In this document: positions 1-64,000 of the stretch, one piece after another
How the letters are laid out: each line of letters opens with the position of its first letter
Position numbering within the stretch: the stretch's first letter is position 1
From: Candidatus Magasanikiibacteriota bacterium
GTDB lineage: Bacteria; Patescibacteriota; Patescibacteriia; Magasanikbacterales; GWA2-37-8
DNA: 64,000 bases
Reading direction: 5' to 3'
Assembly: GCA_016182085.1 (NCBI GenBank)
Contig: JACOYB010000004.1
Coordinates: 75,976-139,975 of the forward strand
Program-made: the position numbers and the translations under genes
Notes under the pieces: generated by a model
What the model was told of the DNA's origin: nothing
The model's database searches: none
What the model saw: the letters and a program-made list of their open reading frames with translations, nothing else

Positions 1-67
1 GAAAAAAGGCGTGGAAATTATTCCGTGCGGAGGGCTAATACGAGTAAGCCGGGTGAAAAAGAGGTAG
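1..67 (+). CDS. 3' end of an upstream gene (partial; frame 2 reads ...KKGVEIIPCGGLIRVSRVKKR*)
   Basis: Open frame running in from the window edge and ending at TAG 65-67, just upstream of ruvA. Identity not recognisable from 21 residues. Confidence 0.25.
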   Translation, partial: KKGVEIIPCGGLIRVSRVKKR

Positions 68-97
68 ATTTTACTCGCTAGTATTAATTAGTTTTTT

Positions 98-667
98 ATG
101 ATTTCGGTAATCGCCGGCAATATTTTAGATAAAAATGGCAATAAATTAACTGTTTTAACTTCGGGTGGAGTTGGCTATGAAATTATAGCAAGCGCCGCTT
201 CAATCAAGGCGTGGACTGTGGGGGCAGAAGCCACAATTTTAACGTATTTGGCTGTGCGGGAAAATGCGTTAGAGTTATACGGTTTTGCCAGTGCTCAGGA
301 AAAAGATTTGTTTGAAAAGTTTTTATTGGTAAGCGGAGTAGGGCCAAAAACCGCTTTGCATTTATTATCGCTTGGCAGTGTACAGGAAATTTCCACCGCC
401 ATTGGCCGTGAAGATCTAACATACCTGACAAAGGTAAGCGGTATTGGCAAAAAAACTGCGGAACGGATTTTAGTGGAATTAAAAAATAAAATGAGTGGTG
501 ATGGTACGGGCTTGGGAGAATTTGAAGGAGCCTTGGCAGACGTGATAGAAGGCTTGGGCGCGCTGGGTTATTCCATTGCCGAAGCCAGAAACGCGGTAAA
601 AGATTTGAATATTTCCGGCAAAACCAGCGAGCAGCTGCTTAAAGAGGCTTTGCAAAGAATTAAATAA
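98..667 (+). CDS. ruvA: Holliday junction branch-migration protein RuvA
   Basis: 189 aa. N-terminal OB fold, a central tandem helix-hairpin-helix region (LLVSGVGPKTALHLL...LTKVSGIGKKTAERILVELK) and a C-terminal domain III are typical of RuvA. Confidence 0.88.
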   Translation: MISVIAGNILDKNGNKLTVLTSGGVGYEIIASAASIKAWTVGAEATILTYLAVRENALELYGFASAQEKDLFEKFLLVSGVGPKTALHLLSLGSVQEISTAIGREDLTYLTKVSGIGKKTAERILVELKNKMSGDGTGLGEFEGALADVIEGLGALGYSIAEARNAVKDLNISGKTSEQLLKEALQRIK

Positions 668-681
668 ATTAATTTAAACAT

Positions 682-1443
682 ATGGAATTTGTTTTATTGG
701 CTATACTCATTTTGGCTGTACTTGGCCTAAGAATCGTAAAACAGTATGAAAAGGGCGTGGTTTTTCGTTTTGGAAAAATAGTTGGGATAAAAGAGCCGGG
801 GTTGAATTGGATAATCCCTTATATTGACAGGCTGCAAAAAGTAGATTTTCGCACAATTACCTTGCCTGTGCCAACGCAAAAAATTATTACCAGAGACAAT
901 GTGTCCGTAGATGTTTCGGCCGTGGCTTATTACAAAGTTGTAGATCCGATCAAAAGTATCGTTTCCATAGAGAATGTGATGAGCGCCATTAACCAGATTG
1001 CGCAAACTTCCATTAGAAATATTGTCGGTAAATTTCAGCTGGATGAGATATTAAGCGAACGCGAGCAGATCAATAAAAGCATTGCCACGGTTTTGGATGC
1101 CCATACTGAGGCCTGGGGAGTGGTAATTTCGGTGGTAGAAATAAAAGATATTGAACTTCCCGAAGGTATGCAGCGCGCCATGGCAAAGCAAGCCGAGGCG
1201 GAAAGAGAAAAACGCGCCAAAATTATTGCGGCGGAAGGAGAATTTTTATCTTCTCAAAAATTGGCTGATACTGCCGATATTATGGCGGCCCATCCAATCG
1301 CGCTGCAGCTGCGTAATTTACAAACCATGGCCGAAATCAGTATTGAGAAAAATTCCACGATTATTTTTCCGGCTCAATTTATGAGTACGATAAACGAGGT
1401 AAAAAAATTCATGGCACAAGAGAATGGACAAGTGAATAGATAA
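682..1443 (+). CDS. SPFH/band-7 (stomatin/HflC-like) membrane protein
   Basis: N-terminal TM helix followed by a band-7 core (VVFRFGKIVG...ITRDNVSVDVSAVAYYKVVDP) and a coiled-coil AEAEREKRAKIIAAEGE motif. Confidence 0.8.
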   Translation: MEFVLLAILILAVLGLRIVKQYEKGVVFRFGKIVGIKEPGLNWIIPYIDRLQKVDFRTITLPVPTQKIITRDNVSVDVSAVAYYKVVDPIKSIVSIENVMSAINQIAQTSIRNIVGKFQLDEILSEREQINKSIATVLDAHTEAWGVVISVVEIKDIELPEGMQRAMAKQAEAEREKRAKIIAAEGEFLSSQKLADTADIMAAHPIALQLRNLQTMAEISIEKNSTIIFPAQFMSTINEVKKFMAQENGQVNR

Positions 1444-1451
1444 ATAATTTT

Positions 1452-2462
1452 TTGTATCGATATATTATGGTAAAAGACAATTTAGATTTTTACGAAAATC
1501 GGAAGTTAAGCGGGGATGTGTCGGTGTTGGGAGTGCCTTTGGATTTAGGCAAAGATGCCACTGGTACTCAGCTTGGCCCGGCATATATACGCAAACATGG
1601 TTTGGAAGAAATGTGCAGAACTTTGGGATTTTTTTATAAAGATTTGGGAGATATAGAATGCGCTGGTCGTGAAGCGGCGGAAATGGGAGATATAAAAGTA
1701 AAATATTTGGATGAGATAAGCAGGGTGGTAGAAAAAACCGCCCGAATCGTACGGGATGAGATAAAAATGGGCGGCCAAATGCTCGTGCTGGGCGGTGATC
1801 ATGCTGTTTCTATCGGCAGTATTTCCGGGGCATCAGTAGCTTGCGAAGGTGATCTGGGGGTAATCTGGATAGATGCCCACGGCGATATGATGACACATGA
1901 AAATACCTTATCCGGCAATATTCACGGTATGCCATCTTCGGCAGTCATGGGTCTTGGACATCACACGTTGACGGATATATTAAAGCCGGGGGCAAAGATT
2001 AAGAAGGAAAATATTATTTATATTGGCCTCAAAGATCTGGATCAGGCGGAAATAGATTTGATCCGAAAGGAAAAACTCCATGCGTTTACCATGATGGATT
2101 TGGTGCGGGAAGGTTTTGGGCCAGTAACAGAAAGTCTGTTAGATTTACAAAAACGCGTCAGTAATATCTGGGTAAGTTTGGATGTGGATTCCATAGACTT
2201 GGATTATTCGCCAGCCACGCCTATGGCTACTGAAGGCGGTTTAACCCGAAGAGAGATTTCCAATTTGACAAAATTCATTGGCAAATTAAATAAAATCGTG
2301 GGGTTAGATGTGGTTGAATTAGCGCCAGAATTGGATAAAGATGGTAAAACCGGAAAGTTGGTAATTGAACTGGTCGCGCAGCTTCTCGGATCGGATTACG
2401 GCTGGTATGCGCATTATATGAAGAACGAAGAAGAAAAGCAGGTAAAAAGAGCTGCTATTTAA
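1452..2462 (+). CDS. arginase/agmatinase/formiminoglutamase-family ureohydrolase
   Basis: Mn-binding motifs GGDHAVS, IWIDAHGDMMT and SLDVDSIDLDYSPATP. Substrate specificity cannot be determined from sequence alone. Confidence 0.78.
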   Translation: MYRYIMVKDNLDFYENRKLSGDVSVLGVPLDLGKDATGTQLGPAYIRKHGLEEMCRTLGFFYKDLGDIECAGREAAEMGDIKVKYLDEISRVVEKTARIVRDEIKMGGQMLVLGGDHAVSIGSISGASVACEGDLGVIWIDAHGDMMTHENTLSGNIHGMPSSAVMGLGHHTLTDILKPGAKIKKENIIYIGLKDLDQAEIDLIRKEKLHAFTMMDLVREGFGPVTESLLDLQKRVSNIWVSLDVDSIDLDYSPATPMATEGGLTRREISNLTKFIGKLNKIVGLDVVELAPELDKDGKTGKLVIELVAQLLGSDYGWYAHYMKNEEEKQVKRAAI

Positions 2463-2468
2463 TAAAAA

Positions 2469-2582
2469 AATAACTAGTTTTCAGCAAACAACCTCTCGTC
2501 CGCCTCGGGCGGACTCGGGCGTTCAGATCTCATCCCGACGCGATTCGGGATTCCGGTGTGTTGCTGAAACTAGTTATTTTTT
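2469..2582. terminator. compound palindromic element / bidirectional terminator between convergent arginase-family gene and gatB
   Basis: Outer ~21-bp inverted repeat (aataactagttttcagcaaaca / tgttgctgaaactagttatt) encloses two GC hairpins (tccgcctcgggcgga and atcccgacgcgattcgggat). It fills the whole 120-bp convergent intergenic gap. Confidence 0.55.
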
Positions 2583-4135
2583 TATTTACTTATTTTTTTT
2601 CGCAGGAGTTTTTCGGTCACGGTTGGATCGGCCGATCCCTCGGTAGCTTTCATGACCATGCCCTTGAGGAATTGAAGAATAGGTTCCTTGCCATTTTTAA
2701 ACTGTTCCACTTGTTGCGGATAATTTTTTATGACTTCATCAATAACTTCCGAGAGTTTTCCTTCATCGCTAATTTGTCCGTAACCTTTTTCTTCCATTAC
2801 ATGGGTTGGGTCCAGATCCACGCCGGAATCAAGCATTTCATTTAGTATCTTTTGAGCGTTGGTAGAGTTTACGCGGTTGGTATAAATAAGCGCTACTAGT
2901 TCGGCAAAGTTTTCCGGTTTTAATCTAAGAATTTTAATATTTATGCTGCGTTCCGCCATCGCGCCCATAAGCTTGCTGGTAATCCAACCGCCGGCAAGTC
3001 TGGCGAGTTGCTGTTGTTTGTTTTGTAGGATTTCGTCCGTATCTGTTTTTGATTCGCTTAGGTTATGCAGCCAGTCTACCAGTTCGCTCATGACCTTTTC
3101 TGTATAGTCGGACCAGTGAAGATCGCTGGAAAGCAGTTCGGCATCTGCATAAGAAAATCCATATTCTTCACGCAGGCGAAGCCTTTTGGCTTGGGGTAAT
3201 TCTGGCAAAGATATATCTCCGGCGATTTTTACCGGGTGAAAAGGCGGAATATCCGGTTCGGGGAAATACCTGTAATCGGCGGCTGTTTCTTTGATTCTTT
3301 GCATCACGGTTTCGCCTTTGTTGTCATCCCAGCCCCTAGTTTGCTGTTTCCAGGCTTCTCCTTTTTCCAGCATGGCGGTTTGCCTGATTATTTCAAACTC
3401 AATCGCTTTTTCCACGGCTCGGAAAGAATTAATGTTTTTTACTTCTACTTTATGATTTAGGGTATAGCCGGCGACCGGTTTTATTACTCCTTTATCGTTT
3501 ATAAATTTATTTTCTTCCTGAAGAGAAATGTTGGCCTCACAGCGCATATTACCCTTTTCCATATCGGCATCGCTGATACCCAAATATCTAAAAATTGCTT
3601 GCAGTTCTTGGGAATACATTTTGGCTTCGGCCGAGCTGGTAACATCCGGTTCGGAAACTATTTCTACCAGCGGCACACCGGCCCGGTTAAAATTCACTAA
3701 AGTATTGCCCGAAGAGTCGTGAGATAATTTAGCCGTGTCTTCCTCCAAGTGTACTCTGGTAATACCGATATGGGCCTTGTCACGATAGTTTTTGCCCGGT
3801 AAGAATTCTAAATCTATATAGCCGTGTTCGCCAATAGGCTGGTCATACTGAGAAATTTGGTAGGCTTTGGGCAGGTCCGGATAAAAATAATGTTTGCGAT
3901 CAAATTTACTTTCGGTATTTATTTGGCAGTTTAATGCCTTGGCAATTTTGGCTGCCCATTCAATTGCCGTGTGGTTTGGCACAGGCAAGGTGCCGGGGTG
4001 GGCCAAGCAGATTTCACAGACATTGGTATTGGGAGCGGCGGAAAAAGGATCGTTTTTGCACGAACAAAACATTTTGCTTTTGGTTTTAAGCTCTACGTGA
4101 ATTTCCATGCCGATTATAGGGGTGTATTTGGGCAT
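2582..4135 (-). CDS. gatB: Asp/Glu-tRNA(Asn/Gln) amidotransferase subunit B
   Basis: 517 aa. N-terminus MPKYTPIIGMEIHVELKTKSKMFCSC with the C-terminal GatB/YqeY domain. Confidence 0.9.
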   Translation of the reverse strand: MPKYTPIIGMEIHVELKTKSKMFCSCKNDPFSAAPNTNVCEICLAHPGTLPVPNHTAIEWAAKIAKALNCQINTESKFDRKHYFYPDLPKAYQISQYDQPIGEHGYIDLEFLPGKNYRDKAHIGITRVHLEEDTAKLSHDSSGNTLVNFNRAGVPLVEIVSEPDVTSSAEAKMYSQELQAIFRYLGISDADMEKGNMRCEANISLQEENKFINDKGVIKPVAGYTLNHKVEVKNINSFRAVEKAIEFEIIRQTAMLEKGEAWKQQTRGWDDNKGETVMQRIKETAADYRYFPEPDIPPFHPVKIAGDISLPELPQAKRLRLREEYGFSYADAELLSSDLHWSDYTEKVMSELVDWLHNLSESKTDTDEILQNKQQQLARLAGGWITSKLMGAMAERSINIKILRLKPENFAELVALIYTNRVNSTNAQKILNEMLDSGVDLDPTHVMEEKGYGQISDEGKLSEVIDEVIKNYPQQVEQFKNGKEPILQFLKGMVMKATEGSADPTVTEKLLRKKISK

Positions 4136-4218
4136 AATTTAGTCTTATTTATGCGTTAAGATTATCATTTTATAGTTTTTTTGGCAATTTATTTTTTACT
4201 CTTTATCCCAATTCTATA

Positions 4219-4690
4219 TCACCCCATTTTGTCAGCAAAACGGGGTGATGCCCCAAAACTGCCTCGCGGATGTACTTATGCCTCGAACTGCCATCAGCTC
4301 TGTCTCGCTTTTGTCCTGAACTCAATTGGCCGTCTATAACGGCCAATCTCAAACAGCAGGACAAATTCCTCCCGTCAAGCGGGAGGAACCGCTCACCATC
4401 ACTGTGGCCAGTTCGGTCAAAGTCCATAGGCTCGGGTATCGAACCGTTGTCCAACGTTGTCCAGGCGAACATTGGAATTATGAGGATAGCAGACAGAGAC
4501 AAACCCGAACGATTCCCTGGCGGAATCTGCCCTGTGTTTGAGCCGAGGCGAGTTCAGGGCAGAAGTGAGTGGTGAGTCCTGTCTGGCTCCGAGTAATTCC
4601 ACCGTGAGCGATTTCTTTCCACCCCCTTTCTTTTAAAAGAAAGGGGGTAAGAGGGAGATGTGTTTTTGCTGACAAAATGGGGTGATAAAG
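4219..4690. ncRNA. candidate structured non-coding RNA or MITE-like element (identity unresolved)
   Basis: GC-rich island in an AT-rich neighbourhood. Closed by 25-bp inverted repeats (atcaccccattttgtcagcaaaa at 4219 / ttttgctgacaaaatggggtgat at 4665). Nested long-range complementarity (gcctcg/cgaggc, cctgaactc/gagttcagg), perfect hairpin ccccctttcttttaaaagaaaggggg. Only short mutually overlapping ORFs without RBS. Confidence 0.3.
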
Positions 4691-4749
4691 GATTATTTTT
4701 TAACTAAAATCCTCCATAAATATGGAGGATTTTAGAATATTTTTTTTGA

Positions 4750-5511
4750 TTACATTTGTTGAGAAGGTGGAGTGGAAGGCAAAGCAGATACCGGATTCTG
4801 TTTAGCGCTATAGTATAAAATAAGCATAGCGGCTGTAGAAAGAGGTGCCACCAAAACGGTTCCAAGGGAAGTAACCACGCTTGCCACTCCGCCTTTTAAA
4901 AATTCGGTAAGCGGTAGTAGATCAACTAAGGATGCGAGGACGTAAAAGAGGGCAAGATTGATGGCGCCAAATATCACATTAGGCGCCACGATTTTCCAAG
5001 CAATAGACCACCATCGTCCAAGTACGAGCGATTTACTGGTCTTTAGGGCAGCCATGCCTTTCTGGTTCTCAAAAATCATTACATATACATAAAAGCTATA
5101 CCATACGGTAAAGATTATGCCTGGAATGAGTAGTAATAAAAACCCGCCGATAATAATTAAGCCCGAAAGCAGAGAAGTATAGATGAAAGGCCAGATTAAC
5201 GGGCTGGACAAAGAAAAGTTTTCTCTCCAGTTTGTGGTTTGTCCGGACAAAAGACCGGATAGCGCCTTTGCCATGGCAATCGTTGTCCAAATGTTAAGTA
5301 CAATGGTAGCTACGCCCACAACTGTTATAAGCAGGTTTGTAGGTAAAGAGGATTTAGGCACAATGACTTCTAAGTATAGAGAAATAATGCCCAAAAGGGA
5401 TAGTGCGACTGTAGGAAGGAACAGAAGACCCAGGTATGGGACAAGGGCTCGCCAATTTTTGATATATAAATGGAAACTATTGCTAATAATTTCCCCTGCT
5501 GATTTGAGCAT
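4750..5511 (-). CDS. polytopic membrane protein, function unknown
   Basis: 253 aa with about six predicted TM helices. No recognisable catalytic motif. Confidence 0.55.
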   Translation of the reverse strand: MLKSAGEIISNSFHLYIKNWRALVPYLGLLFLPTVALSLLGIISLYLEVIVPKSSLPTNLLITVVGVATIVLNIWTTIAMAKALSGLLSGQTTNWRENFSLSSPLIWPFIYTSLLSGLIIIGGFLLLLIPGIIFTVWYSFYVYVMIFENQKGMAALKTSKSLVLGRWWSIAWKIVAPNVIFGAINLALFYVLASLVDLLPLTEFLKGGVASVVTSLGTVLVAPLSTAAMLILYYSAKQNPVSALPSTPPSQQM

Positions 5512-5520
5512 AGGTATGAG

Positions 5521-6234
5521 TTATTTGTGAATTAGATGTTGAAATAATTTTAAACTGTCTTGTTTCATTATATCAATTTCAGTCTCGGCATTCAAGTAAT
5601 GAATTTGGGTGCCGAGTTTTGTAAAAAAGTTTTGGTAAGCTTCTGACCTGTAAATTGCGGCGGCTTTTTTTAAAAAGTCGAGTTTTTCAAAAATAGCATC
5701 ATCATTTTTCTCAAGCCTTCCGCTTATACGCGCAAAGGCCTTGTCCGGAGAAATATCCATTAATACGAGATGTTGAGGCGGGTATTTTAAAGCAAAAGCA
5801 TTGCCGGGTATTTTGGCCAAAACATCAAAAGTTAAGTTTTCAGGATCAAGTATGTGTTGGTAACAAATGGAAGTACATACTGCCCGGTCACTAATGATGG
5901 TTTTCTCATTTTCTGCAAGAGCCGGCACAATCATTTTTTTGTAAAGAATTAAACGATCCAGAGCATAAGCTTCAGCAATGGCATAGGCCGGGTAGTCGGA
6001 GTTGTTTTTGATAAATTCTTCCCGGATAACCTTGCCAATTCCGGCGCTGGAAGGTTCGTGGCTAAAAATAAAGTCACAGGAGTCTGCTTCATTAAAATCA
6101 GGGTAGCGGTTAAATTCTTTTTGGTAATCCTTTAAATCAAAAATAGTATTGCCCTGGGCTGTCAGATAGTCTTTCCAAGTTTGTACGACTGTACTTTTGC
6201 CACTACCATCAATACCGTCAATCATGATGAACAT
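5521..6234 (-). CDS. tmk: thymidylate kinase-like P-loop kinase
   Basis: N-terminal MFIMIDGIDGSGKST matches the Tmk P-loop. The ~237-aa size and the position beside folA-thyA support a thymidylate kinase call. Confidence 0.6.
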   Translation of the reverse strand: MFIMIDGIDGSGKSTVVQTWKDYLTAQGNTIFDLKDYQKEFNRYPDFNEADSCDFIFSHEPSSAGIGKVIREEFIKNNSDYPAYAIAEAYALDRLILYKKMIVPALAENEKTIISDRAVCTSICYQHILDPENLTFDVLAKIPGNAFALKYPPQHLVLMDISPDKAFARISGRLEKNDDAIFEKLDFLKKAAAIYRSEAYQNFFTKLGTQIHYLNAETEIDIMKQDSLKLFQHLIHK

Positions 6235-6235
6235 A

Positions 6236-6709
6236 CTATCTGGTATATTTTACAAAAGAAAATCCTTCGTGATCTTCTCTCCATATTTCTTTCCAAATAT
6301 TTAAATCTATGGTTGGAAAAAATACATCGCCATCCGGTTCTTGATCTATCCAGGTTATATATAATGTATCAACTTTATTAAGGGTTTGTTTGTAAATACT
6401 GGCTCCGCCGCAGACGAATACGTCCTCGTCTTTAAGAGCATTCCAGGCTTCGTCTAGTGAATAAAAAACACGCACGCCTTCAGGCGCTTTAAAATTTGTG
6501 TCTAGAGTTATTACAACTGTTTGTCGGCCCGGCAGGGGCTTGCCCAAATATCCCAAAATGGACTCAAAGGTTTTTTGTCCCATCAGACAGGTTTTGCCAA
6601 GAGTAGTTTTTCTAAAATACTGAAAATCCTCGGGAACATTCCATGGGATTTTGTTATCCTTGCCGATACAATTGTTTTTGGCCACGGCCGCGATAAGAGA
6701 GAAGCTCAT
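6236..6709 (-). CDS. folA: dihydrofolate reductase
   Basis: MSFSLIAAVAKNNCIGKDNKIPWNVPEDFQYF...GKTCLMGQKTFESI...PLPGRQTVVITL. Start taken at the internal Met, since the upstream extension in the ORF track overlaps thyA. The ATG lies 1 nt after the thyA stop. Confidence 0.85.
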   Translation of the reverse strand: MSFSLIAAVAKNNCIGKDNKIPWNVPEDFQYFRKTTLGKTCLMGQKTFESILGYLGKPLPGRQTVVITLDTNFKAPEGVRVFYSLDEAWNALKDEDVFVCGGASIYKQTLNKVDTLYITWIDQEPDGDVFFPTIDLNIWKEIWREDHEGFSFVKYTR

Positions 6710-6710
6710 A

Positions 6711-7640
6711 TTAAACAGCGATCGGTGCTTTAATAGGTGGATCTGGGTTGTAGTCAACAAGTTCAAAATCTTCAAATTTAAAACCAAAGATATCTTTTAT
6801 ATCCGGATTAATTTTCATTTGAGGTAATTTTTTGGGAGTTCTAGATAGCTGTTCTTTCACTTGCTCAAAGTGATTGCGGTAAATATGAACATCACCAAAT
6901 GTATGAATAAATTCCCCAGGTTCCAGCCCGCTTACCTGCGCGATCATCATCGTAAACAAAGCGTATGATGCGAGGTTAAATGGTACGCCTAAGAAAACAT
7001 CCGCACTTCTTTGGTAAAGCTGGCAAGACAGTTTGCCATTGATAACCATGAATTGAAATAATGTATGGCATGGTGGTGGAGCGCTGTGGTGAGCACGGAT
7101 TAGTGTTTCAATTTCACCTACATTCCAGCCATTGATGATAATGCGGCGTGAAGTTGGATCGTTTTTTATTAAATCAAGAACAAGGTTTATTTGGTTAATT
7201 TCTTTACCATCTTTGGTACCCCATTTAACCCACTGTTTGCCATAAATCGGTCCTAGATCACCCCATTGTTTAGCAAACTGTTCGTCAGATTTCATGCTGC
7301 CGATAAATTTTTCAAATTCAACATTCCAGTTTTCTGAGTAGCGCGGAAAATCTTTTTCTAAATTATTTTTTTTAAGATAGTCGGCAAAAGCCCACTCATT
7401 CCAGATTTTTACGTCATTGTCTATCAAAAATTTAATGTTGGTATCACCACGTAAAAACCAAAGCAGTTCGTAAATAATTGCTTTGAGGTGGACTTTTTTG
7501 GTAGTCAGTAGAGGAAAGCCGTCAGCTAGATTTGCTCGGTATTGATATCCAAAAACACTGCGGGTACCTACACCAGTCCGGTCATTCTTATCTGTTCCGT
7601 TTTCATATAAGTGCCTTAACAGATCAAGGTATTGCTTCAT
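6711..7640 (-). CDS. thyA: thymidylate synthase (ThyA type)
   Basis: 309 aa. Contains catalytic PPCH and the [18 protein letters not shown]-type core. Confidence 0.95.
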
Positions 7641-7676
7641 AGTTACAAACTATTATTTAGTTTTATACCTTAGTAT

Positions 7677-7865
7677 TTAATTGTCTGTATTCTCATTTTC
7701 GTCCTCTGTAGCTACGCGATCAATCGCATTATCAACATCTTCATTTGATATTTCTTGTAAATCTATTTTAGCTTTAGCTTCCGCAATTTTTTCATCCCAT
7801 TCCCTAGCTTCTTCCTCGCTAATGATTCTTTCCGTGCTTGGTGGCAAAGATTTTTTATTATCCAT
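7677..7865 (-). CDS. small acidic hypothetical protein
   Basis: 62-aa highly acidic ORF between thyA and dut on the same strand. No motif recognised. Confidence 0.3.
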   Translation of the reverse strand: MDNKKSLPPSTERIISEEEAREWDEKIAEAKAKIDLQEISNEDVDNAIDRVATEDENENTDN

Positions 7866-7871
7866 ATTAAT

Positions 7872-8192
7872 TTAGTTTTCATCCTCCTCATCTTCTAAAG
7901 ATATAAGATCGTTTTCGGAGAGTTCGGTTTCTCCTGTGCCGTCAGCAAACTGTTTTTCGAGGGTATTTTCGTATTCTGCAGGGCTGAGCGGCTTTTGTCC
8001 CGAAACCTTCCTTTTTTCGTTTACCTTTTCTAATTCCCTTAACATTTGTTCATCTTTTTCATCGTGAACCCCAGGTAAGTAACCCTCTGGTTTTCTTGCT
8101 CTTTTTTCTTGTTCCATATATATACGATTTAAGTTAGATCCCGCTAAACGGGACGAGTTAATTAATAAACTATTATTGTCCGGTAGTTCCAA
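7872..8192 (-). CDS. acidic hypothetical protein
   Basis: 106 aa (or 81 aa from the internal Met), D/E-rich, co-directional within the nucleotide cluster. Its 3' end overlaps the dut start region. Confidence 0.35.
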   Translation of the reverse strand: MELPDNNSLLINSSRLAGSNLNRIYMEQEKRARKPEGYLPGVHDEKDEQMLRELEKVNEKRKVSGQKPLSPAEYENTLEKQFADGTGETELSENDLISLEDEEDEN

Positions 8193-8604
8193 ATCCGCCT
8201 CGGCTATCTTTTTTCATTTCACTTACCTCTTCCCACTCGCCCTGGTCTACGCGCACAAACGCCGCTTGGCCCATGCGTTCGCCTTTGGCTACAGGCGCTT
8301 CCTGGTCGGTAAAGTTGTAAATCTGGAGCATTATTTCGTCTTTTTCGCCGTGGTAATCTTGGTCAATTATACCAATCCCATGGGGTACAAGCAAGCCCTT
8401 TTTTTTGGGGGTGCTAGAACGGGTGACTACCGTAAGCATATAGCCTTTGGGGATTTCTACAATTATATTTGTTGGAATAAGCCCCAAAGATTTGGGAGCG
8501 ATAGTCATATCTACTCGGCTATACAAATCAAAAGCCACGGCGCCGGTAGTTTGATATTCGGGCAGGGGTAGAGAAGTGTCTATTCTTTTGATTTTAACTT
8601 TCAT
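8173..8604 (-). CDS. dut: dUTP diphosphatase
   Basis: dUTPase motifs AVAFDLYS, TRSSTPKKKGLLVPHGIGIIDQDYHGE and the C-terminal RGGFGTTG. Start set at MKVKIKR. Confidence 0.9.
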   Translation of the reverse strand: MKVKIKRIDTSLPLPEYQTTGAVAFDLYSRVDMTIAPKSLGLIPTNIIVEIPKGYMLTVVTRSSTPKKKGLLVPHGIGIIDQDYHGEKDEIMLQIYNFTDQEAPVAKGERMGQAAFVRVDQGEWEEVSEMKKDSRGGFGTTGQ

Positions 8605-8609
8605 AAAAT

Positions 8610-8981
8610 TTATGCGCACCCGCGATGCAGCGGTCTTGTTGGCAGATATGGGATGTTAAAAATAGTGTAGAGCCTAACAGTACAAAATCCACAATAATCT
8701 TGCATTCCGGTAGTCTGTGTAATTTCCATTCGTTGAGTTATTAATCTGCCAAACTCTAAAAAAGGGCCAGGTGCTCCACTATATAACATTGACCAACAGC
8801 CTTGTAATTCGGTATCCCCCAGTATTTTTCCTGAGGAGTTGTCTACGTAAACATGGCCACCAACTACTCCGATAAAATTATTATTTTTTGAAGCCTTGTG
8901 TGATATAGCCCTTCCCACAATAAAAGTTAGCAGTAAAATAACTGCCAAGGCTAGTAGTGAGTGTTTAACAACTTTTTTCAT
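8610..8981 (-). CDS. small secreted or membrane-anchored hypothetical protein
   Basis: Signal/TM segment MKKVVKHSLLALAVILLLTF followed by a Gly/Cys-containing domain. Unknown function. Confidence 0.4.
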   Translation of the reverse strand: MKKVVKHSLLALAVILLLTFIVGRAISHKASKNNNFIGVVGGHVYVDNSSGKILGDTELQGCWSMLYSGAPGPFLEFGRLITQRMEITQTTGMQDYCGFCTVRLYTIFNIPYLPTRPLHRGCA

Positions 8982-8985
8982 GTAA

Positions 8986-9570
8986 TTAATTTTGATATTT
9001 AGATAATAGGCTATCCAGATTTTTTTGCAGGTCTTCCATACTACCGTTATTATCCAAATTCTCAGCAGCATGGCTTATTACTTCGGGGATAGACATTTCG
9101 GTGGAACGTTTATGGTCTTCCATAAATTGTTCAAAAGTTTTGTTGGCATCATCCGGGTTTTCTCTTCTTTGTATTATTCTAGAGTATCTGGTGTGTGGGT
9201 CGGCAAAAATTTCTACCAAGACAAAATTTGGCAATTTGGAAAGATAAACAATATCGGCCATACGTCTTATACCTTCTACAACAATAATATTGTTAGAATC
9301 AGCGGCCGCATCTCCGGCAATAGTTTTGGCCATTATATCTTCGCCAAAAGTAGCGCGGATAGCTTCGGACATTTTGATTAAATTATCGCGGTTATGTTCT
9401 AGATGAATACGATCAAGCAAATCCCGCAAAATGGTAGAGAACCGATAAGTAGTGGCGCCATATTTTTGTTGGTAATAAGCAGCCACTGTACCTTTACCGC
9501 TGGCCATGAGGCCGGTAAAACCTAAAATTACTTTGCTATTGGTTTGCATAAGCTTCAACTTTATCTTCAA
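8986..9570 (-). CDS. P-loop nucleotide/nucleoside monophosphate kinase-like protein
   Basis: Walker A GFTGLMASGKGT near the N-terminus, ~190 aa. Resembles dNMP-kinase/CoaE-like small kinases. Exact start (M1 or M8) uncertain. Confidence 0.5.
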   Translation of the reverse strand: MKIKLKLMQTNSKVILGFTGLMASGKGTVAAYYQQKYGATTYRFSTILRDLLDRIHLEHNRDNLIKMSEAIRATFGEDIMAKTIAGDAAADSNNIIVVEGIRRMADIVYLSKLPNFVLVEIFADPHTRYSRIIQRRENPDDANKTFEQFMEDHKRSTEMSIPEVISHAAENLDNNGSMEDLQKNLDSLLSKYQN

Positions 9571-10045
9571 AATAATCTAATTCTATTCCAACTTGCCTAA
9601 ACATCTCTTCGCTTTCGGAACCGGCGTGGTATCTTTTTTCGCACACGACTCTTTTCACACTGGCGTTAATTATCATTTTGGCGCATACGGCACACGGAGT
9701 CATGCGGCAATAAACGGTAGCGCCATCAATCGGCACACCCAGCTTGGCAGCTTGTACGATAGCATTTTGTTCGGCATGAGCTGTGCGTACGCAATGTTGG
9801 CTTTGGTGTCCGTCTTCGTGAGTAACCGTTTTCATTTGGTGCCCAATTTCATCGCAGTGAGCCATGCCTTTGGGGGCGCCAGCGTAGCCGGTAACCAAAA
9901 TTTGTCTATCTTTGGCAATTACCGAACCAACTCGGCCTCGGTCGCAAGTAGCGCGTTTGGCTACCGCCCGACAGACTTCCATAAAGTATTCGTCCCAGGT
10001 AGGGCGAACGTAGGGCTGGTTAGAAGTTTCTTCTGACATACACAT
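9536..10045 (-). CDS. dCMP deaminase (cytidine/deoxycytidylate deaminase zinc-binding family)
   Basis: HAEQNAI...PCAVCAKMII zinc-binding motifs. 169 aa. Confidence 0.85.
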   Translation of the reverse strand: MCMSEETSNQPYVRPTWDEYFMEVCRAVAKRATCDRGRVGSVIAKDRQILVTGYAGAPKGMAHCDEIGHQMKTVTHEDGHQSQHCVRTAHAEQNAIVQAAKLGVPIDGATVYCRMTPCAVCAKMIINASVKRVVCEKRYHAGSESEEMFRQVGIELDYFEDKVEAYANQ

Positions 10046-10113
10046 TTATTGCACATGAATTATTAATCCAGTTTAGCAACAAATAAATAGGCTGGCAAAT
10101 GATGTTTGCCGGA

Positions 10114-11133
10114 TTAAAGTCCGTGAGATTTTTTGTACTTTTCCGCCTCCAAAATTATTTTTCTGGCGACCGATAATGTATAAGCCGGACGAGTACCCAG
10201 CGCGGTTTCGTTGCACAACATAATACCGTCGGCGCCATCAAGCACGATGTTGGTAAGGTCGGAAATATCCGAACGCAGAGGAATATAATTGTAAATCGTG
10301 CCTTCTAGAATTTGAGAAGAAATAATGACCGGTTTTTTATATTTTTTAATAGTTTTAATCGCATCTTTTTGGAAAATTCCCAATCGTTCAAATGGCATAT
10401 CCAGACCCAGCTTGCCGCGGTTGAGCAGAACCAAATCATAAAAATCATCTTGGCAAATGGCTTCTAAATTTTCTTTGGCCAACCGGCTTTCAATGCGAGC
10501 GATAATTTTTGGCCGCCAGCTAAAGTTGGATAACTGTTTGATTTTTTCGTTTACCGCCGGACTGATAAACGGAATGGCTACATATTCGGGAGAAATTTCT
10601 TCCAGCTTGGCCAGGACTTCCTGGCAGCGGTTTATATAGGCTTCGTTTTCGGTATTTTGCGCAATATGAATGCTGAGTGTTGACTGTAAAATGCCCTCGT
10701 TTAAAGCCTTAACTTTTACGGTTTTATCATTGATAATTTCGGTTATTTGTAAGGCGATTTTTCCGTGGTCAATGCTGGTAATTTGGTTGATATACACCTG
10801 GTTGCCAAGTTCGGGAATATGCACATATACATGATCATCAACCATAGGCTGGTCATGATACGCGGAGTGTAAAATAAGCTCTTCATTTTCCATAACCGTG
10901 CGTGGCTGAAGTGGCCCGGCCAGGCGAATTTGGTTGGAAGGAAGGTTGACAATAATTTTGGCCGAAGAATTTAGTTCATCAATTACTTTCATGCCGATTT
11001 TAATGCGGTCTATGGTATTTTCAGTCGGGCCATACGAAAAACTGTACCGCAAGGCATCTGCTCCGGCCAAAATAATTTTTCTGATTTTATCTTCGGAAAA
11101 GTTATTGATGCCAACGGTAGCAATAATGAACAT
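10114..11133 (-). CDS. pyk: pyruvate kinase, short form lacking C-terminal regulatory domain
   Basis: IIATVGINNFSEDKIRKIILAGADALRYSFSYG and NRGKLGLDMPFERLGIFQKDAIKTIKKYKKPVIISSQILEGT...LDGADGIMLCNETALG align with the pyruvate kinase barrel and active-site regions. Confidence 0.72.
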   Translation of the reverse strand: MFIIATVGINNFSEDKIRKIILAGADALRYSFSYGPTENTIDRIKIGMKVIDELNSSAKIIVNLPSNQIRLAGPLQPRTVMENEELILHSAYHDQPMVDDHVYVHIPELGNQVYINQITSIDHGKIALQITEIINDKTVKVKALNEGILQSTLSIHIAQNTENEAYINRCQEVLAKLEEISPEYVAIPFISPAVNEKIKQLSNFSWRPKIIARIESRLAKENLEAICQDDFYDLVLLNRGKLGLDMPFERLGIFQKDAIKTIKKYKKPVIISSQILEGTIYNYIPLRSDISDLTNIVLDGADGIMLCNETALGTRPAYTLSVARKIILEAEKYKKSHGL

Positions 11134-11149
11134 ATAGTATATTTTATTT

Positions 11150-11287
11150 TGTCATTCCCGCCGAAGCGGGAATCTAGTATCCGGTTGGGGTTGTCTCTGG
11201 ATTCCCGCTTCGGCGGGAATGACAGGTGTAGATCCCTCCGCTGTGGTCGGGATGACAATGAAACAATCCCGCTTGTGGCGGGACTGC
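11150..11287. repeat. palindromic hairpin-pair repeat element, copy A1 (two units)
   Basis: tgtcattcccgccgaagcgggaatc...gattcccgcttcggcgggaatgaca, then agatccctccgc...ggtcgggatgacaatg plus hairpin tcccgcttgtggcggga. Same family as 30902, 32057, 36567, 45190 and 45780. Confidence 0.85.
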
Positions 11288-11294
11288 ATTATTT

Positions 11295-11969
11295 TTAGGC
11301 GCTAATTTTTATGGAAGGACCCATGGCAGAGCAGACAGTTACGTTTTTCAGGAATGTTCCTTTGGCTGTGGCCGGTTTGGCTTTGCGCAACGCGTCCAAG
11401 AGCACACCGATATTTTCTTTTAATTTTTGTTCACCGAAACTGATCTTGCCTACGGCTTGGTGGACATTGCCACCGTCGTCATTTTTGAAAGTTACCTTAC
11501 CGGTTTTTAGATCGGCGATCATTTTTTTAAGATTGGTGCCAACGGTATCGCTTTTTGGGTTAGGCATCAAACCTTTTGGACCCAAGACTCTGGCGACTCC
11601 GGCTAGTTTAGGCATCATGTCCGGAGTAGTTACGGCCACTTCAAATGCAATTTTACCGGTATCTTTTATTTTTTTGATTTCTTCTTCTCCGTATACGAAA
11701 TCGGCTCCGGCTTCTTTTGCTTCCTTTTCTTTTTCTGGAGAAACGAAGGCGGCTACGGTTTTGGTTTTACCCGTACCGTGCGGCAACACAATAGTTGCGC
11801 GAACTTGCTGTTCGGTCTTTTTTGTATTGATGCCCAAATTGGCATGCAATTCCACGGTGGCGTCAAATTTTACGCCGGAAGTTTCCGCGAGTAGTTTTAC
11901 GGCCTCATCCAAGGAATAGACTTTATTTTTTTCTACCTTGGCGCTGCTCGCTGCCATTCTTTTTGACAT
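11295..11969 (-). CDS. rplA: 50S ribosomal protein L1
   Basis: 224 aa. MSKRMAASSAKVEKNKVYSLDEAVKLL...GKISFGEQKL typical of L1. It is not adjacent to rplK here. Confidence 0.93.
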   Translation of the reverse strand: MSKRMAASSAKVEKNKVYSLDEAVKLLAETSGVKFDATVELHANLGINTKKTEQQVRATIVLPHGTGKTKTVAAFVSPEKEKEAKEAGADFVYGEEEIKKIKDTGKIAFEVAVTTPDMMPKLAGVARVLGPKGLMPNPKSDTVGTNLKKMIADLKTGKVTFKNDDGGNVHQAVGKISFGEQKLKENIGVLLDALRKAKPATAKGTFLKNVTVCSAMGPSIKISA

Positions 11970-12028
11970 ATTTTTAAATTGTTAGTGGTGCAAACCCCGA
12001 GGTGTCCCAGGTCCCACTTAATGGGGTG

Positions 12029-12057
12029 AGTATATAGGAAGAGAGTGGTTTTGTCAA
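12029..12057 (-). promoter_or_regulatory. sigma70-like promoter for rplA (TTGACA-17-TATACT on minus strand)
   Basis: Reverse complement of 12029-12057 reads TTGACA, a 17-nt spacer, then TATACT, ~60 nt upstream of the rplA ATG. Confidence 0.5.
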
Positions 12058-12073
12058 TAAGAAAGAGGGGAGT

Positions 12074-12102
12074 TTGACAAATGGCTAATCTTAGTGTATA
12101 GT
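12074..12102 (+). promoter_or_regulatory. sigma70-like promoter (TTGACA-17-TATAGT), divergent from the rplA promoter
   Basis: TTGACA at 12074-12079, 17-nt spacer, TATAGT at 12097-12102. Drives the 12168 small ORF. Confidence 0.55.
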
Positions 12103-12167
12103 ATAGCCTTTCGTGAAATTGGCCAACCCCTGGCCACGGTGCAACTGGCAAGTTTTCGGGGGAAAAC

Positions 12168-12422
12168 TTGCTTAAAACGGAGCACGTACTCTTGGAAGAT
12201 CTTGAAATTGAAACCTGGGTTCCTGATATCCTTAGCGAGGTACAGTGTCCCAATCCAAATTGCGGCGGGCGGGCGGAAGAAGTGGCCGAGAATATTATCT
12301 GGTGCGCCAAGTGCCAGAAGCACTACCCGCCCCCACCCTCAATTGCGGTTGGTTTGAAAGAGCTGATGGCGATCACTCAAGCTCAGGACTGCAGCCGAAT
12401 TCCGCCGCAACTGGCTGAATGA
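12168..12422 (+). CDS. small zinc-ribbon protein (CxxC...CxxC), hypothetical
   Basis: 84 aa with CPNPNC and CAKC pairs downstream of a consensus promoter. Sits in a GC-richer accessory block. Confidence 0.45.
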   Translation: MLKTEHVLLEDLEIETWVPDILSEVQCPNPNCGGRAEEVAENIIWCAKCQKHYPPPPSIAVGLKELMAITQAQDCSRIPPQLAE

Positions 12423-12513
12423 AGCCCGGGCAATCCGCGAAAGAAGTTTTTTCGCCGTCGTCCTAGCTTTATAAAAATAACTTTTGTTTTTATAAAACTG
12501 GCGGCGAATTTCT

Positions 12514-12566
12514 TCTCAAAAAATAATTTTTACAAAACGCCGTTTTTATAAACGGTGTTTTGTTTT
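12514..12566 (+). repeat. terminator-like hairpin module, copy 1 (direct repeat with 13055-13100)
   Basis: aataatttttacaaaacgccgtttttataaacggtgttttgtttt repeated almost exactly ~540 bp downstream. Each copy is followed by a TTGAC(A/T)-17-(TACGAT/TTTAAT) promoter. Confidence 0.6.
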
Positions 12567-12626
12567 TTAAGTTTGACAAAACAGTGAACTCTGATACGAT
12601 AAAATTAAGTTGTAGGGGGTTGTTCC

Positions 12627-12938
12627 ATGAGAGTAGTAATTTCTCGGGAGAAGCTTCTGCTCGTGCGTACCGTGGAGTGTGGTCGTTACGTCATACTGCG
12701 CCAGGTGACCAGGCTAAACGGTCGGGTTCTCTCAAGGTTGAGTTTTCATCTTGGCGAGAAGTACCAAACATCTTTTTCAAAGGTGTTTACCTTGGAGCAG
12801 GCACAGGCGCTGTTCAAATCGGCAAAACTGCAATCCACACTCAACATGAGTGATAAAGAAGTAGAAGGCTTGTATCAACAACTGGGGGAGTTGTTCCCAG
12901 ATCCAGCGTCGTATTTGACGCAAGCTGGATCTAACTAG
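12627..12938 (+). CDS. hypothetical protein
   Basis: 103-aa ORF downstream of the first repeat/promoter module. No motif recognised. Confidence 0.35.
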   Translation: MRVVISREKLLLVRTVECGRYVILRQVTRLNGRVLSRLSFHLGEKYQTSFSKVFTLEQAQALFKSAKLQSTLNMSDKEVEGLYQQLGELFPDPASYLTQAGSN

Positions 12939-13054
12939 CAGCGTATGCACAGCGCCAGCTCATAGTGGTGCGATCAAGAGCTCTCGTTATCGCATCACCT
13001 TTCTGCAAATGAAAAAGTTGTTTATAGAAAGGTGATGACGAATTCTTGATAAGA

Positions 13055-13100
13055 ATAATTTTACAAAACGCCGTTTTTATAAACGGTGTTTTGTTTTATT
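13055..13100 (+). repeat. terminator-like hairpin module, copy 2
   Basis: Near-identical copy of 12514-12566. Followed by TTGACT-17-TTTAAT and the 13155 ORF. Confidence 0.6.
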
Positions 13101-13154
13101 GACTTGTTTTAATAAATAGAATTTAATACCCATATCACCAACTGGGGGATTGAC

Positions 13155-13589
13155 ATGAGCGATTTGGTCAAAGAAAAGTGGTTCCAAGTGCTTTATGTTC
13201 TAATGTCGGTGCCTGGTTTGTGGAATAACCTGCAACGGCGGGTCATCTTCACTGCCTTCAGCACGGATCCCGAAAGGCCGCTATATGGGCGGGTGCGTAT
13301 CTACCTGATCAACTCCCTTGAACAGGTGTTGCAGGTACACGCGCAAAATAGGGATTACATATGGCTAACAGATTTTTCGCCGTATGTAGAAGAAGTGGTA
13401 AATAAAGATCGCTTTCCTCGGCATAACTGCGAAGGCTTGCCGGAAGTGGAAATGCACGAAGATACGGAATTGGGCGCCTGGGCGCTTGGTATGGTGGAAT
13501 TTCAAATGGAGCAGCAACGCAAAACTGAAAGAGAGGCCGAAGAGGCGCTGCGAAAAGTTGAACAGAGCCGCAAAAAAGCAAAGGCCTGA
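13155..13589 (+). CDS. hypothetical protein with charged C-terminal helix
   Basis: 144 aa. C-terminal EQQRKTEREAEEALRKVEQSRKKAKA. Confidence 0.42.
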   Translation: MSDLVKEKWFQVLYVLMSVPGLWNNLQRRVIFTAFSTDPERPLYGRVRIYLINSLEQVLQVHAQNRDYIWLTDFSPYVEEVVNKDRFPRHNCEGLPEVEMHEDTELGAWALGMVEFQMEQQRKTEREAEEALRKVEQSRKKAKA

Positions 13590-13830
13590 CGTCTTGATGT
13601 AGTGAATGGGGTTGTAATAAAACAACCACCTGACACTGCGTTACTACCCATAGTAAATGGATAATAACGTGGAGGATACAGGTGGTTGTTTTTTATTTAA
13701 ATTATTTTTGATTTATTTTGATACGGCGGGGAAAGCGGCGTCTGAAAAGACACCGCTTTCTGACGGCTGAATTTCGGCATCGTTCGCATTGCGAACTGTG
13801 CCAGTGGGTGTTTCAGCCTGTAGGGGAAGC

Positions 13831-14121
13831 TCAGTCCAACGGCTCGCCGCTCCTTGAACGGCGCCGCCGATCGTCGATCTGCCACGACTGCAACTGCGGG
13901 ATCTGTTCCCTGGCAGGAGCGGGCTGTGCCGGACCGGAAGAGGTCTGGCTGGTCTGCGCCGGCGGCTGGTCGGTGGAATTGTTGTCTTGGGTAGTCGAAG
14001 GATCTTGGTCGATCGAATCCCGTAGCAGCTGTTCCTCGGAATACTTGTGGTTCGGAAAATGAGTCACGGTTTCCCCCATGGTCGGTTCAAATTGGTTTGC
14101 CAGAACCGTTCTAGCAAACAC
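13831..14121 (-). CDS. hypothetical low-complexity (T/Q/P-rich) protein in GC-rich patch
   Basis: 96 aa. The plus-strand ORF 13718-14062 is a likely shadow. An upstream minus-strand TTGCAA-16-TATAGT promoter is present. Start codon uncertain (GTG or the internal ATG at MGETV). Confidence 0.3.
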   Translation of the reverse strand: MFARTVLANQFEPTMGETVTHFPNHKYSEEQLLRDSIDQDPSTTQDNNSTDQPPAQTSQTSSGPAQPAPAREQIPQLQSWQIDDRRRRSRSGEPLD

Positions 14122-14163
14122 ATTAATTTACACTATAATATTTTTATTTAATTTGCAAGTGTT

Positions 14164-14192
14164 AAAAAACACCGTTTTCGGCGGTGTTTTTT
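14164..14192. terminator. bidirectional rho-independent terminator hairpin
   Basis: aaaaaacaccgttttcggcggtgtttttt, a perfect stem flanked by A and T runs. Confidence 0.6.
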
Positions 14193-14210
14193 AATTCTAT
14201 AAAATATATC

Positions 14211-14336
14211 TTATTTGCGTTTCTTTTTCGCAGCCTTTTTTTCAAGCATTAATCTTTTTGCCGCCAATCTCTTTTTGGTTTTAGGAGAATGTCTTGATTT
14301 AGTTCTTTTTTTTAGTCCGGTAGGTCTTTTTGCCAT
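14211..14336 (-). CDS. small very basic protein (41 aa), possibly ribosome-associated
   Basis: MAKRPTGLKKRTKSRHSPKTKKRLAAKRLMLEKKAAKKKRK. Not in the ORF track (under 60 aa). Lies in an otherwise empty 250-bp gap. Confidence 0.35.
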   Translation of the reverse strand: MAKRPTGLKKRTKSRHSPKTKKRLAAKRLMLEKKAAKKKRK

Positions 14337-14439
14337 ATAAAATATTTATTTAATAATACAATTATTATACATTATTTTTTAATTTAAGCAAAGCGGTCGC
14401 GGCAGTTTATGATAATATGCAAAATTTTGCAACTGTTTT

Positions 14440-15384
14440 TTATTTTCCTTCATACGCCTCTCTAAGTTTTGCAATATCAAACTTTTTCATCGGTAAAAAT
14501 GCCTGCGTTACTCGGTTAATTTGTTCGGGCGTGCCATTTTGCATCATCTCGTCCATAGCCGAGGGGACGATCTGCCAGGAAACGCCATATTTGTCTTTGA
14601 GCCAGCCGCACTGCTCGGATTTGGGCACAGCCGAAAGTTTTTCCCAATAGTAATCAATTTCTTCTTGGGTATCACAATGTACGATAAATGAAACCGCTTC
14701 GTTAAATACAAACTTGTGCATGGCGCTGCTTCCATCCATTGCCGCAAACCACTGACCCTCAAGCTGAAAATCGGTAAGCATGATCGCGCCTTCTTTGTTT
14801 GATTCCCCGCCCGCATCGCTACGGGAAGCATTGTGGGCAGGCATGCCAGCGGGATAGCGGGCAATTTGTCCGCGCTTTGTATTTTTGAATACGGAGAGAT
14901 AAAAATTTGTCGCTTCCTCTGCTTTGTCGCCTATATCGGTAACAAAAAGTAATGATGGAATAATGGGCGGTCGTCTTTCGCCTTCTGGATTAGTAAGAAT
15001 CAACTGCCAATCCAAACCGTATTTATCGCTCACCCAGCCATATTTTTCAGCGAATGGGTATTTCTGGAATTCCATCCGTACGTTTCCGCCATCGGAAAGT
15101 TTATCCCACAGTTCACCGATTCTCTTGCGCGCCTCTGTATCCTGCGAAGGATCAAAATTAACCATGAGGGAAATTGATGGGTTGAATTTAAAGAACGGTC
15201 CGGCGCTGATGGCTATAAACGAATACCCCCAGAGTTTAAATGATACTATATCGCAGTCACCGGATGGCGTGTCGCGGATTGTTTTTACATTCGTAATTTT
15301 TGAATCCGGGAACAGCGAGGTATAAAATTCGGCAGCCTCTTTGGCTTCTTTGTCGTACCATAAATGCGGAATAATTTTTTGCAT
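14440..15384 (-). CDS. tandem VOC-superfamily (glyoxalase/PhnB-like) domain protein
   Basis: Two repeated halves, each with IIPHLWYD / W..DKYGV.WQI-type motifs seen in PhnB-like proteins. Confidence 0.65.
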   Translation of the reverse strand: MQKIIPHLWYDKEAKEAAEFYTSLFPDSKITNVKTIRDTPSGDCDIVSFKLWGYSFIAISAGPFFKFNPSISLMVNFDPSQDTEARKRIGELWDKLSDGGNVRMEFQKYPFAEKYGWVSDKYGLDWQLILTNPEGERRPPIIPSLLFVTDIGDKAEEATNFYLSVFKNTKRGQIARYPAGMPAHNASRSDAGGESNKEGAIMLTDFQLEGQWFAAMDGSSAMHKFVFNEAVSFIVHCDTQEEIDYYWEKLSAVPKSEQCGWLKDKYGVSWQIVPSAMDEMMQNGTPEQINRVTQAFLPMKKFDIAKLREAYEGK

Positions 15385-15546
15385 AGTATTATGGTTAATT
15401 TATAACGCGCAGGTGGCTGCGATTAAGAAATTATACATCTGATGCTGGGGCAGGTAAAGGCAAATTTTTGGTAAAAATATAGAATACCCATTTGGGTATC
15501 CTATGATGTATCGGTTTCGTTCCGGTGGTAAGGTAAATCAGTTTGC

Positions 15547-15999
15547 TTATGCATTATGGTCTTTACCTCCGCCAAAGAAAAAGAGCGGCAGGTTTACGCC
15601 GAAATTACGCATAGTTTTGCTGCTATAATATAGGGCTATAAAAAATACTATGGCGAGTATTTGGTTAATGGTAAAAAATCGCCAAGAAATAGTAAATGGA
15701 GTTGAGGCAAGATAGTAAGAAATTGCTTCATATTGAAAAAGACCATAGCCCAGCGCGGCAATAATGGTGTTGATGCGGGTTACCCATTTTTTGTTTGGAC
15801 TTTGCAGCCCTGCCAAAAGAGCCATAATCATAATGGCTGCTATGGAAATAATAAAGGGAATGCCGATAAGTTCGGTGAAAAAAGGCAGAACGCTTATCAT
15901 CAGAATCCCCGCGCCCAAAAATAATTCACGCACGATATCTCCATAATAATGGGGAGGCGGAACGGATGGGGAGGATGTTTTTATAATCATATTATTCAA
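15547..15999 (-). CDS. membrane protein, hypothetical
   Basis: 150 aa with four predicted TM helices. Confidence 0.5.
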   Translation of the reverse strand: MNNMIIKTSSPSVPPPHYYGDIVRELFLGAGILMISVLPFFTELIGIPFIISIAAIMIMALLAGLQSPNKKWVTRINTIIAALGYGLFQYEAISYYLASTPFTISWRFFTINQILAIVFFIALYYSSKTMRNFGVNLPLFFFGGGKDHNA

Positions 16000-16011
16000 A
16001 ATTAAGGTAAA

Positions 16012-16131
16012 AAGAAGATGAAGTAGGCAATGCCGATCATTACGCCAATGATAAGCACAATACCAAAAACAGTATCCTTTGTCCCCGGAGATTGCAGAAG
16101 AGGATGTTGGACATTTGCCATATGTTTAAAG
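16012..16131 (-). CDS. possible 39-aa small membrane protein
   Basis: MANVQHPLLQSPGTKDTVFGIVLIIGVMIGIAYFIFFLP with one TM helix. Not in the ORF track. Confidence 0.2.
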
Positions 16132-16229
16132 TTAATGAATTAATGTGATTACGGCAGATTTGCACCCTTCTATAATTAATAGGTTAAAACCAAAAAAAGG
16201 TGTCAAAGACACCCCTATAGCTCTATTTG

Positions 16230-17369
16230 TTATTTGGAGACAACCAAGGCGCGCCGTAATTTTTTGCGGGCGCGAGAAAGGATAAGTTTTACCGCATTTT
16301 CACTTTTTCCAACCGCCAGCGCGATGTCTTTTGTCAATTTATCCTGCTGATATTTTAAAATTAAAATCTTTTGTTTAATACCCGACATTGTATGAATCGC
16401 GTTCCATAATTTTTCAATATCCCATATTTTTGCTTCATCAATCGGTGTGGCCGGAATATTTTCCGCCAAATCCAGATCTTGGACTTGGGGAGCATGGGCC
16501 GCGGAGCGATAGTGGCTTGCCAAAACATTGTGAGCAATGCGCAGAAGGTATGTCAGATACGAGGCGTTGGATACGGTAAAGCGGGGCAAATATTTGAATG
16601 CTTGCAGAAAAGTTTCCTGGGCTAAATCTTCAACAAAGGCAGGATTAGCCCGTTTGAAAAAGTATTGTTTTATATGCACATAATACTTTTGATACAATTT
16701 ATCAAAACGCAAGCTATTTAACTGGGCTGAATGTATTAGCTCACTATCTTCCAACCTGTCGCGGTATTGGGTTTGCGTTGGTTCCACCAGAATTTTTTGT
16801 AAGAACTGTTCTAAAAGAGAATCTGTTTTTTGAGTTTGCGAGCTTGGAAAATCATCAGTTCCCAGCGGTGAAGATAGAGAAAATAAATGTAAAAAAAAGC
16901 CAATCGCGCTGTCGTCGGTTTTTTGTTTTTCAAATTGACTGATAAATTCGTGGTCAAAATTGGCAGATTTGGAAAGATCCAAGGCGTTACTTATATCAAT
17001 TTCAATAAAGAATTTAATTTCACCGGCCTTGTTTAGGATAGGAGCAATATGCAACAGATCCGAATAAATCGTGCCATCCTTTTTTTTATTTTTAACCCAG
17101 CCGATGAAGGGCTGCTTTTGTCGGCCGATGGTTTGCCACATGTTCTGGTAAAATTCTTTCGGCATGTTGCCGCCCCAAAGCTGCCCCGGTTTTTTGCCGA
17201 TTACTTCGCCGGGTGAAAAACCGGTTTTTTCTTGGATTTTTTTATTAACATACAAAACCGACGCATCCGGAGCGGTAATTATAATTGTTCCCGCAGAGGT
17301 ATCGTCAAACTTTTGTTTGAGCGCGGGGGCAGTTATTTTTTGTTTAGGTTTTGATTTTTTTGGAGGCAT
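16230..17369 (-). CDS. PAS domain-sigma70 family fusion protein
   Basis: N-terminal PAS-like region (IIITAPDASVLYVNKKIQEKTGFSPGEVIGKKPGQLW...KDGTIYSDLLHIAPI). C-terminal sigma region 2 (LAQETFLQAFKYLPRF) and region 4 (LTKDIALAVGKSENAVKLILSRARKKLR). Start taken at the ATG for MPPKKSK. The ORF track extends it to a GTG. Confidence 0.65.
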   Translation of the reverse strand: MPPKKSKPKQKITAPALKQKFDDTSAGTIIITAPDASVLYVNKKIQEKTGFSPGEVIGKKPGQLWGGNMPKEFYQNMWQTIGRQKQPFIGWVKNKKKDGTIYSDLLHIAPILNKAGEIKFFIEIDISNALDLSKSANFDHEFISQFEKQKTDDSAIGFFLHLFSLSSPLGTDDFPSSQTQKTDSLLEQFLQKILVEPTQTQYRDRLEDSELIHSAQLNSLRFDKLYQKYYVHIKQYFFKRANPAFVEDLAQETFLQAFKYLPRFTVSNASYLTYLLRIAHNVLASHYRSAAHAPQVQDLDLAENIPATPIDEAKIWDIEKLWNAIHTMSGIKQKILILKYQQDKLTKDIALAVGKSENAVKLILSRARKKLRRALVVSK

Positions 17370-17666
17370 ATTTTTATACCCTATCACGATTGTATAGAGG
17401 GGGCAACTTGGGTTAGACACCTTTTAGGCAGCATTTGCATTTATTTAGGTAGAAGCGTTATATATTCGCTTCAGAGAGGAGGTGAGCATGCAGAAACATA
17501 GTTACATGAAGCGGTAAAAAGGACGATAGCTCCTTGACAATTGGCTAAAAGAAGTAGTTGGGATTTACTAGTTCTATCTATCTCGGTATAATTAGAGTAA
17601 CCTATTGCATAAATATGAATCGCTGCTTTAGATCCGCGCGATAAAAATTTTAATATAGTTAATTGT

Positions 17667-18677
17667 ATGCCAGTAAACAAAAAATCGCGCGTTGTTTTCT
17701 ATGGTCTTTGGCCGGAATTACATAATTATACTCGTACTTTGTTGCGCGCATATTCTTGCGCCCTGCATAGTGAAAAGATTAGCATAGACAATGTTGATCC
17801 TCACACTGACATTTTGGCCGTATTTATTGAGTCGCCGGTAACTAAGGAGATAATGGGTAAAATGTCTCGCTTAAAATTAATTTCGGCTATGAGTACGGGG
17901 TATGATCATATAGATCTAAAGGCTGCGAAGAAGGGCAATATTAGCGTAGCCAATGTCCCGACCTATGGAGAAAATACAGTAGCCGAACATACGTTCGCTC
18001 TTATACTCGGCCTCACGCGAAAACTTTTTGAATCGGTTAAACGCGTCAAGGAAGGAAAATACGATTTTGATGGCTTGCGAGGTATGGATTTGAAAGATAA
18101 AACTCTGGGTATAATCGGTACCGGACATATTGGCTCCCATGTCATACGAATGGCCAAGGGGTTTGATATGCAAGTAGTCGCTTACGACGTTAAGCCAAAT
18201 CGCCAACTTTCAAAAACCATGGGCTTTGCCTATGTGTCCCTAAACGAACTGCTTAAAAAGTCGGATATCGTTAGTTTGCACACGCCTTTATTTAAAGAGA
18301 CATACCATCTCATAAACAAAAAAAATATCAAACTAATGAAACCGGGCAGTTTGCTTATAAATACCGCGCGCGGCGGACTAGTGGAACCGGAAGCACTTTT
18401 GCAAGCGCTTAATGAAAAACGCTTAGCCGGGGCCGGCCTGGACGTGTTGGAAGATGAAAACTTGCTTCAAAATTTTGAAGAAGTCATGAATTGCGGGGAT
18501 AATGCCTGCAAACTAAAAACTTCACTCATTAATAATTTAATCATTGACCACCCCAACACCATTGTTACCCCGCATAACGCGTTTAATAGTACCGAGGCCC
18601 TGCAGCGTATCATAGACGTAACCGTTTCAAATATTAAAGATTTTATTGCCGGCAGACTTAAAAATAAAGTTGTCTAA
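17667..18677 (+). CDS. D-isomer-specific 2-hydroxyacid dehydrogenase (NAD-binding)
   Basis: GIIGTGHIGSHVIRMAKGFDMQVVAYD Rossmann motif and catalytic R/E/H arrangement. Confidence 0.85.
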   Translation: MPVNKKSRVVFYGLWPELHNYTRTLLRAYSCALHSEKISIDNVDPHTDILAVFIESPVTKEIMGKMSRLKLISAMSTGYDHIDLKAAKKGNISVANVPTYGENTVAEHTFALILGLTRKLFESVKRVKEGKYDFDGLRGMDLKDKTLGIIGTGHIGSHVIRMAKGFDMQVVAYDVKPNRQLSKTMGFAYVSLNELLKKSDIVSLHTPLFKETYHLINKKNIKLMKPGSLLINTARGGLVEPEALLQALNEKRLAGAGLDVLEDENLLQNFEEVMNCGDNACKLKTSLINNLIIDHPNTIVTPHNAFNSTEALQRIIDVTVSNIKDFIAGRLKNKVV

Positions 18678-18704
18678 AATGCTCGCCCCTAGAAATTAGG
18701 AAAA

Positions 18705-18733
18705 CAAAAAACTAACCCACGGGTTAGTTTTTT
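18705..18733. terminator. bidirectional terminator hairpin between convergent genes
   Basis: aaaaaactaacccacgggttagttttttg. Confidence 0.55.
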
Positions 18734-18748
18734 GTTTAGAAGCTATAA

Positions 18749-19078
18749 TTATAATTTGGATTTTGATTTTTTAGATTGTCTACTCAGTATTCCTTGCACC
18801 GAAGGGCTTACCGATTTATCCGTGCGATGAATACAGCCAATCCAGCAACACGGCCGGCGCTTTCCTTCCTTTAGTTCACCCACCAGCCTCTTAATATGCC
18901 CCATTCTCGTCTCGGCTTGCTTGACGAAGGTAACCCAGCAAATCCACTCATTGCGTGCGAGCGGCGTAAGATTCTCCCATTTTGCGAGCGCTGCTTTATC
19001 GGCAGTGAGAGTTTTTTGTAAATCCACCGGTACTTTGTGTACCACACCGGCAGAGATTTCTTTTTTGGGCATAAGCAT
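18749..19078 (-). CDS. YdeI/OmpD-associated-like small protein (DUF1801-like)
   Basis: 109 aa, W-rich core (ALAKWENLTPLARNEWICWV) reminiscent of the YdeI family. Weak call. Confidence 0.35.
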   Translation of the reverse strand: MLMPKKEISAGVVHKVPVDLQKTLTADKAALAKWENLTPLARNEWICWVTFVKQAETRMGHIKRLVGELKEGKRRPCCWIGCIHRTDKSVSPSVQGILSRQSKKSKSKL

Positions 19079-19304
19079 ATGTAAGTGTATTTATTTTAAT
19101 AAATATTATTAAAATTAACAATGCTGCGCCCGTCCACTCTCCTAAGCTAGGACAATGTATCTGGGGATAACCAATGTAAAGTATACTTGACATTATATTT
19201 TTTCTATTTTAAAATTAACTTTATAATTCAAATTTAATCTTTTGTTCTAGACAAAAAATTAATATAAATCATCCCGATATCTATCGGGAGATAATTTTAA
19301 TAAT

Positions 19305-19898
19305 ATGCAATATAAATTAGTGGTCGGCATTACTATGCTGCTAGGAGCCATAGCCATTACCGGAGCGGGCTGTGTTTCTACCAATCAATCAAGCGCTCCT
19401 GCGGCCAGCTCATCCGCAGATGCTATGGCAGAAAAACAAAAAATTGAAGAGAGAGAAAAAGCGGCAATGATGGAAAAGCAAAAGATGGAAGAAAAAGAGA
19501 AGGCAGATGCAATGGAAAAAGAAAGAACGATGGCGTTGGAGAAAACAGCGACGGCAGAGAAAGAGGCGATGATGGATAAAGCTGTGGCAGGAATGTATAA
19601 AGATTACTCGCCAGCTGCCCTAGCCGAAGCGACCAAAAATGGCGGTAAAGCCGTGCTATTTTTTTGGGCTGCCTGGTGCCCCTACTGCAAGGAAGCCAAT
19701 GCCGATTTTTTGGCAAATACAAGTAAAATCCCAAATAATGTAACAGTGCTTAAAACTAATTACGATACCGAAAAAGATCTTAAAACAAAATATGGCGTTA
19801 CATACCAGCATACTTTTGTGCAAGTAGACGCGCAAGGAAATCAAATTACCAAATGGAACGGCGGCGGCACTCAAGCATTAATAAATAATTTAAAATAA
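19305..19898 (+). CDS. thioredoxin-fold lipoprotein (CPYC active site)
   Basis: Lipobox ITGAGC, an E/K/M-rich repeat linker (EKQKIEEREKAAMMEKQKMEEKEKADAMEKE), then WAAWCPYCKEANADF. Confidence 0.72.
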   Translation: MQYKLVVGITMLLGAIAITGAGCVSTNQSSAPAASSSADAMAEKQKIEEREKAAMMEKQKMEEKEKADAMEKERTMALEKTATAEKEAMMDKAVAGMYKDYSPAALAEATKNGGKAVLFFWAAWCPYCKEANADFLANTSKIPNNVTVLKTNYDTEKDLKTKYGVTYQHTFVQVDAQGNQITKWNGGGTQALINNLK

Positions 19899-19899
19899 A

Positions 19900-21561
19900 A
19901 TGTTGCAAATTATTTTTTCCTTTCTGGCGGGCGCGCTTACCATTGGCGCGCCCTGCATTCTGCCGATGCTTCCAATTATCTTGGGCGCATCGGTGGGTCA
20001 TACTAGCAAAACCAGACCGCTGTTTATTACCCTTGGTTTTGTTGCTACATTTTCGGTGGCGGGGCTTACGCTATCCCTTATTGTGCAAAAACTCATGATC
20101 GCGCCCGATTTGCTGCGAAATATCGCAGTGGCCGGCCTTGCCATTTTTGGCTTGCTCATGTTATTTCCTAGAATTTTTGAAGTGTTGGCGCAGCGATTAT
20201 CCGGGCTTTCTACCCAAGCCCAACAAATCAGTCAAAAAGCAGGCAGTAAAAATTTTGGCGGTTTTGTTTTGGGCGCGATCCTTGGTCTTATATGGACACC
20301 TTGCGCCGGGCCAATTTTGGGCAGTATTCTTACGCTTATCGCGACCCAGTCAAATTTTGGCCAAGCGGCAGTTTTGCTTGTAGCGTATTCGGCTGGAGCG
20401 GGCGTGCCAATGATTGCGATTTCTTACGGCGGACAAGCCGTCACTACCAAAGTCCGTTCCATCGCAAAATATACAAACACAATTCAAAAATTATTTGGCG
20501 GTATAATTTTATTGCTGGCGGCGGCTATGTATTTTCAATATGATTTAAAATTACAGGCAAAAATTTTGGAATACTACAGTTTTCCCGCTTTAGAAGAAAA
20601 ACTTATTCGGCCAAGGTTGAATAATTTACCGGCATCTAATGTGAAAACAAACAGCAGTACAACCACAACCGACCTCCCCAATTACGGACAAGCTCCTGAT
20701 TTTAAAAACATAATCTCTTGGATTAACACCGACAAAAATTTAACCATGAATGACCTGAAGGGCAAAGTGGTGCTCGTTGATTTTTGGACATATTCCTGCA
20801 TCAATTGTATTCGCACATTGCCCTATGTAACATCTTGGTATGAAAAATATAAAGACCAAGGTTTTGTGGTTATAGGGGTGCATACGCCGGAATTTGAATT
20901 TGAAAAAGTGCTAGATAATGTAAAAACCGCGACAAAAAGATATGGCATTAATTATCCAGTAGTATTAGATAATAATTTTGGTACTTGGAATAATTATAAT
21001 AATCATTATTGGCCAGCCCACTATCTTATTGATCGCGATGGAAATATTCGTTATTACCATTTTGGCGAAGGCAAGTACGAAGAAACAGAAAGCAACATTG
21101 CCAGCCTGCTGGGTATGAAAGCTGCGGTCGCGCCACGCACGGAAGAGCCGGCCAAAAATATACGCACTCCGGAAATTTATTTTGGCACGGATAGATTGGA
21201 ATACCTGACAAATTCTCAATCTCCTTCTGCATCAGGTAAGCAATTTTCTTTGCCAACGCAACATGAAGAAAATCATTTTGCTTTACAAGGAATGTGGAAA
21301 TTTGATAAAGAATATGTAGAATTAGCCGAAGGAGCCGGGATAATTAAAATGAAATTTTTTGCCGGCAAGATTCATATGGTGGCAGAAGCAAGCAAACCGA
21401 TAATCGTACAGATTACGGTAGATGGTAAAAAACAAAAACCGGTTACTATTTCTGTGTCCGACTTATATACGCTTTTTGATTCAAACAATTATGCTTCCCA
21501 TGAAATTATCATAGAAATTCCGGAAGCCGGGCTGGAAGTATATACATTCACCTTTGGATAA
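19900..21561 (+). CDS. CcdA/DsbD-type membrane thiol-disulfide transporter fused to TlpA-like thioredoxin and a C-terminal domain (DipZ-like)
   Basis: N-terminal polytopic region with conserved Cys pairs (GAPCILPML, WTPCAGPILG), FWTYSCINCIRTLP thioredoxin motif and a ~130-aa C-terminal beta-rich domain. Confidence 0.78.
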   Translation: MLQIIFSFLAGALTIGAPCILPMLPIILGASVGHTSKTRPLFITLGFVATFSVAGLTLSLIVQKLMIAPDLLRNIAVAGLAIFGLLMLFPRIFEVLAQRLSGLSTQAQQISQKAGSKNFGGFVLGAILGLIWTPCAGPILGSILTLIATQSNFGQAAVLLVAYSAGAGVPMIAISYGGQAVTTKVRSIAKYTNTIQKLFGGIILLLAAAMYFQYDLKLQAKILEYYSFPALEEKLIRPRLNNLPASNVKTNSSTTTTDLPNYGQAPDFKNIISWINTDKNLTMNDLKGKVVLVDFWTYSCINCIRTLPYVTSWYEKYKDQGFVVIGVHTPEFEFEKVLDNVKTATKRYGINYPVVLDNNFGTWNNYNNHYWPAHYLIDRDGNIRYYHFGEGKYEETESNIASLLGMKAAVAPRTEEPAKNIRTPEIYFGTDRLEYLTNSQSPSASGKQFSLPTQHEENHFALQGMWKFDKEYVELAEGAGIIKMKFFAGKIHMVAEASKPIIVQITVDGKKQKPVTISVSDLYTLFDSNNYASHEIIIEIPEAGLEVYTFTFG

Positions 21562-21760
21562 GCACATGATTAAAAATAAAATTAAAAATTTGCGAGAAAA
21601 TAAAGGCATAACCCAAGAGGATTTTGCGGGCGCGCTTAAAGTTTCCCGCCAAACCGTGATTGCGATGGAAAAAGGAAACTACGAGCCGTCGCTGGGCCTG
21701 GCTTTAAAAGTAGCCAAGTTTTTTGATATGCCGGTAGAAAAAATTTTTATCATTAATTAG
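21554..21760 (+). CDS. XRE-family HTH transcriptional regulator (YozG-like, 68 aa)
   Basis: LRENKGITQEDFAGALKVSRQTVIAMEKGNYEPSLGLALKVAKFF, a cro/C1-type HTH. Confidence 0.8.
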   Translation: MDKHMIKNKIKNLRENKGITQEDFAGALKVSRQTVIAMEKGNYEPSLGLALKVAKFFDMPVEKIFIIN

Positions 21761-21776
21761 TTTAACCGCACGTTAT

Positions 21777-22148
21777 ATGCCGCGTCTAAAAATTTTGGTT
21801 TATTATATAATCCTATTTGTCCTCATTGCCCTGATTGCGGCCTATCTATTTTTTAAGCCTATGGATGAAATGTCTATGCCCGCCATGATTTCCATATCCA
21901 TGGTTTTGGTTTTGTACTCAGTGTTGATATCGCTGGCCGGGGAGATAAAAAGCGAGGACGAGCGAGAGGTTTTGCATCGCAATCTTTCCAATAGAGTGGC
22001 AACCATTGCCGCCACGATATTTATTTCCGGCGGATTAATTTATCAGATTTTTGTTACGCATCATATAGATTGGTGGCTGCTAGCGGCGATAATTATAATT
22101 AACCTCACAAAAATTACTAGTCTTATTTATTTTCATTATAAAAAATAA
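21777..22148 (+). CDS. small membrane protein partner of the XRE regulator (DUF2975-like architecture)
   Basis: 123 aa with 3-4 TM helices, immediately downstream of the 68-aa HTH gene. This pairing is common in Firmicutes. Confidence 0.5.
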   Translation: MPRLKILVYYIILFVLIALIAAYLFFKPMDEMSMPAMISISMVLVLYSVLISLAGEIKSEDEREVLHRNLSNRVATIAATIFISGGLIYQIFVTHHIDWWLLAAIIIINLTKITSLIYFHYKK

Positions 22149-22171
22149 CTATCAAGTATTCTTTAAAATAA

Positions 22172-22199
22172 AAATAAAGCATGTACTGCTTTATTTTTT
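22172..22199 (+). terminator. rho-independent terminator
   Basis: aaataaagcatgtactgctttatttttt. Confidence 0.6.
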
Positions 22200-22232
22200 G
22201 GCTCCGAACATTGAACGAAATCCACGTTAGTG
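22200..22232. repeat. degenerate copy of the 3' half of tRNA-Asn (putative island att remnant)
   Basis: ggctccgaacattgaacgaaatccacgttagtg shares gaaatccacgtta (13/13), gctcc and gaac blocks with the tRNA 3' end at 24982-25021, in the same orientation. Confidence 0.4.
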
Positions 22233-22333
22233 ATTATTACAATACTATACAATTAGAATTTACGATAGTTTATGGTTTGGGTAGGGATGGGCATTCTCAG
22301 CCTAATTAGATATTGTTTTTATTCAGTCTGAAT

Positions 22334-24919
22334 TTAAAAAGACTTCATTCCGTTCAAATCTAAATATACCCCAAACGGTGTTGCCTTCCAATAAGACATA
22401 TTTATACCATAAGTTAGTAGTATTTGAGTTACAGTATTAGAGCTTATGCCCTTAATTGGGAGGAAGTAGCTAGCGGGTATCTTTACTTTGTGAGTCATTG
22501 CATTATTATTTTCATTCTTATATTCTTCTTTATAGTCTGCCTCTATATTTTTAAATATACTTTCCAAGTTGATCCCTTTAAGACGATCAACATATTCCTT
22601 GGTTCGGATATTTGCCTCCACTGGATTAGTAATAGTTTGCACAGACGTAAGAATATCTCTATATAAATCTATAAAATCTTTTAAGTATTCTTTTTCCTTA
22701 ATTTGATGCCAGAATCTTGTATCTGGATCAGTAAACATAATTAAATTATACTCATCCAAAGCTTTTGCTAAAGTTTCCCACAAATTATCCTGTTTTTCTT
22801 TAGGCTTCTTAAGCTCTGATAATTTATATTCTTTCCAAAAATGTTTTATATCTGTATATACAAAAGAGCCAGTAATCTGTGCTAGGTAAAGTGCCATTTC
22901 AAGAGTGCCGCTCATTTGATAAACATGCATTTGACCCCCTTTTTCACCGATACCAATTGGTTGTAAGGATGCTAGTGGGTTGTCTAGTTTTTTCTTTTGT
23001 ATATATTTCAAGGCATCCTCAATCTCTTCTTCAGAAGCATTGGGTGATTTTTCTTTAAGTTTGTATTTTAAAATATCTGGTGGTAAGTTAAAGATCGAAC
23101 TTTTCATATCATCTCGCATCAATTTTTGTGCAAGATCTGTATCATTTTTATCTATACTACGATATTTCATTCTCGCTTCAGCCATTTTATAAGTACGTTT
23201 TTTTAAATCTAAATTAAAATCGCAGGGATCTGGGATCATTTCGACAATGCCAGAATCAATAAGAGGCATTAAGCCCAGTATTAAATTAACATTTTTAATC
23301 GTGTTCTCCATGTATTGATGAGGGTTTTCATAAGGGCTATATTTTTCGTTCATGGTCCTGGGATTTAAAAATGGCGAATACATAATTATCTTATCGACAT
23401 ACAGAGAATAACCCATTATTGTTAGTGGGGTTACTCTGGGGTCAAGTGAACCATGGTAAAGGGCTTTTAATTCATCTTTATTTGGCTTTGATAGCAATGC
23501 TGTTAGCTCGGTATCAGGATTCCAGAGATGCCCTATGACACGGTATAATTCCCGAATTTTATCATCAGTCAACTCTTTGCGAAAGTCATCCCAATTTATG
23601 CCTTTATCAAAACCAAATATTTTGTAGATCGCATTATTTAGAATCTCGTTTCTCTCTTTAATTGAGTATTTTCGTACTGGGTCATTCTCATTTTCTCTGC
23701 TTGTATGCCTACGACCAAACGCATCCTGATACCAAGCGAGGCCGCCATCTTTGCCGCCAACATAAATTTCACCTCCAAACTGGTATAATCCATCCTTTGG
23801 TGGTAGTAGTATTTTATATAAAGACCCCCACTCATTTTGAGAGTATGTTTTTTCTGGGTATAGCCATTCTAATTTCCCAGCAGCAATGTACTTTCGAGCA
23901 CGGTTTTTTATAATATAGTTAAACGCACGCACTTCTTCGGCTTTTAATTTCCTTTCTCGTATAACAGTATCCCACCTAGTTATAGTTTGAGAAAAGAATC
24001 GCGGGTTAGTTCTGCTGGAAACTGGATCTACTTCGTTTGGAGAGGTCGCATATTCAAGGTTTGTTAAAACAAGACAGTGGTTTAAATCTAATGGAAATAT
24101 TGTTTGAGATGCCTTCCACGCTGTTGAGGGATCGTTGGGGTATTTGCATGCCTCTGACTCAGGAGGGCAGGCGGGATTATATATTGTCACAGGATGGTCA
24201 GAGATAATAAATTTAATATCGGATTCTTCGGCAGAAACTATCTCCATCACTCCCTCTATCCACATAGTACAATGCATGGTTCTTAAAAATTGCATTTCTA
24301 GTAGCAGTTCATCTTTTGTAAGCTGAAAATAGTTAGAACGAATCCAATCAAGCCCCTTAATAGTCCGTAGCTTTTGGGCATCAATATATACAAATATATC
24401 TTGAAAATATTTATGTAAAATATTAGGATCATTTGCTACTAATCCATCTATGGCAGCAGAAATATTGTTATCCATCTTTCCAAATAAAAGAGTTTCTATA
24501 TCCTCATTTCTCATGCCAAAGAAATTTGTCGTATATAAATTTTTTTTATGAAAATAACTTCCAGGTCCCTTATTATATTTCTCTGTAAGTTTTACTCGTC
24601 TTCCATTCGGGAGATCCTTATAAGGCTTTAAATCAATACAGTGCAGCGTTTTTTGTCCAGGTAGAAGGAATCTTTTTTGGTATTTAATCGGAACATAATG
24701 ATTATTTTGTCTTTTTGGCTTTGATGCGTATAACATAAAGTCTCCGTTTTGATTTTTAGATGTATCGTTATAATTTAACCTCTGGATTGAATTACTCAAT
24801 ACAGAATACTCTTGAGGAGTAGAAGCTTCTCGAGTTTTATTAATGCAACATTTCTTATATTTTTTACCACTCCTACACGGACATGGCTTGTTTAAGTATT
24901 TTCCTTTCCCCATAAACAA
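22334..24919 (-). CDS. large SEC-C-motif plus DUF4238-like domain protein with ~430-aa uncharacterised C-terminal half
   Basis: N-terminal KPCPCRSGKKYKKCC (SEC-C metal-binding motif), then NHYVPIKYQKRF...IISDHPV characteristic of DUF4238. Very AT-rich. Immediately downstream of tRNA-Asn on the same strand. Confidence 0.7.
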   Translation of the reverse strand: MFMGKGKYLNKPCPCRSGKKYKKCCINKTREASTPQEYSVLSNSIQRLNYNDTSKNQNGDFMLYASKPKRQNNHYVPIKYQKRFLLPGQKTLHCIDLKPYKDLPNGRRVKLTEKYNKGPGSYFHKKNLYTTNFFGMRNEDIETLLFGKMDNNISAAIDGLVANDPNILHKYFQDIFVYIDAQKLRTIKGLDWIRSNYFQLTKDELLLEMQFLRTMHCTMWIEGVMEIVSAEESDIKFIISDHPVTIYNPACPPESEACKYPNDPSTAWKASQTIFPLDLNHCLVLTNLEYATSPNEVDPVSSRTNPRFFSQTITRWDTVIRERKLKAEEVRAFNYIIKNRARKYIAAGKLEWLYPEKTYSQNEWGSLYKILLPPKDGLYQFGGEIYVGGKDGGLAWYQDAFGRRHTSRENENDPVRKYSIKERNEILNNAIYKIFGFDKGINWDDFRKELTDDKIRELYRVIGHLWNPDTELTALLSKPNKDELKALYHGSLDPRVTPLTIMGYSLYVDKIIMYSPFLNPRTMNEKYSPYENPHQYMENTIKNVNLILGLMPLIDSGIVEMIPDPCDFNLDLKKRTYKMAEARMKYRSIDKNDTDLAQKLMRDDMKSSIFNLPPDILKYKLKEKSPNASEEEIEDALKYIQKKKLDNPLASLQPIGIGEKGGQMHVYQMSGTLEMALYLAQITGSFVYTDIKHFWKEYKLSELKKPKEKQDNLWETLAKALDEYNLIMFTDPDTRFWHQIKEKEYLKDFIDLYRDILTSVQTITNPVEANIRTKEYVDRLKGINLESIFKNIEADYKEEYKNENNNAMTHKVKIPASYFLPIKGISSNTVTQILLTYGINMSYWKATPFGVYLDLNGMKSF

Positions 24920-24983
24920 AATAAACGAGTATTACCTCGTTTGAATCAAGACCCAAACGGGTCGCTCTCACGTATTTAATTTG

Positions 24984-25055
24984 CTCCCAGGCTTGGACTC
25001 GAACCAAGGAAATCCACGTTAACAGCGTGGCGTTGTACCGCTCAACTACCTGGGA
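24984..25055 (-). tRNA. tRNA-Asn (anticodon GUU)
   Basis: Minus-strand cloverleaf. Acceptor UCCCAGG/CCUGGGA, D-arm GUUG..CAAC, anticodon stem CCACG/CGUGG with loop CUGUUAA, T-arm CUUGG-UUCGAGU-CCAAG, discriminator G. CCA not encoded. Confidence 0.85.
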
Positions 25056-25068
25056 ATAGAACTTGAAA

Positions 25069-25087
25069 GCCCGCTTGTGGCGGGCGT
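25069..25087. repeat. solo hairpin of the repeat family (cccgcttgtggcggg), just 5' of tRNA-Asn
   Basis: Identical hairpin core to 11265-11287. Followed by a second hairpin gtagtttctatataaaactac. Confidence 0.5.
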
Positions 25088-25280
25088 AGTTTCTATATAA
25101 AACTACACCTGCGTTAGGCGTTATTATTATTTAAGTTGTTATTTAGGCTTTTCATATGTGGTGCGTATCATAAATCTTTTAACCCGTCTTGTCAATGAAA
25201 TATTACTAGGATAGTATTTAGAGCATCAATGTAACATGTTGGCGACTCAGGTATTATCCTTATATATAACTAATTAGTTT

Positions 25281-25805
25281 ATGGAAGTCAGTGAAGAGCT
25301 GAGGCTGGTAGCTCGCGCCAAGACCGGAGACCGGGATGCTTTGGGCTTGCTTTGGGATGACCTGACTCCAAAATTATATGGCTATTTGCTTAATCAGTTA
25401 CGTCAAAAAGATCTGGCCGAAGATATAACCCAGGAAACCTGGCTCAAGGCTATAAACCATTTAGATAAGTTTAAGGACAGAGGAGTTCGTTTTAGCGCAT
25501 GGGTGTTTGCGATTGCCCGCAATGAGTGCCGGCAACATTGGCGAGGAGGAAATAAAGAAATACCGGTAGATTGGACTGAAGAGGGGGCTGATAGTAATTT
25601 ACAATCCACCCACAGCGACGATTATCTAATGATTGAATCTGTTTTTATTCATTTATCAAATGAGGAACAGGAAATTTTACGGCTCCGCTATTTGGCCGAA
25701 TTATCCTTTAAAGAAATTGCCGGTATTTTGGAAATTTCCATGATTGCGGCGCGGGTACGCTTGCATAGAGCTTTGTCACGCGCTCGCAACCATATACAAA
25801 AATAA
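25281..25805 (+). CDS. ECF-type RNA polymerase sigma factor
   Basis: Sigma-70 region 2 (DITQETWLKAINHLDKF) and region 4 (LSFKEIAGILEISMIAARVRLHRALSRAR). Confidence 0.85.
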   Translation: MEVSEELRLVARAKTGDRDALGLLWDDLTPKLYGYLLNQLRQKDLAEDITQETWLKAINHLDKFKDRGVRFSAWVFAIARNECRQHWRGGNKEIPVDWTEEGADSNLQSTHSDDYLMIESVFIHLSNEEQEILRLRYLAELSFKEIAGILEISMIAARVRLHRALSRARNHIQK

Positions 25806-25806
25806 T

Positions 25807-27048
25807 ATGTTTTTTACAAATCCGTTAGACAATAAATTGCGAAAGTGGGGCAAAGCAAAACAAGAATTGCCCGCGAGTGTTTCGGCGATGAAAGAAAAAG
25901 TTCTGGCATCTGTAAAGCCAAAGGCAGAACCCTTGCCAAAAACAAAAAACCGCACGCCTTATTGGTTTGTGTTGTCAGGAGCTTTGGCAGCCTTGGTTTT
26001 GTTTATTGGGCAGTATACTTTAAGGCAGATAAATACGCCCGTCGCAGATAGTGGTTTTGGTATCGCCTCTCAAGAACAAATGGCTTTAAGCAGTAAATAT
26101 GAAGAGGAAAATTTGGCATCAGACATGGTTACGCCGAATGTAACCCCGAGCGATTTGGGTATTCAATATGGTGAGGCAACCGGTCTGGGGGGCAGATCGT
26201 ATGAAGATAGTATGGTTGAGAAAGTTTCCAACTTTATTTCTACAGGCCAAGATAGAAACGGCGCTATCTCCGATGCTCGTGAATTTTTAAAGTATGATTA
26301 CAGCGCCACCATTAAAACCAGAAAAGTTGAGCAAATAAGTTCGCGCGTGCAAACGATTGTGCGCGGGCATGGCGGCAGGGTAGACAATATGTATGTGCAG
26401 GAAAAACACGGATATGTTTACTTTGTGGTTCCGAAAAGTTCGCTGGAGGCATTTAAAAATGAGATCAAAGGTTTGGTAAATGTCCGTTTTTACACCGAAT
26501 CAGTTCGCGCTCAAAATTTATTGCCGGAAAAAGTCATAATAGAAAAATCAACCGAAACCGCCAAAGAATCGTTAGCTTCTTTGGAAGGCGAGCTAGCCAT
26601 TCTTACCAAAGAGCACAATACAAGAATTTCCGATCTGCAAAAACAGCTAAACGGAGTAGTGGCAAGTATAAACCGTTTGCGTAACGAGGTAACAACGAGC
26701 ACCGTGCGCCAAGAGGAGATAAAACGAGATATATCACGGCTTTCTGCTGTCCAGCAAAAGCTGCAAAGACAAATTACCGATGAAAATCAAAATTATAATT
26801 CTCAAAAATTTTATTTGGACGACAGAATAAAAAATGCCAAATCTGAAATTTCCAATTTGGCCGAGCAAGATCAAAATCTGCAAGATAACGTGGAGACTGT
26901 CCAAGGGTCGGTAGAAGTAGAATGGGTAAGTATATTTGAAATTATTAAATTATACGTTCCGTATTATTGGGCTTGGGTCCTATCTTTTTGCGCCATTGCG
27001 CTCGCGGTTAATTATTTTAGCAAACGCAGAACTATAGAAGCGCTTTAA
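25807..27048 (+). CDS. putative anti-sigma factor / DUF4349-like membrane protein with extended coiled coil
   Basis: Starts 1 nt after the sigma gene stop. One TM helix after ~65 aa, a long coiled-coil region and a C-terminal TM helix. The ORF-track N-terminal extension overlaps the sigma gene and was trimmed. Confidence 0.5.
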   Translation: MFFTNPLDNKLRKWGKAKQELPASVSAMKEKVLASVKPKAEPLPKTKNRTPYWFVLSGALAALVLFIGQYTLRQINTPVADSGFGIASQEQMALSSKYEEENLASDMVTPNVTPSDLGIQYGEATGLGGRSYEDSMVEKVSNFISTGQDRNGAISDAREFLKYDYSATIKTRKVEQISSRVQTIVRGHGGRVDNMYVQEKHGYVYFVVPKSSLEAFKNEIKGLVNVRFYTESVRAQNLLPEKVIIEKSTETAKESLASLEGELAILTKEHNTRISDLQKQLNGVVASINRLRNEVTTSTVRQEEIKRDISRLSAVQQKLQRQITDENQNYNSQKFYLDDRIKNAKSEISNLAEQDQNLQDNVETVQGSVEVEWVSIFEIIKLYVPYYWAWVLSFCAIALAVNYFSKRRTIEAL

Positions 27049-27156
27049 ATTTTAAAAGGCTGGCAGTACTTTTCAACAAACTTTTTGAGTAGTTGAATTT
27101 CTTGCCAGCCTTGTTGCCCTCTCTTTAGATCGGACGATATTCCAATCCATGTGCTG

Positions 27157-27699
27157 CTACTTGGTCGCGGTCGCTCGCGCCGAGCGGAAGTGGCGGGCGC
27201 AGGCGCAGCGGTGCGTTGGAAACAGTTCGCCCAAGTGTTGGGCCAGAGGTGAAAGCGGATGCCGCAACTGCATTGCCTGCATGAAGCCGGTAACGAGTAC
27301 GCATTTCGCCTCTTCGGGGCAGAAGACTATGACTTTGAGCGCAGCCAGCTTCTGCAGCTGCTCCCCGCTCATTTCCTGCACACCTTCCACCTTGCCAACA
27401 GCGTCAACTGCCAGAGCCAGATTATCAAGGTATGCCTTGCCGGCCTCACCTTGATTTCTGAAGAACTCAATTGAATATCTGCACGCTATGGCCGTTCCTT
27501 CGTCAAGGAAATCTGGCTTCACCAGGAACACAACGTCGTTCGGCGTTGGAATCTGAGCGATCGGAGTTCCGCTCGTATTGGCCGGTGAATAGGTAAAGAG
27601 CACGGGGTTGTTGTTCATGATTGCCTCGCGTGGTGATGGGTACACCGTAGCTTGTACTACGGTGATTTGAAAAAGTTCAACCTGGGTATTTATATCCAA
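27157..27699 (-). CDS. hypothetical protein encoded in a GC-rich (~55%) island
   Basis: 180 aa (or ~153 aa from MNNNPV). Composition contrasts sharply with its neighbours. No motif recognised. Confidence 0.4.
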   Translation of the reverse strand: MDINTQVELFQITVVQATVYPSPREAIMNNNPVLFTYSPANTSGTPIAQIPTPNDVVFLVKPDFLDEGTAIACRYSIEFFRNQGEAGKAYLDNLALAVDAVGKVEGVQEMSGEQLQKLAALKVIVFCPEEAKCVLVTGFMQAMQLRHPLSPLAQHLGELFPTHRCACARHFRSARATATK

Positions 27700-27777
27700 T
27701 TTTTTAGTTTTGTCAACCAGTTAAACTTGTCAGCTAAGCCTTTTACTGCTAATCTATCCTTGTATTAATTTTATTTT

Positions 27778-29247
27778 ATGCCTCAAGATAAAGAGAAGTT
27801 AGCAGGATCGGAAAGCAAAGCTATTGCCAAACGAGCCGAAGATTATTCCCAGTGGTACATTGATATTATTGATGTTGCGGGTCTGGCCGAGCACGGGCCG
27901 GTAAAAGGTACAATGGTGATAAAGCCATATGGCTACGCGATTTGGGAGAATATTCAAAAGATTTTAGACGCAAAATTTAAAGAGTTAGGCGTGCAAAATG
28001 CGTACTTTCCTTTGTTTATTCCTGAAAGTTTTTTGAAAAAAGAAAAAGAACATGTGGAAGGATTTTCGCCGGAGTTGGCAGTGGTTACCCACGGCGGCGG
28101 TAAAAAGTTGGAAGAACCGCTGGTGGTGCGCCCGACTTCGGAAACTATCATGTATAGCACCTTTGCCAAGTGGATACATTCATACCGTGATTTGCCGCTG
28201 CTTATTAATCAATGGGCCAATGTAGTACGCTGGGAAATGAGGCCGCGGTTGTTTTTGCGTACCACTGAATTTTTATGGCAGGAAGGGCATACAGCTCACA
28301 AAACTGCCGATGAAGCCAAAGAATATGCGCTCATGATTTTAAATGATGTGTACAAATGGTTCGCGCAAGAGTATTTGGCAATTCCGGTTTTGGTTGGGCA
28401 AAAATCTCAGAATGAACGATTCGCTGGCGCGCTTTCTACATTTACGATAGAAGCCTTGATGCAAGATGGGAAATCTTTGCAGATGGGTACAGCTCACGAC
28501 CTGTCAGATCATTTTGCTAAATCATTTGAAGTAATGTATTTGGATGAGAAGGGTGAGCAGCAGTTTGTGTTTCAAACCAGCTGGGGTGTCAGTACACGTC
28601 TGATTGGCGGTATTGTTATGAGCCATAGTGATGATAATGGGTTGGTATTGCCGCCAAAAATTGCGCCAATTGAACTTGTAATTGTGCCGATATTTAGAAA
28701 TGCGGATGACGCGCAGCTGCAAGAAGCAAAAAAGATAGCAGAAAATTTAAAGAATACATTCAGAATAAAATTAGATGAGCGGGATAATTTACGAGTGGGG
28801 GAGAAGTTTTTTGAATGGGAAAAAAAAGGCGTGCCGCTGCGTTTGGAAATCGGACCGAAGGATTTGGCTGCCGGACAGTGCGTGCTCGTGCGCAGAGATA
28901 CCGGAGAAAAAATTGTGTGTCCGCTTAGTGATGTAGAAAAAACGGTGAAAGATTTGCTTGAAAAAATCCAGACCAATTTATTTGAATCAGCCTTGGCCCG
29001 ACAGAAACAAAATACTGTATCAGTAGATAATTGGGATGCGTTTGTAGAATCTTTGGAAAAAGGCGGATACATTTCCGCGTTTTGGTGCGAGCGAGCGGAG
29101 TGTGAGTTGGAAATAAAAGAAAAAACCAAAGCAACCACCAGATGTTTACCGTTTGATGCTGAAGAAGAAACAGGTAAGCATGTTTGTGTCCATTGTGGTA
29201 AAGCTGCGCCGCAAGGCAAGCGTTGGATTTTTGCCAGAGCGTATTAA
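27778..29247 (+). CDS. proS: prolyl-tRNA synthetase (archaeal/eukaryote-like class II form)
   Basis: 489 aa. WYIDIIDVAGLAEHGPVKGTMVIKPYGYAIWENIQ..., class II motifs and a C-terminal zinc-binding tail (CVHCGKAAP). Confidence 0.9.
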   Translation: MPQDKEKLAGSESKAIAKRAEDYSQWYIDIIDVAGLAEHGPVKGTMVIKPYGYAIWENIQKILDAKFKELGVQNAYFPLFIPESFLKKEKEHVEGFSPELAVVTHGGGKKLEEPLVVRPTSETIMYSTFAKWIHSYRDLPLLINQWANVVRWEMRPRLFLRTTEFLWQEGHTAHKTADEAKEYALMILNDVYKWFAQEYLAIPVLVGQKSQNERFAGALSTFTIEALMQDGKSLQMGTAHDLSDHFAKSFEVMYLDEKGEQQFVFQTSWGVSTRLIGGIVMSHSDDNGLVLPPKIAPIELVIVPIFRNADDAQLQEAKKIAENLKNTFRIKLDERDNLRVGEKFFEWEKKGVPLRLEIGPKDLAAGQCVLVRRDTGEKIVCPLSDVEKTVKDLLEKIQTNLFESALARQKQNTVSVDNWDAFVESLEKGGYISAFWCERAECELEIKEKTKATTRCLPFDAEEETGKHVCVHCGKAAPQGKRWIFARAY

Positions 29248-29261
29248 AATATTTAAAAAAC

Positions 29262-29300
29262 AAAAAACAGCCTTTGATGAAAACGCTGTTTTTTGTTTTT
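29262..29300 (+). terminator. rho-independent terminator after proS
   Basis: aaaaaacagcctttgatgaaaacgctgttttttgttttt. Confidence 0.6.
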
Positions 29301-29342
29301 GCCTCGACCCATGCTTCACAGCATTGGTCGAGGCTTGTACAA

Positions 29343-30023
29343 CTACCTCTGGCCCTTGGGGTCCCGTCCGTCAGGTGCGGCCTTGCGGCGCGCCTTGGCC
29401 CTGTCCTTCTTGAACTTTTTCCAGTCCTTGGCACCCGTGCTGGTGCTGGTCGTGGTCTGCTGCGGCGAGTTCTCCTCGTACCACTTCGCGTCCTGGCAGG
29501 CATCAGCCATGCAGTACTTGAAGTAGTTGGGAATCATCGCCTTGCAGTCCGGACCAGCGCACTGGTGGCCACAGTCAGAGCAGTAGAGCCCACCGTCCGC
29601 CGGAATCTCGACACTGCACCCCTTGCAGGGCTTGGTGGCGAATTCCGAACAGTTCGGGCAGTAGGTGTGCCACACCGGAATGGTCCGGCCGCATCCACCC
29701 CAGCAGGAATGAACGCAGTCGTCGCACAGCCCGGAGCGGTGGCCCAGTGGCAGCCGGTTGGTGCACTGCGCGCCGGTATCCGGGTGCTCCCGGTTGCGAC
29801 ACTGCTTGGTGGCCGGAGCCATGATCTTCGGCGGCGGAACCACGGGGGGTTCCACCACGGTCGGCTTCATCTGCTTGAGCTGTACCTCCTGGGACAGCGG
29901 GTTGGTGTCGGTCGTCTCCGGGGCGTTGGCCTCGGAGGTGGTGACGGACATCTGGTTGTTGATGGCGCCGGTGAGGATCTGGCCGAGGATGTTGACCAGG
30001 GAATCGGTGAGACGAGCGAACAT
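29343..30023 (-). CDS. cysteine-rich multi-zinc-ribbon protein in GC-rich island
   Basis: 226 aa from MFARL. AAGGAG SD 6 nt upstream. About eight CxxC/CxxxxC pairs (CDDCVHSCWGGCGR, CPNCSEF, CKGCSVE, CSDCGHQCAGPDCK). The plus-strand 350-aa ORF is a GC-rich shadow. Confidence 0.5.
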   Translation of the reverse strand: MFARLTDSLVNILGQILTGAINNQMSVTTSEANAPETTDTNPLSQEVQLKQMKPTVVEPPVVPPPKIMAPATKQCRNREHPDTGAQCTNRLPLGHRSGLCDDCVHSCWGGCGRTIPVWHTYCPNCSEFATKPCKGCSVEIPADGGLYCSDCGHQCAGPDCKAMIPNYFKYCMADACQDAKWYEENSPQQTTTSTSTGAKDWKKFKKDRAKARRKAAPDGRDPKGQR

Positions 30024-30325
30024 GGCATTCTCCTTGTTGAACTCGATGTTCTTCGTAGAAGCGCGCGGGTTGGACCGCACACTTCTTGGAGAGATGGCAC
30101 GCTGTTCATCTCAGCAGGTTGTCATGTGCGGCGTAAAGACAAATTTCATTGGGATAGTCGCATAGATCACCTCGTGGTTAAGTTGTACAGAACGCGGAAA
30201 CCCCGCCTATATATGGCAGTTATTCCGACAGAAAGAAGTTTAAATCCTTTCTCTTGGAACAACAAGAGAGACTAAACAATGTATCATAAAACTCTGGCTT
30301 TGTCAACCGTATATGCTCGCACAAA

Positions 30326-30357
30326 AAAGTCACCGATGAGGGCGACTTTTTTGTTAA
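30326..30357. terminator. terminator hairpin
   Basis: aaaaaagtcaccgatgagggcgactttttt. Confidence 0.5.
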
Positions 30358-30375
30358 TTTTTTATTTAAGACGAA

Positions 30376-30783
30376 CTAAAGGTTTTCATCCTTTCTGCGA
30401 ACGATTCTCCAGTGAATTAAGAACAGTGGAATGCCAACTGCAATCATAGAAAGATCGCGCACGACATCCCTTTGTTTTTGAGCGATGCGATTATCCTCCT
30501 GTTGTTTTTTGCTTAGTTCATTTTGTTTTTCACAATCTTCCCTAGATATTGGCGGGACCGCGTTTGGATCGGTCTTTACTCCAGCCGGCACCAGTCTGGC
30601 GTTCTCACATATGTTTGGCGCATAGTACACATCTTTGTCCGCTTGAGTGAATACCCAAGTTTTTAGAGCGATATTAATTAAATCCGCGGTAGAAAATACG
30701 ACCATCATTAAGGCGACAAATGATACGAGGTAGAAGTAGATGCTTTTGATTGTTTTTTTTGATTGTGCTGGCTGGTTGTCCAT
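30376..30783 (-). CDS. membrane protein, hypothetical
   Basis: 135 aa. N-terminal TM helix, C-terminal TM helix, charged middle. Confidence 0.5.
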   Translation of the reverse strand: MDNQPAQSKKTIKSIYFYLVSFVALMMVVFSTADLINIALKTWVFTQADKDVYYAPNICENARLVPAGVKTDPNAVPPISREDCEKQNELSKKQQEDNRIAQKQRDVVRDLSMIAVGIPLFLIHWRIVRRKDENL

Positions 30784-30901
30784 ATACGAAATGAGTGAGA
30801 GAAATAATCAAATGTGTTTGATTATTTCCGAGTGAATGAGTATATATGCGGCTTTAGCCCCTATATTGTTATAATTAAGAATTATTAAGTTGTTTTTTGT
30901 T

Positions 30902-30974
30902 TGTCATTCCCAACGAATTGGGAATCCAGTATCCGGCCGAATTGTCTGGATTCCCGCTTGCGGCGGGAATGACA
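30902..30974. repeat. palindromic hairpin-pair repeat element, copy A2
   Basis: tgtcattcccaacgaattgggaatccagtatccggccgaattgtctggattcccgcttgcggcgggaatgaca. ~80% identical to the A1 first unit. Immediately 3' of trpS. Confidence 0.85.
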
Positions 30975-30986
30975 ATTGAGTTGGCA

Positions 30987-31961
30987 TTACAGCAATCCCA
31001 TTTTTGTTTTTACTTCTTCCATTTTTTTCTCTGCCACGACCTTGGCTTTGGCTGCGCCTTCCTCCAAAATCTTTTTTACTTTATTATCGTCCAGCGCGTT
31101 AAATTTACTTTGGAATTCCGAAATAAATTGTGTGACTACTTGTGCCAAGCCTTTTTTGAAATCCGCATAACCCTTGCCTGCGTATTCTTTTTCAATATTT
31201 TTTATACTCTGATTTGAAAGTAAAGAATATATAGTAAGCAGGTTGGTTAACGCTGGTCTGTCTGCGCCAGATTCTATAGTTGTGCCGGAGTCAGTGACTG
31301 CGCGGCTGATTTTTTTGGCTACTACTTCTGGAGAATCCAGTAGAGCAATATAGCTGTTGGCGCTAGCGGCGCTTTTGCTCATTTTTTTGGTTGGGTCATC
31401 TAGGCCCATAATGCGCGCGCCTTCTTTATTTATGAGTGGTTTTGGTTCAATAAATGTTTTACCATATAAGGAATTAAACCTGGCGGCTAAATCTCGGGTT
31501 AATTCCACATGCTGTTTTTGATCTTCGCCAACCGGCACGACTTCCGGGCTATATAATAAGATGTCGGAAGCCATAAGTACTGGGTAGTCAAACAGCCCCA
31601 TATTTATATTTTCTTTGTGCTCTTTGGCCTTATCTTTAAATTGGGTCATTCGTTCTAGTTCCGAAAGTTTAGCGATAGTATTTAAAACCCAAGCCAGTTC
31701 GGCATGCTGCGGCACATGTGATTGGACAAAAATTGTAGACTTGTCCGGGTCAACACCCAAAGCCAAATAAGTTTTGGCCACATTTAAAACATTTTGGCGA
31801 AGTTGTTTAGGGTCTTGTTTTACCGTTATGGCATGCAAATCTACCACGCAATAAAAAGCATCATAGGAATTTTGCAATTCTACCCAGTTTTTGATCGCTC
31901 CAAGGTAATTGCCCAGATGCAAATTGTTGGTTGGTTGTACGCCGGAGAATACGCGTTTCAT
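30987..31961 (-). CDS. trpS: tryptophanyl-tRNA synthetase
   Basis: 324 aa. QPTNNLHLGNYLG (HIGH region) and KMSKS present. Confidence 0.9.
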   Translation of the reverse strand: MKRVFSGVQPTNNLHLGNYLGAIKNWVELQNSYDAFYCVVDLHAITVKQDPKQLRQNVLNVAKTYLALGVDPDKSTIFVQSHVPQHAELAWVLNTIAKLSELERMTQFKDKAKEHKENINMGLFDYPVLMASDILLYSPEVVPVGEDQKQHVELTRDLAARFNSLYGKTFIEPKPLINKEGARIMGLDDPTKKMSKSAASANSYIALLDSPEVVAKKISRAVTDSGTTIESGADRPALTNLLTIYSLLSNQSIKNIEKEYAGKGYADFKKGLAQVVTQFISEFQSKFNALDDNKVKKILEEGAAKAKVVAEKKMEEVKTKMGLL

Positions 31962-32056
31962 AGTATTGATTACACGGATTACAGTATGGATTACGCAGAT
32001 TTGAAATTGATAGAGATAGTTTACCGAATTTGTTATGGCTTGTAAACAATCACAGT

Positions 32057-32186
32057 TGTCATTCCCCTAACAAGGGGAATCCAGTATTCGATCGGGTCGA
32101 CTGGATTCCCGCTTTGGCGGGAATGACAGTTGGGACAGAGATCCCTCCGCGGAGTTTATACCCTTTAGGGTGGTCGGGATGACAAT
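32057..32186. repeat. palindromic hairpin-pair repeat element, copy A3 (two units)
   Basis: tgtcattcccctaacaaggggaatccagtattcg...ctggattcccgctttggcgggaatgaca, then agatccctccgcggag...ggtcgggatgacaat. Lies between rlmH and trpS. Confidence 0.85.
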
Positions 32187-32207
32187 TAGCGAAACCTGTA
32201 AGTAATT

Positions 32208-32687
32208 TTAATAATGATAATTCCTGCCGGTATTTATCATCATGGCCCGATAAATTTGTTCCCATAAAAATACCCGGGCCATTTGGTGGGTAAAGGTCAT
32301 GGAAGACAAAGAGAGTTTTAGCTTCGCTAGTTTTAGAATAGACTCATGCAGTCCGAGCGGCCCGCCGATGATAAAAGTGAGATTGTTAATTTGTTGATTA
32401 GTTAACTGGTTGATTTGTTTGGCAAAATCAATTGAAGAAAAATTTTTGCCATGTTCGTCCAGCGCAATTACATGTGCGTCTTTTATTTTGTCTAAAGCCG
32501 CCAAGATTTTTTCCGCCTCTTTTTGTTTTATATTTTCTATATTATCTTTTTCGGAAAAAGATTCTTCACGCAACTGGTGAATAATAATTTTGGCCCAAGG
32601 TTTTAGGCGTTTAAGATATTCAGCCTCGGCTTCTTGCCAGAAAGCTTCTTTTAATTTTCCGAGAACGATTAAATCTATATGTAACAT
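32208..32687 (-). CDS. rlmH: 23S rRNA (pseudouridine1915-N3)-methyltransferase RlmH
   Basis: 159 aa SPOUT-type. MLHIDLIVLGKLKEAFWQEAEAEYLKRL and C-terminal MARVFLWEQIYRA. Confidence 0.78.
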   Translation of the reverse strand: MLHIDLIVLGKLKEAFWQEAEAEYLKRLKPWAKIIIHQLREESFSEKDNIENIKQKEAEKILAALDKIKDAHVIALDEHGKNFSSIDFAKQINQLTNQQINNLTFIIGGPLGLHESILKLAKLKLSLSSMTFTHQMARVFLWEQIYRAMMINTGRNYHY

Positions 32688-33242
32688 ATATAGTATGTAG
32701 CCACGCTCTTAACATTTAATTAGAACATTAGGAGCGTGGCAGACCAACCTTGAGTTATGGGCTAGATGCCGCGCTGACCTCGTCGCCTGACTGCATGCTT
32801 TGGCGGCAGATCTGCCGCATTCGCCGCCCTGGTCGGCTTGTTATGCGGAGGCAGGCAACTTTCAGCCAAACGCGGTGTGAAGTCAATGCCAAGCCAGCCG
32901 AAGATCGGACAGTAATAGTGAGAGAGCGCAATACCCATGGTATCCCCCTATTTTTTGATGTTGCTATCCTGGATAGTAGCGTACGAGTAACCCCAAAGTC
33001 AATTGTGGGTAACTAAGGTTGTACATTGTTGTACATACAAAAGGGTTTATGTTATATTAAATTTATCAAAGACTTACTTACTATGTATGTCAAAACTACT
33101 TAAGCAATCAATGCCGCCGCCCGGGCGCTCTGCGCAAAGTAGGGAAGCTATACAAACGCGACCCAATCCTTTAGGCAGTCTGGATCAAAAAAGGCAAGAA
33201 AGCGTGTTGCCGCAAGCAGTAATCAAAAATTTAGTAGGTAAA

Positions 33243-33273
33243 TAAAAATCCCTGATTTATTTCGGGGATTTTT
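33243..33273. terminator. terminator-like hairpin
   Basis: aaaaatccctgatttatttcggggattttta. Confidence 0.45.
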
Positions 33274-33333
33274 ATTTGTAGCTTAGAGCGTTCATTGACA
33301 ATCAACCAAATACTCACAGACAGGAAGTACCAC

Positions 33334-35670
33334 ATGTCGAAGAAAAGAGATCAGCGCGTCTATTTTTTGAGCGAGATCGCGTACGACGCTCACTTCTTCA
33401 ATGCGGATGCCTATGAGAATTTGGTCAGGTTCCTTGAACAGGATCCCGACGATATCATGCTGGTGGTTGATGGCGCCTTAATTCGCCTCGATCGTCCAGA
33501 AATTCTCAACAGCCTCCTGACGTATTGGGAAAAGAGCGAGAAGGAGTGCCGCAAGGCTAGTGACTTAGTGCCTAATTACGAGCAGAGCCAGAGCATGTTG
33601 AAAGTGCAAATGGAAATCTTGGATAAACATCTGGCTAATCTGCGCAAGCGTTTGCCTGAAGCCAAGATTGTGCTGTGTGTTGATAATGACGATACTCAAT
33701 ACACGGTTTCTCGCATACTTTTGGATCTTCTCATTCATCGCCGCGCCCAAATTAATATGGCCATCAAGGAGATGGTCAAGGAAAAGAGGGGCTTGGCTAC
33801 GGAGTATAAAAAACTCCGGAAGGAATACCGAACCAAGAAGTTCGTTTCTGGAAAGCGCAAGGCAAAGCGCCGGACGATCAAGAAACAACGCCGCGCCCTC
33901 AAGAAAATGGAAGCAGAGATCGTGGCGAGCAAGCAAGAGCTGACTTTGTATCGGGCGCAGAAGATTCGTCCGACGCATCAATTCGTAACGGCTACGTTTG
34001 TAAAGCACCTGATGCAAATGTACAAGGATATTTGCATCAAGCATGAGGTTGAGTTCATGGATCGGCCGCAGGTTCTGCGGTTTGGTAAATCGGAAAGTGA
34101 TCTGACGGTGAAGTATGCGCATAGCGGCCATAAGACTTGGATGCCGGTGCTTCATCGAGATCATTCCTTGGTTCGTTCGGTGCTGGCTAACCAGAACAAG
34201 TACAATAATCTGATTAAGCAGGTGGCTAGCGAAGCTGAGGCGCAGCAGTTCAATGTTTGTGTTGAGAGCGGGCACCATGGAATTGGCTTTGCTACCCTGC
34301 AGAAAATCAAGGACCATCTTCAGGAGACCAACTTTAAGGGGAATTCTGCCTACGATCCAGTGATTGCCGGCTTGAAAGATTACGTGAAAATCTGTTTGGC
34401 AATTCCCTTTGAAGACCAAGAGCTTATTGTGCGGTTTTTGGAGAACCAAGAGCCGGTTCGCATGAGCCTGGGTAAGCCGGGCGGTACAAGGAGTCACGAA
34501 GTCTTCCGTCGTCTCCACAACGGAAGTGTTTCTGGTTTGTTCATGCTTACTAAGAGTGCCAGTGATGGTCTCCTTTGGACTCGATACATCCAGTATCAGG
34601 ACTTTAAGGATGGATCGGTTCTCAATCAGCCAAGTCGCTACTTTGCCGCGTGGGTTACTTCCGATGAGCACTTGGGTTCTCCGGAAGAAAATCCCATGGT
34701 GCGAGATGGTCTGTTCGCCCTCTGTAAGGCGCATGCCGATAATCCATTTAACTTCTACGGTCGGCCAACTGAGCTCGCGTCGTTTATCAGCGGCGGCGAT
34801 ACTTCGGAAGCAACGCTCATCAGGTGGGATCGTCGGTACGATGATCGGCGTGACCCGCAAGAGCTTCTGCAAGAAAATATTGGCAAGTTGGCTAACTTGG
34901 ATCAGGAAAATAGGGAAGAAATTCTTGAGTTAGCCGCCAAAATGGTGAGCGATACAATGAGCGGCTACCCGGGCAGTATGCGAGTGATGTTGGAAAGAGT
35001 GGCCAGGTACTATCAGCAGTTCCTGGATATTACTCTGTCGGTGAGCAAGTCCAAGTGGGCACATCTCTCTGTTCCCGGAAATCACGCAGACGGCGTGTTG
35101 CGTCAAACTGGTTTGCGGGAAACGGATTTTTTTGCGAGAGATGTTAAAGCCCAAGGGGTTGGAGTGTACGAAGTCGGAGTGTCTGATCACTATAGGGCTG
35201 ATTCAATGCAAGGGGCGCGTGTTGGTTTGGGTGGGTATGGTGATGCTCGTATTATCCATATTGAGGATTACGGGCATGGTGTAGATGGCGAGGCATTGTT
35301 CGGTCCAATCAGCTTGTTGATTCAGCATGATCCTGAAGGGCCCGGTACAAGCGGACTGGTTGGCGCAGCGGAAAAAGTAGGCGCAGATGTGGCGCTGGCT
35401 GGCCATGTTCATGAGAATTGGGTAAAGCTGTTCCGGATTGGACTCAACCAATTCAGGGTGGCCTACCGACTCTCTACCGTTCAGGGTGTAACCATGACGG
35501 AAAAGAAGTATGCCAGCTCACCGCCGCGAACGCAGGCTGCACACTGTATTATCATGCCTAAGCCGGGTGATTTTGCAGAAAAAGCTCTGCCAGCTGCGTA
35601 CCTGCGGGAAGTGGGTGTACGGTACAACCTGCAGAAGGTTGAAGAAGAAATTGCCAAGAAAGATACGTAA
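33334..35670 (+). CDS. large metallophosphoesterase-motif protein with KR-rich coiled-coil insert (GC-rich island gene)
   Basis: 778 aa from the ATG with AGGAAG SD (the ORF track starts at an upstream TTG). Calcineurin-like motifs LVVDGALIRLD, GNHADG and AGHVHENW, separated by a long K/R-rich coiled coil (KEKRGLATEYKKLRKEYRTKKFVSGKRKAKRRTIKKQRRALKKMEAEIV). GC content well above the local background. Confidence 0.55.
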   Translation: MSKKRDQRVYFLSEIAYDAHFFNADAYENLVRFLEQDPDDIMLVVDGALIRLDRPEILNSLLTYWEKSEKECRKASDLVPNYEQSQSMLKVQMEILDKHLANLRKRLPEAKIVLCVDNDDTQYTVSRILLDLLIHRRAQINMAIKEMVKEKRGLATEYKKLRKEYRTKKFVSGKRKAKRRTIKKQRRALKKMEAEIVASKQELTLYRAQKIRPTHQFVTATFVKHLMQMYKDICIKHEVEFMDRPQVLRFGKSESDLTVKYAHSGHKTWMPVLHRDHSLVRSVLANQNKYNNLIKQVASEAEAQQFNVCVESGHHGIGFATLQKIKDHLQETNFKGNSAYDPVIAGLKDYVKICLAIPFEDQELIVRFLENQEPVRMSLGKPGGTRSHEVFRRLHNGSVSGLFMLTKSASDGLLWTRYIQYQDFKDGSVLNQPSRYFAAWVTSDEHLGSPEENPMVRDGLFALCKAHADNPFNFYGRPTELASFISGGDTSEATLIRWDRRYDDRRDPQELLQENIGKLANLDQENREEILELAAKMVSDTMSGYPGSMRVMLERVARYYQQFLDITLSVSKSKWAHLSVPGNHADGVLRQTGLRETDFFARDVKAQGVGVYEVGVSDHYRADSMQGARVGLGGYGDARIIHIEDYGHGVDGEALFGPISLLIQHDPEGPGTSGLVGAAEKVGADVALAGHVHENWVKLFRIGLNQFRVAYRLSTVQGVTMTEKKYASSPPRTQAAHCIIMPKPGDFAEKALPAAYLREVGVRYNLQKVEEEIAKKDT

Positions 35671-35690
35671 GCAAATTTTAAAAAGTCGTT

Positions 35691-35720
35691 GGGCGTCCGA
35701 AATGTCGGCGCCCTTTTTGC
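35691..35720 (+). terminator. rho-independent terminator
   Basis: gggcgtccgaaatgtcggcgccc followed by ttttt. Confidence 0.6.
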
Positions 35721-35733
35721 TGCTAAATATTTT

Positions 35734-36984
35734 TTAAATCCATTTATTTTTTAATTCCATAAATTTATTTTCCTGTATCGCGGTTCTGGCTTGGCGCATC
35801 AAGTCAAGCATGAAAAATAAATTGTGAATGCTAGACAAGCGCATAGCCGAAATTTCTCCGGCATTAAACAGATGGTGCAAATAGGCGCGTGAATAATGTT
35901 GACAGGTATGACAACCGCAATTGGGGTCTACGGGGCCGCTGTCTGTTGCGTATTTTTTATTGGTAATATTTATTCTCAACTTTTGTTCTTCAGTTGGACC
36001 GACAAATAGCATGCCGTGGCGGGCTAGTCTGGTTGGAGCCACGCAATCAAACATATCCACGCCATGTTCTATGGCAATGAGCAGATCGGTAGGTGACAAG
36101 CCAATGCCCATGGCATAGTGCGGTTTATTTTCCGGAATGAGCGGAAATACCCAATCCAAAATATCTTTGGTCGCCTCCATATTGTAGCCAACCGATTCGC
36201 CGCCAATCGCAATGCCATCAAAATCCAAAGATGAAATATATTTGGCAGATTCCTGGCGCAAGTTTTTGTATACAGATCCTTGAATAATGCCAAATAAAAA
36301 TTGTTTGTAGTCGCGAGTATTTTGCGCGGATAATTTTTGGTGTTCATCTAACGATCGTTTGGCCCAACGATGTGTGCGTTCCATGGCTTCGCGCGCGTAT
36401 TTTTCTTCTACGCTATCTGGCGTGCATTCATCAAAAGCCATAATAATATCCGCGCCGATTTTATGCTGCGTTTCAACGGCTATTTCGGGAGTAAAACGGT
36501 GTGAGCTGCCATCTATATGAGATTTAAAAGTAACGCCTTCTTCATCTATAGAAACAAGCTGTGCGTTGTCATTCCGACCGGAGTCCGTAGACAGAGTGGA
36601 GGAATCCCTCTCGTCTGGTTTAAGGGATCCCTCGACTGCGCTCGGGATGACAGTTGTTGGCCTTGATCTTTTTTGTTTCCCTAAACTAAACACCTGGAAT
36701 CCGCCACTGTCGGTAAGAATTGGCTTGTTCCAGTTCATGAATTTATGCAGCCCGCCAAATTCGTTAATTAAATCTTCGCCCGGACGCAAATGTAAATGAT
36801 AGGTGTTGCCCAAAATAATTTGGGCGGGCAAGTTTTGCAGATCGGTTTGATCTAACGTTTTAACGGTAGCTTGAGTTCCTACCGGCATGAAAATAGGTGT
36901 CAAAATATCGCCATGATCAGTATGGATTACGCCGGTTCTAGCCCGGGAATTTTCGTCTTTATGCTGTAGTTCAAAAAATGGCAT
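35734..36984 (-). CDS. tgt: queuine tRNA-ribosyltransferase carrying an in-frame repeat-element insertion
   Basis: MPFFELQHKDENSRARTGVIHTDHGDILTPIFMPVGTQATVK, TDSGGFQVFSLG and the zinc motif CGCHTCQHYSRAYLHHL. Start set at MPFFEL. The ORF-track N-terminal extension is unsupported. Contains about 30 extra residues encoded by repeat A4. Confidence 0.88.
   Translation of the reverse strand: MPFFELQHKDENSRARTGVIHTDHGDILTPIFMPVGTQATVKTLDQTDLQNLPAQIILGNTYHLHLRPGEDLINEFGGLHKFMNWNKPILTDSGGFQVFSLGKQKRSRPTTVIPSAVEGSLKPDERDSSTLSTDSGRNDNAQLVSIDEEGVTFKSHIDGSSHRFTPEIAVETQHKIGADIIMAFDECTPDSVEEKYAREAMERTHRWAKRSLDEHQKLSAQNTRDYKQFLFGIIQGSVYKNLRQESAKYISSLDFDGIAIGGESVGYNMEATKDILDWVFPLIPENKPHYAMGIGLSPTDLLIAIEHGVDMFDCVAPTRLARHGMLFVGPTEEQKLRINITNKKYATDSGPVDPNCGCHTCQHYSRAYLHHLFNAGEISAMRLSSIHNLFFMLDLMRQARTAIQENKFMELKNKWI
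36567..36652. repeat. palindromic repeat element, copy A4, inside the tgt coding sequence (in frame)
   Basis: tgtcattccgaccggagtccgtagacagagtggaggaatccctctcgtctggtttaagggatccctcgactgcgctcgggatgaca. Its reverse complement translates as RPTTVIPSAVEGSLKPDERDSSTLSTDSGRNDN between conserved Tgt blocks. Confidence 0.8.
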
Positions 36985-37036
36985 GACCCCATAGTAAAAG
37001 ATTTTGTACAAATAATCAAGATATGGTAGTATGTGA

Positions 37037-38104
37037 TTGTTTATGATGAAAGCAAAGTTGATCCTAAAAGATGGTTCGGTGTTTGAGGGTTTTTCTTTTG
37101 GTTCAGAGACTGGCACCAGTGGTGAAGTGGTATTTAATACAGGCATGGTAGGGTATCCCGAAACCATGACCGATCCTTCATACCGCGGACAAATTTTAGT
37201 AATGACCTATCCGCTCGTTGGAAATTATGGCGTGCCATCTGCAACAAATGCAGATGATTTTTTTAAATACTTCGAATCGGGCGCTATCCAAATCACGGCT
37301 TTGATTGTGAGTGAACAGTGTAAAGATTTTTCTCACTTCAGCGCAACAAAATCTTTGTCGGACTGGATGAAAGAAAACAATGTGCCCGGCATATATGGCA
37401 TTGATACGCGCGCCTTAACAAAAAAATTACGCGCCAGCGGCACCATGCTCGGCAAAATTATAGTTGATGAAACAAGCAATATAGAATTTGATGACCCTAA
37501 CACTCGTAATTTGGCAGCCGAAGTAAGTGTTAAAGAACCAATAAAATATGGCAGCGGGGAAAAGACGGTGATTGTGGTGGACTGCGGCGTGAAAAATAAT
37601 ATTATTCGTTCGTTTGTAAACAGAGGCGTGTCGGTTTTACGAGTTCCTTGGAATTATAATTTCTCGGATACGGCTGCTGATGGCATTTTAATTTCCAACG
37701 GGCCGGGTGATCCAAAAATGTGTACAGACACGATTGCAAATGTTAGGGCCGCGCTTGCGGACAGCCGGCCAATTTTGGGGATTTGTTTAGGCTCGCAAAT
37801 TTTAGCGCTGGCCGCCGGAGCTGATACCTATAAATTAAAATACGGACATCGCGGACAAAATCAGCCATGCGTGGAAATGGGCACGAAAAAATGTTTTATC
37901 ACTTCACAAAATCACGGCTTTGCCGTGGACACAAAAACGCTGCCCGAAGATTGGCGCGAGTGGTTTGCAAATGATAACGACGATACCAATGAAGGTATTA
38001 TTCATATTTCCAAGCCGTTTTTTGGCGCGCAATTTCACCCCGAAGGCGCGCCGGGCCCCGATGACAGTGAATTTATTTTTGATATGTTTATCAGGTCGCT
38101 TTAA
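37037..38104 (+). CDS. carA: carbamoyl-phosphate synthase small (glutaminase) subunit
   Basis: GEVVFNTGMVGYPE, the GICLGSQ catalytic Cys and HGFAV/QFHPE motifs. Confidence 0.9.
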   Translation: MFMMKAKLILKDGSVFEGFSFGSETGTSGEVVFNTGMVGYPETMTDPSYRGQILVMTYPLVGNYGVPSATNADDFFKYFESGAIQITALIVSEQCKDFSHFSATKSLSDWMKENNVPGIYGIDTRALTKKLRASGTMLGKIIVDETSNIEFDDPNTRNLAAEVSVKEPIKYGSGEKTVIVVDCGVKNNIIRSFVNRGVSVLRVPWNYNFSDTAADGILISNGPGDPKMCTDTIANVRAALADSRPILGICLGSQILALAAGADTYKLKYGHRGQNQPCVEMGTKKCFITSQNHGFAVDTKTLPEDWREWFANDNDDTNEGIIHISKPFFGAQFHPEGAPGPDDSEFIFDMFIRSL

Positions 38105-38119
38105 TAAAGGCTATTTGTT

Positions 38120-41100
38120 ATGATCAGAAGCATTAAACCGAAAACAATTTTGATCCTTGGTTCCGGCGCTTTGCAAATCGGACAAGCCGGTGAGTTTGAT
38201 TATTCCGGCAGCCAGGCGATAAAGGCGTTAAAAGAAGATGGAATTTTTACGGTGCTTATAAATCCCAATATTGCCACCATCCAAACCTCGGAGCATTTGG
38301 CGGATAAAGTATATTTCTTACCGGTGAATGTTTCTTTTGTGGAACAAATAATTATCAAAGAAAAACCCGATGGTATTTTACTTGGTTTTGGCGGGCAGAC
38401 CGCTTTAAATGTTGGAGTGCAATTGTATGAACAAGGAATTTTAGAGAAATATAACGTAAAAGTGTTGGGTACATCGGTAGAAACCATTAAAGATACCGAA
38501 GATAGACAGCTCTTTGCCGATAAAGTTACGGAAGTTGGGTTAAAAGTGGCTAGAAGCATTACAGCTGCTACTACTGACGAAGCCTTACAAGCTGCCGAAA
38601 AAATCGGTTATCCGGTCATGTGCCGCGTAGCGTACGCGCTTGGCGGCTTGGGTTCGGGAATCGTGCAAAACAAAGAAGAGTTAAAAGAAAAAACCGATAG
38701 AGCCTTTGCGTTTACAAATCAAGTGTTAATAGAGGAATGTTTGTATGGCTGGAAAGAAGTAGAATACGAAATTGTGCGCGATGCCTACGATAATTGCATT
38801 ACCACGTGTTCCATGGAAAATTTTGATCCGATGGGTATTCATACGGGCGACAGTATTGTGGTGGCACCAGTGCAGACTTTAACTGCTAAAGAGCATTTTA
38901 ATTTGCGGGCAATCGGACTTAAACTTATCAGACATTTGGGAGTTGTGGGAGAGTGCAATATTCAATACGCGCTCGACCCGCGTTCGGGAGATTACCGGAT
39001 TATAGAAGTAAACGCGCGGCTTAGCCGTAGTTCGGCGCTGGCTTCCAAGGCTACCGGCTATCCGCTCGCGTTTGTGGCAACCAAACTTGCGCTGGGTTAT
39101 AGCTTAAATGAAGTAGAAAATATTATTACCAAAGAAACTTCCGCCTGTTTTGAACCGGCGCTTGATTATATTACCCTCAAATTTCCACGCTGGGATCTGC
39201 AAAAATTTGAGCAGGTAAATAAAGTGCTGGGTACGGAAATGAAATCCGTAGGCGAAGTGATGGCCATTGGCCGCAGTTTTGAAGAAGTATTGCAAAAGGC
39301 CGTGCGCATGTTGGATATTGGAATGAGCGGACTCGTAGAAGACAGCTTGCAATTTTTGGATTTAGATAAGGAAATTAGCCAGCCAACGGATAAAAGAATT
39401 TTTGCAATTGCCCGGGCTTTAAAACAGGGGTATACGGTAGATAGAATTCACGAACTCTCCAAAATTGACCGTTGGTTTTTGCATAAACTAAAAAATATTG
39501 TTGATCTGGACAATAGTTTAAAAAACTTTACTCTGGAAACTTTGCCGCTGGACGTGCTAAAAACCGTCAAACAAGCGGGATTTTCCGATAAACAGATAGC
39601 CGAAGTGATTGGCTGCGCCAGTGAACAAGTGCGCGCAAAGCGAAAAGAGCTTGGCGTATTGCCGGTGGTGAAACAGATTGATACGTTGGCGGCTGAATAC
39701 CCGGCAAAAACTAACTATTTATATCTTACGTATCATGGACAGGAAAATGACGTGATGCCGTCTACAGAAAAACAGGTCATAGTGCTCGGCAGCGGACCAT
39801 ATCGTATCGGCTCTTCGGTAGAATTTGATTGGTGCGGCGTTAATTCGCTTATGACGCTGCAAAAATGCGGATATAAAACGATCATGATAAATTGTAATCC
39901 GGAAACTGTAAGTACGGACTACGATGTTTCGGATCAATTATATTTTGAAGAATTAAGCCTGGAAAAGATTTTAGATATTTACGAATGGCAGAAGCCAATA
40001 GGGGTGGTGGTTTCTATGGGCGGGCAGGTGCCAAATAATCTGGCTTTAAAACTGCATAAGGCCGGCGTAAATATTTTGGGCACGTCACCGATGCAAATAG
40101 ATAATGCGGAAAGCCGGCAGAAATTTTCTCAAATTTTAGATGGTTTAGGCATAGATCAGCCCGAATGGAAGGAACTTACCGATTTAGCTTCGGCCAAAGA
40201 ATTTGCCGAGCGGGTAGGGTATCCGGTGCTTGTGCGCCCCAGCTATGTGCTCTCTGGCGCGGCTATGAGCATATCCTATAGCAAAGATGATTTGGAATTA
40301 TTTCTCAAAAAAGCCGTTGATATAAACAAAGAACATTCGGTGGTAATTAGCAAGTTTATTACTAAAGCCAGGGAAATAGAGCTGGACGGCGTGGCAAATA
40401 ATGGCGAACTGTTTTGTTATGCCATTTCCGAACATTTGGAAAATGCCGGGGTGCATTCCGGCGATGCTACGCTCGTGTTTCCGCCGCAAAAAACCTATTT
40501 GGAAACCACCAGAAGAATAAAGAAGATCGCTAAAGAAGTAGCTAAAGCCCTAGAAATTACCGGCCCGTTTAATATGCAGCTGATTGCCAAGGATAATGAT
40601 ATTAAAGTAATTGAATGTAATTTGCGCGCCTCCCGCAGTTTTCCATTTGTGTCAAAAGTGTTGAAAATAAATTTTGTAGATATTGCCACACGACTCATGA
40701 TGGGCCAGTCCGTGCCAAAATTAAGCCGTTCGTCTTTTGATTTAGACTATGTGGGAGTGAAAGCTTCGCAATTTTCTTTTACCAGGCTGAAGGGTTCAGA
40801 TCCGGTAACGCGGGTGGAAATGAGTTCTACCGGTGAAGTAGCTTGTTTGGGCGATAATTTAAACGAAGCATTTTTAAAGAGTATAATTTCCACCGGTTTT
40901 AACGTGGAACCAAAATCGGTGTTATTGTCCATTGGCTCGGCTGATAAAAAACTGGCATTTTTGGAAGAAGCGCGCGCCTTGCAAGATATGGGTATAAAGA
41001 TTTATGCTACTAAGGGCACCGGAACTTTTTTACAGAAAAATAATATTCAAACTGAAATTTTGGAGTGGGCGGAGAGCAGCCAGCCTAGCGTGATGTCTTA

Positions 41101-41311
41101 TTTATCTGACAAGATGATTGATTTAGTCGTAGCTATTCCAAATAATACGGAGAAGGTTGGTATCAGTAACGGCTATTTGGCCAGAAGAAAAGCCATAGAT
41201 CAAAATATTTCTTTGATCACCAATTTAGAATTCGCGCGCCGGTATGTAAAAGCTATTAGTAAATTTAAAATGAGTGATTTGAAAATAAAAAGTTGGGATG
41301 AATATGTGTAG
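38120..41311 (+). CDS. carB: carbamoyl-phosphate synthase large subunit
   Basis: 1063 aa. Duplicated ATP-grasp halves (ILILGSGALQIGQAGEFDYSGSQA ... VIVLGSGPYRIGSSVEFDWCG) and the MGS-like C-terminus. Confidence 0.95.
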   Translation: MIRSIKPKTILILGSGALQIGQAGEFDYSGSQAIKALKEDGIFTVLINPNIATIQTSEHLADKVYFLPVNVSFVEQIIIKEKPDGILLGFGGQTALNVGVQLYEQGILEKYNVKVLGTSVETIKDTEDRQLFADKVTEVGLKVARSITAATTDEALQAAEKIGYPVMCRVAYALGGLGSGIVQNKEELKEKTDRAFAFTNQVLIEECLYGWKEVEYEIVRDAYDNCITTCSMENFDPMGIHTGDSIVVAPVQTLTAKEHFNLRAIGLKLIRHLGVVGECNIQYALDPRSGDYRIIEVNARLSRSSALASKATGYPLAFVATKLALGYSLNEVENIITKETSACFEPALDYITLKFPRWDLQKFEQVNKVLGTEMKSVGEVMAIGRSFEEVLQKAVRMLDIGMSGLVEDSLQFLDLDKEISQPTDKRIFAIARALKQGYTVDRIHELSKIDRWFLHKLKNIVDLDNSLKNFTLETLPLDVLKTVKQAGFSDKQIAEVIGCASEQVRAKRKELGVLPVVKQIDTLAAEYPAKTNYLYLTYHGQENDVMPSTEKQVIVLGSGPYRIGSSVEFDWCGVNSLMTLQKCGYKTIMINCNPETVSTDYDVSDQLYFEELSLEKILDIYEWQKPIGVVVSMGGQVPNNLALKLHKAGVNILGTSPMQIDNAESRQKFSQILDGLGIDQPEWKELTDLASAKEFAERVGYPVLVRPSYVLSGAAMSISYSKDDLELFLKKAVDINKEHSVVISKFITKAREIELDGVANNGELFCYAISEHLENAGVHSGDATLVFPPQKTYLETTRRIKKIAKEVAKALEITGPFNMQLIAKDNDIKVIECNLRASRSFPFVSKVLKINFVDIATRLMMGQSVPKLSRSSFDLDYVGVKASQFSFTRLKGSDPVTRVEMSSTGEVACLGDNLNEAFLKSIISTGFNVEPKSVLLSIGSADKKLAFLEEARALQDMGIKIYATKGTGTFLQKNNIQTEILEWAESSQPSVMSYLSDKMIDLVVAIPNNTEKVGISNGYLARRKAIDQNISLITNLEFARRYVKAISKFKMSDLKIKSWDEYV

Positions 41312-41323
41312 TGTATAATTTGT

Positions 41324-43348
41324 ATGATTGATTTTGCCAAAGAATTAAACCCAGAACAATTGGAAGCAGTGTTGCACGGCGATGGGCCGTGTTTAGTTTT
41401 GGCTGGCGCGGGAAGCGGTAAAACTAGAGTAATTACGTATCGTGTAGCCTATCTGTTGGAACAGGGTATAGGCCCAGAAAATATATTATTGGTAACGTTT
41501 ACCAATAAAGCCGCAGATGAGATGGTTCGCCGCATGCAACAGCTGACCGGTTCGGAAAGCCGTTTGCCTTGGGCCGGCACATTTCATCATATTGCGTATA
41601 GAATTTTAAAAATTTACGCGCCGGTTTTGGGGTATAAAAGTAATTTTACGATTTTGGATAGCGATGACAGTGAGACAATTTTAAAATTATGCGCCAAGCC
41701 GTTTAAAGATACAGGCAGAGCCAAGTTTCCTTCGGCGCGAGTATTGCAAAATATAATCAGTTTTGCTCGTAATTCGGAAACGACCATCGCCGATGTGTTG
41801 GATTTAAAATTTCCACAGTGGATGATTTTTGCTGATGAAATTAAAAGCGTGGCGCATGAGTATGAATTGAAAAAGAAAGAGGCAAATGCCATGGATTTTG
41901 ATGATTTGCTGGTAAATTTTTTGGCGCTCTTAAACAATGAATCGGTATTAAAAAAGTACGCTGAGCAATTTATATATATTTTGGTTGATGAATACCAGGA
42001 CACCAACAAAATCCAATCTTCTATTATAAAAAAATTAGCCATCGTGCATGGTAATTTGCTGGTGGTAGGCGATGACGCGCAAAGCATTTATTCTTTCCGC
42101 GCCGCCGATATTGCTAATATTTTACAATTTGAAAAGCAATACCCTAATGCTAAAGTTTTTAAATTAGAAACCAATTACCGTTCCAGCCAGGAAATTCTAC
42201 AGGTCGCCAATGATGTAATTGTAAATAATGTAAAACAATATAAAAAAGAACTCAAAACCATATCAAAAGGCGGACAAAAACCAAGTTTGCATCCGCAGAT
42301 GGATCAAGGCAGCGAAGCGGAATTTGTCGTAAGTAAAATTTTGGAACTGATAGATAAAGGCGTACCGCCAAATGATATTGCGGTACTCTTTCGTGCCAGC
42401 CACCATTCACAGCTGCTGGAAATGGAGCTGGTAAAAGCGGGGATTGCGTATGATTATCGTGGCGGCCTAAGATTTTTTGAACGCGCGCACGTAAAAGATG
42501 TGTTGGCCTATTTGCGAATTTTAAATAACATAACAGACACGGCCGCTTGGATGCGAGTGCTGATGCACGAAGAAGGGATTGGGGCAGTAGCCGCCAGTAA
42601 AATTGTGGAAGCATTAAAAAAAGCGACCAATATAGAAGATATTAAAATAATCGGCCAAGAAGTGTTAGGGCAGAAAGCCAAAAACGGCTGGAATAATTTT
42701 GTGCGCATTTGGGAAAGTATGTTAAGTAACAGTCGCACCGACACCGCGGGACTTATCGCCTCAATTATAGATTCACCGTATAAAGAGTACGTGCAGACTG
42801 AATATATAGACAGTAAGGATCGGTTGGAAGATATTGCGCAGCTGCAAATGTTTGCCCAAAAGTACAATGAGCTGGAACAGTTTTTGGCTGAAGCCACTTT
42901 GCAGGAAGGGTTTAATCGCGGCACGGCAAATCAAAATAAAGATCAGTCAGGGCCAAAAGTTGTACTCTCAACCATTCATCAGGCCAAAGGTTTGGAATGG
43001 TCGGCAGTATTTATTATCAACTTAGCTTCCGGCGCTTTTCCGAGCGACAGAGCGCTTCAAGAAGAAAACGGTTTGGAAGAAGAGCGCAGGTTGTTTTATG
43101 TGGCCATTACCCGCGCGAAAAAGCATCTGCATCTTTCGTATCCAATGGCCGGCGGCTGGGGCGATTCAATGGCCGGCCCAAGTTTGTTTTTAGGTGAAAT
43201 CAGTTCGGATCTTATAGAAGATCATTCGCTTTTATCTTCAAACGGACTAGTTTTAGATGATGAAGATGCGGGTGTGCATTATGAAAGTGAAGACAGGCCG
43301 CTTAAAATAAAACCAGGAAGTTTTTTGCGTAGTTTGGATGATTTATAA
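41324..43348 (+). CDS. uvrD: UvrD/PcrA-family ATP-dependent DNA helicase
   Basis: LNPEQLEAVLHGDGPCLVLAGAGSGKTRVITYRVAYL, VDEYQDTN, LETNYRSSQEIL and the C-terminal VAITRAK. Confidence 0.88.
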   Translation: MIDFAKELNPEQLEAVLHGDGPCLVLAGAGSGKTRVITYRVAYLLEQGIGPENILLVTFTNKAADEMVRRMQQLTGSESRLPWAGTFHHIAYRILKIYAPVLGYKSNFTILDSDDSETILKLCAKPFKDTGRAKFPSARVLQNIISFARNSETTIADVLDLKFPQWMIFADEIKSVAHEYELKKKEANAMDFDDLLVNFLALLNNESVLKKYAEQFIYILVDEYQDTNKIQSSIIKKLAIVHGNLLVVGDDAQSIYSFRAADIANILQFEKQYPNAKVFKLETNYRSSQEILQVANDVIVNNVKQYKKELKTISKGGQKPSLHPQMDQGSEAEFVVSKILELIDKGVPPNDIAVLFRASHHSQLLEMELVKAGIAYDYRGGLRFFERAHVKDVLAYLRILNNITDTAAWMRVLMHEEGIGAVAASKIVEALKKATNIEDIKIIGQEVLGQKAKNGWNNFVRIWESMLSNSRTDTAGLIASIIDSPYKEYVQTEYIDSKDRLEDIAQLQMFAQKYNELEQFLAEATLQEGFNRGTANQNKDQSGPKVVLSTIHQAKGLEWSAVFIINLASGAFPSDRALQEENGLEEERRLFYVAITRAKKHLHLSYPMAGGWGDSMAGPSLFLGEISSDLIEDHSLLSSNGLVLDDEDAGVHYESEDRPLKIKPGSFLRSLDDL

Positions 43349-43382
43349 GTAGAATTTGTAATTTTTTACTAAAAAATATCAT

Positions 43383-43410
43383 TGACTTTTTGGCTAATTT
43401 GTGGTATAAT
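43383..43410 (+). promoter_or_regulatory. sigma70 consensus promoter (TTGACT-16-TATAAT)
   Basis: ttgacttttggctaatttgtggtataat, 40 nt upstream of the 43448 ORF. Confidence 0.55.
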
Positions 43411-43447
43411 ATCGTGGTATAGTTTTTAAGTTAAAAAATAATTTTTT

Positions 43448-43960
43448 ATGGAAGGATTATCCCCTCATAGTGGCAAACAAAGAGAGCCTGTGCCGATGAT
43501 AAAGATCCCAATAGATTCTGGCGCGCGTCGAGAAGTGGCTGGAGAGATTGGCAGTAAGGCAGAAAAACCTCGTGCTGATTTAGCAGCCAGCGGCGTCGCG
43601 AAAGAAAAAGTTGCGGAAAAAATGAGAGAGCAGGATTTTACGGCCGTAGATTTAGCTTTACGCAGAATGGTAATAGAAGCCACCAGCGGGCCGGAACTTT
43701 CAGATCCCGAAGTCAGGGCTTTAGTGGCAAAGATGAGAGAAAAAGTCGGGGAATTCGCATTTCATGACGGGGTTTTTTTGGCAGAAAAACAAAAAGCCGG
43801 GGAACCTTTTGTTGATACAAAGCGAAAAATAGAAATAACAACATCCACAGGTAAAAAAGCGGAATTTAAAGTTATGTTAAAAACCGATACGGGAGAATTT
43901 AAATTACAAGGTGATTTTTCAACTACGAGCGGTATCTATGCGGAACAGCTCATGGATTAA
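43448..43960 (+). CDS. hypothetical protein
   Basis: 170 aa, downstream of a consensus promoter. No motif recognised. Confidence 0.42.
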   Translation: MEGLSPHSGKQREPVPMIKIPIDSGARREVAGEIGSKAEKPRADLAASGVAKEKVAEKMREQDFTAVDLALRRMVIEATSGPELSDPEVRALVAKMREKVGEFAFHDGVFLAEKQKAGEPFVDTKRKIEITTSTGKKAEFKVMLKTDTGEFKLQGDFSTTSGIYAEQLMD

Positions 43961-43995
43961 GCAAGATCAGATTTTTAGTTTTTAATATTGAATGT

Positions 43996-44568
43996 ATGGC
44001 TGGAGATCGTGTGCGCGGGCCTTGGGAGGAAGAACAGCAAACAAAGTTTTTTGATGGAGCAAAAACATTTGATGATATTTTTGAATTAATTCGCAGCGCC
44101 GCGCCGGGAAGTTTGACAGATAGTTCTGGGAATGAAATAAATCCGGCCGCAGTAGTGGTCGTAAGAGACTTAGCTCAACAAGGCAAGTTGGTGGGCGGAA
44201 TAATAATAAAAGAAATTACCAGAAAGTACGGGCTTAGGGAGGCAGTCGTAAGAGCTATGGCTCCGGATTTTTTAAAGGTGAGCGGAGGGAATCTTGATTA
44301 TATTATTCAATGGCTTCTGCATGTAAAGACACAGCAAGATGGGTTGCAAGGCGTAGAAAGCGGCAGTGGAAAACCATTAACCATTTTATTTGACAGTAGC
44401 GGCAATCCCGTAAACGTAGATTATTATATTTCAACCCTAAACAGCGTCAAAAATTGGCTAGCGCAGAATCCCGGGCACCCCTATCCCGCAGACGATGACT
44501 TTTATATGCAATTTACAGGAAACAACGGTTTGCGAGAGTCAATAATGAAGGCGCTGGGACGAGTTTAG
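43996..44568 (+). CDS. hypothetical protein
   Basis: 190 aa, co-transcribed with the 43448 ORF. No motif recognised. Confidence 0.45.
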   Translation: MAGDRVRGPWEEEQQTKFFDGAKTFDDIFELIRSAAPGSLTDSSGNEINPAAVVVVRDLAQQGKLVGGIIIKEITRKYGLREAVVRAMAPDFLKVSGGNLDYIIQWLLHVKTQQDGLQGVESGSGKPLTILFDSSGNPVNVDYYISTLNSVKNWLAQNPGHPYPADDDFYMQFTGNNGLRESIMKALGRV

Positions 44569-44598
44569 CTTATGAGTTTGCGGCAGAACGCTATCCTA

Positions 44599-44627
44599 TT
44601 GACTATTTTGGGATCATCATATATACT
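44599..44627 (+). promoter_or_regulatory. str-operon promoter (TTGACT-17-TATACT) with structured leader
   Basis: Promoter 130 nt upstream of rpsL. The leader contains hairpin agaacgtccccctgcgggggttct. Confidence 0.5.
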
Positions 44628-44757
44628 CATACCCAGAACGTCCCCCTGCGGGGGTTCTCCAAAAAGACTGGAGAAAGAGACTCGTGGCTGAGCACATTTT
44701 CGTTCAGTTTTTTTGTTTAATTTAGAAATTTAAAATTTAGAATTTATTAACTAACGT

Positions 44758-45186
44758 ATGCCAACAATTAATCAACTTATCCGCAAAGGCAGAACCAGCA
44801 AGGTTCGCAAAAGTAAAGTTCCGGCTTTGCAATTTACCGTAGACAATTTGCACAGACGCAAAACTATTTTTGCTAAAGGCTCTTCTTTTAAAAGAGGTGT
44901 TTGCACCAAGGTGTATACCACTACTCCTAAAAAACCAAACTCTGCGCTTCGTAAAGTAGCCAAGGTTCGTTTGTCCAATGGTATGGAAGTAATCGCCTAT
45001 ATTCCGGGAGAAGGACACAATTTACAAGAACACTCTATCGTACTTCTTCGTGGCGGTCGTGTAAAAGACTTGCCAGGTGTACGTTATCATATCGTACGCG
45101 GTGTGTATGATGCTCAAGGCGTTGAAGGACGTCGCAAGGGCCGCAGTTTATACGGAGCCAAGAGACCAAAGGCAGCTAAGAAATAA
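44758..45186 (+). CDS. rpsL: 30S ribosomal protein S12 (with ~20-aa internal insertion)
   Basis: [12 protein letters not shown]...[29 protein letters not shown]...[19 protein letters not shown]. Carries an extra [22 protein letters not shown] segment relative to the ~124-aa canonical form. Confidence 0.93.
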
Positions 45187-45189
45187 AGT

Positions 45190-45266
45190 TGTCATCCTGA
45201 ATTCACTTCAGGATCTAAGGGATCAAAAATTGAGATGAGATGCTGAAAACTTGTTCAGCATGACAA
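45190..45266. repeat. palindromic hairpin-pair element, copy A5, in the rpsL-rpsG spacer
   Basis: tgtcatcctgaattcacttcaggatc...gatgctgaaaacttgttcagcatgacaa. Same TGTCAT...ATGACA architecture. Confidence 0.8.
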
Positions 45267-45294
45267 TATAAACTTATTATTAAATTATTGAAAT

Positions 45295-45771
45295 ATGCGC
45301 GGTGGAAATAAAGATTATAAACGAGAGATAGCTCCGGATCCAAAATTCGGCAGTGTAGCGCTCGCAAAATTCATCAATCACATCATGGAACGAGGCAAAA
45401 AAACTGTGGCTCAATCTATTGTGTATGGCGCGTTTGAAAAAATCGCCGCTACCGGAAAAGACCCAATGAAAGTTTTTGAAGAAGCGATGAAAACCGTACA
45501 GCCTCAAGTGGAAGTACGATCTCGCCGAGTCGGCGGCGCCAATTATCAGGTGCCAATGCCGGTAAGCGTTGGCAGACAAAACGCTCTAACCTTTCGCTGG
45601 GTTGTGGAGGCAGCCAGAAATAAAAAAGGACAAGCTATGGCTGATAAGTTGGCTACAGTGCTTATGGACAGCGCTCAAGGTGTTGGTGATGCGATTAAGA
45701 AACGCGACGATGTTCACAGAATGGCTGAAGCTAATAAAGCCTTTGCTCACTTTGCTAGATTTGCTAAGTAA
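45295..45771 (+). CDS. rpsG: 30S ribosomal protein S7
   Basis: 158 aa. [47 protein letters not shown]. Confidence 0.93.
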
Positions 45772-45779
45772 AATTTAAT

Positions 45780-45838
45780 CGTCATCCTGAATTCATTTCA
45801 GGATCCTGTGAGATGCTGAAAACTAGTTCGGCATTACA
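45780..45838. repeat. palindromic element, copy A6 (degenerate), in the rpsG-fusA spacer
   Basis: cgtcatcctgaattcatttcaggatcctgtgagatgctgaaaactagttcggcattacaaa. ~85% identical to A5. It shares gctgaaaactagtt with the element at 2469-2582. Confidence 0.75.
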
Positions 45839-45862
45839 AATAAATATTTAGATTTATATTTT

Positions 45863-47938
45863 ATGCCTCGTGAATATCCCATAGAAAAAACTCGTAATAT
45901 CGGTATCATGGCGCACATTGACGCGGGTAAGACCACCACTTCCGAACGCGTGCTTTTTTATACCGGCAAGAAACATAAAATTGGCGAAGTGCATGAAGGT
46001 GAAGCGACCATGGACTGGATGGAACAGGAAAAAGAACGCGGTATTACCATTACTTCCGCCGCCACCACTTGTTTTTGGAAAGGCCATCGCATCAACCTCA
46101 TTGATACTCCGGGCCACGTAGACTTTACGGTAGAAGTAGAGCGATCTTTGCGCGTGCTTGATGGCGCCGTGGCTGTGTTTGACGCTTCTCAAGGCGTGGA
46201 ACCACAATCCGAAACTGTCTGGCACCAGGCCGATAAATACAACGTGCCTCGCGTTGCTTTTATAAATAAAATGGATAAGCTCGGCGCGGATTTCTACATG
46301 AGTCTTGATTCCATTAACGAACGATTGTCCGCAAATGCCGTAGCTGTACAATTACCAATTGGCGCTGATAGCAGCTTTTCCGGACTTATAGATATTATTG
46401 AAGAAAAGGCTTTTAAATTTGAAGGCGCTAAAGGTGAAAATATTGTTGAAATGCCAATTCCTGAAGACATGAAAGAAAAGGTAAAAGAATATCGCGCCAA
46501 ACTCATGGAAAAAGTAGCCGAAGCCAATGATGAAATGATGAATAAATATTTAAGCGGAGAAACTTTTTCTATCGATGAATTGAAAACAGGTATTCGCAGC
46601 ATGGTGATTAAAGGCACTATCTATCCAGTGCTTTGCGGTTCGGCACTTGCTAATATCGGCGTGCAATTAATGCTTGACGCGGTGATTGCGTATTTGCCGG
46701 CGCCAACTGACTTGCCTCCGATTAAAGGTATTAACCCGGATACTGAAGCCGAAGAAACCAGATTGCCTTCGGATAAAGAACCTTTCTGCGCTTTGGCTTT
46801 CAAAATTGCTACCGACCCGTTTGTTGGTAAACTTATTTTCTTCCGCGTTTACTCCGGTGTAGTAACTGCCGGTAGTTATGTATATAACTCAAGCACTGGC
46901 GGCAAGGAACGCTTAGGCCGCATTGTGCGTTTGCATGCCAACCAGCGCGAGGATGTGCAAGAAGTTTATGCCGGTGAAATCGCCGCCGCGATTGGTTTGA
47001 AAGAAGTAAGTACCGGTGATACGTTGTGTGATGAAGATAAGCCAATGATCATGTATCGCCCGACTTTTGCCGAACCGGTAATCTCCATGGCGATTGAGCC
47101 AAAAACCAAAGCTGACCAAGAAAAAATTGGTATGGCGCTGCAGAAACTGGCCGAAGAAGATCCAACTTTCCGCGTACATACCGATGAAGAAACCTTGCAA
47201 ACTATTATTGCGGGTATGGGTGAGCTGCACTTGGATATTCTGGTAGACCGCATGCGCCGTGAATTTAAAGTAGAAGCCAATGTTGGTAAGCCGCAAGTAG
47301 CGTATAAAGAAACAATTAAAATGTCTGCCGAAGCCCAGGGTAAATATATCAAGCAGTCCGGTGGTAAGGGTCAGTATGGTGATTGTTGGCTTAAGGTAGA
47401 ACCAAAAGAACAGGGTGCAGGGTATGAATTTGAAGATGATACCAAAGGCGGATCCATCCCTAAAGAATTTATTCCAGCTGTGGAAAAAGGTGTGAAAGCT
47501 TCGCTTACTCGCGGTATTCAAGCAGGCTATCCGGTGGTGGATATAAAAGTTACGGTGTACGACGGTTCATACCACGAAGTTGACTCTTCGGAAATGGCCT
47601 TCAAAATGGCCGGATCCATGGCTTTCCAAGCTGCTTGTAAAAAGGCAAATCCAATCATTATGGAACCGATCATGAAAGTTGAAGTCACCACTCCGGAAGC
47701 ATATATGGGTGATGTGATTGGTGATTTGAACTCAAAACGCGGACAAATTCAGGAAATGTTTGACCGAGGTCAGATCAAAGTTATTAAAGCTATTGTACCT
47801 CTCGCAAGCATGTTTGGTTACGCCACCACGCTTCGCAGTATTTCTCAGGGTCGCGCCAATTATTCCATGGAGTTCGGTCATTATGCCGAAGTGCCAAGAA
47901 ATGTGGCAGAGACTATCATTGCGGGTTCACAGAAGTAA
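45863..47938 (+). CDS. fusA: elongation factor G
   Basis: 691 aa. [32 protein letters not shown] and the domain IV/V signature. Confidence 0.95.
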
Positions 47939-48094
47939 AAAAATAAGGCAAAAACCAACCAATATACCGGTTGGTTTTTGTTTTGGTAAAAATTAGTAAT
48001 TTTATCCACATTTAATGATAAATTTATGGTTATATGCCGGTAGTTTGGTTTGATTTTTTATGGTATAATTCTTCTGTAAAGAAAGTTTGCTCTT

Positions 48095-51000
48095 ATGAAA
48101 AGGGAAAAATTTTTTAGTTTGCATTTCCTCCTTATCAAAAAAAGACTAAAGAGATTTTTTTTGTTGAATTTTCTTTCGCAAGAGAATTCATGTCTGAGTG
48201 AGCCACAGCGAGCGAAGGCGATTCTTTATCGCACCCGTCACATAGTTAATAAAAAACAATTTCGCGCCGCGACGGCTGTGGTTTTACTTATAGTTATTTT
48301 GGTAAATGTATTTTTACCTGAACCCGGGCAAATTGCCCAAGCCGCAACCTATACGTTTGTTCAAACCAGCTGGAGCGGGGGAGCAAGCGCCACCGTTCCG
48401 GTACACCCTACCAACCAAACCAGCTGGAATAAATTTTCCACTAGCACTAGTGCCTTCACAACCGGCACTACAACCGTAACTATTGCCAGTACCACATACA
48501 GTTCTACCGACGATGGAACTTTTTCATCTACCGGCAGCGCGACCGGAGGCGGTTTTAATAATGGCACGACTTCATCCGCAGCTGTTTCGGGCAGCGGCGC
48601 TTCAGCTGTAATTAAATTAACAGGGAGCTCAAGTGCGATAAATCGAGTTACCGTTACTTCCTCAAATAATGGTGCGAGCGCTAATTTTCATGGCGCTTCT
48701 CAAGTCGTTGGCGCTTCCGGATCAGATTATTTATATTTTGTTGAAGCCGCCAATGAAGGCAGGGCATTGCGCCGTTATTCTATTTCCGGAAATTCATGGA
48801 CAGATTTGGCGTCTTATACATATGCCTACTTTGGCGCTCAGTTATTATGGAATGGAAGCGATGATTATATGTATTTAGCTGAAGGCCAAAGTACTGCCTT
48901 TGTTCGTTATTCCATTTCCGGCAATTCTTGGTCATCTATGACTGCTATTCCAGCAGCACTGCCTACCGGCATTACCCAAACGGCCGCTTTGCGCTATGGC
49001 TCAGAAGATTATATCTATCTTTTTAGAGGCGCGGGGCAAACAGCATTTTATCGTTATTCAATTAGTGGAAATAGTTGGGGCACCATGACTGCATTGCCAG
49101 TCGCAGCCGATGTCGGTATCCAAGCTGTCAGAGATGCAGATGGCGATTATATTTATGTGATTACCGGAAATAGCACAGCTTTTTATCGTTATTCTATATC
49201 CGGAAATTCCTGGTCTCATATGGCTTCTAGTTCTGTAAGTCTCACCGGTAACAACGCCAGTGTTTTGCATGATGATGGCAGTGATTATATTTATCTTTTA
49301 ACTAATAATAGTTTCCTTAGATACTCCATTTCCGGAAATTCATGGTCAACTATGGCAGATGCTTCTTCAGTAAATCCTGATTTTGGTTCAACTTTAATCC
49401 ACCCTGCAGGAGGAGATGTTATATATGCGACAGGTGAGTGGGATTGTTGTGGCGCGGTAAGGGTGTGGGGGTACTCTATTTCTGGCAATAGTTGGACAGG
49501 TTACCATATAACTGCGGGTCATTCCGGTGGTTATGGCGCGCCAAATAAAACCGCATACTTAAGATCGGGCGATGAATCATTTTATTTTTTTACTGCCAAT
49601 CAGGATAATGAACTGTTTAAATACACCATGACCGAAACCGTTTATAACACTACGGGTACTTTTACTTCTGCGGCCATGGATTTGGGCGTAGCCGAAATGA
49701 AAAATTTGTCTTGGACCAGCACAACTCCGTCCGGAGTGGGTAATGATGCGATTAAATTTCAACTCGCAGCCAATAATGACAACAGCACCTGGAGCTATGT
49801 TGGCCCAGATGGAACAACTGCTACTTACTTTATAAATAATGGCTCTACTTCATTCCCATCATCTTTTCTTAATAAAAGGTATTGGCGTTATAAAGCGTAT
49901 TTAGGCACATCTAGTACCAGCGCCACGCCATCGCTGGATAATGTTACATTTTCTTATTCTTCTTACGCAACCTCCAGTTATCTTACTTCTTCTATGTACG
50001 ATGCGGGAGATCCAACTAATGTGCTCGCCAGTGTTGCTTGGAATCGGGTGGAGCCGACCAGTACGACAATTAAATTCCAGCTGCGTACCGGTTCTAGCAC
50101 TTCCAGTCTTAACACAGCTGACTTCGTTGGCCCAAGCGGTGTCAGCACGACTTACTTTACTACCAATACCGGAGAAAATACTTCTTCCACCATGCGTGAC
50201 GGATCTAACGATCGCTATTTTCAATATAAAGTTTATTTAGAAACCACAAATCGCGCCTTTACTCCTACGCTCATCGGCGTTACAACCACCTATGTAGTTA
50301 ATGCCAGTCCGGAAATACAAAATGCTTCTTCCAGTCAAATGGCCAGCGGTACGGTATCTATTACTTATCAAGTACGTGACTCAGATACAGATACTGGCAC
50401 AATAAATCCTGGGTATGTGAGCTCTACCTTTGAATATTTAGATGCGGCTGGCGCGTATCAGGTTATTCCAACTAGCCAGCTTTCTTCGGGCGCCAATACC
50501 GTGGCTGTAGACGATGTAAATTGGACTACAAGCAGTGTTACTTGGACTCCGCCGGCAGGTTTAAGTATTGCGGCCAGTAGAATTCGCGTAACATTAAATG
50601 ATAATGAGGCAGCAAATAATACTACGAGTACGATTTCAAATACGTTTCAATTAGATACCGTCACGCCAGCCTCAGGCGCGATTGTGGTGGACGGTTCGCA
50701 AACGTCGGCTTTGGTTACACTTACTGCCGTAGATAGTTCAACTCTGTATATGAAAGTGTCGCTAAATAGCACGCTTTCCGATGTTTCCAGCTGGTCGGCA
50801 TTTTCGGCTACGACCACAATTACCTTAACTTCAAATCCGGCCACCGTATATGTGCAATTTAAAGATGGGTTTAATAACACGTCCAGTATTTTTAGCGCCA
50901 CCACTCCGGAAACACCGAGCAGCACCATAGTTCAAGATATTTCTAATCTGGTAAACGGTATAACCGACTATCGTCTTTTCGTAGCTTGGAAAGTAATAAC

Positions 51001-54000
51001 TACTCCTAGCCCAGGGTTTGCTAATTACATAGTGTATAGATCGCCTGATCAATCTGTATGGACGCCGGTTGCCACCAATACTACCATCACCAACAATTAT
51101 ATTGCGGATAGTTCTGTAGTTTCTAATACGCTTTATTATTATAAAGTGAAATCAACGGATTCTTCAGGCAATGTTTCTATATTTTCATCTATAGTAAACG
51201 GCCGCGCTAACGGTGATCAAGATGCGGGTGAAGGCGGTGGTGGCGCCGGTCCGCCTATAATTACCAGCGTGGCAACCTCTTCGCCAACACCTTCTTCAAT
51301 TACCATTACTTGGAATACGGATGTGCTATCCAATTCCATTGTTGGATTCTCCACCACGGCAGGTAATTTTACCGATAATTCAGTGACGGTCGGTACGATG
51401 GTAGATAGTTCTTCCGGATCCATAGGTCCTCATACCGTAGTTTTGGGAGGACTCACGCCAAATACCACTTATTATTTTAATGTAAAATCCGTTACGGCAG
51501 CTAGTGCTTCCACCACCGAAAATAATGGCGGCAACGGATATATATTTAGAACGCCCAATGGTTCAACCATCACCGGTGTTTCAGCCTCGGAAGTTTATAA
51601 TACCTCTGCGAGAATCGTTTGGAATACTTCGGAAAATGCCGATAGCACCGTCTATTATTCCACTTCCACCAATTTATCAAACGCAATTTCTACCAGCTCA
51701 TCCGCGCTTGGCACATCGCATGATATAACGCTCACCGGACTGACCGGCGGCACGCGATATTATTTTTATGTTCAGTCTGTAAACGCGTCCCAGGTAACTT
51801 CTACAGATAAAAATTTAGTGAGCGGTGTTTATGAATATTATAATTTAGCCACCACGCTTGATACGACGGCGCCGACCATTTCTTCCATTGCCACCACAAC
51901 CAGCAATAATTCTTCAAATGTTACGTGGGTTACAAATGAAGTTGCTAACTCTCAAATAATATACGGTACAACTACCAATTACGGATCCACTACCACCTTG
52001 GATTCCACCTATACCACTCAACATCTTGTGACGGTCGCTGGCCTCGCTTCATCTACGCTGTATCACTTCAAAATTTTATCAAGAGATAAAAATGATAATT
52101 TAACCTCTTCCACCGACCAGGTAATAACCACATCCGCGGCTCCAGATGCGACGGCGCCGACAATTACCAGCGTCACTACTTCCAGCGTGACGCTTACTGG
52201 AGTTACGATTACCTGGTCAACAAACGAAAATGCCAGTTCTATTGTGGAGTATGGTCTGACTACATCTTCATATAACTATATTGCTGGTTCTAATACCACA
52301 TCGGTTACTTCACACTCTGTGTCTTTAACGGGATTAAGCGGCAATACTACATATTATTTCCGAGTCAGATCCACGGACTCATCTGGAAATGCTGGGCTCG
52401 ATGATAATAACGGCAATGGCTGGAGGTTTGTAACCGTGGCCGATACGACCGCTCCGACGATTTCTAATGTTACAATTTTAGTTAATAATACTTCTTCAAT
52501 TATTACTTGGACTACCAATGAAGCCGCCACTTCGGAAATTAACTATGATACAACTGCCGGAGTCTATGGCGCTACGGTTTCAAGTTCCACCCTTAATACC
52601 GGACATTCAATTACGCTTACCGGATTAACGGCAAATACCACCTATTATTTCCGTATCAGATCTGCAGATGCTTCCAGTAATACTAGTACGGATAATAACG
52701 GCGGCACGGGTTATAGCTTTACGACGCTGGCGGCGCCAGTTACGGTTATTGGCGGCGGCGGAAGCGGGGCGGCCGTGGATAGGGATCCGCCGTCTATTGC
52801 AAATCTTAGCATTACTGATATTACGCCAATTTCAGCAAGTGTATCTTGGAGCACAAATGAAGAGGGGAATTCTTTAATACGTTATGGTTCAACAGTCCAG
52901 TATGGAACCTTGGTTGGAAATGATGAACAATTATTATCATCTCAACATAATGTAAAACTGTTTAATTTGAAACCCGGACAAACGTATCATTTGAAAGCAG
53001 TTACCTATGATGCGGCCGGCAATCGTTCCGAGTCGCAAGACCAGATATTTACCACTCTAAATGCTGATGGTACGCAAGCAACTTCAACTGCCACTACAAC
53101 TACTGCTACAAGCACCCAAGATAGCGAGTTGCCTCCAGAAACACAATTTATATCAGAATCTTTGCAAAAAGCCTCAAGCCGATCTCTGCAGCAATTTTTG
53201 AAAGATATAGCGTCCAATCCGCTGCTTAAAGATATTCCGGAAGATAAATTTATTCAAGCATTGCTTGAAATGGCCAGTAAAGTTATAGAGGCGCCGACCA
53301 TTGTCGGTATTAAGCCAACCGTGGAGGTAAGGGGCACTACGGCAATTATTACCTGGTCTACGGATAAAAAATCGACTTCCGAAGTCAACTTTGCCAAAGA
53401 TAGTAATTATAAGCCTGCTGATCGCAGTCCGTACACCAATGCTGCGGTGAACCCCGATGAATTTGGGCTTGCTCATAGAGTAGAATTAACCGGTCTTGAT
53501 GCGGGTATTCTGTATCACTTTAAAGTGATATCCCGCGGTTTAATTGGCCCAGAAGCCTCTAGCGCTGATTTTACGTTCCGAACCTCGGGCGAGTTGCCGG
53601 CGATTTCCGATATACGAGTTACCAGACCTACGAATACTCAATCCATGGTAGTGGTGGGCTGGAGAACTAATGTTCCGACAGCCGGTACCGTAGAGTATAA
53701 GAATGCCAGATCCGGCCAATCCTTAACTCAAGGAGACGCAAGTTTGCTCATCAACCACGAGGTTACTCTGAAGTCGCTTGAAGGTGGAATAAATTATACA
53801 TTGGTTATAAAAGCTAAGGATGAATTTAACAACGAAGTTTCCAGTTTGCCGATAACATTCTCTACTTCGCTTGATAAGGCTCAACCAACCATTTCCAAAC
53901 TCTCTTCAGATTCCACATTATATCCTGGCAGAGATTCCAAAGTGCAGACAATTATTTCTTGGGAAACCGATGAACCGGCCACCTCGCAAGTATTCTATCA

Positions 54001-54256
54001 AGAAGGATTATCTGGTGATAATATCGTATCATTACCTTTGGACACGGCCTTAAATACCAGACATATTGTTGTGGTAACGAAATTTAAACCTGGTACGGTC
54101 TATAAATATTGGGTAGAATCCAAAGACTTGGCCGGCAATATGGCCAAATCCGAAGTATTCTCAATCCTGACGCCGCAAGAAAAAGAAACTATCATTGATA
54201 TTATTATCAATAATTTCCAATCAGTATTCGGCTGGACCAAAAATATTGGAATCTAG
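48095..54256 (+). CDS. giant membrane-anchored surface protein: six-blade YSISGNSW-repeat propeller plus ~10 fibronectin-III-like domains
   Basis: 2053 aa. N-terminal TM anchor (AATAVVLLIVILVNVF). Six ~55-aa repeats each containing (Y/F)(R/V)YSISGNSW(S/T). Then repeated ~95-aa modules with (I/V)TW.TNE...S...YG.T..Y......H.V.LTGL...TTYYF(R/K)(V/I)(R/K)S.D.SGN. S/T-rich linkers. Confidence 0.85.
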   Translation: MKREKFFSLHFLLIKKRLKRFFLLNFLSQENSCLSEPQRAKAILYRTRHIVNKKQFRAATAVVLLIVILVNVFLPEPGQIAQAATYTFVQTSWSGGASATVPVHPTNQTSWNKFSTSTSAFTTGTTTVTIASTTYSSTDDGTFSSTGSATGGGFNNGTTSSAAVSGSGASAVIKLTGSSSAINRVTVTSSNNGASANFHGASQVVGASGSDYLYFVEAANEGRALRRYSISGNSWTDLASYTYAYFGAQLLWNGSDDYMYLAEGQSTAFVRYSISGNSWSSMTAIPAALPTGITQTAALRYGSEDYIYLFRGAGQTAFYRYSISGNSWGTMTALPVAADVGIQAVRDADGDYIYVITGNSTAFYRYSISGNSWSHMASSSVSLTGNNASVLHDDGSDYIYLLTNNSFLRYSISGNSWSTMADASSVNPDFGSTLIHPAGGDVIYATGEWDCCGAVRVWGYSISGNSWTGYHITAGHSGGYGAPNKTAYLRSGDESFYFFTANQDNELFKYTMTETVYNTTGTFTSAAMDLGVAEMKNLSWTSTTPSGVGNDAIKFQLAANNDNSTWSYVGPDGTTATYFINNGSTSFPSSFLNKRYWRYKAYLGTSSTSATPSLDNVTFSYSSYATSSYLTSSMYDAGDPTNVLASVAWNRVEPTSTTIKFQLRTGSSTSSLNTADFVGPSGVSTTYFTTNTGENTSSTMRDGSNDRYFQYKVYLETTNRAFTPTLIGVTTTYVVNASPEIQNASSSQMASGTVSITYQVRDSDTDTGTINPGYVSSTFEYLDAAGAYQVIPTSQLSSGANTVAVDDVNWTTSSVTWTPPAGLSIAASRIRVTLNDNEAANNTTSTISNTFQLDTVTPASGAIVVDGSQTSALVTLTAVDSSTLYMKVSLNSTLSDVSSWSAFSATTTITLTSNPATVYVQFKDGFNNTSSIFSATTPETPSSTIVQDISNLVNGITDYRLFVAWKVITTPSPGFANYIVYRSPDQSVWTPVATNTTITNNYIADSSVVSNTLYYYKVKSTDSSGNVSIFSSIVNGRANGDQDAGEGGGGAGPPIITSVATSSPTPSSITITWNTDVLSNSIVGFSTTAGNFTDNSVTVGTMVDSSSGSIGPHTVVLGGLTPNTTYYFNVKSVTAASASTTENNGGNGYIFRTPNGSTITGVSASEVYNTSARIVWNTSENADSTVYYSTSTNLSNAISTSSSALGTSHDITLTGLTGGTRYYFYVQSVNASQVTSTDKNLVSGVYEYYNLATTLDTTAPTISSIATTTSNNSSNVTWVTNEVANSQIIYGTTTNYGSTTTLDSTYTTQHLVTVAGLASSTLYHFKILSRDKNDNLTSSTDQVITTSAAPDATAPTITSVTTSSVTLTGVTITWSTNENASSIVEYGLTTSSYNYIAGSNTTSVTSHSVSLTGLSGNTTYYFRVRSTDSSGNAGLDDNNGNGWRFVTVADTTAPTISNVTILVNNTSSIITWTTNEAATSEINYDTTAGVYGATVSSSTLNTGHSITLTGLTANTTYYFRIRSADASSNTSTDNNGGTGYSFTTLAAPVTVIGGGGSGAAVDRDPPSIANLSITDITPISASVSWSTNEEGNSLIRYGSTVQYGTLVGNDEQLLSSQHNVKLFNLKPGQTYHLKAVTYDAAGNRSESQDQIFTTLNADGTQATSTATTTTATSTQDSELPPETQFISESLQKASSRSLQQFLKDIASNPLLKDIPEDKFIQALLEMASKVIEAPTIVGIKPTVEVRGTTAIITWSTDKKSTSEVNFAKDSNYKPADRSPYTNAAVNPDEFGLAHRVELTGLDAGILYHFKVISRGLIGPEASSADFTFRTSGELPAISDIRVTRPTNTQSMVVVGWRTNVPTAGTVEYKNARSGQSLTQGDASLLINHEVTLKSLEGGINYTLVIKAKDEFNNEVSSLPITFSTSLDKAQPTISKLSSDSTLYPGRDSKVQTIISWETDEPATSQVFYQEGLSGDNIVSLPLDTALNTRHIVVVTKFKPGTVYKYWVESKDLAGNMAKSEVFSILTPQEKETIIDIIINNFQSVFGWTKNIGI

Positions 54257-54274
54257 CGGTATGACCAATTTAAC

Positions 54275-55606
54275 TTGTTTTCCATGGAGCCAATTATCAA
54301 AACAGAAAATATTAAAGTTATATATAATAAAGGCCAAGATAATCAGTATATTGCGCTCAATGATATTAGTATAGAAGTATTTCCGGAAGAGTATTTAATT
54401 TTTTTCGGGCCATCCGGTTGCGGTAAATCAACCTTGCTCTATACGATTTTGGGGCTGCAGAAATTAAGCGAAGGCAAATTATATATAAAAGGCAAGGACA
54501 GCGCCTCTTTTTCGGAAGCTGAAAAACGGAACATGGATTCTCAGTTTTTTGGCATCGTATTTCAAAATTTTAACCTGATATACTCGTTAAATGTTTTGGA
54601 TAATATCACCTTGCCCCAGGTTTTTATTGAAGCCGACCAAGAAGCTAGAAAGGCGAAAGCACACACGCTGCTCGCTCGGTTTGGCATAGAGACCAGAGCC
54701 AAAAATTTACCGGCATCGCTCTCCGGCGGTCAGCAGCAACGCGTAGCTATTTGTCGGTCGCTTGTAAATGACCCGGTTGTGCTGCTAGCCGATGAGCCGG
54801 TCGGAAACTTGGATAGTGAATCGGCCAGGATCGTAATGGAAACACTTTGGGATATCAATAAAAAAGATAAAAAAACCGTTATTTTAGTTACCCACGACCC
54901 AAGCTACCTGCCATTTGCCGACCGTATATATTATTTCAAGGATGCAAAATTGGAAAAGGTGGTAAAAAACGCCAATCCGCAACCAATGCATGCCAAGCCA
55001 AACGAAACACCGCAGAGCCAAGGCCAAGATACACCGCTCGGAGAACTTGAAAAAATGGCGCGCGCGCATAATTTTATGACTGTGCCGCAGCTTAAGGCCT
55101 GGAGCGTAACCAATTATTTAACTGATGAATTTACGGTCAATCAATTGGAACGCTTGGAAAAATGCATGGAAGAAATACTCGCGGGAGAGTTGAGCGAACA
55201 TCAGTTTTTTGAGCGTTTAAATATGCCATATAGTGATGGCGGTGTTGGTTTGTATAGAGGCACGGCCATTAGATTTGTGCGCAAAATTTCTTCGGTTCTA
55301 AAAGAAGTTAAGGAATTTTTACAGCATCTAAAAATTAGCAAGGATCCGGAAAAAAATGCAAAGTTAGTTGATATGCTTCGGAAGTTTTTATTGGAAGAAT
55401 ATCGTGGTACCCTAAAGGAAGGGCAAATAGAGCTTTTGGAAAAAGGCATTAACGATCGTTTGCTTGGCGCAATGAGCGCGGCGCAATTTAGCGTGCTTTT
55501 GGACAAGCCGTTTGCCGAAGGGGGTGTCGGGTTAAATTCCCTTACGGCCGAACATTTATCCGAACGGCTAGAAATTATTTTGGCTCAAGCATATGAAGTC
55601 AGCTGA
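54275..55606 (+). CDS. ABC transporter ATP-binding protein (MacB/LolD-like) with C-terminal tandem-repeat extension
   Basis: Walker A FGPSGCGKSTLL, signature LSGGQQQRVAICRSL, Walker B LLADEPVGNLD. A ~200-aa C-terminal tail holds two related repeats (LNMPYSDGGVGLYRGTAIRFVRKI / LDKPFAEGGVGLNSLTAEHLSERL). Confidence 0.85.
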   Translation: MFSMEPIIKTENIKVIYNKGQDNQYIALNDISIEVFPEEYLIFFGPSGCGKSTLLYTILGLQKLSEGKLYIKGKDSASFSEAEKRNMDSQFFGIVFQNFNLIYSLNVLDNITLPQVFIEADQEARKAKAHTLLARFGIETRAKNLPASLSGGQQQRVAICRSLVNDPVVLLADEPVGNLDSESARIVMETLWDINKKDKKTVILVTHDPSYLPFADRIYYFKDAKLEKVVKNANPQPMHAKPNETPQSQGQDTPLGELEKMARAHNFMTVPQLKAWSVTNYLTDEFTVNQLERLEKCMEEILAGELSEHQFFERLNMPYSDGGVGLYRGTAIRFVRKISSVLKEVKEFLQHLKISKDPEKNAKLVDMLRKFLLEEYRGTLKEGQIELLEKGINDRLLGAMSAAQFSVLLDKPFAEGGVGLNSLTAEHLSERLEIILAQAYEVS

Positions 55607-56792
55607 TCTCTTTTCCTTATCAACTAGAATGTTTAGGACCAATCCATCTCGTACCTGGCTGACTGTTTTGGGTATCAGCGTAGGCATATCGGCGGTGTTA
55701 TTTTTGGTTTCACTCGGGTATGGACTGCAAAATGTTATTTTAGAGAAAATTGTTTTTAACCAGGCGTTGTTAAGTTTAGTTATTACTCCAAGTACGGATG
55801 TGATTATCCTAGACGACACTGCCATATCCGATATTTCTAAAATTTCAAATGTTGCCGATGTCGCGCCGCTCGCTAAATTTACCGGCCAGGTGTCGCTAGA
55901 CGGTATCAATGGAACTGTAGAAATGAGAGCTGTGGATTCTCCCTATTTTTCTTATTCTGGTACGGCGGTAAAATTTGGCAGTCTGTATGAAGAAAATGAT
56001 CAAAATCAAATATTGATATCCGAAGCGGTGCTCCAGCTATTTGGCATTACGGATCCCAATTTAGTTTTAGGAAAGCAGGTTAATTTAAAAATTTTTAACA
56101 GTAAAACTACTTTGGGTCAGGAGCAGCTTGAGATTGTTGATATCCCCGTTAAATATACGATAAAAGGGATTATAGAAGACAATCAAGAGAGTTATGTTTT
56201 TTTATCGCTCAAAGAAACGACCGGTTATTTAAAAGTTAGCAGCTACGAACAAGCCCGAGTAAAAGCAAATAGCAGCAATGATTTGCCATTTATAAAAGAA
56301 GAGGTTATCGCGAGAGGCTATCAAACACAGTCGCTTTCAGAAACCATTGATCAGGCCAATAAAATTTTCCGGGTTATTCAAATTGTTTTGGGGCTTTTCG
56401 GCGCCGTGGCGCTCGTTGTTTCTTCCATCGGCATGTTTAATACCATGACGGTTACGCTCCTGGAGCGTACCAATGAAATTGGTATTATGAGATCGCTTGG
56501 AGCAAGCCGGAGTAATTTACGCAACTTATTTTTATCCGAGTCGGTCATCATCGGATTTTTAGGCGGGTTGGTTGGTACGGCCATCGGCATAATGGGCGGC
56601 CAGATTTTTAATTTTGCAATTAATAGTCTGGCGGCAAAATTTGGCGGCGCCAAAACCGACCTATTTGTGTATCCGGTTTCATTCCTGCTTATCATTATTT
56701 TTCTTTCAGTTTTTATCGGATTCTTGTCCGGTATTTTTCCAGCCCGCCGCGCCGCGGGTATGGACCCTTTAGAGGCATTGCGGTATAAGTAA
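55593..56792 (+). CDS. ABC transporter permease, FtsX/MacB-like with periplasmic core domain
   Basis: 399 aa. N-terminal TM, large extracytoplasmic domain, C-terminal FtsX-type TM bundle (IGIMRSLGASRSNLRNLFLSESVIIGFLGGLVG). Overlaps the ATPase gene by 14 nt. Confidence 0.85.
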   Translation: MKSADLFSLSTRMFRTNPSRTWLTVLGISVGISAVLFLVSLGYGLQNVILEKIVFNQALLSLVITPSTDVIILDDTAISDISKISNVADVAPLAKFTGQVSLDGINGTVEMRAVDSPYFSYSGTAVKFGSLYEENDQNQILISEAVLQLFGITDPNLVLGKQVNLKIFNSKTTLGQEQLEIVDIPVKYTIKGIIEDNQESYVFLSLKETTGYLKVSSYEQARVKANSSNDLPFIKEEVIARGYQTQSLSETIDQANKIFRVIQIVLGLFGAVALVVSSIGMFNTMTVTLLERTNEIGIMRSLGASRSNLRNLFLSESVIIGFLGGLVGTAIGIMGGQIFNFAINSLAAKFGGAKTDLFVYPVSFLLIIIFLSVFIGFLSGIFPARRAAGMDPLEALRYK

Positions 56793-56811
56793 AACATCCT
56801 TGGTTTCGGGG

Positions 56812-56839
56812 TTGACTTTAAAATTTTTAATGGTAAAAT
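56812..56839 (+). promoter_or_regulatory. sigma70-like promoter (TTGACT-16-TAAAAT) followed by UUCG-type hairpin
   Basis: ttgactttaaaatttttaatggtaaaat. Downstream hairpin tccgcttcgggcgga. Confidence 0.45.
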
Positions 56840-56900
56840 ATTAAAAAGTTTCCGCTTCGGGCGGACGGATGTTTGATAGAAGTTCTAAATATATTGATGT

Positions 56901-57317
56901 ATGCAAAATTCTCAGATCAATAGAGTGGTGAGATTAGTAAGGAGAACCGGCGAAAAAGCGGTAATTATGGATACCGAATCAGATGCAGTCATGATGCTTA
57001 TGGATCTTGGCGCTTATGAAAAGATGCTGGAGAACTCTGAAGGGATAGAGAAATTAACCGAAGAAGAATTGATGGAGAAGATTAATAGAGATGTGGCCGT
57101 CTGGCGCGCCTATAATGATAAAGAACGACTGGAAACAATTGATAAGGTCGTAGAAAAGCCGGTACCAGCGCAACCAGCTAAGATTGAGCCTGAAAAACCG
57201 CGAGAAAACAAAGCCGTAACTCTCGATTATGGCGCTACTGTTGGTCCGGAAGAATCAGTGAGCGACATTGCTTCAGAAGAAGGGGAGGAGAAGTTCTACT
57301 TAGAACCAGTAGAGTAG
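56901..57317 (+). CDS. hypothetical acidic protein
   Basis: 138 aa with an E-rich C-terminal half. No motif recognised. Confidence 0.4.
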   Translation: MQNSQINRVVRLVRRTGEKAVIMDTESDAVMMLMDLGAYEKMLENSEGIEKLTEEELMEKINRDVAVWRAYNDKERLETIDKVVEKPVPAQPAKIEPEKPRENKAVTLDYGATVGPEESVSDIASEEGEEKFYLEPVE

Positions 57318-57364
57318 GGGGTAAAAAAGGGAAAAAACCCATTTCCTATCCACAATTTGTCCCC

Positions 57365-57393
57365 TTGCAATTTTTTTATTTATCTGCTACAAT
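57365..57393 (+). promoter_or_regulatory. tuf promoter (TTGCAA-17-TACAAT) with palindromic leader element
   Basis: ttgcaatttttttatttatctgctacaat. The leader contains the near-perfect palindrome ttccgaagggatcccttcgggaa at 57452-57474. Confidence 0.5.
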
Positions 57394-57538
57394 GCTCACG
57401 CTATTAAACTTTATTGAATAATTAGCAAAATTTTAATAATTTTAACATAAATTCCGAAGGGATCCCTTCGGGAAATAACGGCTGGACAAAAAATCTATTC
57501 CGACCACTCGGTAATAGTGCCGTATAAGGATTAAACTT

Positions 57539-58726
57539 ATGGCTGAGTTTATTAGAAACAAGCCACACGTAAATATTGGTACTATTGGTCACGTTGACCA
57601 TGGTAAAACTACGCTAACCGCAGCTATTTTGTCAGTTTTGCGCAGCCGTGGTGGAGCCGCTTCAAACAAGGGTGTTGATGATTTGGATAAATCTCCAGAG
57701 TCAAAAGCTCGTGGTATTACCATTTCTACCGCTCACGTAGAATATGAAACCGATAACAGACACTATGCTCACGTTGACTGTCCAGGTCACGCTGACTATG
57801 TTAAAAACATGATTACCGGCGCTGCTCAAATGGACGGCGCTATCCTTGTAGTTTCTGCCGCTGACGGTCCGATGCCTCAGACTCGTGAGCACATCTTGCT
57901 TGCTCGTCAGGTAGGTGTACCTTATATCGTTGTTTTCTTAAACAAAGTTGATCAGGTTTCTGATCCAGAACTTATTGATCTCGTAGAAGCCGAAGTTCGC
58001 GATCTCTTAAAGAAGTACGAATTCCCTGGCGACACCACTCCTATCATCCGCGGTTCCGCTTTGCAGGCTTTGCAAAACCCAACCGATGAAGCTGCTTCTA
58101 AGCCAGTTTTGGACTTAATGAAAGCAGTTGATGAATATATTCCTCAACCAGTGCGTGATACTGACAAGCCATTCCTGATGCCTATTGAAGACGTATTCTC
58201 CATTGAAGGCCGCGGTACGGTAGTAACCGGTCGTATGGAAAGAGGTATCGTTCACATTAACGATGAAGCTGAAATCGTAGGTATCAAAGATACCCAAAAG
58301 ACTGTTGTTACCGGTGTGGAAATGTTTAACAAACAGCTTAAAGAAGGTCAGGCTGGCGACAACGTTGGTTTGTTGCTTCGCGGTACCAAGAAGGAAGATG
58401 TAGAACGTGGTATGGTAATCGCCAAACCAGGCACTATCACTCCCCACACTGATTTTGAAGCTCAAGTATATATCTTGACCAAAGATGAAGGCGGCAGACA
58501 CAAACCATTCTTCAAAGGTTATAAACCACAGTTCTATATCAGAACTACCGATGTAACCGGTGAAGTAGAACTCGCAGCTGGCACTGAAATGGTTATGCCT
58601 GGCGACACTATCAGCTTTACTGTTAAATTAATTACTCCAGTAGCGATGGAAGACAAGATGAATTTTGCTATCCGCGAGGGTGGTAAAACCGTAGGCGCTG
58701 GTGTAGTAACTAAAATCTTAAAATAA
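57539..58726 (+). CDS. tuf: elongation factor Tu
   Basis: 395 aa. [26 protein letters not shown]. Confidence 0.96.
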
Positions 58727-58735
58727 TTGTTGATG

Positions 58736-58775
58736 CCCCGCCCCGACGCTTAGTTGGGGCGGGGTTATCTCGTTC
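58736..58775 (+). terminator. GC-rich hairpin (attenuator/terminator) between tuf and rpsJ
   Basis: ccccgccccgacgcttagttggggcgggg, then a U-rich tract ending 3 nt before the rpsJ ATG. Confidence 0.55.
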
Positions 58776-58778
58776 CTT

Positions 58779-59120
58779 ATGAAAGATACTCAGCACAAAA
58801 AAACCGTGGAGGAAACTATTAGCCGAATTAGAATTAAGATTCGTGCTTATGATAACAAAATTATAGATCAGGCTACCAAAAATATCATTGAGACAGCCGA
58901 ACGTCATGGCGCCCAAATCGTTGGTCCGATTCCTTTGCCTACCGAAAAGACCAAATTTACCGTAAACCGTTCCACTTTTGTGCATAAAGATGCCCGCGAA
59001 CAATACGAAATGCGCGTTCATAAACGATTGATTGATATTTTAAATCCTACTGCCAAAACCGTAGATGCGCTCATGAGTTTGCAAGTTCCAGCCGGTGTAG
59101 ACATCGAAATAAAAATGTAA
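58779..59120 (+). CDS. rpsJ: 30S ribosomal protein S10
   Basis: [43 protein letters not shown]. ~15-aa N-terminal extension if the start is at 58779. Confidence 0.88.
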
Positions 59121-59145
59121 GGCGGTACATTTATTCTGCCCGCCC

Positions 59146-59174
59146 TTGACAGATATAAAAAAATATAGTAAAAT
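59146..59174 (+). promoter_or_regulatory. internal promoter (TTGACA-17-TAAAAT) in the rpsJ-rplC spacer
   Basis: ttgacagatataaaaaaatatagtaaaat. Followed by a ~260-nt leader with inverted repeat ctagaaacaa...ttgtttctag (59333-59397). Confidence 0.45.
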
Positions 59175-59434
59175 CCGGATAACAAAATTGTTGATTTTGG
59201 CCTAGTAAATAAGATGCATAGCAAAACATTTATCAGGCCTCAAAAAACAAGGAGAAAATTATTTCAAAATAAATTCACATAAGGCCAATCTAAGCAAAGC
59301 CCTGTGTTGTATAGGGTAGAAAAGTAGATAAGGCTAGAAACAAAAGCATGTTTTTTAATGCTAATTTTAGCGGAAAAAGCAGGTTATTGTTTCTAGTTTT
59401 TTAAATAAGAAAAGCAGAAAGAATTGGATGTAGT

Positions 59435-60187
59435 ATGAAATTCATTTTAGGTAAAAAAATAGGCATGACTCAAGTGTTTTTGCCAAGTGGAATGGTAGTA
59501 CCAGTTACAAAAGTACAAGCCGGCCCTTGCCAAATTACTGAAGTGAGAGTTGATACAAAGAATGGAACCAAGGCCGTTCAGATTGGTTTTGGTGAAACCA
59601 AAGAAGTCAGATTAGCTCAACCACAGGTGGGTCATTTAAAAGATTTAAGTAAAGTTAGAAACCTAAGAGATTTTAAAATTGAAACTAATTCCGAAGTAAA
59701 AAGAGGCGATACGATTACGGTAGAAGCATTTACTACCGGTGATAAAGTTTTGGTAGTGGGAGAATCCAAAGGTAAAGGTTTTGCCGGTGTGGTAAAACGC
59801 CATCATTTCCGAGGCGGACCCGCTTCTCATGGTCATAAAGACAATTTGCGCATGCCTGGTTCCATTGGCGCCGGCGGTGTACAAAGAGTTTTCAAAGGCA
59901 TGAGAATGGGTGGCCGCATGGGCGGTGACAGAGTTACCATAAAAAATTTGGAAATTGTTGAAGTACATCCTGAAACTAACGAGCTGTTTATCAAAGGCGC
60001 TGTGCCGGGCGGACGCAACGCACTACTCCTTATTAGCGCTGAAGGCGAATTAAAAGTGACTCACCTTGTGAGTCATCCTGAGCAAAGCGAAGGATCTATT
60101 GAAGTAGCTCCGGTTGAAGAAGTGCAAGCCGAACCTGTAGCTGAAGCGGTAGCCGAAACAACCAATAACGAAAATCAATCCGTATAA
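59435..60187 (+). CDS. rplC: 50S ribosomal protein L3 (with acidic C-terminal extension)
   Basis: MKFILGKKIGMTQVF...GKGFAGVVKRHHF. ~40 extra C-terminal residues. Confidence 0.9.
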   Translation: MKFILGKKIGMTQVFLPSGMVVPVTKVQAGPCQITEVRVDTKNGTKAVQIGFGETKEVRLAQPQVGHLKDLSKVRNLRDFKIETNSEVKRGDTITVEAFTTGDKVLVVGESKGKGFAGVVKRHHFRGGPASHGHKDNLRMPGSIGAGGVQRVFKGMRMGGRMGGDRVTIKNLEIVEVHPETNELFIKGAVPGGRNALLLISAEGELKVTHLVSHPEQSEGSIEVAPVEEVQAEPVAEAVAETTNNENQSV

Positions 60188-60268
60188 AAAATACTATATA
60201 GTTAAAACATATAATCTCATTCGTTCGAAAATGTTAACAAGTTACCATTTTGCTCACTCATATCGATT

Positions 60269-60901
60269 ATGAAAATAAAAGTCTACAATCTAGAAGGTAA
60301 AGAAACTGGCGAGATGAATCTTTCCGACAGTATTTTTGGCGTAAAGGTAAAGCCGGAAATTGTGCATGAAGTATTTGTGGCTTTGCAAAATAACCAACGA
60401 GAACCATGGGCTGACACCAAAAACAGAGGTGAGGTCAGAGGTGGTGGCAAGAAGCCTTGGCAGCAAAAAGGCACTGGCCGCGCCCGTCACGGTTCTATCC
60501 GTTCGCCAATTTGGAAGGGCGGCGGCGTGACATTTGGTCCGCTTTCCATTCGCAATTATAAAACAAAGATCAATAAAAAAACCAGACAGGCCGCGCTTAG
60601 AATGTGTTTGACCGATCGTGCTGAAAATAAAGCGCTCTGGGTGTTTGAGGATTTTAATTTTGCCGAACCGAAGACAAAACTATTTGTTAAATTTTTGGGA
60701 TCATTACCAGCCAAGGCAAAATCATTCTTGGTGCTCACCCCTGGTAAAAATGATACGGTTTTGCGCATGACCAGAAATTTGAAATCAGTGAAAACTACCC
60801 GTGTTGAAGATGTAAATGTTATGGATGTATTATCAAAATCAGTCGTGCTTGCCAGTAAATTAGGTATAGAAAAGTTGGAAGCAACCCTAAATAAAGCTTA
60901 G
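60269..60901 (+). CDS. rplD: 50S ribosomal protein L4
   Basis: 210 aa. KPWQQKGTGRARHGSIRSPIWKGGGVTFGP. Confidence 0.9.
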   Translation: MKIKVYNLEGKETGEMNLSDSIFGVKVKPEIVHEVFVALQNNQREPWADTKNRGEVRGGGKKPWQQKGTGRARHGSIRSPIWKGGGVTFGPLSIRNYKTKINKKTRQAALRMCLTDRAENKALWVFEDFNFAEPKTKLFVKFLGSLPAKAKSFLVLTPGKNDTVLRMTRNLKSVKTTRVEDVNVMDVLSKSVVLASKLGIEKLEATLNKA

Positions 60902-60913
60902 AATTAAAATAGT

Positions 60914-61384
60914 ATGGGTTTAATCAATAATTGGTTACATAAGAAAGATAAAGAACAGTTGCATAAAGCTGGTGAGAAAAAATCACAAGCTGTGGTTGTG
61001 GCCGAAGAAAAACCGAAAGCCCCAAAAAAGAAAAAAGAACACGATCATAAAGATCATGAGGCTAAGCCGGTAAAATCCACCGTGAAAGTATCTGCCGGCA
61101 GCGCCGCGTTTAAAGTGCTTGTAAAGCCGCTGGTTACGGAAAAAAGCGCGATTGCCGAAAGCAGTAATAAATATAGTTTTTTAGTAAATAAGCTAGCTAA
61201 CAAAAATCAGATCAAATCTGCGGTCGCTGAAATTTACGGTGTAGCCCCAATTCAAGTAAATGTAGCCAATGTGGAAGGACGTGCCGTAAGATTTGGCAGA
61301 TCTTTGGGACGCCGCAGTGATTATAAAAAAGCGATTGTGACCTTGCCAGCCGGTAAGACCATAGATATTCACACTGGAGTTTAA
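60914..61384 (+). CDS. rplW: 50S ribosomal protein L23 with ~60-aa lysine-rich N-terminal extension
   Basis: C-terminal 95 aa (KPLVTEKSAIAES...YSFLVNKLANKNQIKSAVAEIYGVAPIQVNV) is canonical L23. The N-terminus is K/E-rich low complexity. Confidence 0.85.
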   Translation: MGLINNWLHKKDKEQLHKAGEKKSQAVVVAEEKPKAPKKKKEHDHKDHEAKPVKSTVKVSAGSAAFKVLVKPLVTEKSAIAESSNKYSFLVNKLANKNQIKSAVAEIYGVAPIQVNVANVEGRAVRFGRSLGRRSDYKKAIVTLPAGKTIDIHTGV

Positions 61385-61392
61385 TAATATAT

Positions 61393-62238
61393 ATGCCGAT
61401 TAAGATTTACAAACCAACAAGCGACGGACGACGCCATTCAAGCGTGCAGTCTTTTTCTGATATTACCAAAAAGAAACCGGAGAAGTCTTTGGTTGTTTTC
61501 TTAACCCCAAGTTCCGGCCGCAATAATCAGGGCGTGCTTACCGTCAGACATCAGGGCAGCGGCGTGAAACAATTTTATCGTTTAGTAGATTTTAAATTAC
61601 AAAAATTTGATGCTGAAGCCAAAGTGTTGGCCATTGAATACGATCCAAATCGCGGCCCGCGTATTGCTTTGGTGCAATATACTGATGGTACAAAATCCTA
61701 CGTACTCGCTCCGCAAGATTTAAACGTTGGCGGCACTATCATGTCTTCTCAAAAAGCTATTGAAGCTAAAGTTGGCAACCGTATGCCTTTGGAGTTTATT
61801 CCAGTTGGTATGTTTATCCACAATCTTGAATTAACTCCGGGTAAGGGTGGGCAGTTAGTACGCGGTGCCGGTCTAGCAGCTCAAATAGTTGGTAAAGAAG
61901 ACGACTATGTTTTGGTAAAATTGCCATCCGGAGAAGTGAGAAAAGTATTAAAAGAATGCGCAGCCACCGTTGGTTCAATGGGTAATCCGGATTATGGTTT
62001 GATTCGCTGGGGTAAGGCTGGCCGCAACCGCATGCGCGGTATTCGTCCTCGTGTAAACGGTAAGAACATGAATCCTGTTGATCACCCGCATGGTGGTGGT
62101 GAGGGTCATAACCCAATTGGTCAGAAACGAGGCCCGCAAACCATTTATGGTAAACCTGCAATGGGTGTGAAGACTCGCAAACCAGGAAAATGGAGCGATA
62201 AATTTGTGGTTAAATCACGCAAAGTTAAATCCGTATAA
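61393..62238 (+). CDS. rplB: 50S ribosomal protein L2
   Basis: 281 aa. MNPVDHPHGGGEGHNPIG. Confidence 0.95.
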   Translation: MPIKIYKPTSDGRRHSSVQSFSDITKKKPEKSLVVFLTPSSGRNNQGVLTVRHQGSGVKQFYRLVDFKLQKFDAEAKVLAIEYDPNRGPRIALVQYTDGTKSYVLAPQDLNVGGTIMSSQKAIEAKVGNRMPLEFIPVGMFIHNLELTPGKGGQLVRGAGLAAQIVGKEDDYVLVKLPSGEVRKVLKECAATVGSMGNPDYGLIRWGKAGRNRMRGIRPRVNGKNMNPVDHPHGGGEGHNPIGQKRGPQTIYGKPAMGVKTRKPGKWSDKFVVKSRKVKSV

Positions 62239-62255
62239 TATAAGGCATTAATTGT

Positions 62256-62594
62256 ATGTCAAGAAGTTTAAAAAAAGGCCCTTACGTTGATCCGAGAGTG
62301 TTAAATAAGGTGTTGAAAGTAAAGGCCAGCGGTAAAAGACAACCAATAAAGACCTGGTCCAGAGCCTGCGTGATTTCTCCGGAAATGGTAGCTCAAACTT
62401 TTTTAGTTCACAACGGTAAAGATTTTTTGACCGTACTGGTAGAAGAAAATATGGTAGGCCATCGCTTGGGTGAATTTGCTCCGACCAAAAAATTTGTCCG
62501 ACATGGCGGTAAAATGGCCAAAGATCAAGAAGGCGCCGCTGCAGCCGCAGCTAGCGCTAAACCGGCAGCCGCTAGTCCGGAAAAGAAAAAATAA
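62256..62594 (+). CDS. rpsS: 30S ribosomal protein S19 with Ala-rich C-terminal tail
   Basis: [19 protein letters not shown]...VHNGKDF. ~25-aa tail [24 protein letters not shown]. Confidence 0.9.
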
Positions 62595-62615
62595 GTGAAA
62601 TACGAATAAAATAAT

Positions 62616-62993
62616 ATGACTGAAGTAACAGCAAAATTGAGATTTTTGAGAATGGGGCCTCGTAAGGTTCGTCTTGTGGCTGATATGATCCGCGGTAAAA
62701 AGGTGTCACAAGCCCTTGATATTTTGTCCGTATTGCCAAAAAGAGCGGCTCGTCCAGTTTTGAAGTTGCTTAACTCCGCTGTTGCCAATGCCAAACATAA
62801 CCACTCTTTGGCTGTGGAAGATCTGAAAGTTTCGCAAATTTATGTGGATGGCGGTCCGGTGCTAAAGAGATCAATGCCAAAAGCGCATGGTCGCGCTACG
62901 CCGATTAGAGAACGTACCAGCCATATTAATTTGGTTTTAGCAGTATTTGATAAAAAAACCAAAAAAGAAAAAGTTAAAGAAAGTTCTAAATAA
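62616..62993 (+). CDS. rplV: 50S ribosomal protein L22
   Basis: 125 aa. AKLRFLRMGPRKVRLVADMIRGKKVSQALDIL. Confidence 0.9.
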   Translation: MTEVTAKLRFLRMGPRKVRLVADMIRGKKVSQALDILSVLPKRAARPVLKLLNSAVANAKHNHSLAVEDLKVSQIYVDGGPVLKRSMPKAHGRATPIRERTSHINLVLAVFDKKTKKEKVKESSK

Positions 62994-63004
62994 TTATTTC
63001 ACGT

Positions 63005-63715
63005 ATGGGACATAAAGTACACCCAAAAATTCACAGAATACCGACTATCTATTCCTGGGATTCAAAATGGTTTGCCAAAAATGATCAGTTGCCTTTGTTT
63101 TTAAAACAGGAAGTAGCTGTTCGAGAATTCTTAACCAAGAAATTAAAGGATTCTTTGATTGATAGTATTAGTATTGAAAGAACTCCAAAGGAAATGACGG
63201 TGTATATTTTGTCGGGAAAACCGGGCACAATTATTGGCCGTGGCGGCCAGGGCTTGGGAGATTTATCCAAAAAAATTGAAAAGAGTATTTTACAACAAAA
63301 ATTAAAAGTTAAAATTAATGTTTTGGAAGTGCGCCAGCCGGCTTTGTCCGCTCAAATTGTGGCGCAAAACGCAGCTACCGATATTGAAAAACGTTTTCCA
63401 TTCCGCCGTGTCATGAAACAAGTCATAGAACGCGTCATGAGCGCCGGAGGTCAAGGAGTAAAAATCTGTATGAGCGGCCGCTTAAACGGCGTGGAAATTG
63501 CCCGTACTGAAAAATTAAGCGCTGGAAAAATGTCGCTTATTACTCTGCGCAGCGATGTTGATTACGCGCTCGCCGAAGCCCAAACTTTATATGGAAAAAT
63601 CGGCGTTAAAGTTTGGATATATAAAGGTGAAGCATTCAGCCGCAGAGATAAATTCGCCAAAAAAGAAGAAGAGACTAAAAAAGAAGAAAAACATACTGTT
63701 AAAAGAACTAAGTAA
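63005..63715 (+). CDS. rpsC: 30S ribosomal protein S3
   Basis: MGHKVHPKIHRIPTIYSWDSKWFA, KH domain GKPGTIIGRGGQG. K/E-rich C-terminal tail. Confidence 0.9.
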   Translation: MGHKVHPKIHRIPTIYSWDSKWFAKNDQLPLFLKQEVAVREFLTKKLKDSLIDSISIERTPKEMTVYILSGKPGTIIGRGGQGLGDLSKKIEKSILQQKLKVKINVLEVRQPALSAQIVAQNAATDIEKRFPFRRVMKQVIERVMSAGGQGVKICMSGRLNGVEIARTEKLSAGKMSLITLRSDVDYALAEAQTLYGKIGVKVWIYKGEAFSRRDKFAKKEEETKKEEKHTVKRTK

Positions 63716-63782
63716 GGCGTAGGGGGTAAGGAGTAGTAAAAAATTAACTACTCATCACACCCCACTCACTACTAACTATTAT

Positions 63783-64000
63783 ATGTTGTTACCAAAAAAA
63801 GTATTACATAGAAAATGGCATAAGGGCCGCCGCAGACAATTGGGTGTTGCTACACGCAACAACTTCGTGGCGTTCGGAGATTATGGCATCAAGAGTCAAG
63901 AACATGGATGGGTAAGCAGCCGTCAGATTGAAGCTATCCGCCGCGTGCTTACTCGCTATGTAAAAAAAGGCGGAAAAATTTGGATTCGCATATTTCCAGA
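63783..64000 (+). CDS. rplP: 50S ribosomal protein L16 (partial, continues beyond window)
   Basis: [72 protein letters not shown]. Confidence 0.85.

Follow-up and report, generated by a model that had tools for sequence, protein, structure and literature searches.

A rare protein with two metallophosphoesterase folds in tandem and a helical arm, shared by ultra-small bacteria and archaea and probably nuclease-like

The locus and the region upstream of gene X

The window analyzed here is a stretch of 64,000 nucleotides from a Candidatus Magasanikiibacteriota bacterium. Between its rlmH and tgt genes lies an open reading frame (ORF), here called gene X, that encodes 778 amino acids and ends with a stop codon at 35668-35670. 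The ORF list also contains an alternative start (TTG at 33295), and the N-termini of 38 homologues agree with the ATG form, which supports the 778-aa gene of the preliminary description. GenBank entry MBI2037465.1 covers residues 227-778 alone, with its start at M227; the public annotation thus omits the first 226 residues, which we flag here. Gene X and tgt are convergent, and the GC stem followed by TTTTT at 35691-35713 makes a good intrinsic terminator between them. This hairpin and the one at 32700-32740 had been noticed before as the bounds of a GC-rich segment, and both were found again. A uvrD gene lies 5.6 kb from X as part of the general synteny. The features of the locus are as follows.

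32700-32740, no strand: hairpin with arms of 13 nt, lying between the small ORF and the start of rlmH; stem kept in the related locus L001
32762-32938, minus strand: candidate small ORF of 58 aa in the GC-rich "leader"; ATG preceded by GGGGGA
33240-33277, no strand: AT-rich hairpin with 16-nt arms and A/T-run flanks, terminator-like on either strand, 57 nt upstream of the X start
33295-33333, plus strand: 5' proximal region of X, with TTGACAA (33295-33301), CA-rich sequence and AGGAAG (33322-33327) as ribosome-binding site, from blastn and upstream comparison
33334-35670, plus strand: gene X, tandem-metallophosphoesterase (MPE) protein of 778 aa, from the ORF list, homologues, alignment and AF2 model
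35691-35718, plus strand: intrinsic terminator of X, stem GGGCGTCCG / CGGCGCCC then TTTTT, read from the sequence

The region 33295-33333 is the sole upstream part of X that is kept in relatives at 58-64% identity. The string TTGACAA(Y)(Y)(C)AAC is common to the upstream sequences of L002, L004, and L009, and the blastn match to L004 reaches no further upstream than 33290. The view that the GC-rich leader holds no good ORF is now doubtful, as the 58-aa frame on the minus strand has a ribosome-binding site (GGGGGA) and is open in L001 as well. Its N-terminus MGIALSHYYCPIFGW and its C-terminus AVRRRGxRGI are conserved there, and its middle is variable, with an in-frame 6-nt indel that leaves the frame open. 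It has no family match and no homologue in more distant relatives, and it is unproven as a coding sequence, since the plus strand has an ORF that stays open too. A 52-aa plus-strand ORF at 33087-33245 was rejected as a leader peptide, as it carries the changes R to C, Q to R, and P to L relative to L001 and has neither a ribosome-binding site nor homologues. The "perfect hairpin" reported for the leader, GCGGCAGA/TCTGCCGC, turned out to be an 8+8 palindrome without a loop, located in the least conserved upstream part (66% identical to the closest relative). The stem at 32700-32740 is retained in L001 with a loop that is 8 nt shorter.

It had been proposed that the leader may be a regulatory RNA, and in its broadest form this would make the approximately 550 nt upstream of X (32740-33290) a structured RNA or a long cis-acting leader. 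Such a role would fit with the high identity of 32940-33333 to L001 (96 to 99%, versus about 92% for X and 84 to 85% for the neighbouring genes), with the terminator-like hairpin so close to the start codon, and with one apparently compensatory change in the palindrome among the two sequences compared. We nevertheless consider it very improbable. Rfam yields no family for the region, whether at the gathering score or, hairpin noise aside, at E<=10: all sub-threshold matches in 32650-33400 map to the AT-rich hairpin, which is 100% conserved in L001 and underlies the only Rfam-like matches, all weak, and most of the folding z-score of -1.8 for 33060-33333, the other z-score being -0.76. In relatives at 58-71% identity the leaders are 300-490 nt of unrelated sequence, save for the last 45 nt or so, and the GC-rich part is better explained by the small minus-strand ORF with its ribosome-binding site. 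Over the whole window, a tRNA-Asn at 24984-25055 is the sole Rfam match, and a search for repeats or mobile elements found the GC-rich upstream patch in the window as a single copy only.

Two phosphoesterase folds and an inserted arm

The AF2 model of X (pLDDT 89.4, pTM 0.88) consists of two consecutive MPE-fold domains, the first of which carries a long helical arm as an insertion.

33334-33687, plus strand: N-terminal MPE-fold domain, first part, residues 1-118
33688-34041, plus strand: helical arm, residues 119-236 (DSSP of AF2 models)
34042-34629, plus strand: N-terminal MPE-fold domain, second part, residues 237-432
34630-35667, plus strand: C-terminal canonical MPE domain, residues 433-778
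34663-34671, plus strand: C-domain motif I, D444-E-H446
34795-34800, plus strand: C-domain motif II, G488-D489
35077-35085, plus strand: C-domain motif III, G582-N583-H584
35326-35328, plus strand: C-domain motif IV, H665
35404-35412, plus strand: C-domain motif V, H691-x-H693

Both domains are modelled with an MPE fold, which in the C-domain is the four-layer alpha/beta-beta/alpha one. The C-domain has all of the motifs DxH, GD, GNH[DE], H, and GHxH, with motif III in the context G582-N583-H584-A-D586 and motif V in the context G690-H691-x-H693, and these are invariant or nearly so in the 39 sequences aligned. The K/R-rich helix and the three strings that first drew attention to this protein (LVVDGALIRLD, GNHADG, and AGHVHENW) are indeed present. 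The MPE motifs, however, do not extend across the protein as had been thought; the complete set is confined to residues 444-693. LVVDGALIRLD belongs instead to the separate N-terminal fold. There, the motif equivalences were inferred from positions relative to the predicted strands, and by this measure S13-E14 occupies the motif-I position, where DxH is missing, and the motif-V position reads G-H314-H-G316, in which the second histidine of GHxH is lost. The N-domain keeps D46, D119/D120, H263, and H314. Its first part contains the invariant D46-G-x3-R51-x-D53-R54-P55-E56 (nt 33469-33501), and in its second part H263 (motif-IV position), G313-H314-H315-G316 (motif-V position), PFEDQ (358-362), R376, and R393 are invariant.

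In the AF2 models, the arm follows the motif-III position (D119-D120) of the N-domain and pairs helices 119-167 and 172-205 in an antiparallel coiled coil, followed by a return helix (209-236). With approximately 118 aa it is much shorter than the 250-aa insert described earlier. At its base, R207, K210, R212, P213, and Q216 are invariant, and the arm is 79-110 aa long in 38 of 39 family members. Its net charge is +17 in X but averages +5 over the family, with negative values in some members, so the strong basicity is particular to X and is not a family trait. No conserved Cys pair or CxxC was found in the arm in the 39-sequence alignment, which indicates that it has no zinc hook.

Comparison of the two halves by hhalign gave no detectable similarity (E 0.46), so an origin by tandem duplication is unproven. 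In the literature searched, we found no tandem or double MPE architecture, and nothing relevant on MPEs with coiled coils in DPANN archaea; two MPE folds arranged in this way are a previously undescribed architecture. The Bacillus subtilis YfkN type has two MPE domains, each followed by a 5'-nucleotidase C-terminal domain, and is secreted and wall anchored. It shares with X the presence of more than one MPE domain per polypeptide, but X has neither the 5'-nucleotidase C-terminal domains nor secretion and wall anchoring.

No sequence or profile method ties X significantly to any MPE or nuclease family. Against Pfam there is no match even at E<=10 (including PF00149 / PF12850, Metallophos, and 5_nucleotid_C), and NCBIfam, PDB (phmmer, hmmsearch), PADLOC, and PHROGs gave no meaningful match, so the MPE link proposed from the motifs does not reach significance in the Pfam, NCBIfam, and PDB profile searches. 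Among the family members, P0069 barely passes the Pfam gathering score (21.6 versus 21.5 bits) and P0015 obtains 15.0 bits against Metallophos-type profiles. Using P0069 and P0101 as bridges to PDB did not yield a match either. At the level of structure, a search of BFVD returned only weak single-domain MPE matches, and the structures nearest to the C-domain are PolD DP1, SbcD, and Mre11. Nuclease-type MPEs, small-molecule-type MPEs (MJ0936, LpxH, YfcE), and noncatalytic ones (Vps29, polymerase B-subunit) all have structural Z scores within about 2 units, and the fold therefore does not fix the substrate of X.

Distribution and origin of the family

We found 61 full-length homologues of X, and the family is patchy, with 57 representatives in 1.84e9 proteins. 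It is rare and unannotated, and its members all come from ultra-small bacteria (CPR) and archaea (DPANN). Bacterial and archaeal members are about 40% identical and share more than 45 invariant positions, and some members are fused to HTH_8. A single-protein scan of genome contigs found only a relative at 95%.

The 3-kb segment had been described as a laterally acquired, GC-rich island, which would be a recent import carrying a defence or repair nuclease. The raised GC is real, as X has 0.499 versus a window mean of 0.424, and its GC3 is 0.557 versus 0.35-0.45 in 12 housekeeping genes of the window. The hairpins at both ends and a patchy family that crosses the boundary between bacteria and archaea could also be read in this way. 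However, the GC excess is present in 13 of 13 loci, whatever the GC of the host, and X occupies the same genomic slot in relatives whose protein is as little as 58% identical, being at the same site in L001, L002, L004, L009, and L010. A Pfam scan of the neighbouring ORFs found no integrase-like gene, no direct repeats were found at the segment borders, and the single tRNA of the window is 7.7 kb away. Homologues of X were absent from phage and plasmid collections (tblastn) and from IMG/VR scans, and we therefore reject an origin from phages or plasmids. A recent island is thus already largely refuted, and we give it almost no credence. Rather, X is inherited vertically and stably maintained in a subclade of Candidatus Magasanikbacteria. 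An ancient transfer from DPANN archaea probably brought it into CPR bacteria, the tree being a simple neighbour-joining tree with midpoint rooting.

Predicted function

Because the C-domain retains every canonical metal ligand and catalytic residue, we infer that it binds metal and is an active binuclear (Mn/Fe/Zn-type) phosphodiesterase. The motif I sequence S-D-E-H-[IL]-G and the nearest structures (PolD DP1, SbcD, Mre11) point to nucleic acid as the substrate, so that X is probably a metal-dependent nuclease-like enzyme. The protein is predicted to be cytoplasmic, and its C-domain would be a putative nuclease, exo- or endo-, that works on the ends of DNA or RNA. The N-domain appears as a divergent MPE fold that has kept an invariant constellation of acidic, histidine, and arginine residues despite the loss of DxH and of the second GHxH histidine. 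By analogy with the second subunit of the Mre11 or SbcD dimer, it may most likely serve as an intramolecular "second protomer" that binds substrate and bears the antiparallel coiled-coil arm of about 70 Angstrom, which could function in oligomerization or partner docking. The analysis itself establishes the ORF, the two folds, the conservation of the motifs, the range of lineages and the synteny; metal binding, catalysis, a nucleic acid substrate, and the parts played by the arm and the N-domain are predictions. This reading as a whole, a tandem-MPE nuclease-like protein with an N-domain second protomer, encoded by an old and vertically inherited gene, is the one towards which we lean, by a small measure.

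The likeness to Mre11/SbcD that had been suggested before shows in the nearest structures but not in profiles: X matches none of TIGR00583 (mre11), TIGR00619 (sbcd), Pfam Mre11_DNA_bind, or SbcD_C, and the PDB profile search was negative. In X both lobes are in one chain and are dissimilar in sequence. Whereas Mre11/SbcD work with a coiled coil of 200-900 aa on a separate ABC ATPase, X has a much shorter insertion inside an MPE domain and lacks a zinc hook, an ATPase, and a capping-domain profile. Neither in the window nor in 12 related loci does an ABC ATPase of the Rad50/SbcC type, with its zinc-hook coiled coil, lie beside X, and no such partner, helicase, or DNA repair gene is specifically linked to it. 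The resemblance to PolD DP1 and to the B-subunits of eukaryotic Pol alpha, delta, and epsilon is at the fold level only, as X has no evident N-terminal OB fold (DSSP) and no match to Pfam DNA_pol_E_B, has no polymerase gene nearby, and occurs in bacteria without PolD.

It is conceivable, albeit unlikely, that the substrate of X is small or not a nucleic acid (for instance a nucleotide, an oligonucleotide signal of cyclic or linear form, Ap4A, polyphosphate, or, as for LpxH, a lipid pyrophosphate), and that the helical insertion is a substrate lid rather than an arm for DNA binding or docking. LpxH and other MPEs do have a helical insertion between motifs III and IV. The insertion in X, however, is a long two-helix coiled coil far bigger than known lids, and X differs further from LpxH by its second MPE domain and the lack of a lipid A pathway context. 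The HTH_8 fusions and a motif I of the type DxH[IL]G speak for nucleic acid, and a two-domain protein of 780 aa with 40% identity across domains of life would be unusual for a simple nucleotide hydrolase.

The archaeal neighbourhoods suggest another alternative, as the conserved neighbours of X there, a protease and an AAA unfoldase, indicate a protein-directed context and not DNA. X could be part of a system whose other members are an AAA+ unfoldase with a coiled coil, a trypsin-like protease that is secreted or a lipoprotein, and a small membrane protein, either an IetAS-like defence system or a proteostasis or cell surface module. X would then perhaps be a protein phosphatase or an ATPase-switched effector, and the bacterial X would be orphaned or repurposed. 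In 4 of 6 archaeal loci, an orthologous AAA (35-41% identical from locus to locus) and a Trypsin_2 protease are encoded only a few genes away from X; a membrane protein of 122-127 aa is common to two loci, and a fifth has AAA-proteasome genes upstream. The archaeal AAA matches the PADLOC IetA models (E 3e-36), but it matches CDC48, PAN, and CdvC at least as well and scores 108.7 bits against an NCBIfam IteA cut-off of 510, so membership in IetA was rejected in favour of a generic CDC48/PAN-like AAA. Like IetAS (IteAS), the anti-phage ATPase-protease, these loci encode an AAA ATPase and a serine protease, but the IetAS protease (IetS) is an S8 subtilase, whereas theirs is trypsin/HtrA-like with a signal peptide. 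Neither X nor its neighbours make up IetAS or another known anti-phage system with its required partners in PADLOC, and X itself has no PADLOC match. The AAA and protease partners are absent from the 64-kb bacterial window and from beside X in six bacterial loci, and sequence and alignment contain no PPP signatures (GDxVDRG, SAPNY), which argues against a protein phosphatase. Together with the housekeeping genes that flank X in place of defence islands, this makes such a system decidedly improbable.

A bolder form of the nuclease-like reading, which we consider quite unlikely, is that X is a single-chain analogue of the Mre11-dimer/Rad50 complex, with the fused lobes as the DNA-end cleft and a built-in arm, that replaces the canonical complexes in CPR bacteria and DPANN archaea and in archaea is coupled to the AAA unfoldase and protease. 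If this were true, it would be a new kind of nucleic acid surveillance or scavenging system, specific to ultra-small symbionts. X does not by itself overturn anything known, but it brings one more architecture to an enzyme superfamily that is well studied, and its recognition as a fused MPE pair with an internal coiled coil opens it to biochemical testing. Conserved proteins without a known function abound in CPR bacteria and DPANN archaea, and X is a large and strongly constrained one, with no match in the profile libraries tried, that documents a clean case of gene sharing between the two groups.

Architecture of the protein

The region contains a single long plus-strand open reading frame (ORF), running from 33295 (TTG) or 33334 (ATG) to 35670. 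The ATG form of this gene, called X, is the correct one (778 amino acids), as AGGAAG lies 6 nt before it and the resulting N-terminus lines up with the N-termini of 38 homologues. The GenBank entry (MBI2037465.1; the genes of the window bear locus tags HYT15_008xx, and the host MAG is Candidatus Magasanikbacteria, CPR/Patescibacteria) begins at Met227 and misses 226 family-conserved residues. These residues 1-226 (window 33334-34011) cover the beginning of the N-terminal domain and the larger part of the helical arm, and every homologue conserves them.

Single-sequence searches with X gave no significant match in Pfam, NCBIfam, or PDB, and neither did the PADLOC and PHROGs searches or a search of PDB with the profile of the 39-member family (33-95% identity to X). 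The alignment of these 39 sequences places a complete set of calcineurin-like metallophosphoesterase (MPE) motifs inside residues 444-693. What the preliminary description observed in X was largely real, and its MPE or nuclease-like reading holds at the fold level. The anatomy of the protein was misread, as a single MPE domain interrupted by an insert of 250 aa; X consists of two MPE folds in tandem, with the coiled coil inserted in the first.

Motif positions in the two MPE folds of X
C-terminal domain, all invariant in 39 sequences: S-S-D444-E-H446-[IL]-G, G-G488-D489, G582-N583-H584-A-D, Q-H665-D-P, G-H691-x-H693-E
N-terminal domain, motif I: S13-E14 in place of DxH
N-terminal domain, motif II: D46-G-x3-R-x-D-R-P-E (the LVVDGALIRLD of the preliminary description)
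N-terminal domain, motif III: D119-D120
N-terminal domain, motif IV: H263
N-terminal domain, motif V: G-H314-H-G

The N-terminal residues are invariant or nearly so, and their position after predicted strands suggests that they correspond to the canonical MPE motifs. Comparison of the two halves of X by hhalign detected no sequence similarity (E 0.46). Directly after the motif III position lies a three-helix insertion (residues 119-167, 172-205, and 209-236), which includes the K/R-rich helix and in which the first and second helices pair as an antiparallel coiled coil. This arm is 79-110 aa long in 38 of the 39 members; its sequence varies, and only the R207-x2-K-x-R-P-x-H-Q at the base is invariant. 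Its net charge is +17 in X, with a family mean of only +5 and negative values in some members. The arm has no zinc hook, because a conserved Cys pair is absent from the alignment.

Distribution and genomic setting

The family is very small, with 61 clusters among 5.8 billion proteins; a profile search returned 57 representatives among 1.84 billion proteins, including no named protein and no Pfam domain except in fusions. Even the remote members P0095, P0100, P0101, and P0107 retain both domains in this arrangement, together with most of the C-terminal motifs. The named members are Woesearchaeota or Nanoarchaeota, and flanking TFIIE, Hjc, exosome, PCNA, proteasome, and L37ae genes confirm that the hosts are archaea. 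The bacterial members comprise a Magasanikbacteria clade of ten sequences (58-95% identity) and a second group (P0051 and others) in a dnaK/sigma-70/secDF context. They form one subtree nested inside the archaeal diversity, and this simple neighbor-joining tree suggests a single ancient transfer between the domains, with DPANN archaea to CPR bacteria as the simplest direction.

The preliminary description proposed a laterally acquired island with raised GC. The GC content of X is indeed 0.499 compared to 0.424 for the whole window, and its GC3 is 0.557 compared to 0.35-0.45 in twelve housekeeping genes of the window (proS, trpS, rlmH, tgt, carAB, uvrD, rpsL, rpsG, fusA, and others). The excess recurs in all 13 bacterial and archaeal loci examined (+0.02 to +0.10 over the flanks, at any host GC), so the signal is real but characterises the family and does not indicate a recent arrival. 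X is kept in the same slot (proS, DUF5671 gene, trpS, (rlmH), X, tgt, then uvrD) in the related loci L001 (95% identity), L002/L003 and L009 (64%), L010 (59%), and L004 (58%), which argues against an island. A Pfam scan of the neighbouring ORFs showed no integrase-like gene, no border repeats of the GC-rich segment were found, and the one tRNA gene of the window lies 7.7 kb away. X homologues are absent from 50,697 phage records, 72,556 plasmids, and IMG/VR, and a BFVD search gave weak single-domain MPE matches only. A recent genomic island is thus highly improbable. An 861-aa ORF makes a stronger candidate for foreign DNA than X, since it deviates in composition the opposite way.

Other features of the window
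22334-24919 (minus): the 861-aa ORF, GC 0.345, GC3 0.29; SEC-C motif at the N-terminus, DUF4238 domain; adjoins tRNA-Asn (24984-25055)
27157-27699 (minus): 180-aa ORF, GC 0.545, GC3 0.62; no Pfam/NCBIfam match
29223-30275 (plus): 350-aa ORF between proS and the DUF5671 gene, GC 0.568, reaching 0.64 in local windows; no Pfam/NCBIfam match
11150-11225, 30946-30974, and 32046-32140: intergenic REP/MITE-like palindromic element (GGATTCCCGC...GCGGGAATGAC)
35734-37167 (minus): tgt, tRNA-guanine transglycosylase, 477 aa

Both GC-rich ORFs occur in L001, while L004 and L009 have no gene at the place of the 350-aa ORF. The block from proS to this ORF is 96.8% identical to L001 and its neighbouring blocks are 84-85% identical, a pattern that suggests mosaic recombination between strains. 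The palindromic element has many copies in L002, two of which sit within the tgt coding sequence as an inverted pair (L002 13175-13250), and is the source of spurious ORFs reading VIPAKAGIQ and IPALAGMTV. The Tgt of the window carries a low-complexity insertion (…SRPTTVIPSAVEGSLKPDERDSSTLSTDSGRNDNAQ…) and is longer than those of L004, L009, and L010 (385-419 aa). The insertion may be an in-frame repeat-element insertion. The alignment with L001 is interrupted within tgt at 36303-36329 and 36555-36670, and therefore this part varies between strains.

The region upstream of X

Features around X in the window and its relatives
32700-32740: hairpin, 13-nt arms
32762-32938 (minus): 58-aa ORF with a GGGGGA ribosome-binding site (RBS); both termini conserved in L001, indel relative to L001 in frame
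33240-33277: hairpin, 16-nt AT-rich arms, just upstream of the X start codon; absent from the preliminary description
35691-35718: good intrinsic terminator (GC stem and TTTTT), separating X from the convergent tgt
L002 9706-10000, L004 9508-10000, L009 9645-10000, and L010 5049-5353: sigma-70-like promoter upstream of X (T-run, TTGCGT, 17 nt, TACGCT)

The first hairpin and the terminator had been seen before, and both are present. A regulatory leader RNA had also been proposed and is not supported. Rfam at the gathering score matched nothing but tRNA-Asn in the whole window, and the matches at E<=10 were noise from the AT-rich hairpin only. The GC-rich part (32745-33000) folds no better than shuffled sequences (z -0.76), and the z of -1.8 for 33060-33333 comes mostly from the AT-rich hairpin. 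Relatives at 58-64% identity have only the last ~45 nt in common (TTGACAA, a CA-rich tract, and the RBS), and further upstream their sequence is unrelated to the window. L002 and L009 also have in common a hairpin in the leader (CATRCCT-TAATART-AGGYGTG), where one G:C to A:T change is compensatory. The window lacks the promoter of the relatives, and the stretch that bears it appears to have been lost in the window and L001. Between these two sequences, the pair on which the comparison for a regulatory RNA is based, non-coding 32901-33333 is 94-99% identical, compared to ~92% for the X coding region and 84-86% for trpS/uvrD, and conservation is lowest in the GC-rich part (66%). The minus-strand ORF, with its RBS, is plausible as a small gene; a plus-strand ORF likewise stays open in L001, and no homologues of either were found.

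Proposed function and the archaeal gene cluster

Nucleic acid is, by a modest balance of probability, the most likely substrate of X, because of the D-x-H-[IL]-G motif I, the structural neighbours (DP1, the PolD small subunit, and the nucleases SbcD and Mre11), the arginines, and the helix-turn-helix fusions. X retains part of a conserved site in its N-terminal domain and has many invariant arginines. The best independent pointer to a role connected with DNA comes from the family members P0042 and P0045, each of which ends in two Fis-type HTH_8 domains (E 2.7e-18). The C-terminal domain would be an active binuclear phosphodiesterase and the N-terminal domain a built-in second protomer, by analogy with Mre11 or SbcD dimers, that shapes the substrate cleft and carries an arm for oligomerisation or partner docking. 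That X is instead a small-molecule phosphoesterase with the arm as a helical lid is unlikely.

In four of the six archaeal loci (L005, L006, L012, and L013), genes at most a few positions from X encode a Trypsin_2 protease bearing a signal or lipoprotein-like sequence at its N-terminus and an AAA ATPase that begins with a coiled coil and is orthologous between loci (35-41% identity); two loci add a membrane protein of 122-127 aa, and a fifth locus has an 801-aa AAA protein and a proteasome subunit upstream of X. None of these partners is found in the 64-kb window or beside X in bacterial loci, and a role of X in an AAA/protease-coupled system seems still less probable than the helical-lid reading. 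The archaeal AAA protein matches the PADLOC models of IetA, from the anti-phage system IetAS (IteAS), at E 3e-36, but CDC48, PAN, and CdvC match at least equally well and the score is far under the NCBIfam IteA cut-off, so the protein is not classed as IetA. For the host genome of X, the suggested defence function is not supported.

Recurrent DPANN cluster (protease, coiled-coil classical AAA, membrane protein, tandem MPE)
L005 9104-13563
L006 7720-12343
L012 8001-14600
L013 5449-10283

This cluster may be an uncharacterised module in its own right. A literature search found no description of the tandem MPE architecture, and in its architecture X is a previously undescribed variant within the metallophosphoesterase superfamily, confined to CPR bacteria and DPANN archaea.

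Follow-up and report, generated by a model that had tools for sequence, protein, structure and literature searches.

Several systems of short palindromic repeats that resemble the locus studied here have been described in bacteria. Rickettsia palindromic elements (RPEs) are palindromic repeats present both between genes and in frame within conserved housekeeping genes, where they are translated as peptides that appear compatible with the fold of the host protein (Ogata et al. 2000, as summarised in PMC10969869). Hairpins of the NTS, dRS3, or 'Ssn-related motif' (SRM) type are associated with SsnA, a nuclease which binds the single-stranded DNA form of such hairpins and cleaves a few bases upstream of them; it is reported solely as a nuclease and is not known to carry out strand transfer or transposition (PMC11893778). 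Chenal et al. (2025) described these repeats around genes together with a role in transformation, and NTS repeats modulate the integration of transforming DNA in Neisseria; neither copies within open reading frames (ORFs) nor CPR genomes are mentioned, and Rickettsia is among the genomes richest in Ssn-related motifs (PMC11893778). MITEs within bacterial ORFs, such as Correia, ERIC, the Coxiella QMITE, and cyanobacterial elements (PMC10969869, PMC5896051, PMC3184786), provide a further comparison. Literature searches on palindromic or in-frame inserts in CPR, on RPEs with GIY-YIG, and on Ssn follow-up studies found nothing relevant.

The window, which is the whole 64-kb stretch of a Magasanikbacteria metagenome-assembled genome that was analysed, carries a palindromic element with TGTCAT...ATGACA ends inside tgt. 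The features discussed below are listed in Table 1.

The element and its host gene

The element, TGTCATTCCGACCGGAGTCCGTAGACAGAGTGGAGGAATCCCTCTCGTCTGGTTTAAGGGATCCCTCGACTGCGCTCGGGATGACA, lies wholly within the minus-strand ORF 35734..37167. The start of this ORF was placed at MPFFELQ (36984); the call to 37167 was rejected as a spurious N-terminal extension, which overlaps carA on the opposite strand. The window Tgt is 100% identical to a Magasanikbacteria Tgt at NCBI (P0001), contains the Pfam TGT domain (E=4e-147), and matches PDB entries with E=8e-107. It has the TGT fold, the catalytic Asp of TDSGG, and the zinc-site Cys/His motif of bacterial Tgt, and residues D92, C356, C358, C361, and H387 are invariant in an alignment with 120 homologues. 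The gene had been described as essential in the preliminary description; however, it is not known to be so, and E. coli tgt mutants are viable.

The GTCAT...ATGAC core of the element is 84 bp, or 28 codons, and the element is in frame and stop-free, encoding TVIPSAVEGSLKPDERDSSTLSTDSGRND. The peptide RPTTVIPSAVEGSLKPDERDSSTLSTDSGRNDN is present in the Tgt translation between the TDSGGFQVFSLG and IDEEGVTF blocks, so both the in-frame palindrome and its position, as first described, stand; VIPSAVEGSLKPDER is the sequence across the insert. At the RNA level the element folds end to end (-40.3 kcal/mol, z = -3.5). Such a stable hairpin might indicate that the transcript loses the 86 nt like an intron, or that they are bypassed, leaving a protein without the insert, and CPR genomes are known for introns in their rRNA genes. 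However, Rfam found only one tRNA in the window and no family at the element, 86 nt is far below the size of group I or II introns, and the frame is open through diverged copies in three genomes with intragenic cores in multiples of three, which would be needless if the segment were removed. Removal is thus very improbable, and the insert is presumably translated.

By alignment, the 39 residues of the insert region without counterpart in solved bacterial Tgt structures fall at a break between residues 113 and 114 of the Z. mobilis enzyme. They fall in the part of the AlphaFold model that is predicted to be disordered (residues 97-141, pLDDT <50). The Tgt fold is modelled with confidence elsewhere, and it matches that of the Z. 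mobilis enzyme (TM-score 0.93, normalised to the target). The loop is on the catalytic face of the barrel, after TDSGGFQ, a substrate-binding segment. The missing counterpart and the modelled disorder agree with the earlier suggestion that the insert is tolerated as a hydrophilic surface loop.

Table 1. Positions of the tgt gene, its palindromic element, and related hairpins in the window
Feature	Position	Strand	Basis
tgt coding sequence, 416 aa, MPFFELQ to stop	35734..36984	-	identity to NCBI Tgt, Pfam and PDB matches
Codons of Tgt residues 104-142, 39 residues without counterpart in solved bacterial Tgt structures	36559..36675	-	Z. mobilis alignment
TGTCAT...ATGACA palindromic element, 86 bp	36567..36652	.	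repeat pattern and alignment to cassette ends
Hairpin module 1 (TGTCATTCCGACC...GGAGGAATC), GTCAT end outward	36567..36610	+	matches to relatives' copies
Hairpin module 2 (TGTCATCCCGAGCGCAGTCGAGGGATCCCTTAA on minus strand), with subterminal CCCTTAA motif	36620..36652	-	family D9 and L002 cassette ends
NTS-like hairpin pair (11150-11224) and single hairpin (11231-11257), intergenic	11150..11257	.	pattern, NTS match
NTS-like hairpin pair, intergenic	30902..30974	.	pattern match
Hairpin pair and second hairpin, intergenic, SPOUT-methyltransferase/TrpRS spacer	32057..32184	.	pattern, synteny

The repeat family and the ssn cassette

The pattern TGTCATYCC-N50-80-GGRATGACA has four matches in the window (11150, 30902, 32057, and the tgt copy) and none in 100 shuffles, and the three other copies lie outside genes. 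The hairpins have a GTCAT-type 5' flank and a C directly after the palindrome (…GGGAATC), and they are close to the NTS consensus, as seen by comparing the window hairpin TGTCATTCCCGCCGAAGCGGGAATCTAG with NTS CGTCATTCCCGCGMAVGCGGGAATCYRG; the sites at 11150, 11197, and 32101 match this consensus with 2-3 mismatches, where none is expected. The published SRM search pattern, HGTCWYN(0-2)YYVSBRHN(0-5)WNVSBRGN(0-2)RNCYNB, was compiled manually from 29 genomes of four phyla (PMC11893778). Its sole strict match in the window is 30946-30974; the tgt copy and the relatives' copies do not fit it, and for the tgt copy and most CPR copies this is due to loops and bulged stems. The strict pattern therefore appears too narrow, and the NTS consensus with mismatches and direct alignment were used instead.

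Relatives of the window genome, whose loci are designated here by L numbers, carry a cassette composed of a hairpin, a 96-aa GIY-YIG gene (ssn), and an inverted hairpin (L002, 14803-15159; L005, about 7100-7490). Among 16 inspected ssn loci in CPR, 14 have the layout GTCAT-hairpin, ssn, hairpin-ATGAC, the exceptions being L016, without the upstream hairpin, and L024, with a flank masked as N; subterminal CCCTTA(A)/(T)TAAGGG motifs occur at many of these loci. The relatives' 96-aa protein contains Pfam PF01541 (GIY-YIG) and is 54% identical, over 94% of the protein, to a 94-aa ORF of N. gonorrhoeae (E=1e-23), which has the Y6, Y17, and E64 reported for SsnA and lies within 1085 bp of nine NTS copies. 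NCBIfam and PDB searches with the GIY-YIG protein gave weak matches only, to UPF0213 structures and a group I intron endonuclease model. It appears, judged from sequence, that the protein belongs to the SsnA family as a single-domain GIY-YIG protein with the catalytic Y, Y, and E. As in the SsnA system, a small single-domain GIY-YIG gene has hairpins on both sides; the GTCAT ends around ssn point outward in CPR, whereas they point inward in N. gonorrhoeae. The link to SsnA was found via a gonococcal chromosome mislabelled as a plasmid.

The arms of the tgt copy are TGTCATTCC...GGAATC and GATCCC...GGGATGACA. Module 1 matches at its ends the hairpin 'TGTCATTCCGACCGAAGTGGAGGAATC' of the relatives' intergenic copies, with an expanded loop; its counterparts are L004 2665 and the right arms of L006 and L007, and exact matches of 14-15 nt were also found. 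For module 2, alignments to either end of the ssn cassette in L002 span 31-33 nt with 91-94% identity (E 2e-8 to 3e-7, computed within the window), and the two cassette ends, when joined, align along the entire tgt element. In L005, ssn is flanked by GAAGGATCCCTTTA / TTAAGGGATTCTTCG...CTCAGAATGACA, and both the tgt insert of that genome and an intergenic copy at a distance of 3 kb match these ends; by alignment, the ends of the cassette and the short elements vary together from genome to genome. The single hairpin at 11231-11257 is 96% identical to an L002 cassette end, and the SPOUT-methyltransferase/TrpRS spacer, which contains a further single hairpin module (32140-32184), is syntenic with the site of the L002 hairpin-ssn-hairpin cassette, here without the ssn gene. 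No ssn gene was found in the 64-kb window by tblastn. Overall, the tgt element is most probably two joined ends of an ssn cassette without its gene. The preliminary description had recognised a dispersed palindromic family, which the pattern matches against shuffles and the cassette-end alignments confirm, and the chance similarity to intergenic copies that it had allowed for is contradicted by the significant nucleotide matches; it had missed the NTS/SRM-type hairpin pair and the tie to the GIY-YIG ssn gene.

A loop that evolved in place, with its repeat likeness arising by chance, might be considered since loop length at this position varies even without recognisable repeats, as in the 20-residue loops of L002, L006, and L007; an assembly error or a pseudogene would be further trivial readings. 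However, the cassette-end matches are significant and no pattern match is expected by chance. An independent assembly (Logan SRR12113430) contains the same tgt sequence, which excludes an assembly artefact, and independent samples yield homologous inserts. The tgt ORF is intact and 84 columns are invariant across the 120 homologues. These readings are exceedingly improbable; within the limits of sequence evidence, chance and assembly error are already refuted by the shuffles, the independent assembly, and the cassette-end matches.

Recurrence at the Tgt loop and the empty sites

The Tgt loop at the insert site ranges from 7 to 64 residues among the 120 homologues. It is at least 15 aa above the mode in 45 of them, and peptide signatures of GTCAT...ATGAC elements (VIx...xND, SSR...ND, SFR...DD) are present in at least 19 of those 45. 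The inserts belong to unrelated repeat subfamilies, with different lengths and sequences, and two other Tgt loops also take such inserts. Besides intergenic copies, in-frame copies were found in tgt (the window, L003 twice, L004, L005, and L007) and in uvrD (L006 twice), in line with the RPE-like behaviour proposed earlier. Therefore, as far as alignment can tell, the Tgt loop is a recurrent insertion hotspot and not the site of a single event. The GTCAT...ATGAC core is a multiple of three in 7/8 intragenic and 2/10 intergenic copies (Fisher p = 0.008; copies not all independent).

The occupation of this site in many lineages, and its place after the DSGGFQ segment on the catalytic face, might suggest that the insert was co-opted, either for a new Tgt property such as tRNA or partner binding, or as hairpin DNA, an Ssn site modulating recombination around tgt in the manner of the Neisseria NTS repeats (PMC11893778). 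However, inserts at the site are drawn from unrelated subfamilies of varied length and sequence, the central peptide is not conserved among the orthologous inserts of the window, L003, and L004, the insert is modelled as disordered, and many close relatives lack it. Co-option is accordingly an improbable reading, and the insert is better regarded as a tolerated loop.

The element is absent from relatives with a 12-residue Tgt loop and from the nearest relative, L002, whose tgt is 89% identical to that of the window at the nucleotide level. L002, L006, and L007 have a 20-residue loop at the site, with no recognisable repeat there. Both the 12- and the 20-residue loops are unrelated to the insert in sequence, so an equivalent loop in repeat-free relatives, which would have spoken against an insertion, is not seen. 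L005 carries another repeat subfamily at about the same site, and near-identical intergenic copies occur in syntenic relatives. It had been anticipated that orthologues would reveal a clean indel of about 30 aa coextensive with the repeat. The insert is indeed missing from close and short-loop orthologues; however, the gap is 39 aa against Z. mobilis, 29 codons against relatives with the 12-residue loop, and 21 codons against L002, and the flanking loop residues are remodelled (RSRPTT / NAQ vs DATI / NNKK or DNREEK...PQGQ). Since these residues differ and the junctions with empty alleles are not clean, the exact insertion point can only be estimated. The empty site may have been ATT|AAT of the DATI|NNKK loop, or remnants of the 20-residue loop may persist in another frame (shared TCAAGGCCAAC); the sequences are too short for either reading to be provable.

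No direct repeat suggestive of a target-site duplication was found at any of about 19 copies. A T always precedes GTCAT and an A always follows ATGAC in these copies; these two bases may belong to the inverted repeat or represent a TA target that was split. The exact junction CCAACAACTGTCATCCCGAG gave five matches in a metagenome scan, none in tgt and all intergenic in unrelated high-GC organisms, which is compatible with chance because TGTCATCCCGAG is common.

The junctions and flanks CCAACAAC|TGTCAT ... ATGACA|ACGCAC are common to the window, L003, and L004, the latter two being more distant (75-77% nucleotide identity overall). Since they are not shared with L002, the closest relative, either loss in several lineages or recombinational transfer is needed. 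The occupied segment might have been imported by short-patch homologous recombination, for example by natural transformation, from a more distant lineage of Magasanikbacteria, with no transposition into tgt in the window's own lineage. The window and L002 genes are almost identical over their first ~260 nt, and their divergence is concentrated around two sites where one of the pair has an insert, as import would predict. However, directly after the element the window is identical to clade-A relatives (L007), unlike L003 and L004, which would limit an imported patch to about 110 nt and leave it very short homologous arms. Import is a possible but rather doubtful route, and it bears on the route alone, leaving the nature of the element unchanged.

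Proposed origin and its meaning

The insert is, most probably, a non-autonomous, MITE-like hairpin-pair derivative of the Ssn cassette, tolerated as a floppy loop. A proposed course of events can be described as follows. The two inverted terminal hairpins of a hairpin-ssn-hairpin cassette, of NTS/dRS3 or 'Ssn-related motif' type, would have been joined tail to tail with the ssn gene missing, and a copy would have landed in the short Tgt surface loop after the TDSGGFQ segment. It presumably survived because its core consists of whole codons (84 nt), the frame is stop-free, and the loop tolerates additional residues; it would now be translated as roughly 29 extra hydrophilic, disordered residues of no required function. 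Gene conversion, or a constraint acting on the DNA itself, may keep the hairpin arms close to the other copies in the genome, as the peptide drifts; the left 37 nt of the element are identical in the window and L003, the genes being 74.6% identical (p about 2e-5), and the central peptide differs. Spread would probably proceed via an Ssn nuclease that acts on single-stranded DNA hairpins, or via nuclease-stimulated recombination, and occupied alleles may also move between lineages by short-patch recombination. The initial reading of a selfish mobile palindrome in a Tgt loop is thus supported overall, with mobility by Ssn as its presumed part.

As in RPEs, a palindrome in many copies occurs in frame in unrelated conserved genes, here tgt and uvrD. 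The differences are that the host phylum is Patescibacteria/CPR, that the elements form an apparently separate, shorter family of 63-121 nt (about 100-150 bp for RPEs), that they are traceable to the ends of a cassette with a nuclease gene, and that one protein loop has been struck repeatedly by different subfamilies. Since the host is a Magasanikbacteria genome and the likeness is one of behaviour, the element is considered to work like an RPE and not to be a member. It is short and non-coding, with TGTCAT...ATGACA terminal inverted repeats, ends common to a longer gene-carrying element, presence or absence that differs between relatives, and occasional in-frame fusions, all of which recall MITEs; however, no target-site duplication is seen, and instead of a DDE or Y1 transposase the partner gene encodes a GIY-YIG nuclease with no known transposition activity. 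In REP/BIME-RAYT systems, too, inverted hairpin pairs flank a small nuclease-type gene acting on single-stranded DNA hairpins, and hairpins are massively amplified without the gene. RAYTs are IS200/IS605-like Y1 transposases, and REPs are extragenic by definition; here, the gene is GIY-YIG, not Y1/HUH, and the heads are GTCAT, not GTAG-type.

In-frame 'coding palindromes' similar to RPEs therefore occur, and recur, beyond Rickettsia in the tiny genomes of Patescibacteria, and they have a candidate parent element in the hairpin-ssn-hairpin cassette of the SsnA single-stranded DNA nuclease family described in 2025. Presence and absence in close relatives, co-varying ends, and derivatives without ssn are the genomic evidence to be expected if the cassette is mobile. 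Such inserts inflate protein lengths and, for marker genes in metagenome-assembled genomes, disturb the alignment, the phylogeny, and the predicted structure; in enzymes such as Tgt and UvrD, they reveal sites that are naturally permissive. It is tentatively conceivable that the cassettes represent a new kind of mobile element driven by a GIY-YIG single-strand nuclease, whose derivatives without ssn are a general source of bacterial 'coding palindromes', possibly including the RPEs of Rickettsia. If so, Ssn would be the missing mobilising enzyme for repeats that remodel the loops of conserved proteins.

Identity of the repeat in tgt and its link to Ssn

The preliminary description, made by a model from the sequence alone, placed a palindromic repeat in frame inside tgt. 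The 416-aa product of this gene, which lies within a longer ORF, is 100% identical to the NCBI-named Tgt of a Candidatus Magasanikbacteria MAG, and it matches both Pfam TGT (E=4e-147) and Z. mobilis TGT (E=8e-107). The quoted insert peptide is found in its translation, flanked by TDSGGFQVFSLG and IDEEGVTF. The GTCAT...ATGAC core of the element is 84 nt (28 codons), and the insert would be translated into protein. The pattern TGTCATYCC-N50-80-GGRATGACA has four matches in the window (11150, 30902, 32057, and the tgt copy; the first three are all intergenic) versus none in 100 shuffles, and an identical tgt sequence was recovered from an independent Logan assembly. The repeat inside tgt is confirmed. 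The overall interpretation given earlier is supported once three points are corrected: the indel is not a clean one, the link to ssn had been overlooked, and tgt, there called essential, is not known to be so.

A literature search with the hairpin sequence pointed to Chenal et al. 2025 (PMC11893778), who place the Neisseria dRS3 repeat within a 28-nt hairpin, NTS (CGTCATTCCCGCGMAVGCGGGAATCYRG). SsnA, a 94-aa single-domain GIY-YIG protein, binds NTS only as single-stranded DNA and cleaves a few nucleotides upstream of the hairpin; 'Ssn-related motifs' (SRM) typically flank ssn genes across bacteria, and the NTS-ssnA-NTS arrangement was likened to an insertion sequence (PMC11893778). The intergenic hairpins of the window differ from NTS by 2-3 mismatches, with 0 such matches expected. 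One window hairpin matches the strict SRM pattern of PMC11893778 and the tgt copy does not.

A small GIY-YIG protein is encoded in L002, the syntenic locus of the nearest relative, and in L005, that of another relative. The L002 cassette is ordered TGTCATCCCGACCGCAGCGGAGGGATCCCTTAAc - ssn (96 aa) - tAAGGGATCCCTCCACTGCGGTCGGGATGACA; both its ends match the tgt element (91-94% identity, E 2e-8 to 3e-7) and, when joined, align over the entire element. The L005 cassette ends belong to that locus's own subfamily, as does its tgt insert. With 54% identity (E=1e-23), the L002 protein matches a 94-aa N. gonorrhoeae ORF that has Y6, Y17, and E64, with nine NTS copies within 1085 bp; this ORF is the gonococcal SsnA orthologue. 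The plasmid collection files two complete gonococcal chromosomes as plasmids. A scan of GTDB genomes returned more than 580 relatives from many phyla, and the layout GTCAT-hairpin - ssn - hairpin-ATGAC was present in 14 of the 16 CPR loci printed, each with its own sequence variant (the exceptions being L016, without the upstream hairpin, and L024, which is masked). The assembly of L004, a further syntenic relative, also carries an ssn gene (L011).

No ssn gene was found in the 64-kb window, where the syntenic spot keeps hairpins only: the SPOUT methyltransferase/TrpRS spacer holds a hairpin pair and one more hairpin without a gene (32057-32184), and in L002 (14803-15159) the full hairpin-ssn-hairpin cassette. 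In the window, ssn may have been lost from this spacer or may never have reached it. Overall, the repeat evidence fits the NTS/SRM-Ssn system of Chenal et al. Since hairpins, cassette layout, end matches, and SsnA homology all fit that system, the tgt insert is read as a MITE-like derivative, in which both ends of an Ssn cassette are present and the gene is missing.

The Tgt loop in relatives and in the predicted structure

The alignment with Z. mobilis TGT breaks cleanly (query 1-103 to 19-113, query 143-411 to 114-373), leaving residues 104-142 unpaired. In the 120 best homologues, the stretch from the invariant L101 to the nearly invariant L143 usually has 11-12 residues (GLQKDATINNKK), with a range of 7-64. 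DNA of eight syntenic relatives (L001-L008) was fetched and the Tgt loop was aligned codon by codon.

Features bearing on the tgt element in the window and in other loci
Feature	Locus	Coordinates	Details
tgt element	window	36567-36652	inside minus-strand ORF 35734..37167; reads TGTCATTCCGACC...CTCGGGATGACA
tgt coding sequence	window	36984 to 35734	minus strand; starts MPFFELQ; 416 aa
Single hairpins	window	11231-11257; 32140-32184	additional to the pattern copies
Tgt loop	L001, L008		12 residues; element absent
Tgt loop	L002		nearest relative, 89% nt identity; 20 residues; element absent
Tgt loop	L006, L007		20 residues; element absent
Tgt loop	L003, L004		75-77% nt identity; element at the window's junctions (slashes): CCAACAAC/TGTCAT ... 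ATGACA/ACGCAC
Tgt loop	L005		element of another subfamily, a few nucleotides from the window's site
Elements of two further Tgt loops	L003; L007	905-997; 10612-10674	
uvrD	L006	1927-4110	two in-frame hairpin-pair inserts, 24 and 26 aa
Elements in uvrD	L006	3811-3876; 2548-2624	coincide with the two inserts; first is an NTS-type pair, read as SVIPATAGIQTTVHWIPNQVGND
Region of the ssnA orthologue	L009 (N. gonorrhoeae)	NZ_CP119140.1 1881857-1882941	orthologue absent from distributed gene table

The interior of the element is nearly that of the window in L003 and different in L004. The genome of L005 has a near-identical intergenic counterpart of its tgt copy at a distance of 3 kb. The window loop has a net length difference of +29 codons versus the 12-residue loops and +21 codons versus L002. 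Loop residues flanking the element also differ between the window and its relatives, so that there is a genuine indel, though not the clean ~30-aa one that the preliminary description named as confirmation. No target-site duplication is visible at the element copies. The 20-residue loops without a recognisable element (L002, L006, L007; e.g. GCAGACCCATCTGC in L007) contain small palindromes, which might, speculatively, be what older elements left behind after internal deletion.

In an AlphaFold2 model of Tgt built with a 120-sequence alignment (mean pLDDT 86, pTM 0.86; TM 0.93 to Z. mobilis TGT, target-normalised), residues 97-141 are the only segment with pLDDT <50. Because the rest matches Z. 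mobilis TGT, the model shows a normal Tgt from which the insert loops out as disordered chain. Since the insert comes after the DSGGFQ segment, which binds substrate, it would be located on the barrel's catalytic face.

Other repeats and genes of the window

A second GTCAT...ATGAC hairpin-pair family (GTCATCCTGAATTCACTTCAGGATC ... GCTGAAAACTTGTTCAGCATGACA) occurs in two spacers of the conserved str operon, rpsL-rpsG and rpsG-fusA (45190-45266 and 45780-45839). These pairs also look like insertions, since the rpsL-rpsG spacer of L008 has only 39 nt. A perfect 39-nt direct repeat (TTTTACAAAACGCCGTTTTTATAAACGGTGTTTTGTTTT; 12528-12566 and 13059-13097), each copy a terminator-like hairpin, flanks a small ORF (12627-12938). 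A 2053-aa ORF (48095-54256) with internal periodic DNA repeats (~132-147 nt and ~285-295 nt spacing) probably encodes a large, repetitive protein of the cell surface, comparable to the 2041-aa fn3/Pur_ac_phosph_N protein adjoining fusA in L008. A 791-aa ORF without Pfam matches (33295-35670) separates tgt from the SPOUT methyltransferase gene and is encoded on the opposite strand. Since its counterparts are found in L002, L005, and L007 (778-933 aa) and are absent in L001, L003, L004, L006, and L008, it is a lineage-specific gene insertion adjoining tgt.

Recurrence, history, and known systems

In the window and the eight relatives, core length is a multiple of 3 in 7/8 intragenic versus 2/10 intergenic copies, which are not all independent; such a bias would result from a frame-preservation filter. 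Of the reading frames that cross these elements, about 37% contain no stop. The Tgt loop exceeds the mode by at least 15 residues in 45 of the 120 homologues, and at least 19 of these show peptide signatures of GTCAT...ATGAC elements read in one frame (VIPS...RND, VILS...QND, SSRA...RND, SFR...RDD). Other repeat families are seen at the same site (e.g. ISPLPRGSAEGV...LNPSLERRGD), and two more Tgt loops (after residues 215 and 324) hold such inserts in some relatives. Inserts in Tgt loops are thus a recurrent phenomenon. UvrD of L006 also carries them; in L002 uvrD (3304-5460) there is another pair of short inserts, SATSPLNGVSGPASGGEG and PGTRAASAAQYGAGN, and the window UvrD (41324-43348) has none.

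The junctions of the window element are common to the distant L003 and L004 and not to the closest relative. The tgt genes of the window (35734-36984) and L002 (10001-11272) match almost perfectly over the first ~260 nt and diverge sharply (~70% identity) in patches at two loops where one has an insert, a mosaic that suggests recombination or mutagenic insertion/excision. Because of these shared junctions and the divergence concentrated at insert sites, short-patch recombination or repeated loss must be part of the element's history. The window and L003 share the left 37 nt of the element without a difference, against 74.6% identity for the genes (p about 2e-5), whereas the central peptide differs, which points to DNA-level constraint or homogenisation rather than selection on the peptide.

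Neither the Ssn paper (PMC11893778), a 2024 prokaryotic MITE review, nor the further literature searched, whose incomplete coverage makes absence no proof, mentions Ssn-type hairpins within genes, or inserts of this kind in CPR. The hairpins around ssn face opposite ways in gonococcus and CPR. That the element is mobile, and by what mechanism, we can only infer; SsnA is known only as a nuclease. In behaviour, as palindromes in frame within conserved genes, the inserts resemble the Rickettsia palindromic elements; by sequence and gene association, the tgt element belongs with the NTS/SRM-Ssn system.

Follow-up and report, generated by a model that had tools for sequence, protein, structure and literature searches.

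Results

Gene content of the fusA–tuf interval

The window, i.e., the whole 64,000-nucleotide stretch analyzed here, carries rpsL, rpsG, and fusA followed by genes for a 2053-aa protein (hereafter the giant protein), an ABC ATPase, a MacB_PCD/FtsX permease, and a 138-aa acidic protein before tuf is reached (Table 1). ORF coordinates confirmed the gene order and sizes that an earlier note on this DNA had claimed for the interval. All genes between fusA and tuf lie on one strand, with a 27-nt gap between the giant and ATPase genes and a 14-nt overlap between the ATPase and permease genes. The giant's start codon is backed by a conserved N-terminus, MKREKFFSL..LIKKRLK, in three of the loci compared (L001, L011, and L013), while for the ATPase the listed ORF begins too early, at a TTG; we place the real start at the ATG at 54284 (440 aa) because its homologues begin MEPIIK. 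GC skew is zero to negative over 48–54 kb, a feature probably and putatively caused by Ser/Thr-rich composition; it was not taken as a sign of foreign origin because the GC content (0.42–0.44) and GC3 of the giant-gene region are the same as those of neighboring genes.

Table 1. Coordinates of genes and sequence elements at the locus (positions in the window; aa positions refer to the giant protein)
Feature	Position	Strand	Basis or remark
rpsL	44758-45186		
rpsG	45295-45771		
fusA	45863-47938		
Hairpin directly 3' of fusA stop, 14-bp stem, A-/T-runs at flanks	47949..47980	+	
Promoter-like region of giant gene	48002..48069	+	
Giant surface protein, 2053 aa	48095..54256	+	ORF list, Pfam
Sole hydrophobic segment, aa 54-81	48254..48343	+	hydropathy
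N-terminal beta-rich domain, aa 84-200	48344..48694	+	predicted structure; first 28 residues low confidence
Kelch-type beta-propeller (predicted), aa about 201-520	48695..49654	+	motif, homologues, predicted structure
Two beta-sandwich domains (predicted), aa about 521-736	49655..50302	+	predicted structure, pLDDT about 85-95
Unassigned beta-rich region, aa 737-942, and divergent FN3 module, aa 943-1027	50303..51247	+	module profile, Pfam search
Six tandem FN3 modules (Pur_ac_phosph_N-type), aa 1052-1644	51248..53026	+	Pfam, module profile
Conserved helical linker, aa 1651-1730, start of base module	53045..53284	+	comparison of homologues
Three FN3 modules, aa 1732-2016	53288..54142	+	module profile
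Conserved C-terminal tail, TPQEKETIIDIIINNFQSVFGWTKNIGI	54170..54253	+	motif search, hydropathy
ABC ATPase	54284..55606	+	listed ORF 54275-55606
MacB_PCD and FtsX permease	55593..56792	+	Pfam, hydropathy
138-aa acidic protein, net charge -13	56901..57317	+	
tuf promoter: CTATCCACA box and TTGCAA-17-(TG)CTACAAT	57346..57393	+	conservation in relatives
Conserved structured element, tuf 5' UTR	57478..57523	+	conservation in relatives
tuf	57539-58726		
rpsJ	58779-59120		

Placement and transcription of the cassette

The earlier note had read all four intervening genes as one insertion into the str operon that uses the cell's strongest transcription for a host-attachment fiber, with tuf compensating through a promoter of its own. 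The shared strand agrees with this reading, as does the stability of the fusA–tuf placement in Magasanikbacteria relatives (L001, L011, L013, and L018). However, the giant, ATPase, and permease genes form a trio that recurs as a conserved Patescibacteria cassette, and in six loci it lies outside the fusA–tuf slot (L015, L016, L026, L027, L031, and L032). The earlier note had named, as the outcome that would leave only a local rearrangement, a gene far from the str operon together with contiguous fusA and tuf in related genomes; the first part is what the comparison found, in that related genomes do carry the cassette far from that operon.

The fourth gene does not belong to such an insertion. 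Homologues of the 138-aa protein, which share an invariant C-terminus (EEKFYLEPVE), directly precede tuf in every relative examined, whether or not the cassette is present, and in L015, L044, and L045 both this gene and the tuf promoter occur with no cassette there. By its conserved neighborhood, the 138-aa gene is a tuf-linked, lineage-specific gene, neither cargo nor a member of the cassette. A Phd/YefM-like identity, suggested by eye, was dropped after BLAST against a YefM sequence, Pfam, and a PDB profile search gave nothing significant. As for tuf itself, the TTGCAA-17-TACAAT element (57365–57393) matches at 9/12 positions, by itself no better than shuffled sequence, and yet it is conserved in 8/8 related loci, cassette-free ones included, with the upstream CTATCCACA box recognizable in 7/8 (the exception being L018). 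The promoter claimed for tuf is therefore present, but it was not acquired through the insertion because relatives without the insertion conserve it. The conserved structure within the 5' UTR of tuf lies outside the cassette, and the tuf leader had no Rfam match.

Signals at the upstream end would also separate the cassette from fusA. The hairpin directly after the fusA stop codon looks like an intrinsic terminator, and hairpins of -21 to -28 kcal/mol with a T-run occupy the equivalent spot in L001, L011, and L013; their sequences are unrelated in L011 and L013, while L001, a near-identical strain, has the window's own. Upstream of the giant gene, a TTATCCACA box (48002–48010) and an extended -10, TGgTATAAT (48061–69), form a promoter-like region with a partial copy at about 48026–48035, and L011 and L013 keep this box and TGnTATAAT at a spacing of 26 nt. 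TTATCCACA equals the consensus of the DnaA box, but its 21 occurrences in the window vs 16 expected amount to no enrichment. Codon adaptation of the giant gene is that of ordinary genes (CAI 0.58–0.65), against 0.74–0.76 for fusA and tuf. The high expression expected from the str-operon position thus finds no support, because a terminator-like hairpin (at all four loci), an own promoter-like element, and ordinary codon usage leave position uninformative about expression level. From the gene comparisons, we read the fusA–tuf position as a lineage-specific placement in a variable slot and not as borrowing of str-operon transcription; the insertion reading is very unlikely, and the locus comparison has largely refuted it already.

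Architecture of the giant protein

Hydropathy identified one hydrophobic segment in the giant and none other, in line with the single N-terminal TM anchor described earlier, and from the sequence this segment could serve as a signal anchor or, if cleaved, as a long Sec signal. Cleavage is suggested by AQA|ATYTF at aa 81–88, just after the segment, and L001, L011, L013, and L015 all retain A-x-[AG] with ATYTFxQxxWSGG after it. There is no Cys in the signal region.

The head contains exactly six copies of YSISGNSW (aa 228, 272, 321, 366, 410, and 460), so that the six tandem repeats of the earlier note stand, but with a spacing of 44–50 aa and not ~55 aa. A seventh, degenerate unit follows (ESFYFF...LFKYTMTETVY), and homologues of the giant carry Kelch_1 and Kelch_6. 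Kelch beta-propellers are recognized by repeats of 44–56 aa that each make one four-stranded blade of a closed propeller, and the predicted structure agrees with this. It retains the propeller proposed earlier, while the blade count becomes seven (six canonical and one degenerate) in what is, on the model, a Kelch-type fold. A galactose-oxidase-like enzyme role was considered and set aside, since ~10% identity precludes assessment of an active site and what is conserved is the Kelch motif, a structural one. The two beta-sandwich domains that follow had no Pfam match.

The remainder of the protein is dominated by FN3-type modules. A profile built from the giant's own modules recovered nine strong copies (iE 1e-25 to 1e-31) and one divergent copy (aa 943–1027), so that the "about ten" modules claimed previously become nine, with the tenth present only in divergent form. 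Pfam assigned Pur_ac_phosph_N (3e-52; 175.4 bits against a cut-off of 30; 7 stretches) and fn3 (1e-36; 125.4 bits against a cut-off of 25; 5 stretches), and these ~90-aa repeated modules above curated cut-offs would place the array in the fibronectin type III group. Tandem Repeats Finder found zero DNA-level tandem repeats in the giant gene; the protein's repeats are ancient. Pfam, the module profile, and the predicted structure together support a surface-exposed protein whose head is a propeller and whose stalk is built of FN3 modules, for which host attachment by an episymbiont is a plausible, putative role.

Base module, C-terminal tail, and a possible coat function

The layout of six FN3 modules, helical linker, and three FN3 modules is kept in L011, L013, and L015. 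The linker is common to the giants and to paralogues of 509–660 aa, and partner proteins share a base module composed of this linker, three FN3 modules, and a strictly C-terminal tail, while their N-terminal heads vary. For example, the 509-aa protein of L026 consists of a signal peptide, one FN3 module, the linker, three FN3 modules, and the tail, with the ABC pair directly downstream. The tail motif, TPxxKETIxxIIxxFxxxFGW, stops 3–6 residues short of the stop codon in 31/31 motif-search loci and in the window; the scan was confirmed with a query containing the tail, so that its presence in every match is partly circular. The tail has an amphipathic-helix pattern and is not transmembrane, because the maximum 19-residue hydropathy over the giant's last 60 aa is only 0.66. 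NCBIfam, CTERM models included, gave no match to it, and the combination of motif, TM helix, and basic cluster that marks sortase/exosortase-type signals (LPXTG, PEP-CTERM, and similar) does not occur in the giant.

Such an architecture might also be expected of a structural coat (S-layer or sheath), in which case the giant would not be an adhesin and the ABC pair would help assemble or anchor a lattice. Long FN3 arrays with Ser plus Thr at 28% of the protein suit a coat, and the smaller paralogues with the same base module are as expected of co-assembling components. However, we found no SLH or other S-layer Pfam domain in the giant, although S-layer proteins are too diverse for this absence to decide, and its codon usage does not point to the cell's most abundant protein. 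Further, the variable heads, together with a head region that has diverged deeply between two strains (dS 0.87–1.05 in aa 84–520 vs 0.05–0.35 elsewhere, with the C-terminal tail 100% identical), suit a ligand-binding tip better than a lattice. We therefore regard a coat as quite improbable.

The ABC pair and its neighborhood in relatives

Pfam, NCBIfam, and PDB sequence comparisons bore out the assignment of the ABC pair to the MacB/FtsX (type VII) kind. The ATPase's nucleotide-binding domain extends to about 54970 (ABC_tran, E 1.4e-30, Pfam) and has the full type VII set of Walker A, Q-loop, signature, Walker B with catalytic Glu, and H-loop, with GPSGxGKST, Q97, LSGGQ, DEP, and H207 invariant across 50 homologues. 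It is followed by an all-helical C-terminal extension of 190 aa (about 55034–55603) in which an ~85-aa unit with a conserved GGVGL loop occurs twice; the extension has no sequence match in Pfam or PDB, and a search with it returned 202 representative matches. By hydropathy the permease has four transmembrane segments. A large extracytoplasmic domain of about 200 aa separates TM1 from TM2, and an FtsX domain makes up the C-terminal part, as in type VII permeases (MacB_PCD aa 21–238, 8e-17; FtsX aa 268–392, 7e-20). The permease's PDB sequence matches are YtrF, MacB, and LolC/E/F.

In the window, L001, L011/L012, L013, L015, and L016, the gene directly 5' of the ATPase encodes a tail-bearing giant; the L014 sequence is cut at the ATPase. 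Conversely, the ABC ATPase with its extension and the permease lie 3' of the tail in 14/17 loci with a TP-type tail and enough downstream sequence. Many of the loci compared come from related organisms and are thus not independent. The surroundings of the trio differ: it is found in the str cluster in the window, at a site upstream of rpsL in L015, and flanked by MscL and an MS channel in L016. The dedicated link between giant and ABC pair proposed earlier thus holds in every informative relative and in three genomic contexts, with the extended ATPase directly 3' of a tail-bearing FN3 protein. A one-protein scan of genome contigs matched only a 98%-identical strain and unrelated ABC ATPases.

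Alternatively, the pair could work on its own as an envelope exporter or resistance pump, with a peptide, a lipid, a glycan precursor, or an antimicrobial as possible substrates, and be co-located and co-regulated with the giant without acting on it. The nucleotide-binding domain scores best against the exporter families DarD, LolD, MacB, and DevA (all below NCBIfam cut-offs), the L014 pair is followed by glycan-related genes (Wzy_C and a Pel9A-like beta-helix protein), and an ABC pair is missing near some tail-bearing proteins, namely those of L019, L036, and L038 with TP-type tails (the downstream sequence available being about 2 kb for L019 and 10 kb for the other two) and all the ~650-aa TAK-type paralogues (within the sequence available, which extends 10 kb downstream for L040 and L041 only). 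Against a separate pump, adjacency persists down to 45% ATPase identity while the flanks change, L016, L025, L026, L027, L029, L030, and L031 have overlapping or abutting stop and start codons, the conserved neighbor is specifically the base-and-tail module even at 509 aa, and the pair has no conserved adaptor, channel, or biosynthetic gene beside it. We consider a separate pump unlikely.

Discussion

Comparison with known ABC-linked surface systems

FtsEX is a type VII ABC system that acts on an extracytoplasmic protein (PcsB, CwlO, EnvC, or RipC) by mechanotransmission and not by transport, and the window's pair resembles it in having separate genes for the ATPase and a 4-TM permease. However, the permease has a MacB_PCD of about 200 aa in place of the FtsX ECD, scores fall well below cut-offs (NCBIfam FtsE 158.6 vs 264.85; FtsX_Gpos 50.7 vs 225), Pfam found no coiled-coil or hydrolase-activating domain in the giant such as FtsEX partners have, and the ATPase carries the extra 190-aa helical domain. 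The MacB_PCD plus FtsX permease aligns over its full length to LolE and LolF of LolCDE/LolDF, which in concept are also similar as ABC machines that work from the outer face on a Sec-exported protein tethered to the membrane. The differences are a single permease gene, scores below cut-offs (LolD 177.9 vs 307.75 bits; lolCE 87.6 vs 362.45), and a giant with no lipobox cysteine. A last difference is that the organism, judged by its group, probably lacks an outer membrane. MacAB-TolC belongs to the same MacB fold family and has related ATPase motifs, but the window's ATPase and permease are unfused products of separate genes, unlike those of the tripartite pump, and at this locus the interval from fusA to tuf holds no ORF for an adaptor or channel.

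Type I secretion systems of the LapA/SiiE kind, which comprise an HlyB-type ABC exporter, an adaptor, and an outer-membrane channel and whose substrates have no Sec signal, likewise encode very large repeat-stalk surface proteins beside an ABC system. In these proteins the C-terminal end bears function (PMC6272769 for SiiE). The giant differs in its N-terminal Sec-type signal and MacB-type ABC pair, and Pfam found no RTX or HlyB-type domains here, which sets it apart from RTX adhesins. The top-scoring solved relative of the permease is Bacillus subtilis YtrEF (PDB 9o9x; E 6e-30 over the C-terminal TM region), from a single-membrane bacterium but with neither an adjacent giant protein nor the ATPase extension; its function is not established and mutants have no clear phenotype (PMC12772383). 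In other Patescibacteria, very large proteins that carry adhesion-type domains, FN3 among them, along with signal or TM segments are proposed to mediate host contact, and the passages of those two reports matched by term searches describe neither the cassette nor the C-terminal tail nor the extended ATPase (PMC13059738, PMC11809585). Further literature searches likewise found no description of these three elements.

A candidate module for deploying surface fibers

We propose that the giant, the long ATPase, and the MacB-type permease may form one conserved envelope module, in which the ABC complex would dock or actuate a Sec-exported fiber, and we put the probability of this reading at about one half. 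The trio is conserved in related bacteria wherever it is placed in the genome, and from this conserved neighborhood the ABC machine probably docks or deploys the giant. Sec would export the giant through its N-terminal signal, perhaps with cleavage at AQA|A, leaving the FN3 array as the stalk and the Kelch propeller and beta-sandwiches as a distal, ligand-binding head; if the N-terminal anchor stayed uncleaved, the orientation would be inverted, with the propeller next to the membrane. The type VII complex would not itself move the roughly 2000-residue protein across the membrane. Instead, by analogy with FtsEX acting on PcsB, CwlO, and EnvC and LolCDE acting on lipoproteins, ATP hydrolysis may be relayed to the extracytoplasmic domain to dock, deploy, release, or conformationally switch the base or tail, while the helical extension of the ATPase could be a cytoplasmic regulatory or dimerization domain.

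A bolder proposal, which we hold tentatively and consider rather unlikely, is that the tail, linker, and three-FN3 base constitute an unrecognized Patescibacteria sorting or docking signal for which the MacB-type pair with the extended ATPase is the dedicated machine. If true, ABC activity would drive the anchoring or deployment of an entire family of surface fibers, the giants as well as the ~650-aa paralogues, in cells that probably lack an outer membrane, with a logic like that of the Lol or exosortase systems and a new mechanism.

An attachment lifestyle has been shown in the few cultivated members of the ultra-small Patescibacteria, and the cell surface is the interface in such associations. 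The module of a variable head, a conserved base and tail, and a type VII ABC pair offers a testable candidate for surface-protein deployment in these bacteria, and the C-terminal tail and the helical ATPase extension are two uncharacterized sequence elements to follow. Its location among translation genes here does not imply co-expression with them.

Results

Layout of the fusA-tuf interval

The gene order in the window is rpsL, rpsG, fusA, the giant surface-protein gene, an ABC ATPase, a MacB_PCD+FtsX permease, a 138-aa acidic protein, tuf, and rpsJ, as the earlier note had described it. The window belongs to a genome of Candidatus Magasanikbacteria (Patescibacteria, Parcubacteria group), and its ATPase and 138-aa protein match NCBI proteins assigned to that taxon at 100% identity. 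Because homologues show that start, we place the ATPase start at ATG 54284 (440-aa product), 27 nt after the giant stop, while the ATPase stop and permease start overlap by 14 nt. These three genes are hereafter the cassette.

Positions of the features discussed, in the window or in related loci (L numbers)
Feature	Sequence	Position	Remark
861-aa ORF with DUF4238 and SEC-C motif	window	22334-24919	- strand
tRNA gene	window	24984-25055	only one in the window
791-aa ORF	window	33295-35670	
TTATCCACA (DnaA-box consensus)	window	48002-48010	upstream of the giant gene's -10 element
Giant, 2053 aa	window	48095-54256	
Giant head, aa 84-520	window	48344-49654	
MacB_PCD+FtsX permease	window	55593-56792	
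138-aa acidic protein	window	56901-57317	
CT[AG]TCCACA	window	57346-57354	just upstream of tuf -35
~46-nt conserved element	window	57478-57523	about 15 nt before tuf start codon
Extra bases after fusA	L001	3450-3710	between fusA and terminator
Giant	L016	2598-10004	
Slot gene(s)	L014	2697-5905	opposite strand
Slot gene(s)	L044	7881-9752	opposite strand

Anatomy and divergence of the giant protein

The sole hydrophobic segment of the giant, N-terminal as previously noted (aa 54-81), follows a basic stretch 44 to >110 aa long depending on the homologue, of which close relatives keep the first 24 residues. Directly after the segment, a conserved A-x-[AG] and then ATYTFxQxxWSGG look like a signal-peptidase site at which the protein would be cleaved. 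Separately, the distantly related L016 giant has a cytoplasmic N-terminal region of >110 aa ahead of its TM segment, in which …NRSWQFDRKYVDKLI… resembles, by eye, an excisionase-type helix-turn-helix.

An AlphaFold2 model of aa 84-736 from 58 homologues (mean pLDDT 82.9) contains a small beta domain, then seven four-stranded sheets in succession, and finally a pair of beta-sandwiches. The propeller proposed in the earlier note is retained in kind but has, in the sequence as well, seven units rather than six blades; its six YSISGNSW repeats are all present, spaced 44-50 aa instead of ~55 aa, and the seventh unit is degenerate. After the sandwiches come a beta-rich stretch and one divergent FN3, then six strong FN3, a helical linker of 80 aa, another three FN3, and a 28-aa tail, such that the former estimate of ~10 FN3 modules stands (nine strong, one divergent) but the array is split 6+3 by the linker. 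The protein repeats are old; DNA-level tandem repeats were undetectable in the giant gene.

Compared with the 98%-identical strain L001, the window shows a dS of 0.87-1.05 in the head (the N-terminal ectodomain), against 0.05-0.35 over the remainder of the gene and 0.10-0.20 in flanking genes (a 3- to 10-fold excess), and the tail is identical. Since head dS is raised while dN/dS of the giant is <=0.14 (except in the 67-codon N-terminal cytoplasmic/TM segment, 0.71), the head is an allele that is either older or recombined and that purifying selection maintains; the pattern points to allelic replacement or recombination restricted to the head.

An ABC pair with an extended ATPase

In the permease, four TM regions accompany a ~200-aa extracytoplasmic MacB_PCD. 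Among solved structures it is closest to B. subtilis YtrF (E 6e-30), MacB, a MacB-like permease from pneumococcus, and LolC/E/F, in keeping with the MacB/LolCDE type assigned earlier. Because the NCBIfam equivalogs LolCE, MacB, FtsX, LolD, FtsE, and DarD all scored far under their own cut-offs, we regard the pair as a generic type VII ABC system with no named-system orthologue. Across 50 homologues, none of the catalytic motifs of the ATPase varies. Its ~190-aa C-terminal extension, all-helical in the model (pLDDT about 85-95), is built from two ~85-aa repeats that both contain a conserved GGVGL loop, and has no sequence match in Pfam or PDB. A search of all 1.84 billion representatives with HMMER yielded 202 relatives of the extension. 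In most near-full-length matches it spans roughly residues 250-435 of a 420-460-aa protein; many of the remaining matches are shorter fragments, and a few lie in longer proteins that may be fusions.

The cassette in related genomes

The window arrangement recurs at 98%, 77%, and 67% ATPase identity. In L015 (53%) the three genes sit upstream of rpsL, and in L016 (45%) the cassette is flanked by MscL and an MS-channel gene, str genes being absent within 10 kb. A metagenome scan starting from the last FN3 plus tail gave 27 loci; among those with a TP-type tail (TPxxKETIxxIIxxFxxxFGW) and sufficient downstream sequence, the extended ATPase and permease follow in 14/17, these loci being partly non-independent and the tblastn confirmation query containing the tail. 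Stop and start codons frequently overlap or abut. No pair was found downstream of TP-type L019 (about 2 kb examined), L036, or L038 (10 kb each), nor of any ~650-aa paralogue with the TAK-type tail (10 kb in L040 and L041; about 2 kb in others). That giant and ABC pair stay together down to 45% ATPase identity counts against an ABC pair working as an independent exporter, and that some tail proteins lack the pair speaks for it; we consider this rival reading unlikely.

What is conserved in the partner is a base module of helical linker, three FN3, and tail; wherever the motif search detected the tail motif, it ends 3-6 residues ahead of the stop. Heads vary: the window has one propeller, L015 has two, and further relatives are arranged differently, while the 509-aa partner of L026 retains just the base module preceded by a signal peptide and a single FN3. 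With heads this changeable, a coat or S-layer component is a slightly less likely reading still for the giant surface protein.

A variable slot before tuf

Homologues of the 138-aa protein, earlier counted as part of the insertion, directly precede tuf at all loci examined (including L015, L044, and L045), in L015 even though the cassette sits elsewhere, and must be separated from it. The family (94 clusters, all unnamed, Patescibacteria only; the window protein has no Pfam or PDB match) shares a conserved N-terminal domain and, beyond an acidic linker that varies, the invariant C-terminal peptide EEKFYLEPVE. Similarly, the tuf promoter CTTGCA-17-TGyTAyAAT is kept in 8/8 loci and therefore, contrary to the earlier supposition, was not acquired because of the cassette. 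By these comparisons, what lies between fusA and tuf in this clade varies, except that a small 138-aa-family gene is always present in the slot. In L014 and L044 it holds a Wzy_C (O-antigen-ligase-like) and/or Pel9A-like beta-helix gene (in L044 only the beta-helix gene besides the 138-aa homologue); genes for envelope and glycan functions seem to gather there.

A conserved element, ACGGC-UGGAnAAAAAU-CUAU-CCGA-CCAC-UCGG-AUAG-GCCGU, also lies just upstream of tuf in L011, L013, L014, L015, L018, L044, and L045. RNAalifold gives 13 pairs, 3 with compensatory changes (CUAU/AUAG, CCGC/GCGG, CUGC/GCAG), and Rfam has no match; we consider the element a candidate cis-regulatory leader for tuf across the clade.

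Expression signals and other features

High expression had been expected from position, and nothing in the local signals supports this. Downstream of fusA, a strong hairpin plus T-run is present in the window as well as in L001, L011, and L013; as the L011 and L013 sequences are unrelated to the window's, we argue that it is a conserved terminator. The giant gene has its own extended -10 element, and CAI is ordinary (giant 0.65, ATPase 0.60, permease 0.58; ordinary genes 0.50-0.65), with rpsL, fusA, and tuf at 0.74-0.76, values inflated by membership in the reference set of the window's translation genes. Read-through past the terminator may occur, yet with these signals expression hitchhiking on the str genes is very improbable. 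In L001, ~260 extra bases form three hairpin units, each ending TAGTAATTATAA, that are absent from the window and look like small repeat insertions.

The TTATCCACA box before the giant gene is kept in L011 and L013 at a fixed 26-nt spacing to the -10 element, CT[AG]TCCACA before tuf is conserved in 7/8 loci, and TTATCCACA is not enriched across the whole window; the boxes may represent a shared operator. Elsewhere, the DUF4238/SEC-C ORF occupies a patch of low GC (GC 0.34, GC3 0.29) adjoining the tRNA gene and may mark an island or defence-type insertion. The 791-aa ORF, in a raised-GC stretch, is atypical in composition (GC3 0.56 vs about 0.40 elsewhere), with the lowest CAI among genes tested (0.50) and no Pfam match.

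Discussion

Large FN3-bearing surface proteins of Patescibacteria have already been proposed as candidate adhesins in two reports (PMC13059738, PMC11809585). For the cassette, tail, and extended ATPase, no description was found in the literature searched, whose incomplete coverage makes this absence of evidence. Conserved, tightly packed synteny suggests that giant and ABC pair are functionally coupled, and the conserved base, variable head, and family members with cleavable signals suggest the orientation of the protein. FtsEX and LolCDE act by mechanotransmission from the outer face of the membrane, and we liken the pair to them purely by analogy. The likeliest mechanism, to which we give a probability of about 0.5, is a fibre that Sec would export via the N-terminal signal, with the FN3 array as stalk, the variable propeller and sandwiches as distal binding head, and the conserved base and tail as cell-proximal end, which the type VII ABC complex would dock, deploy, release, or actuate by mechanotransmission from the membrane's outer face.
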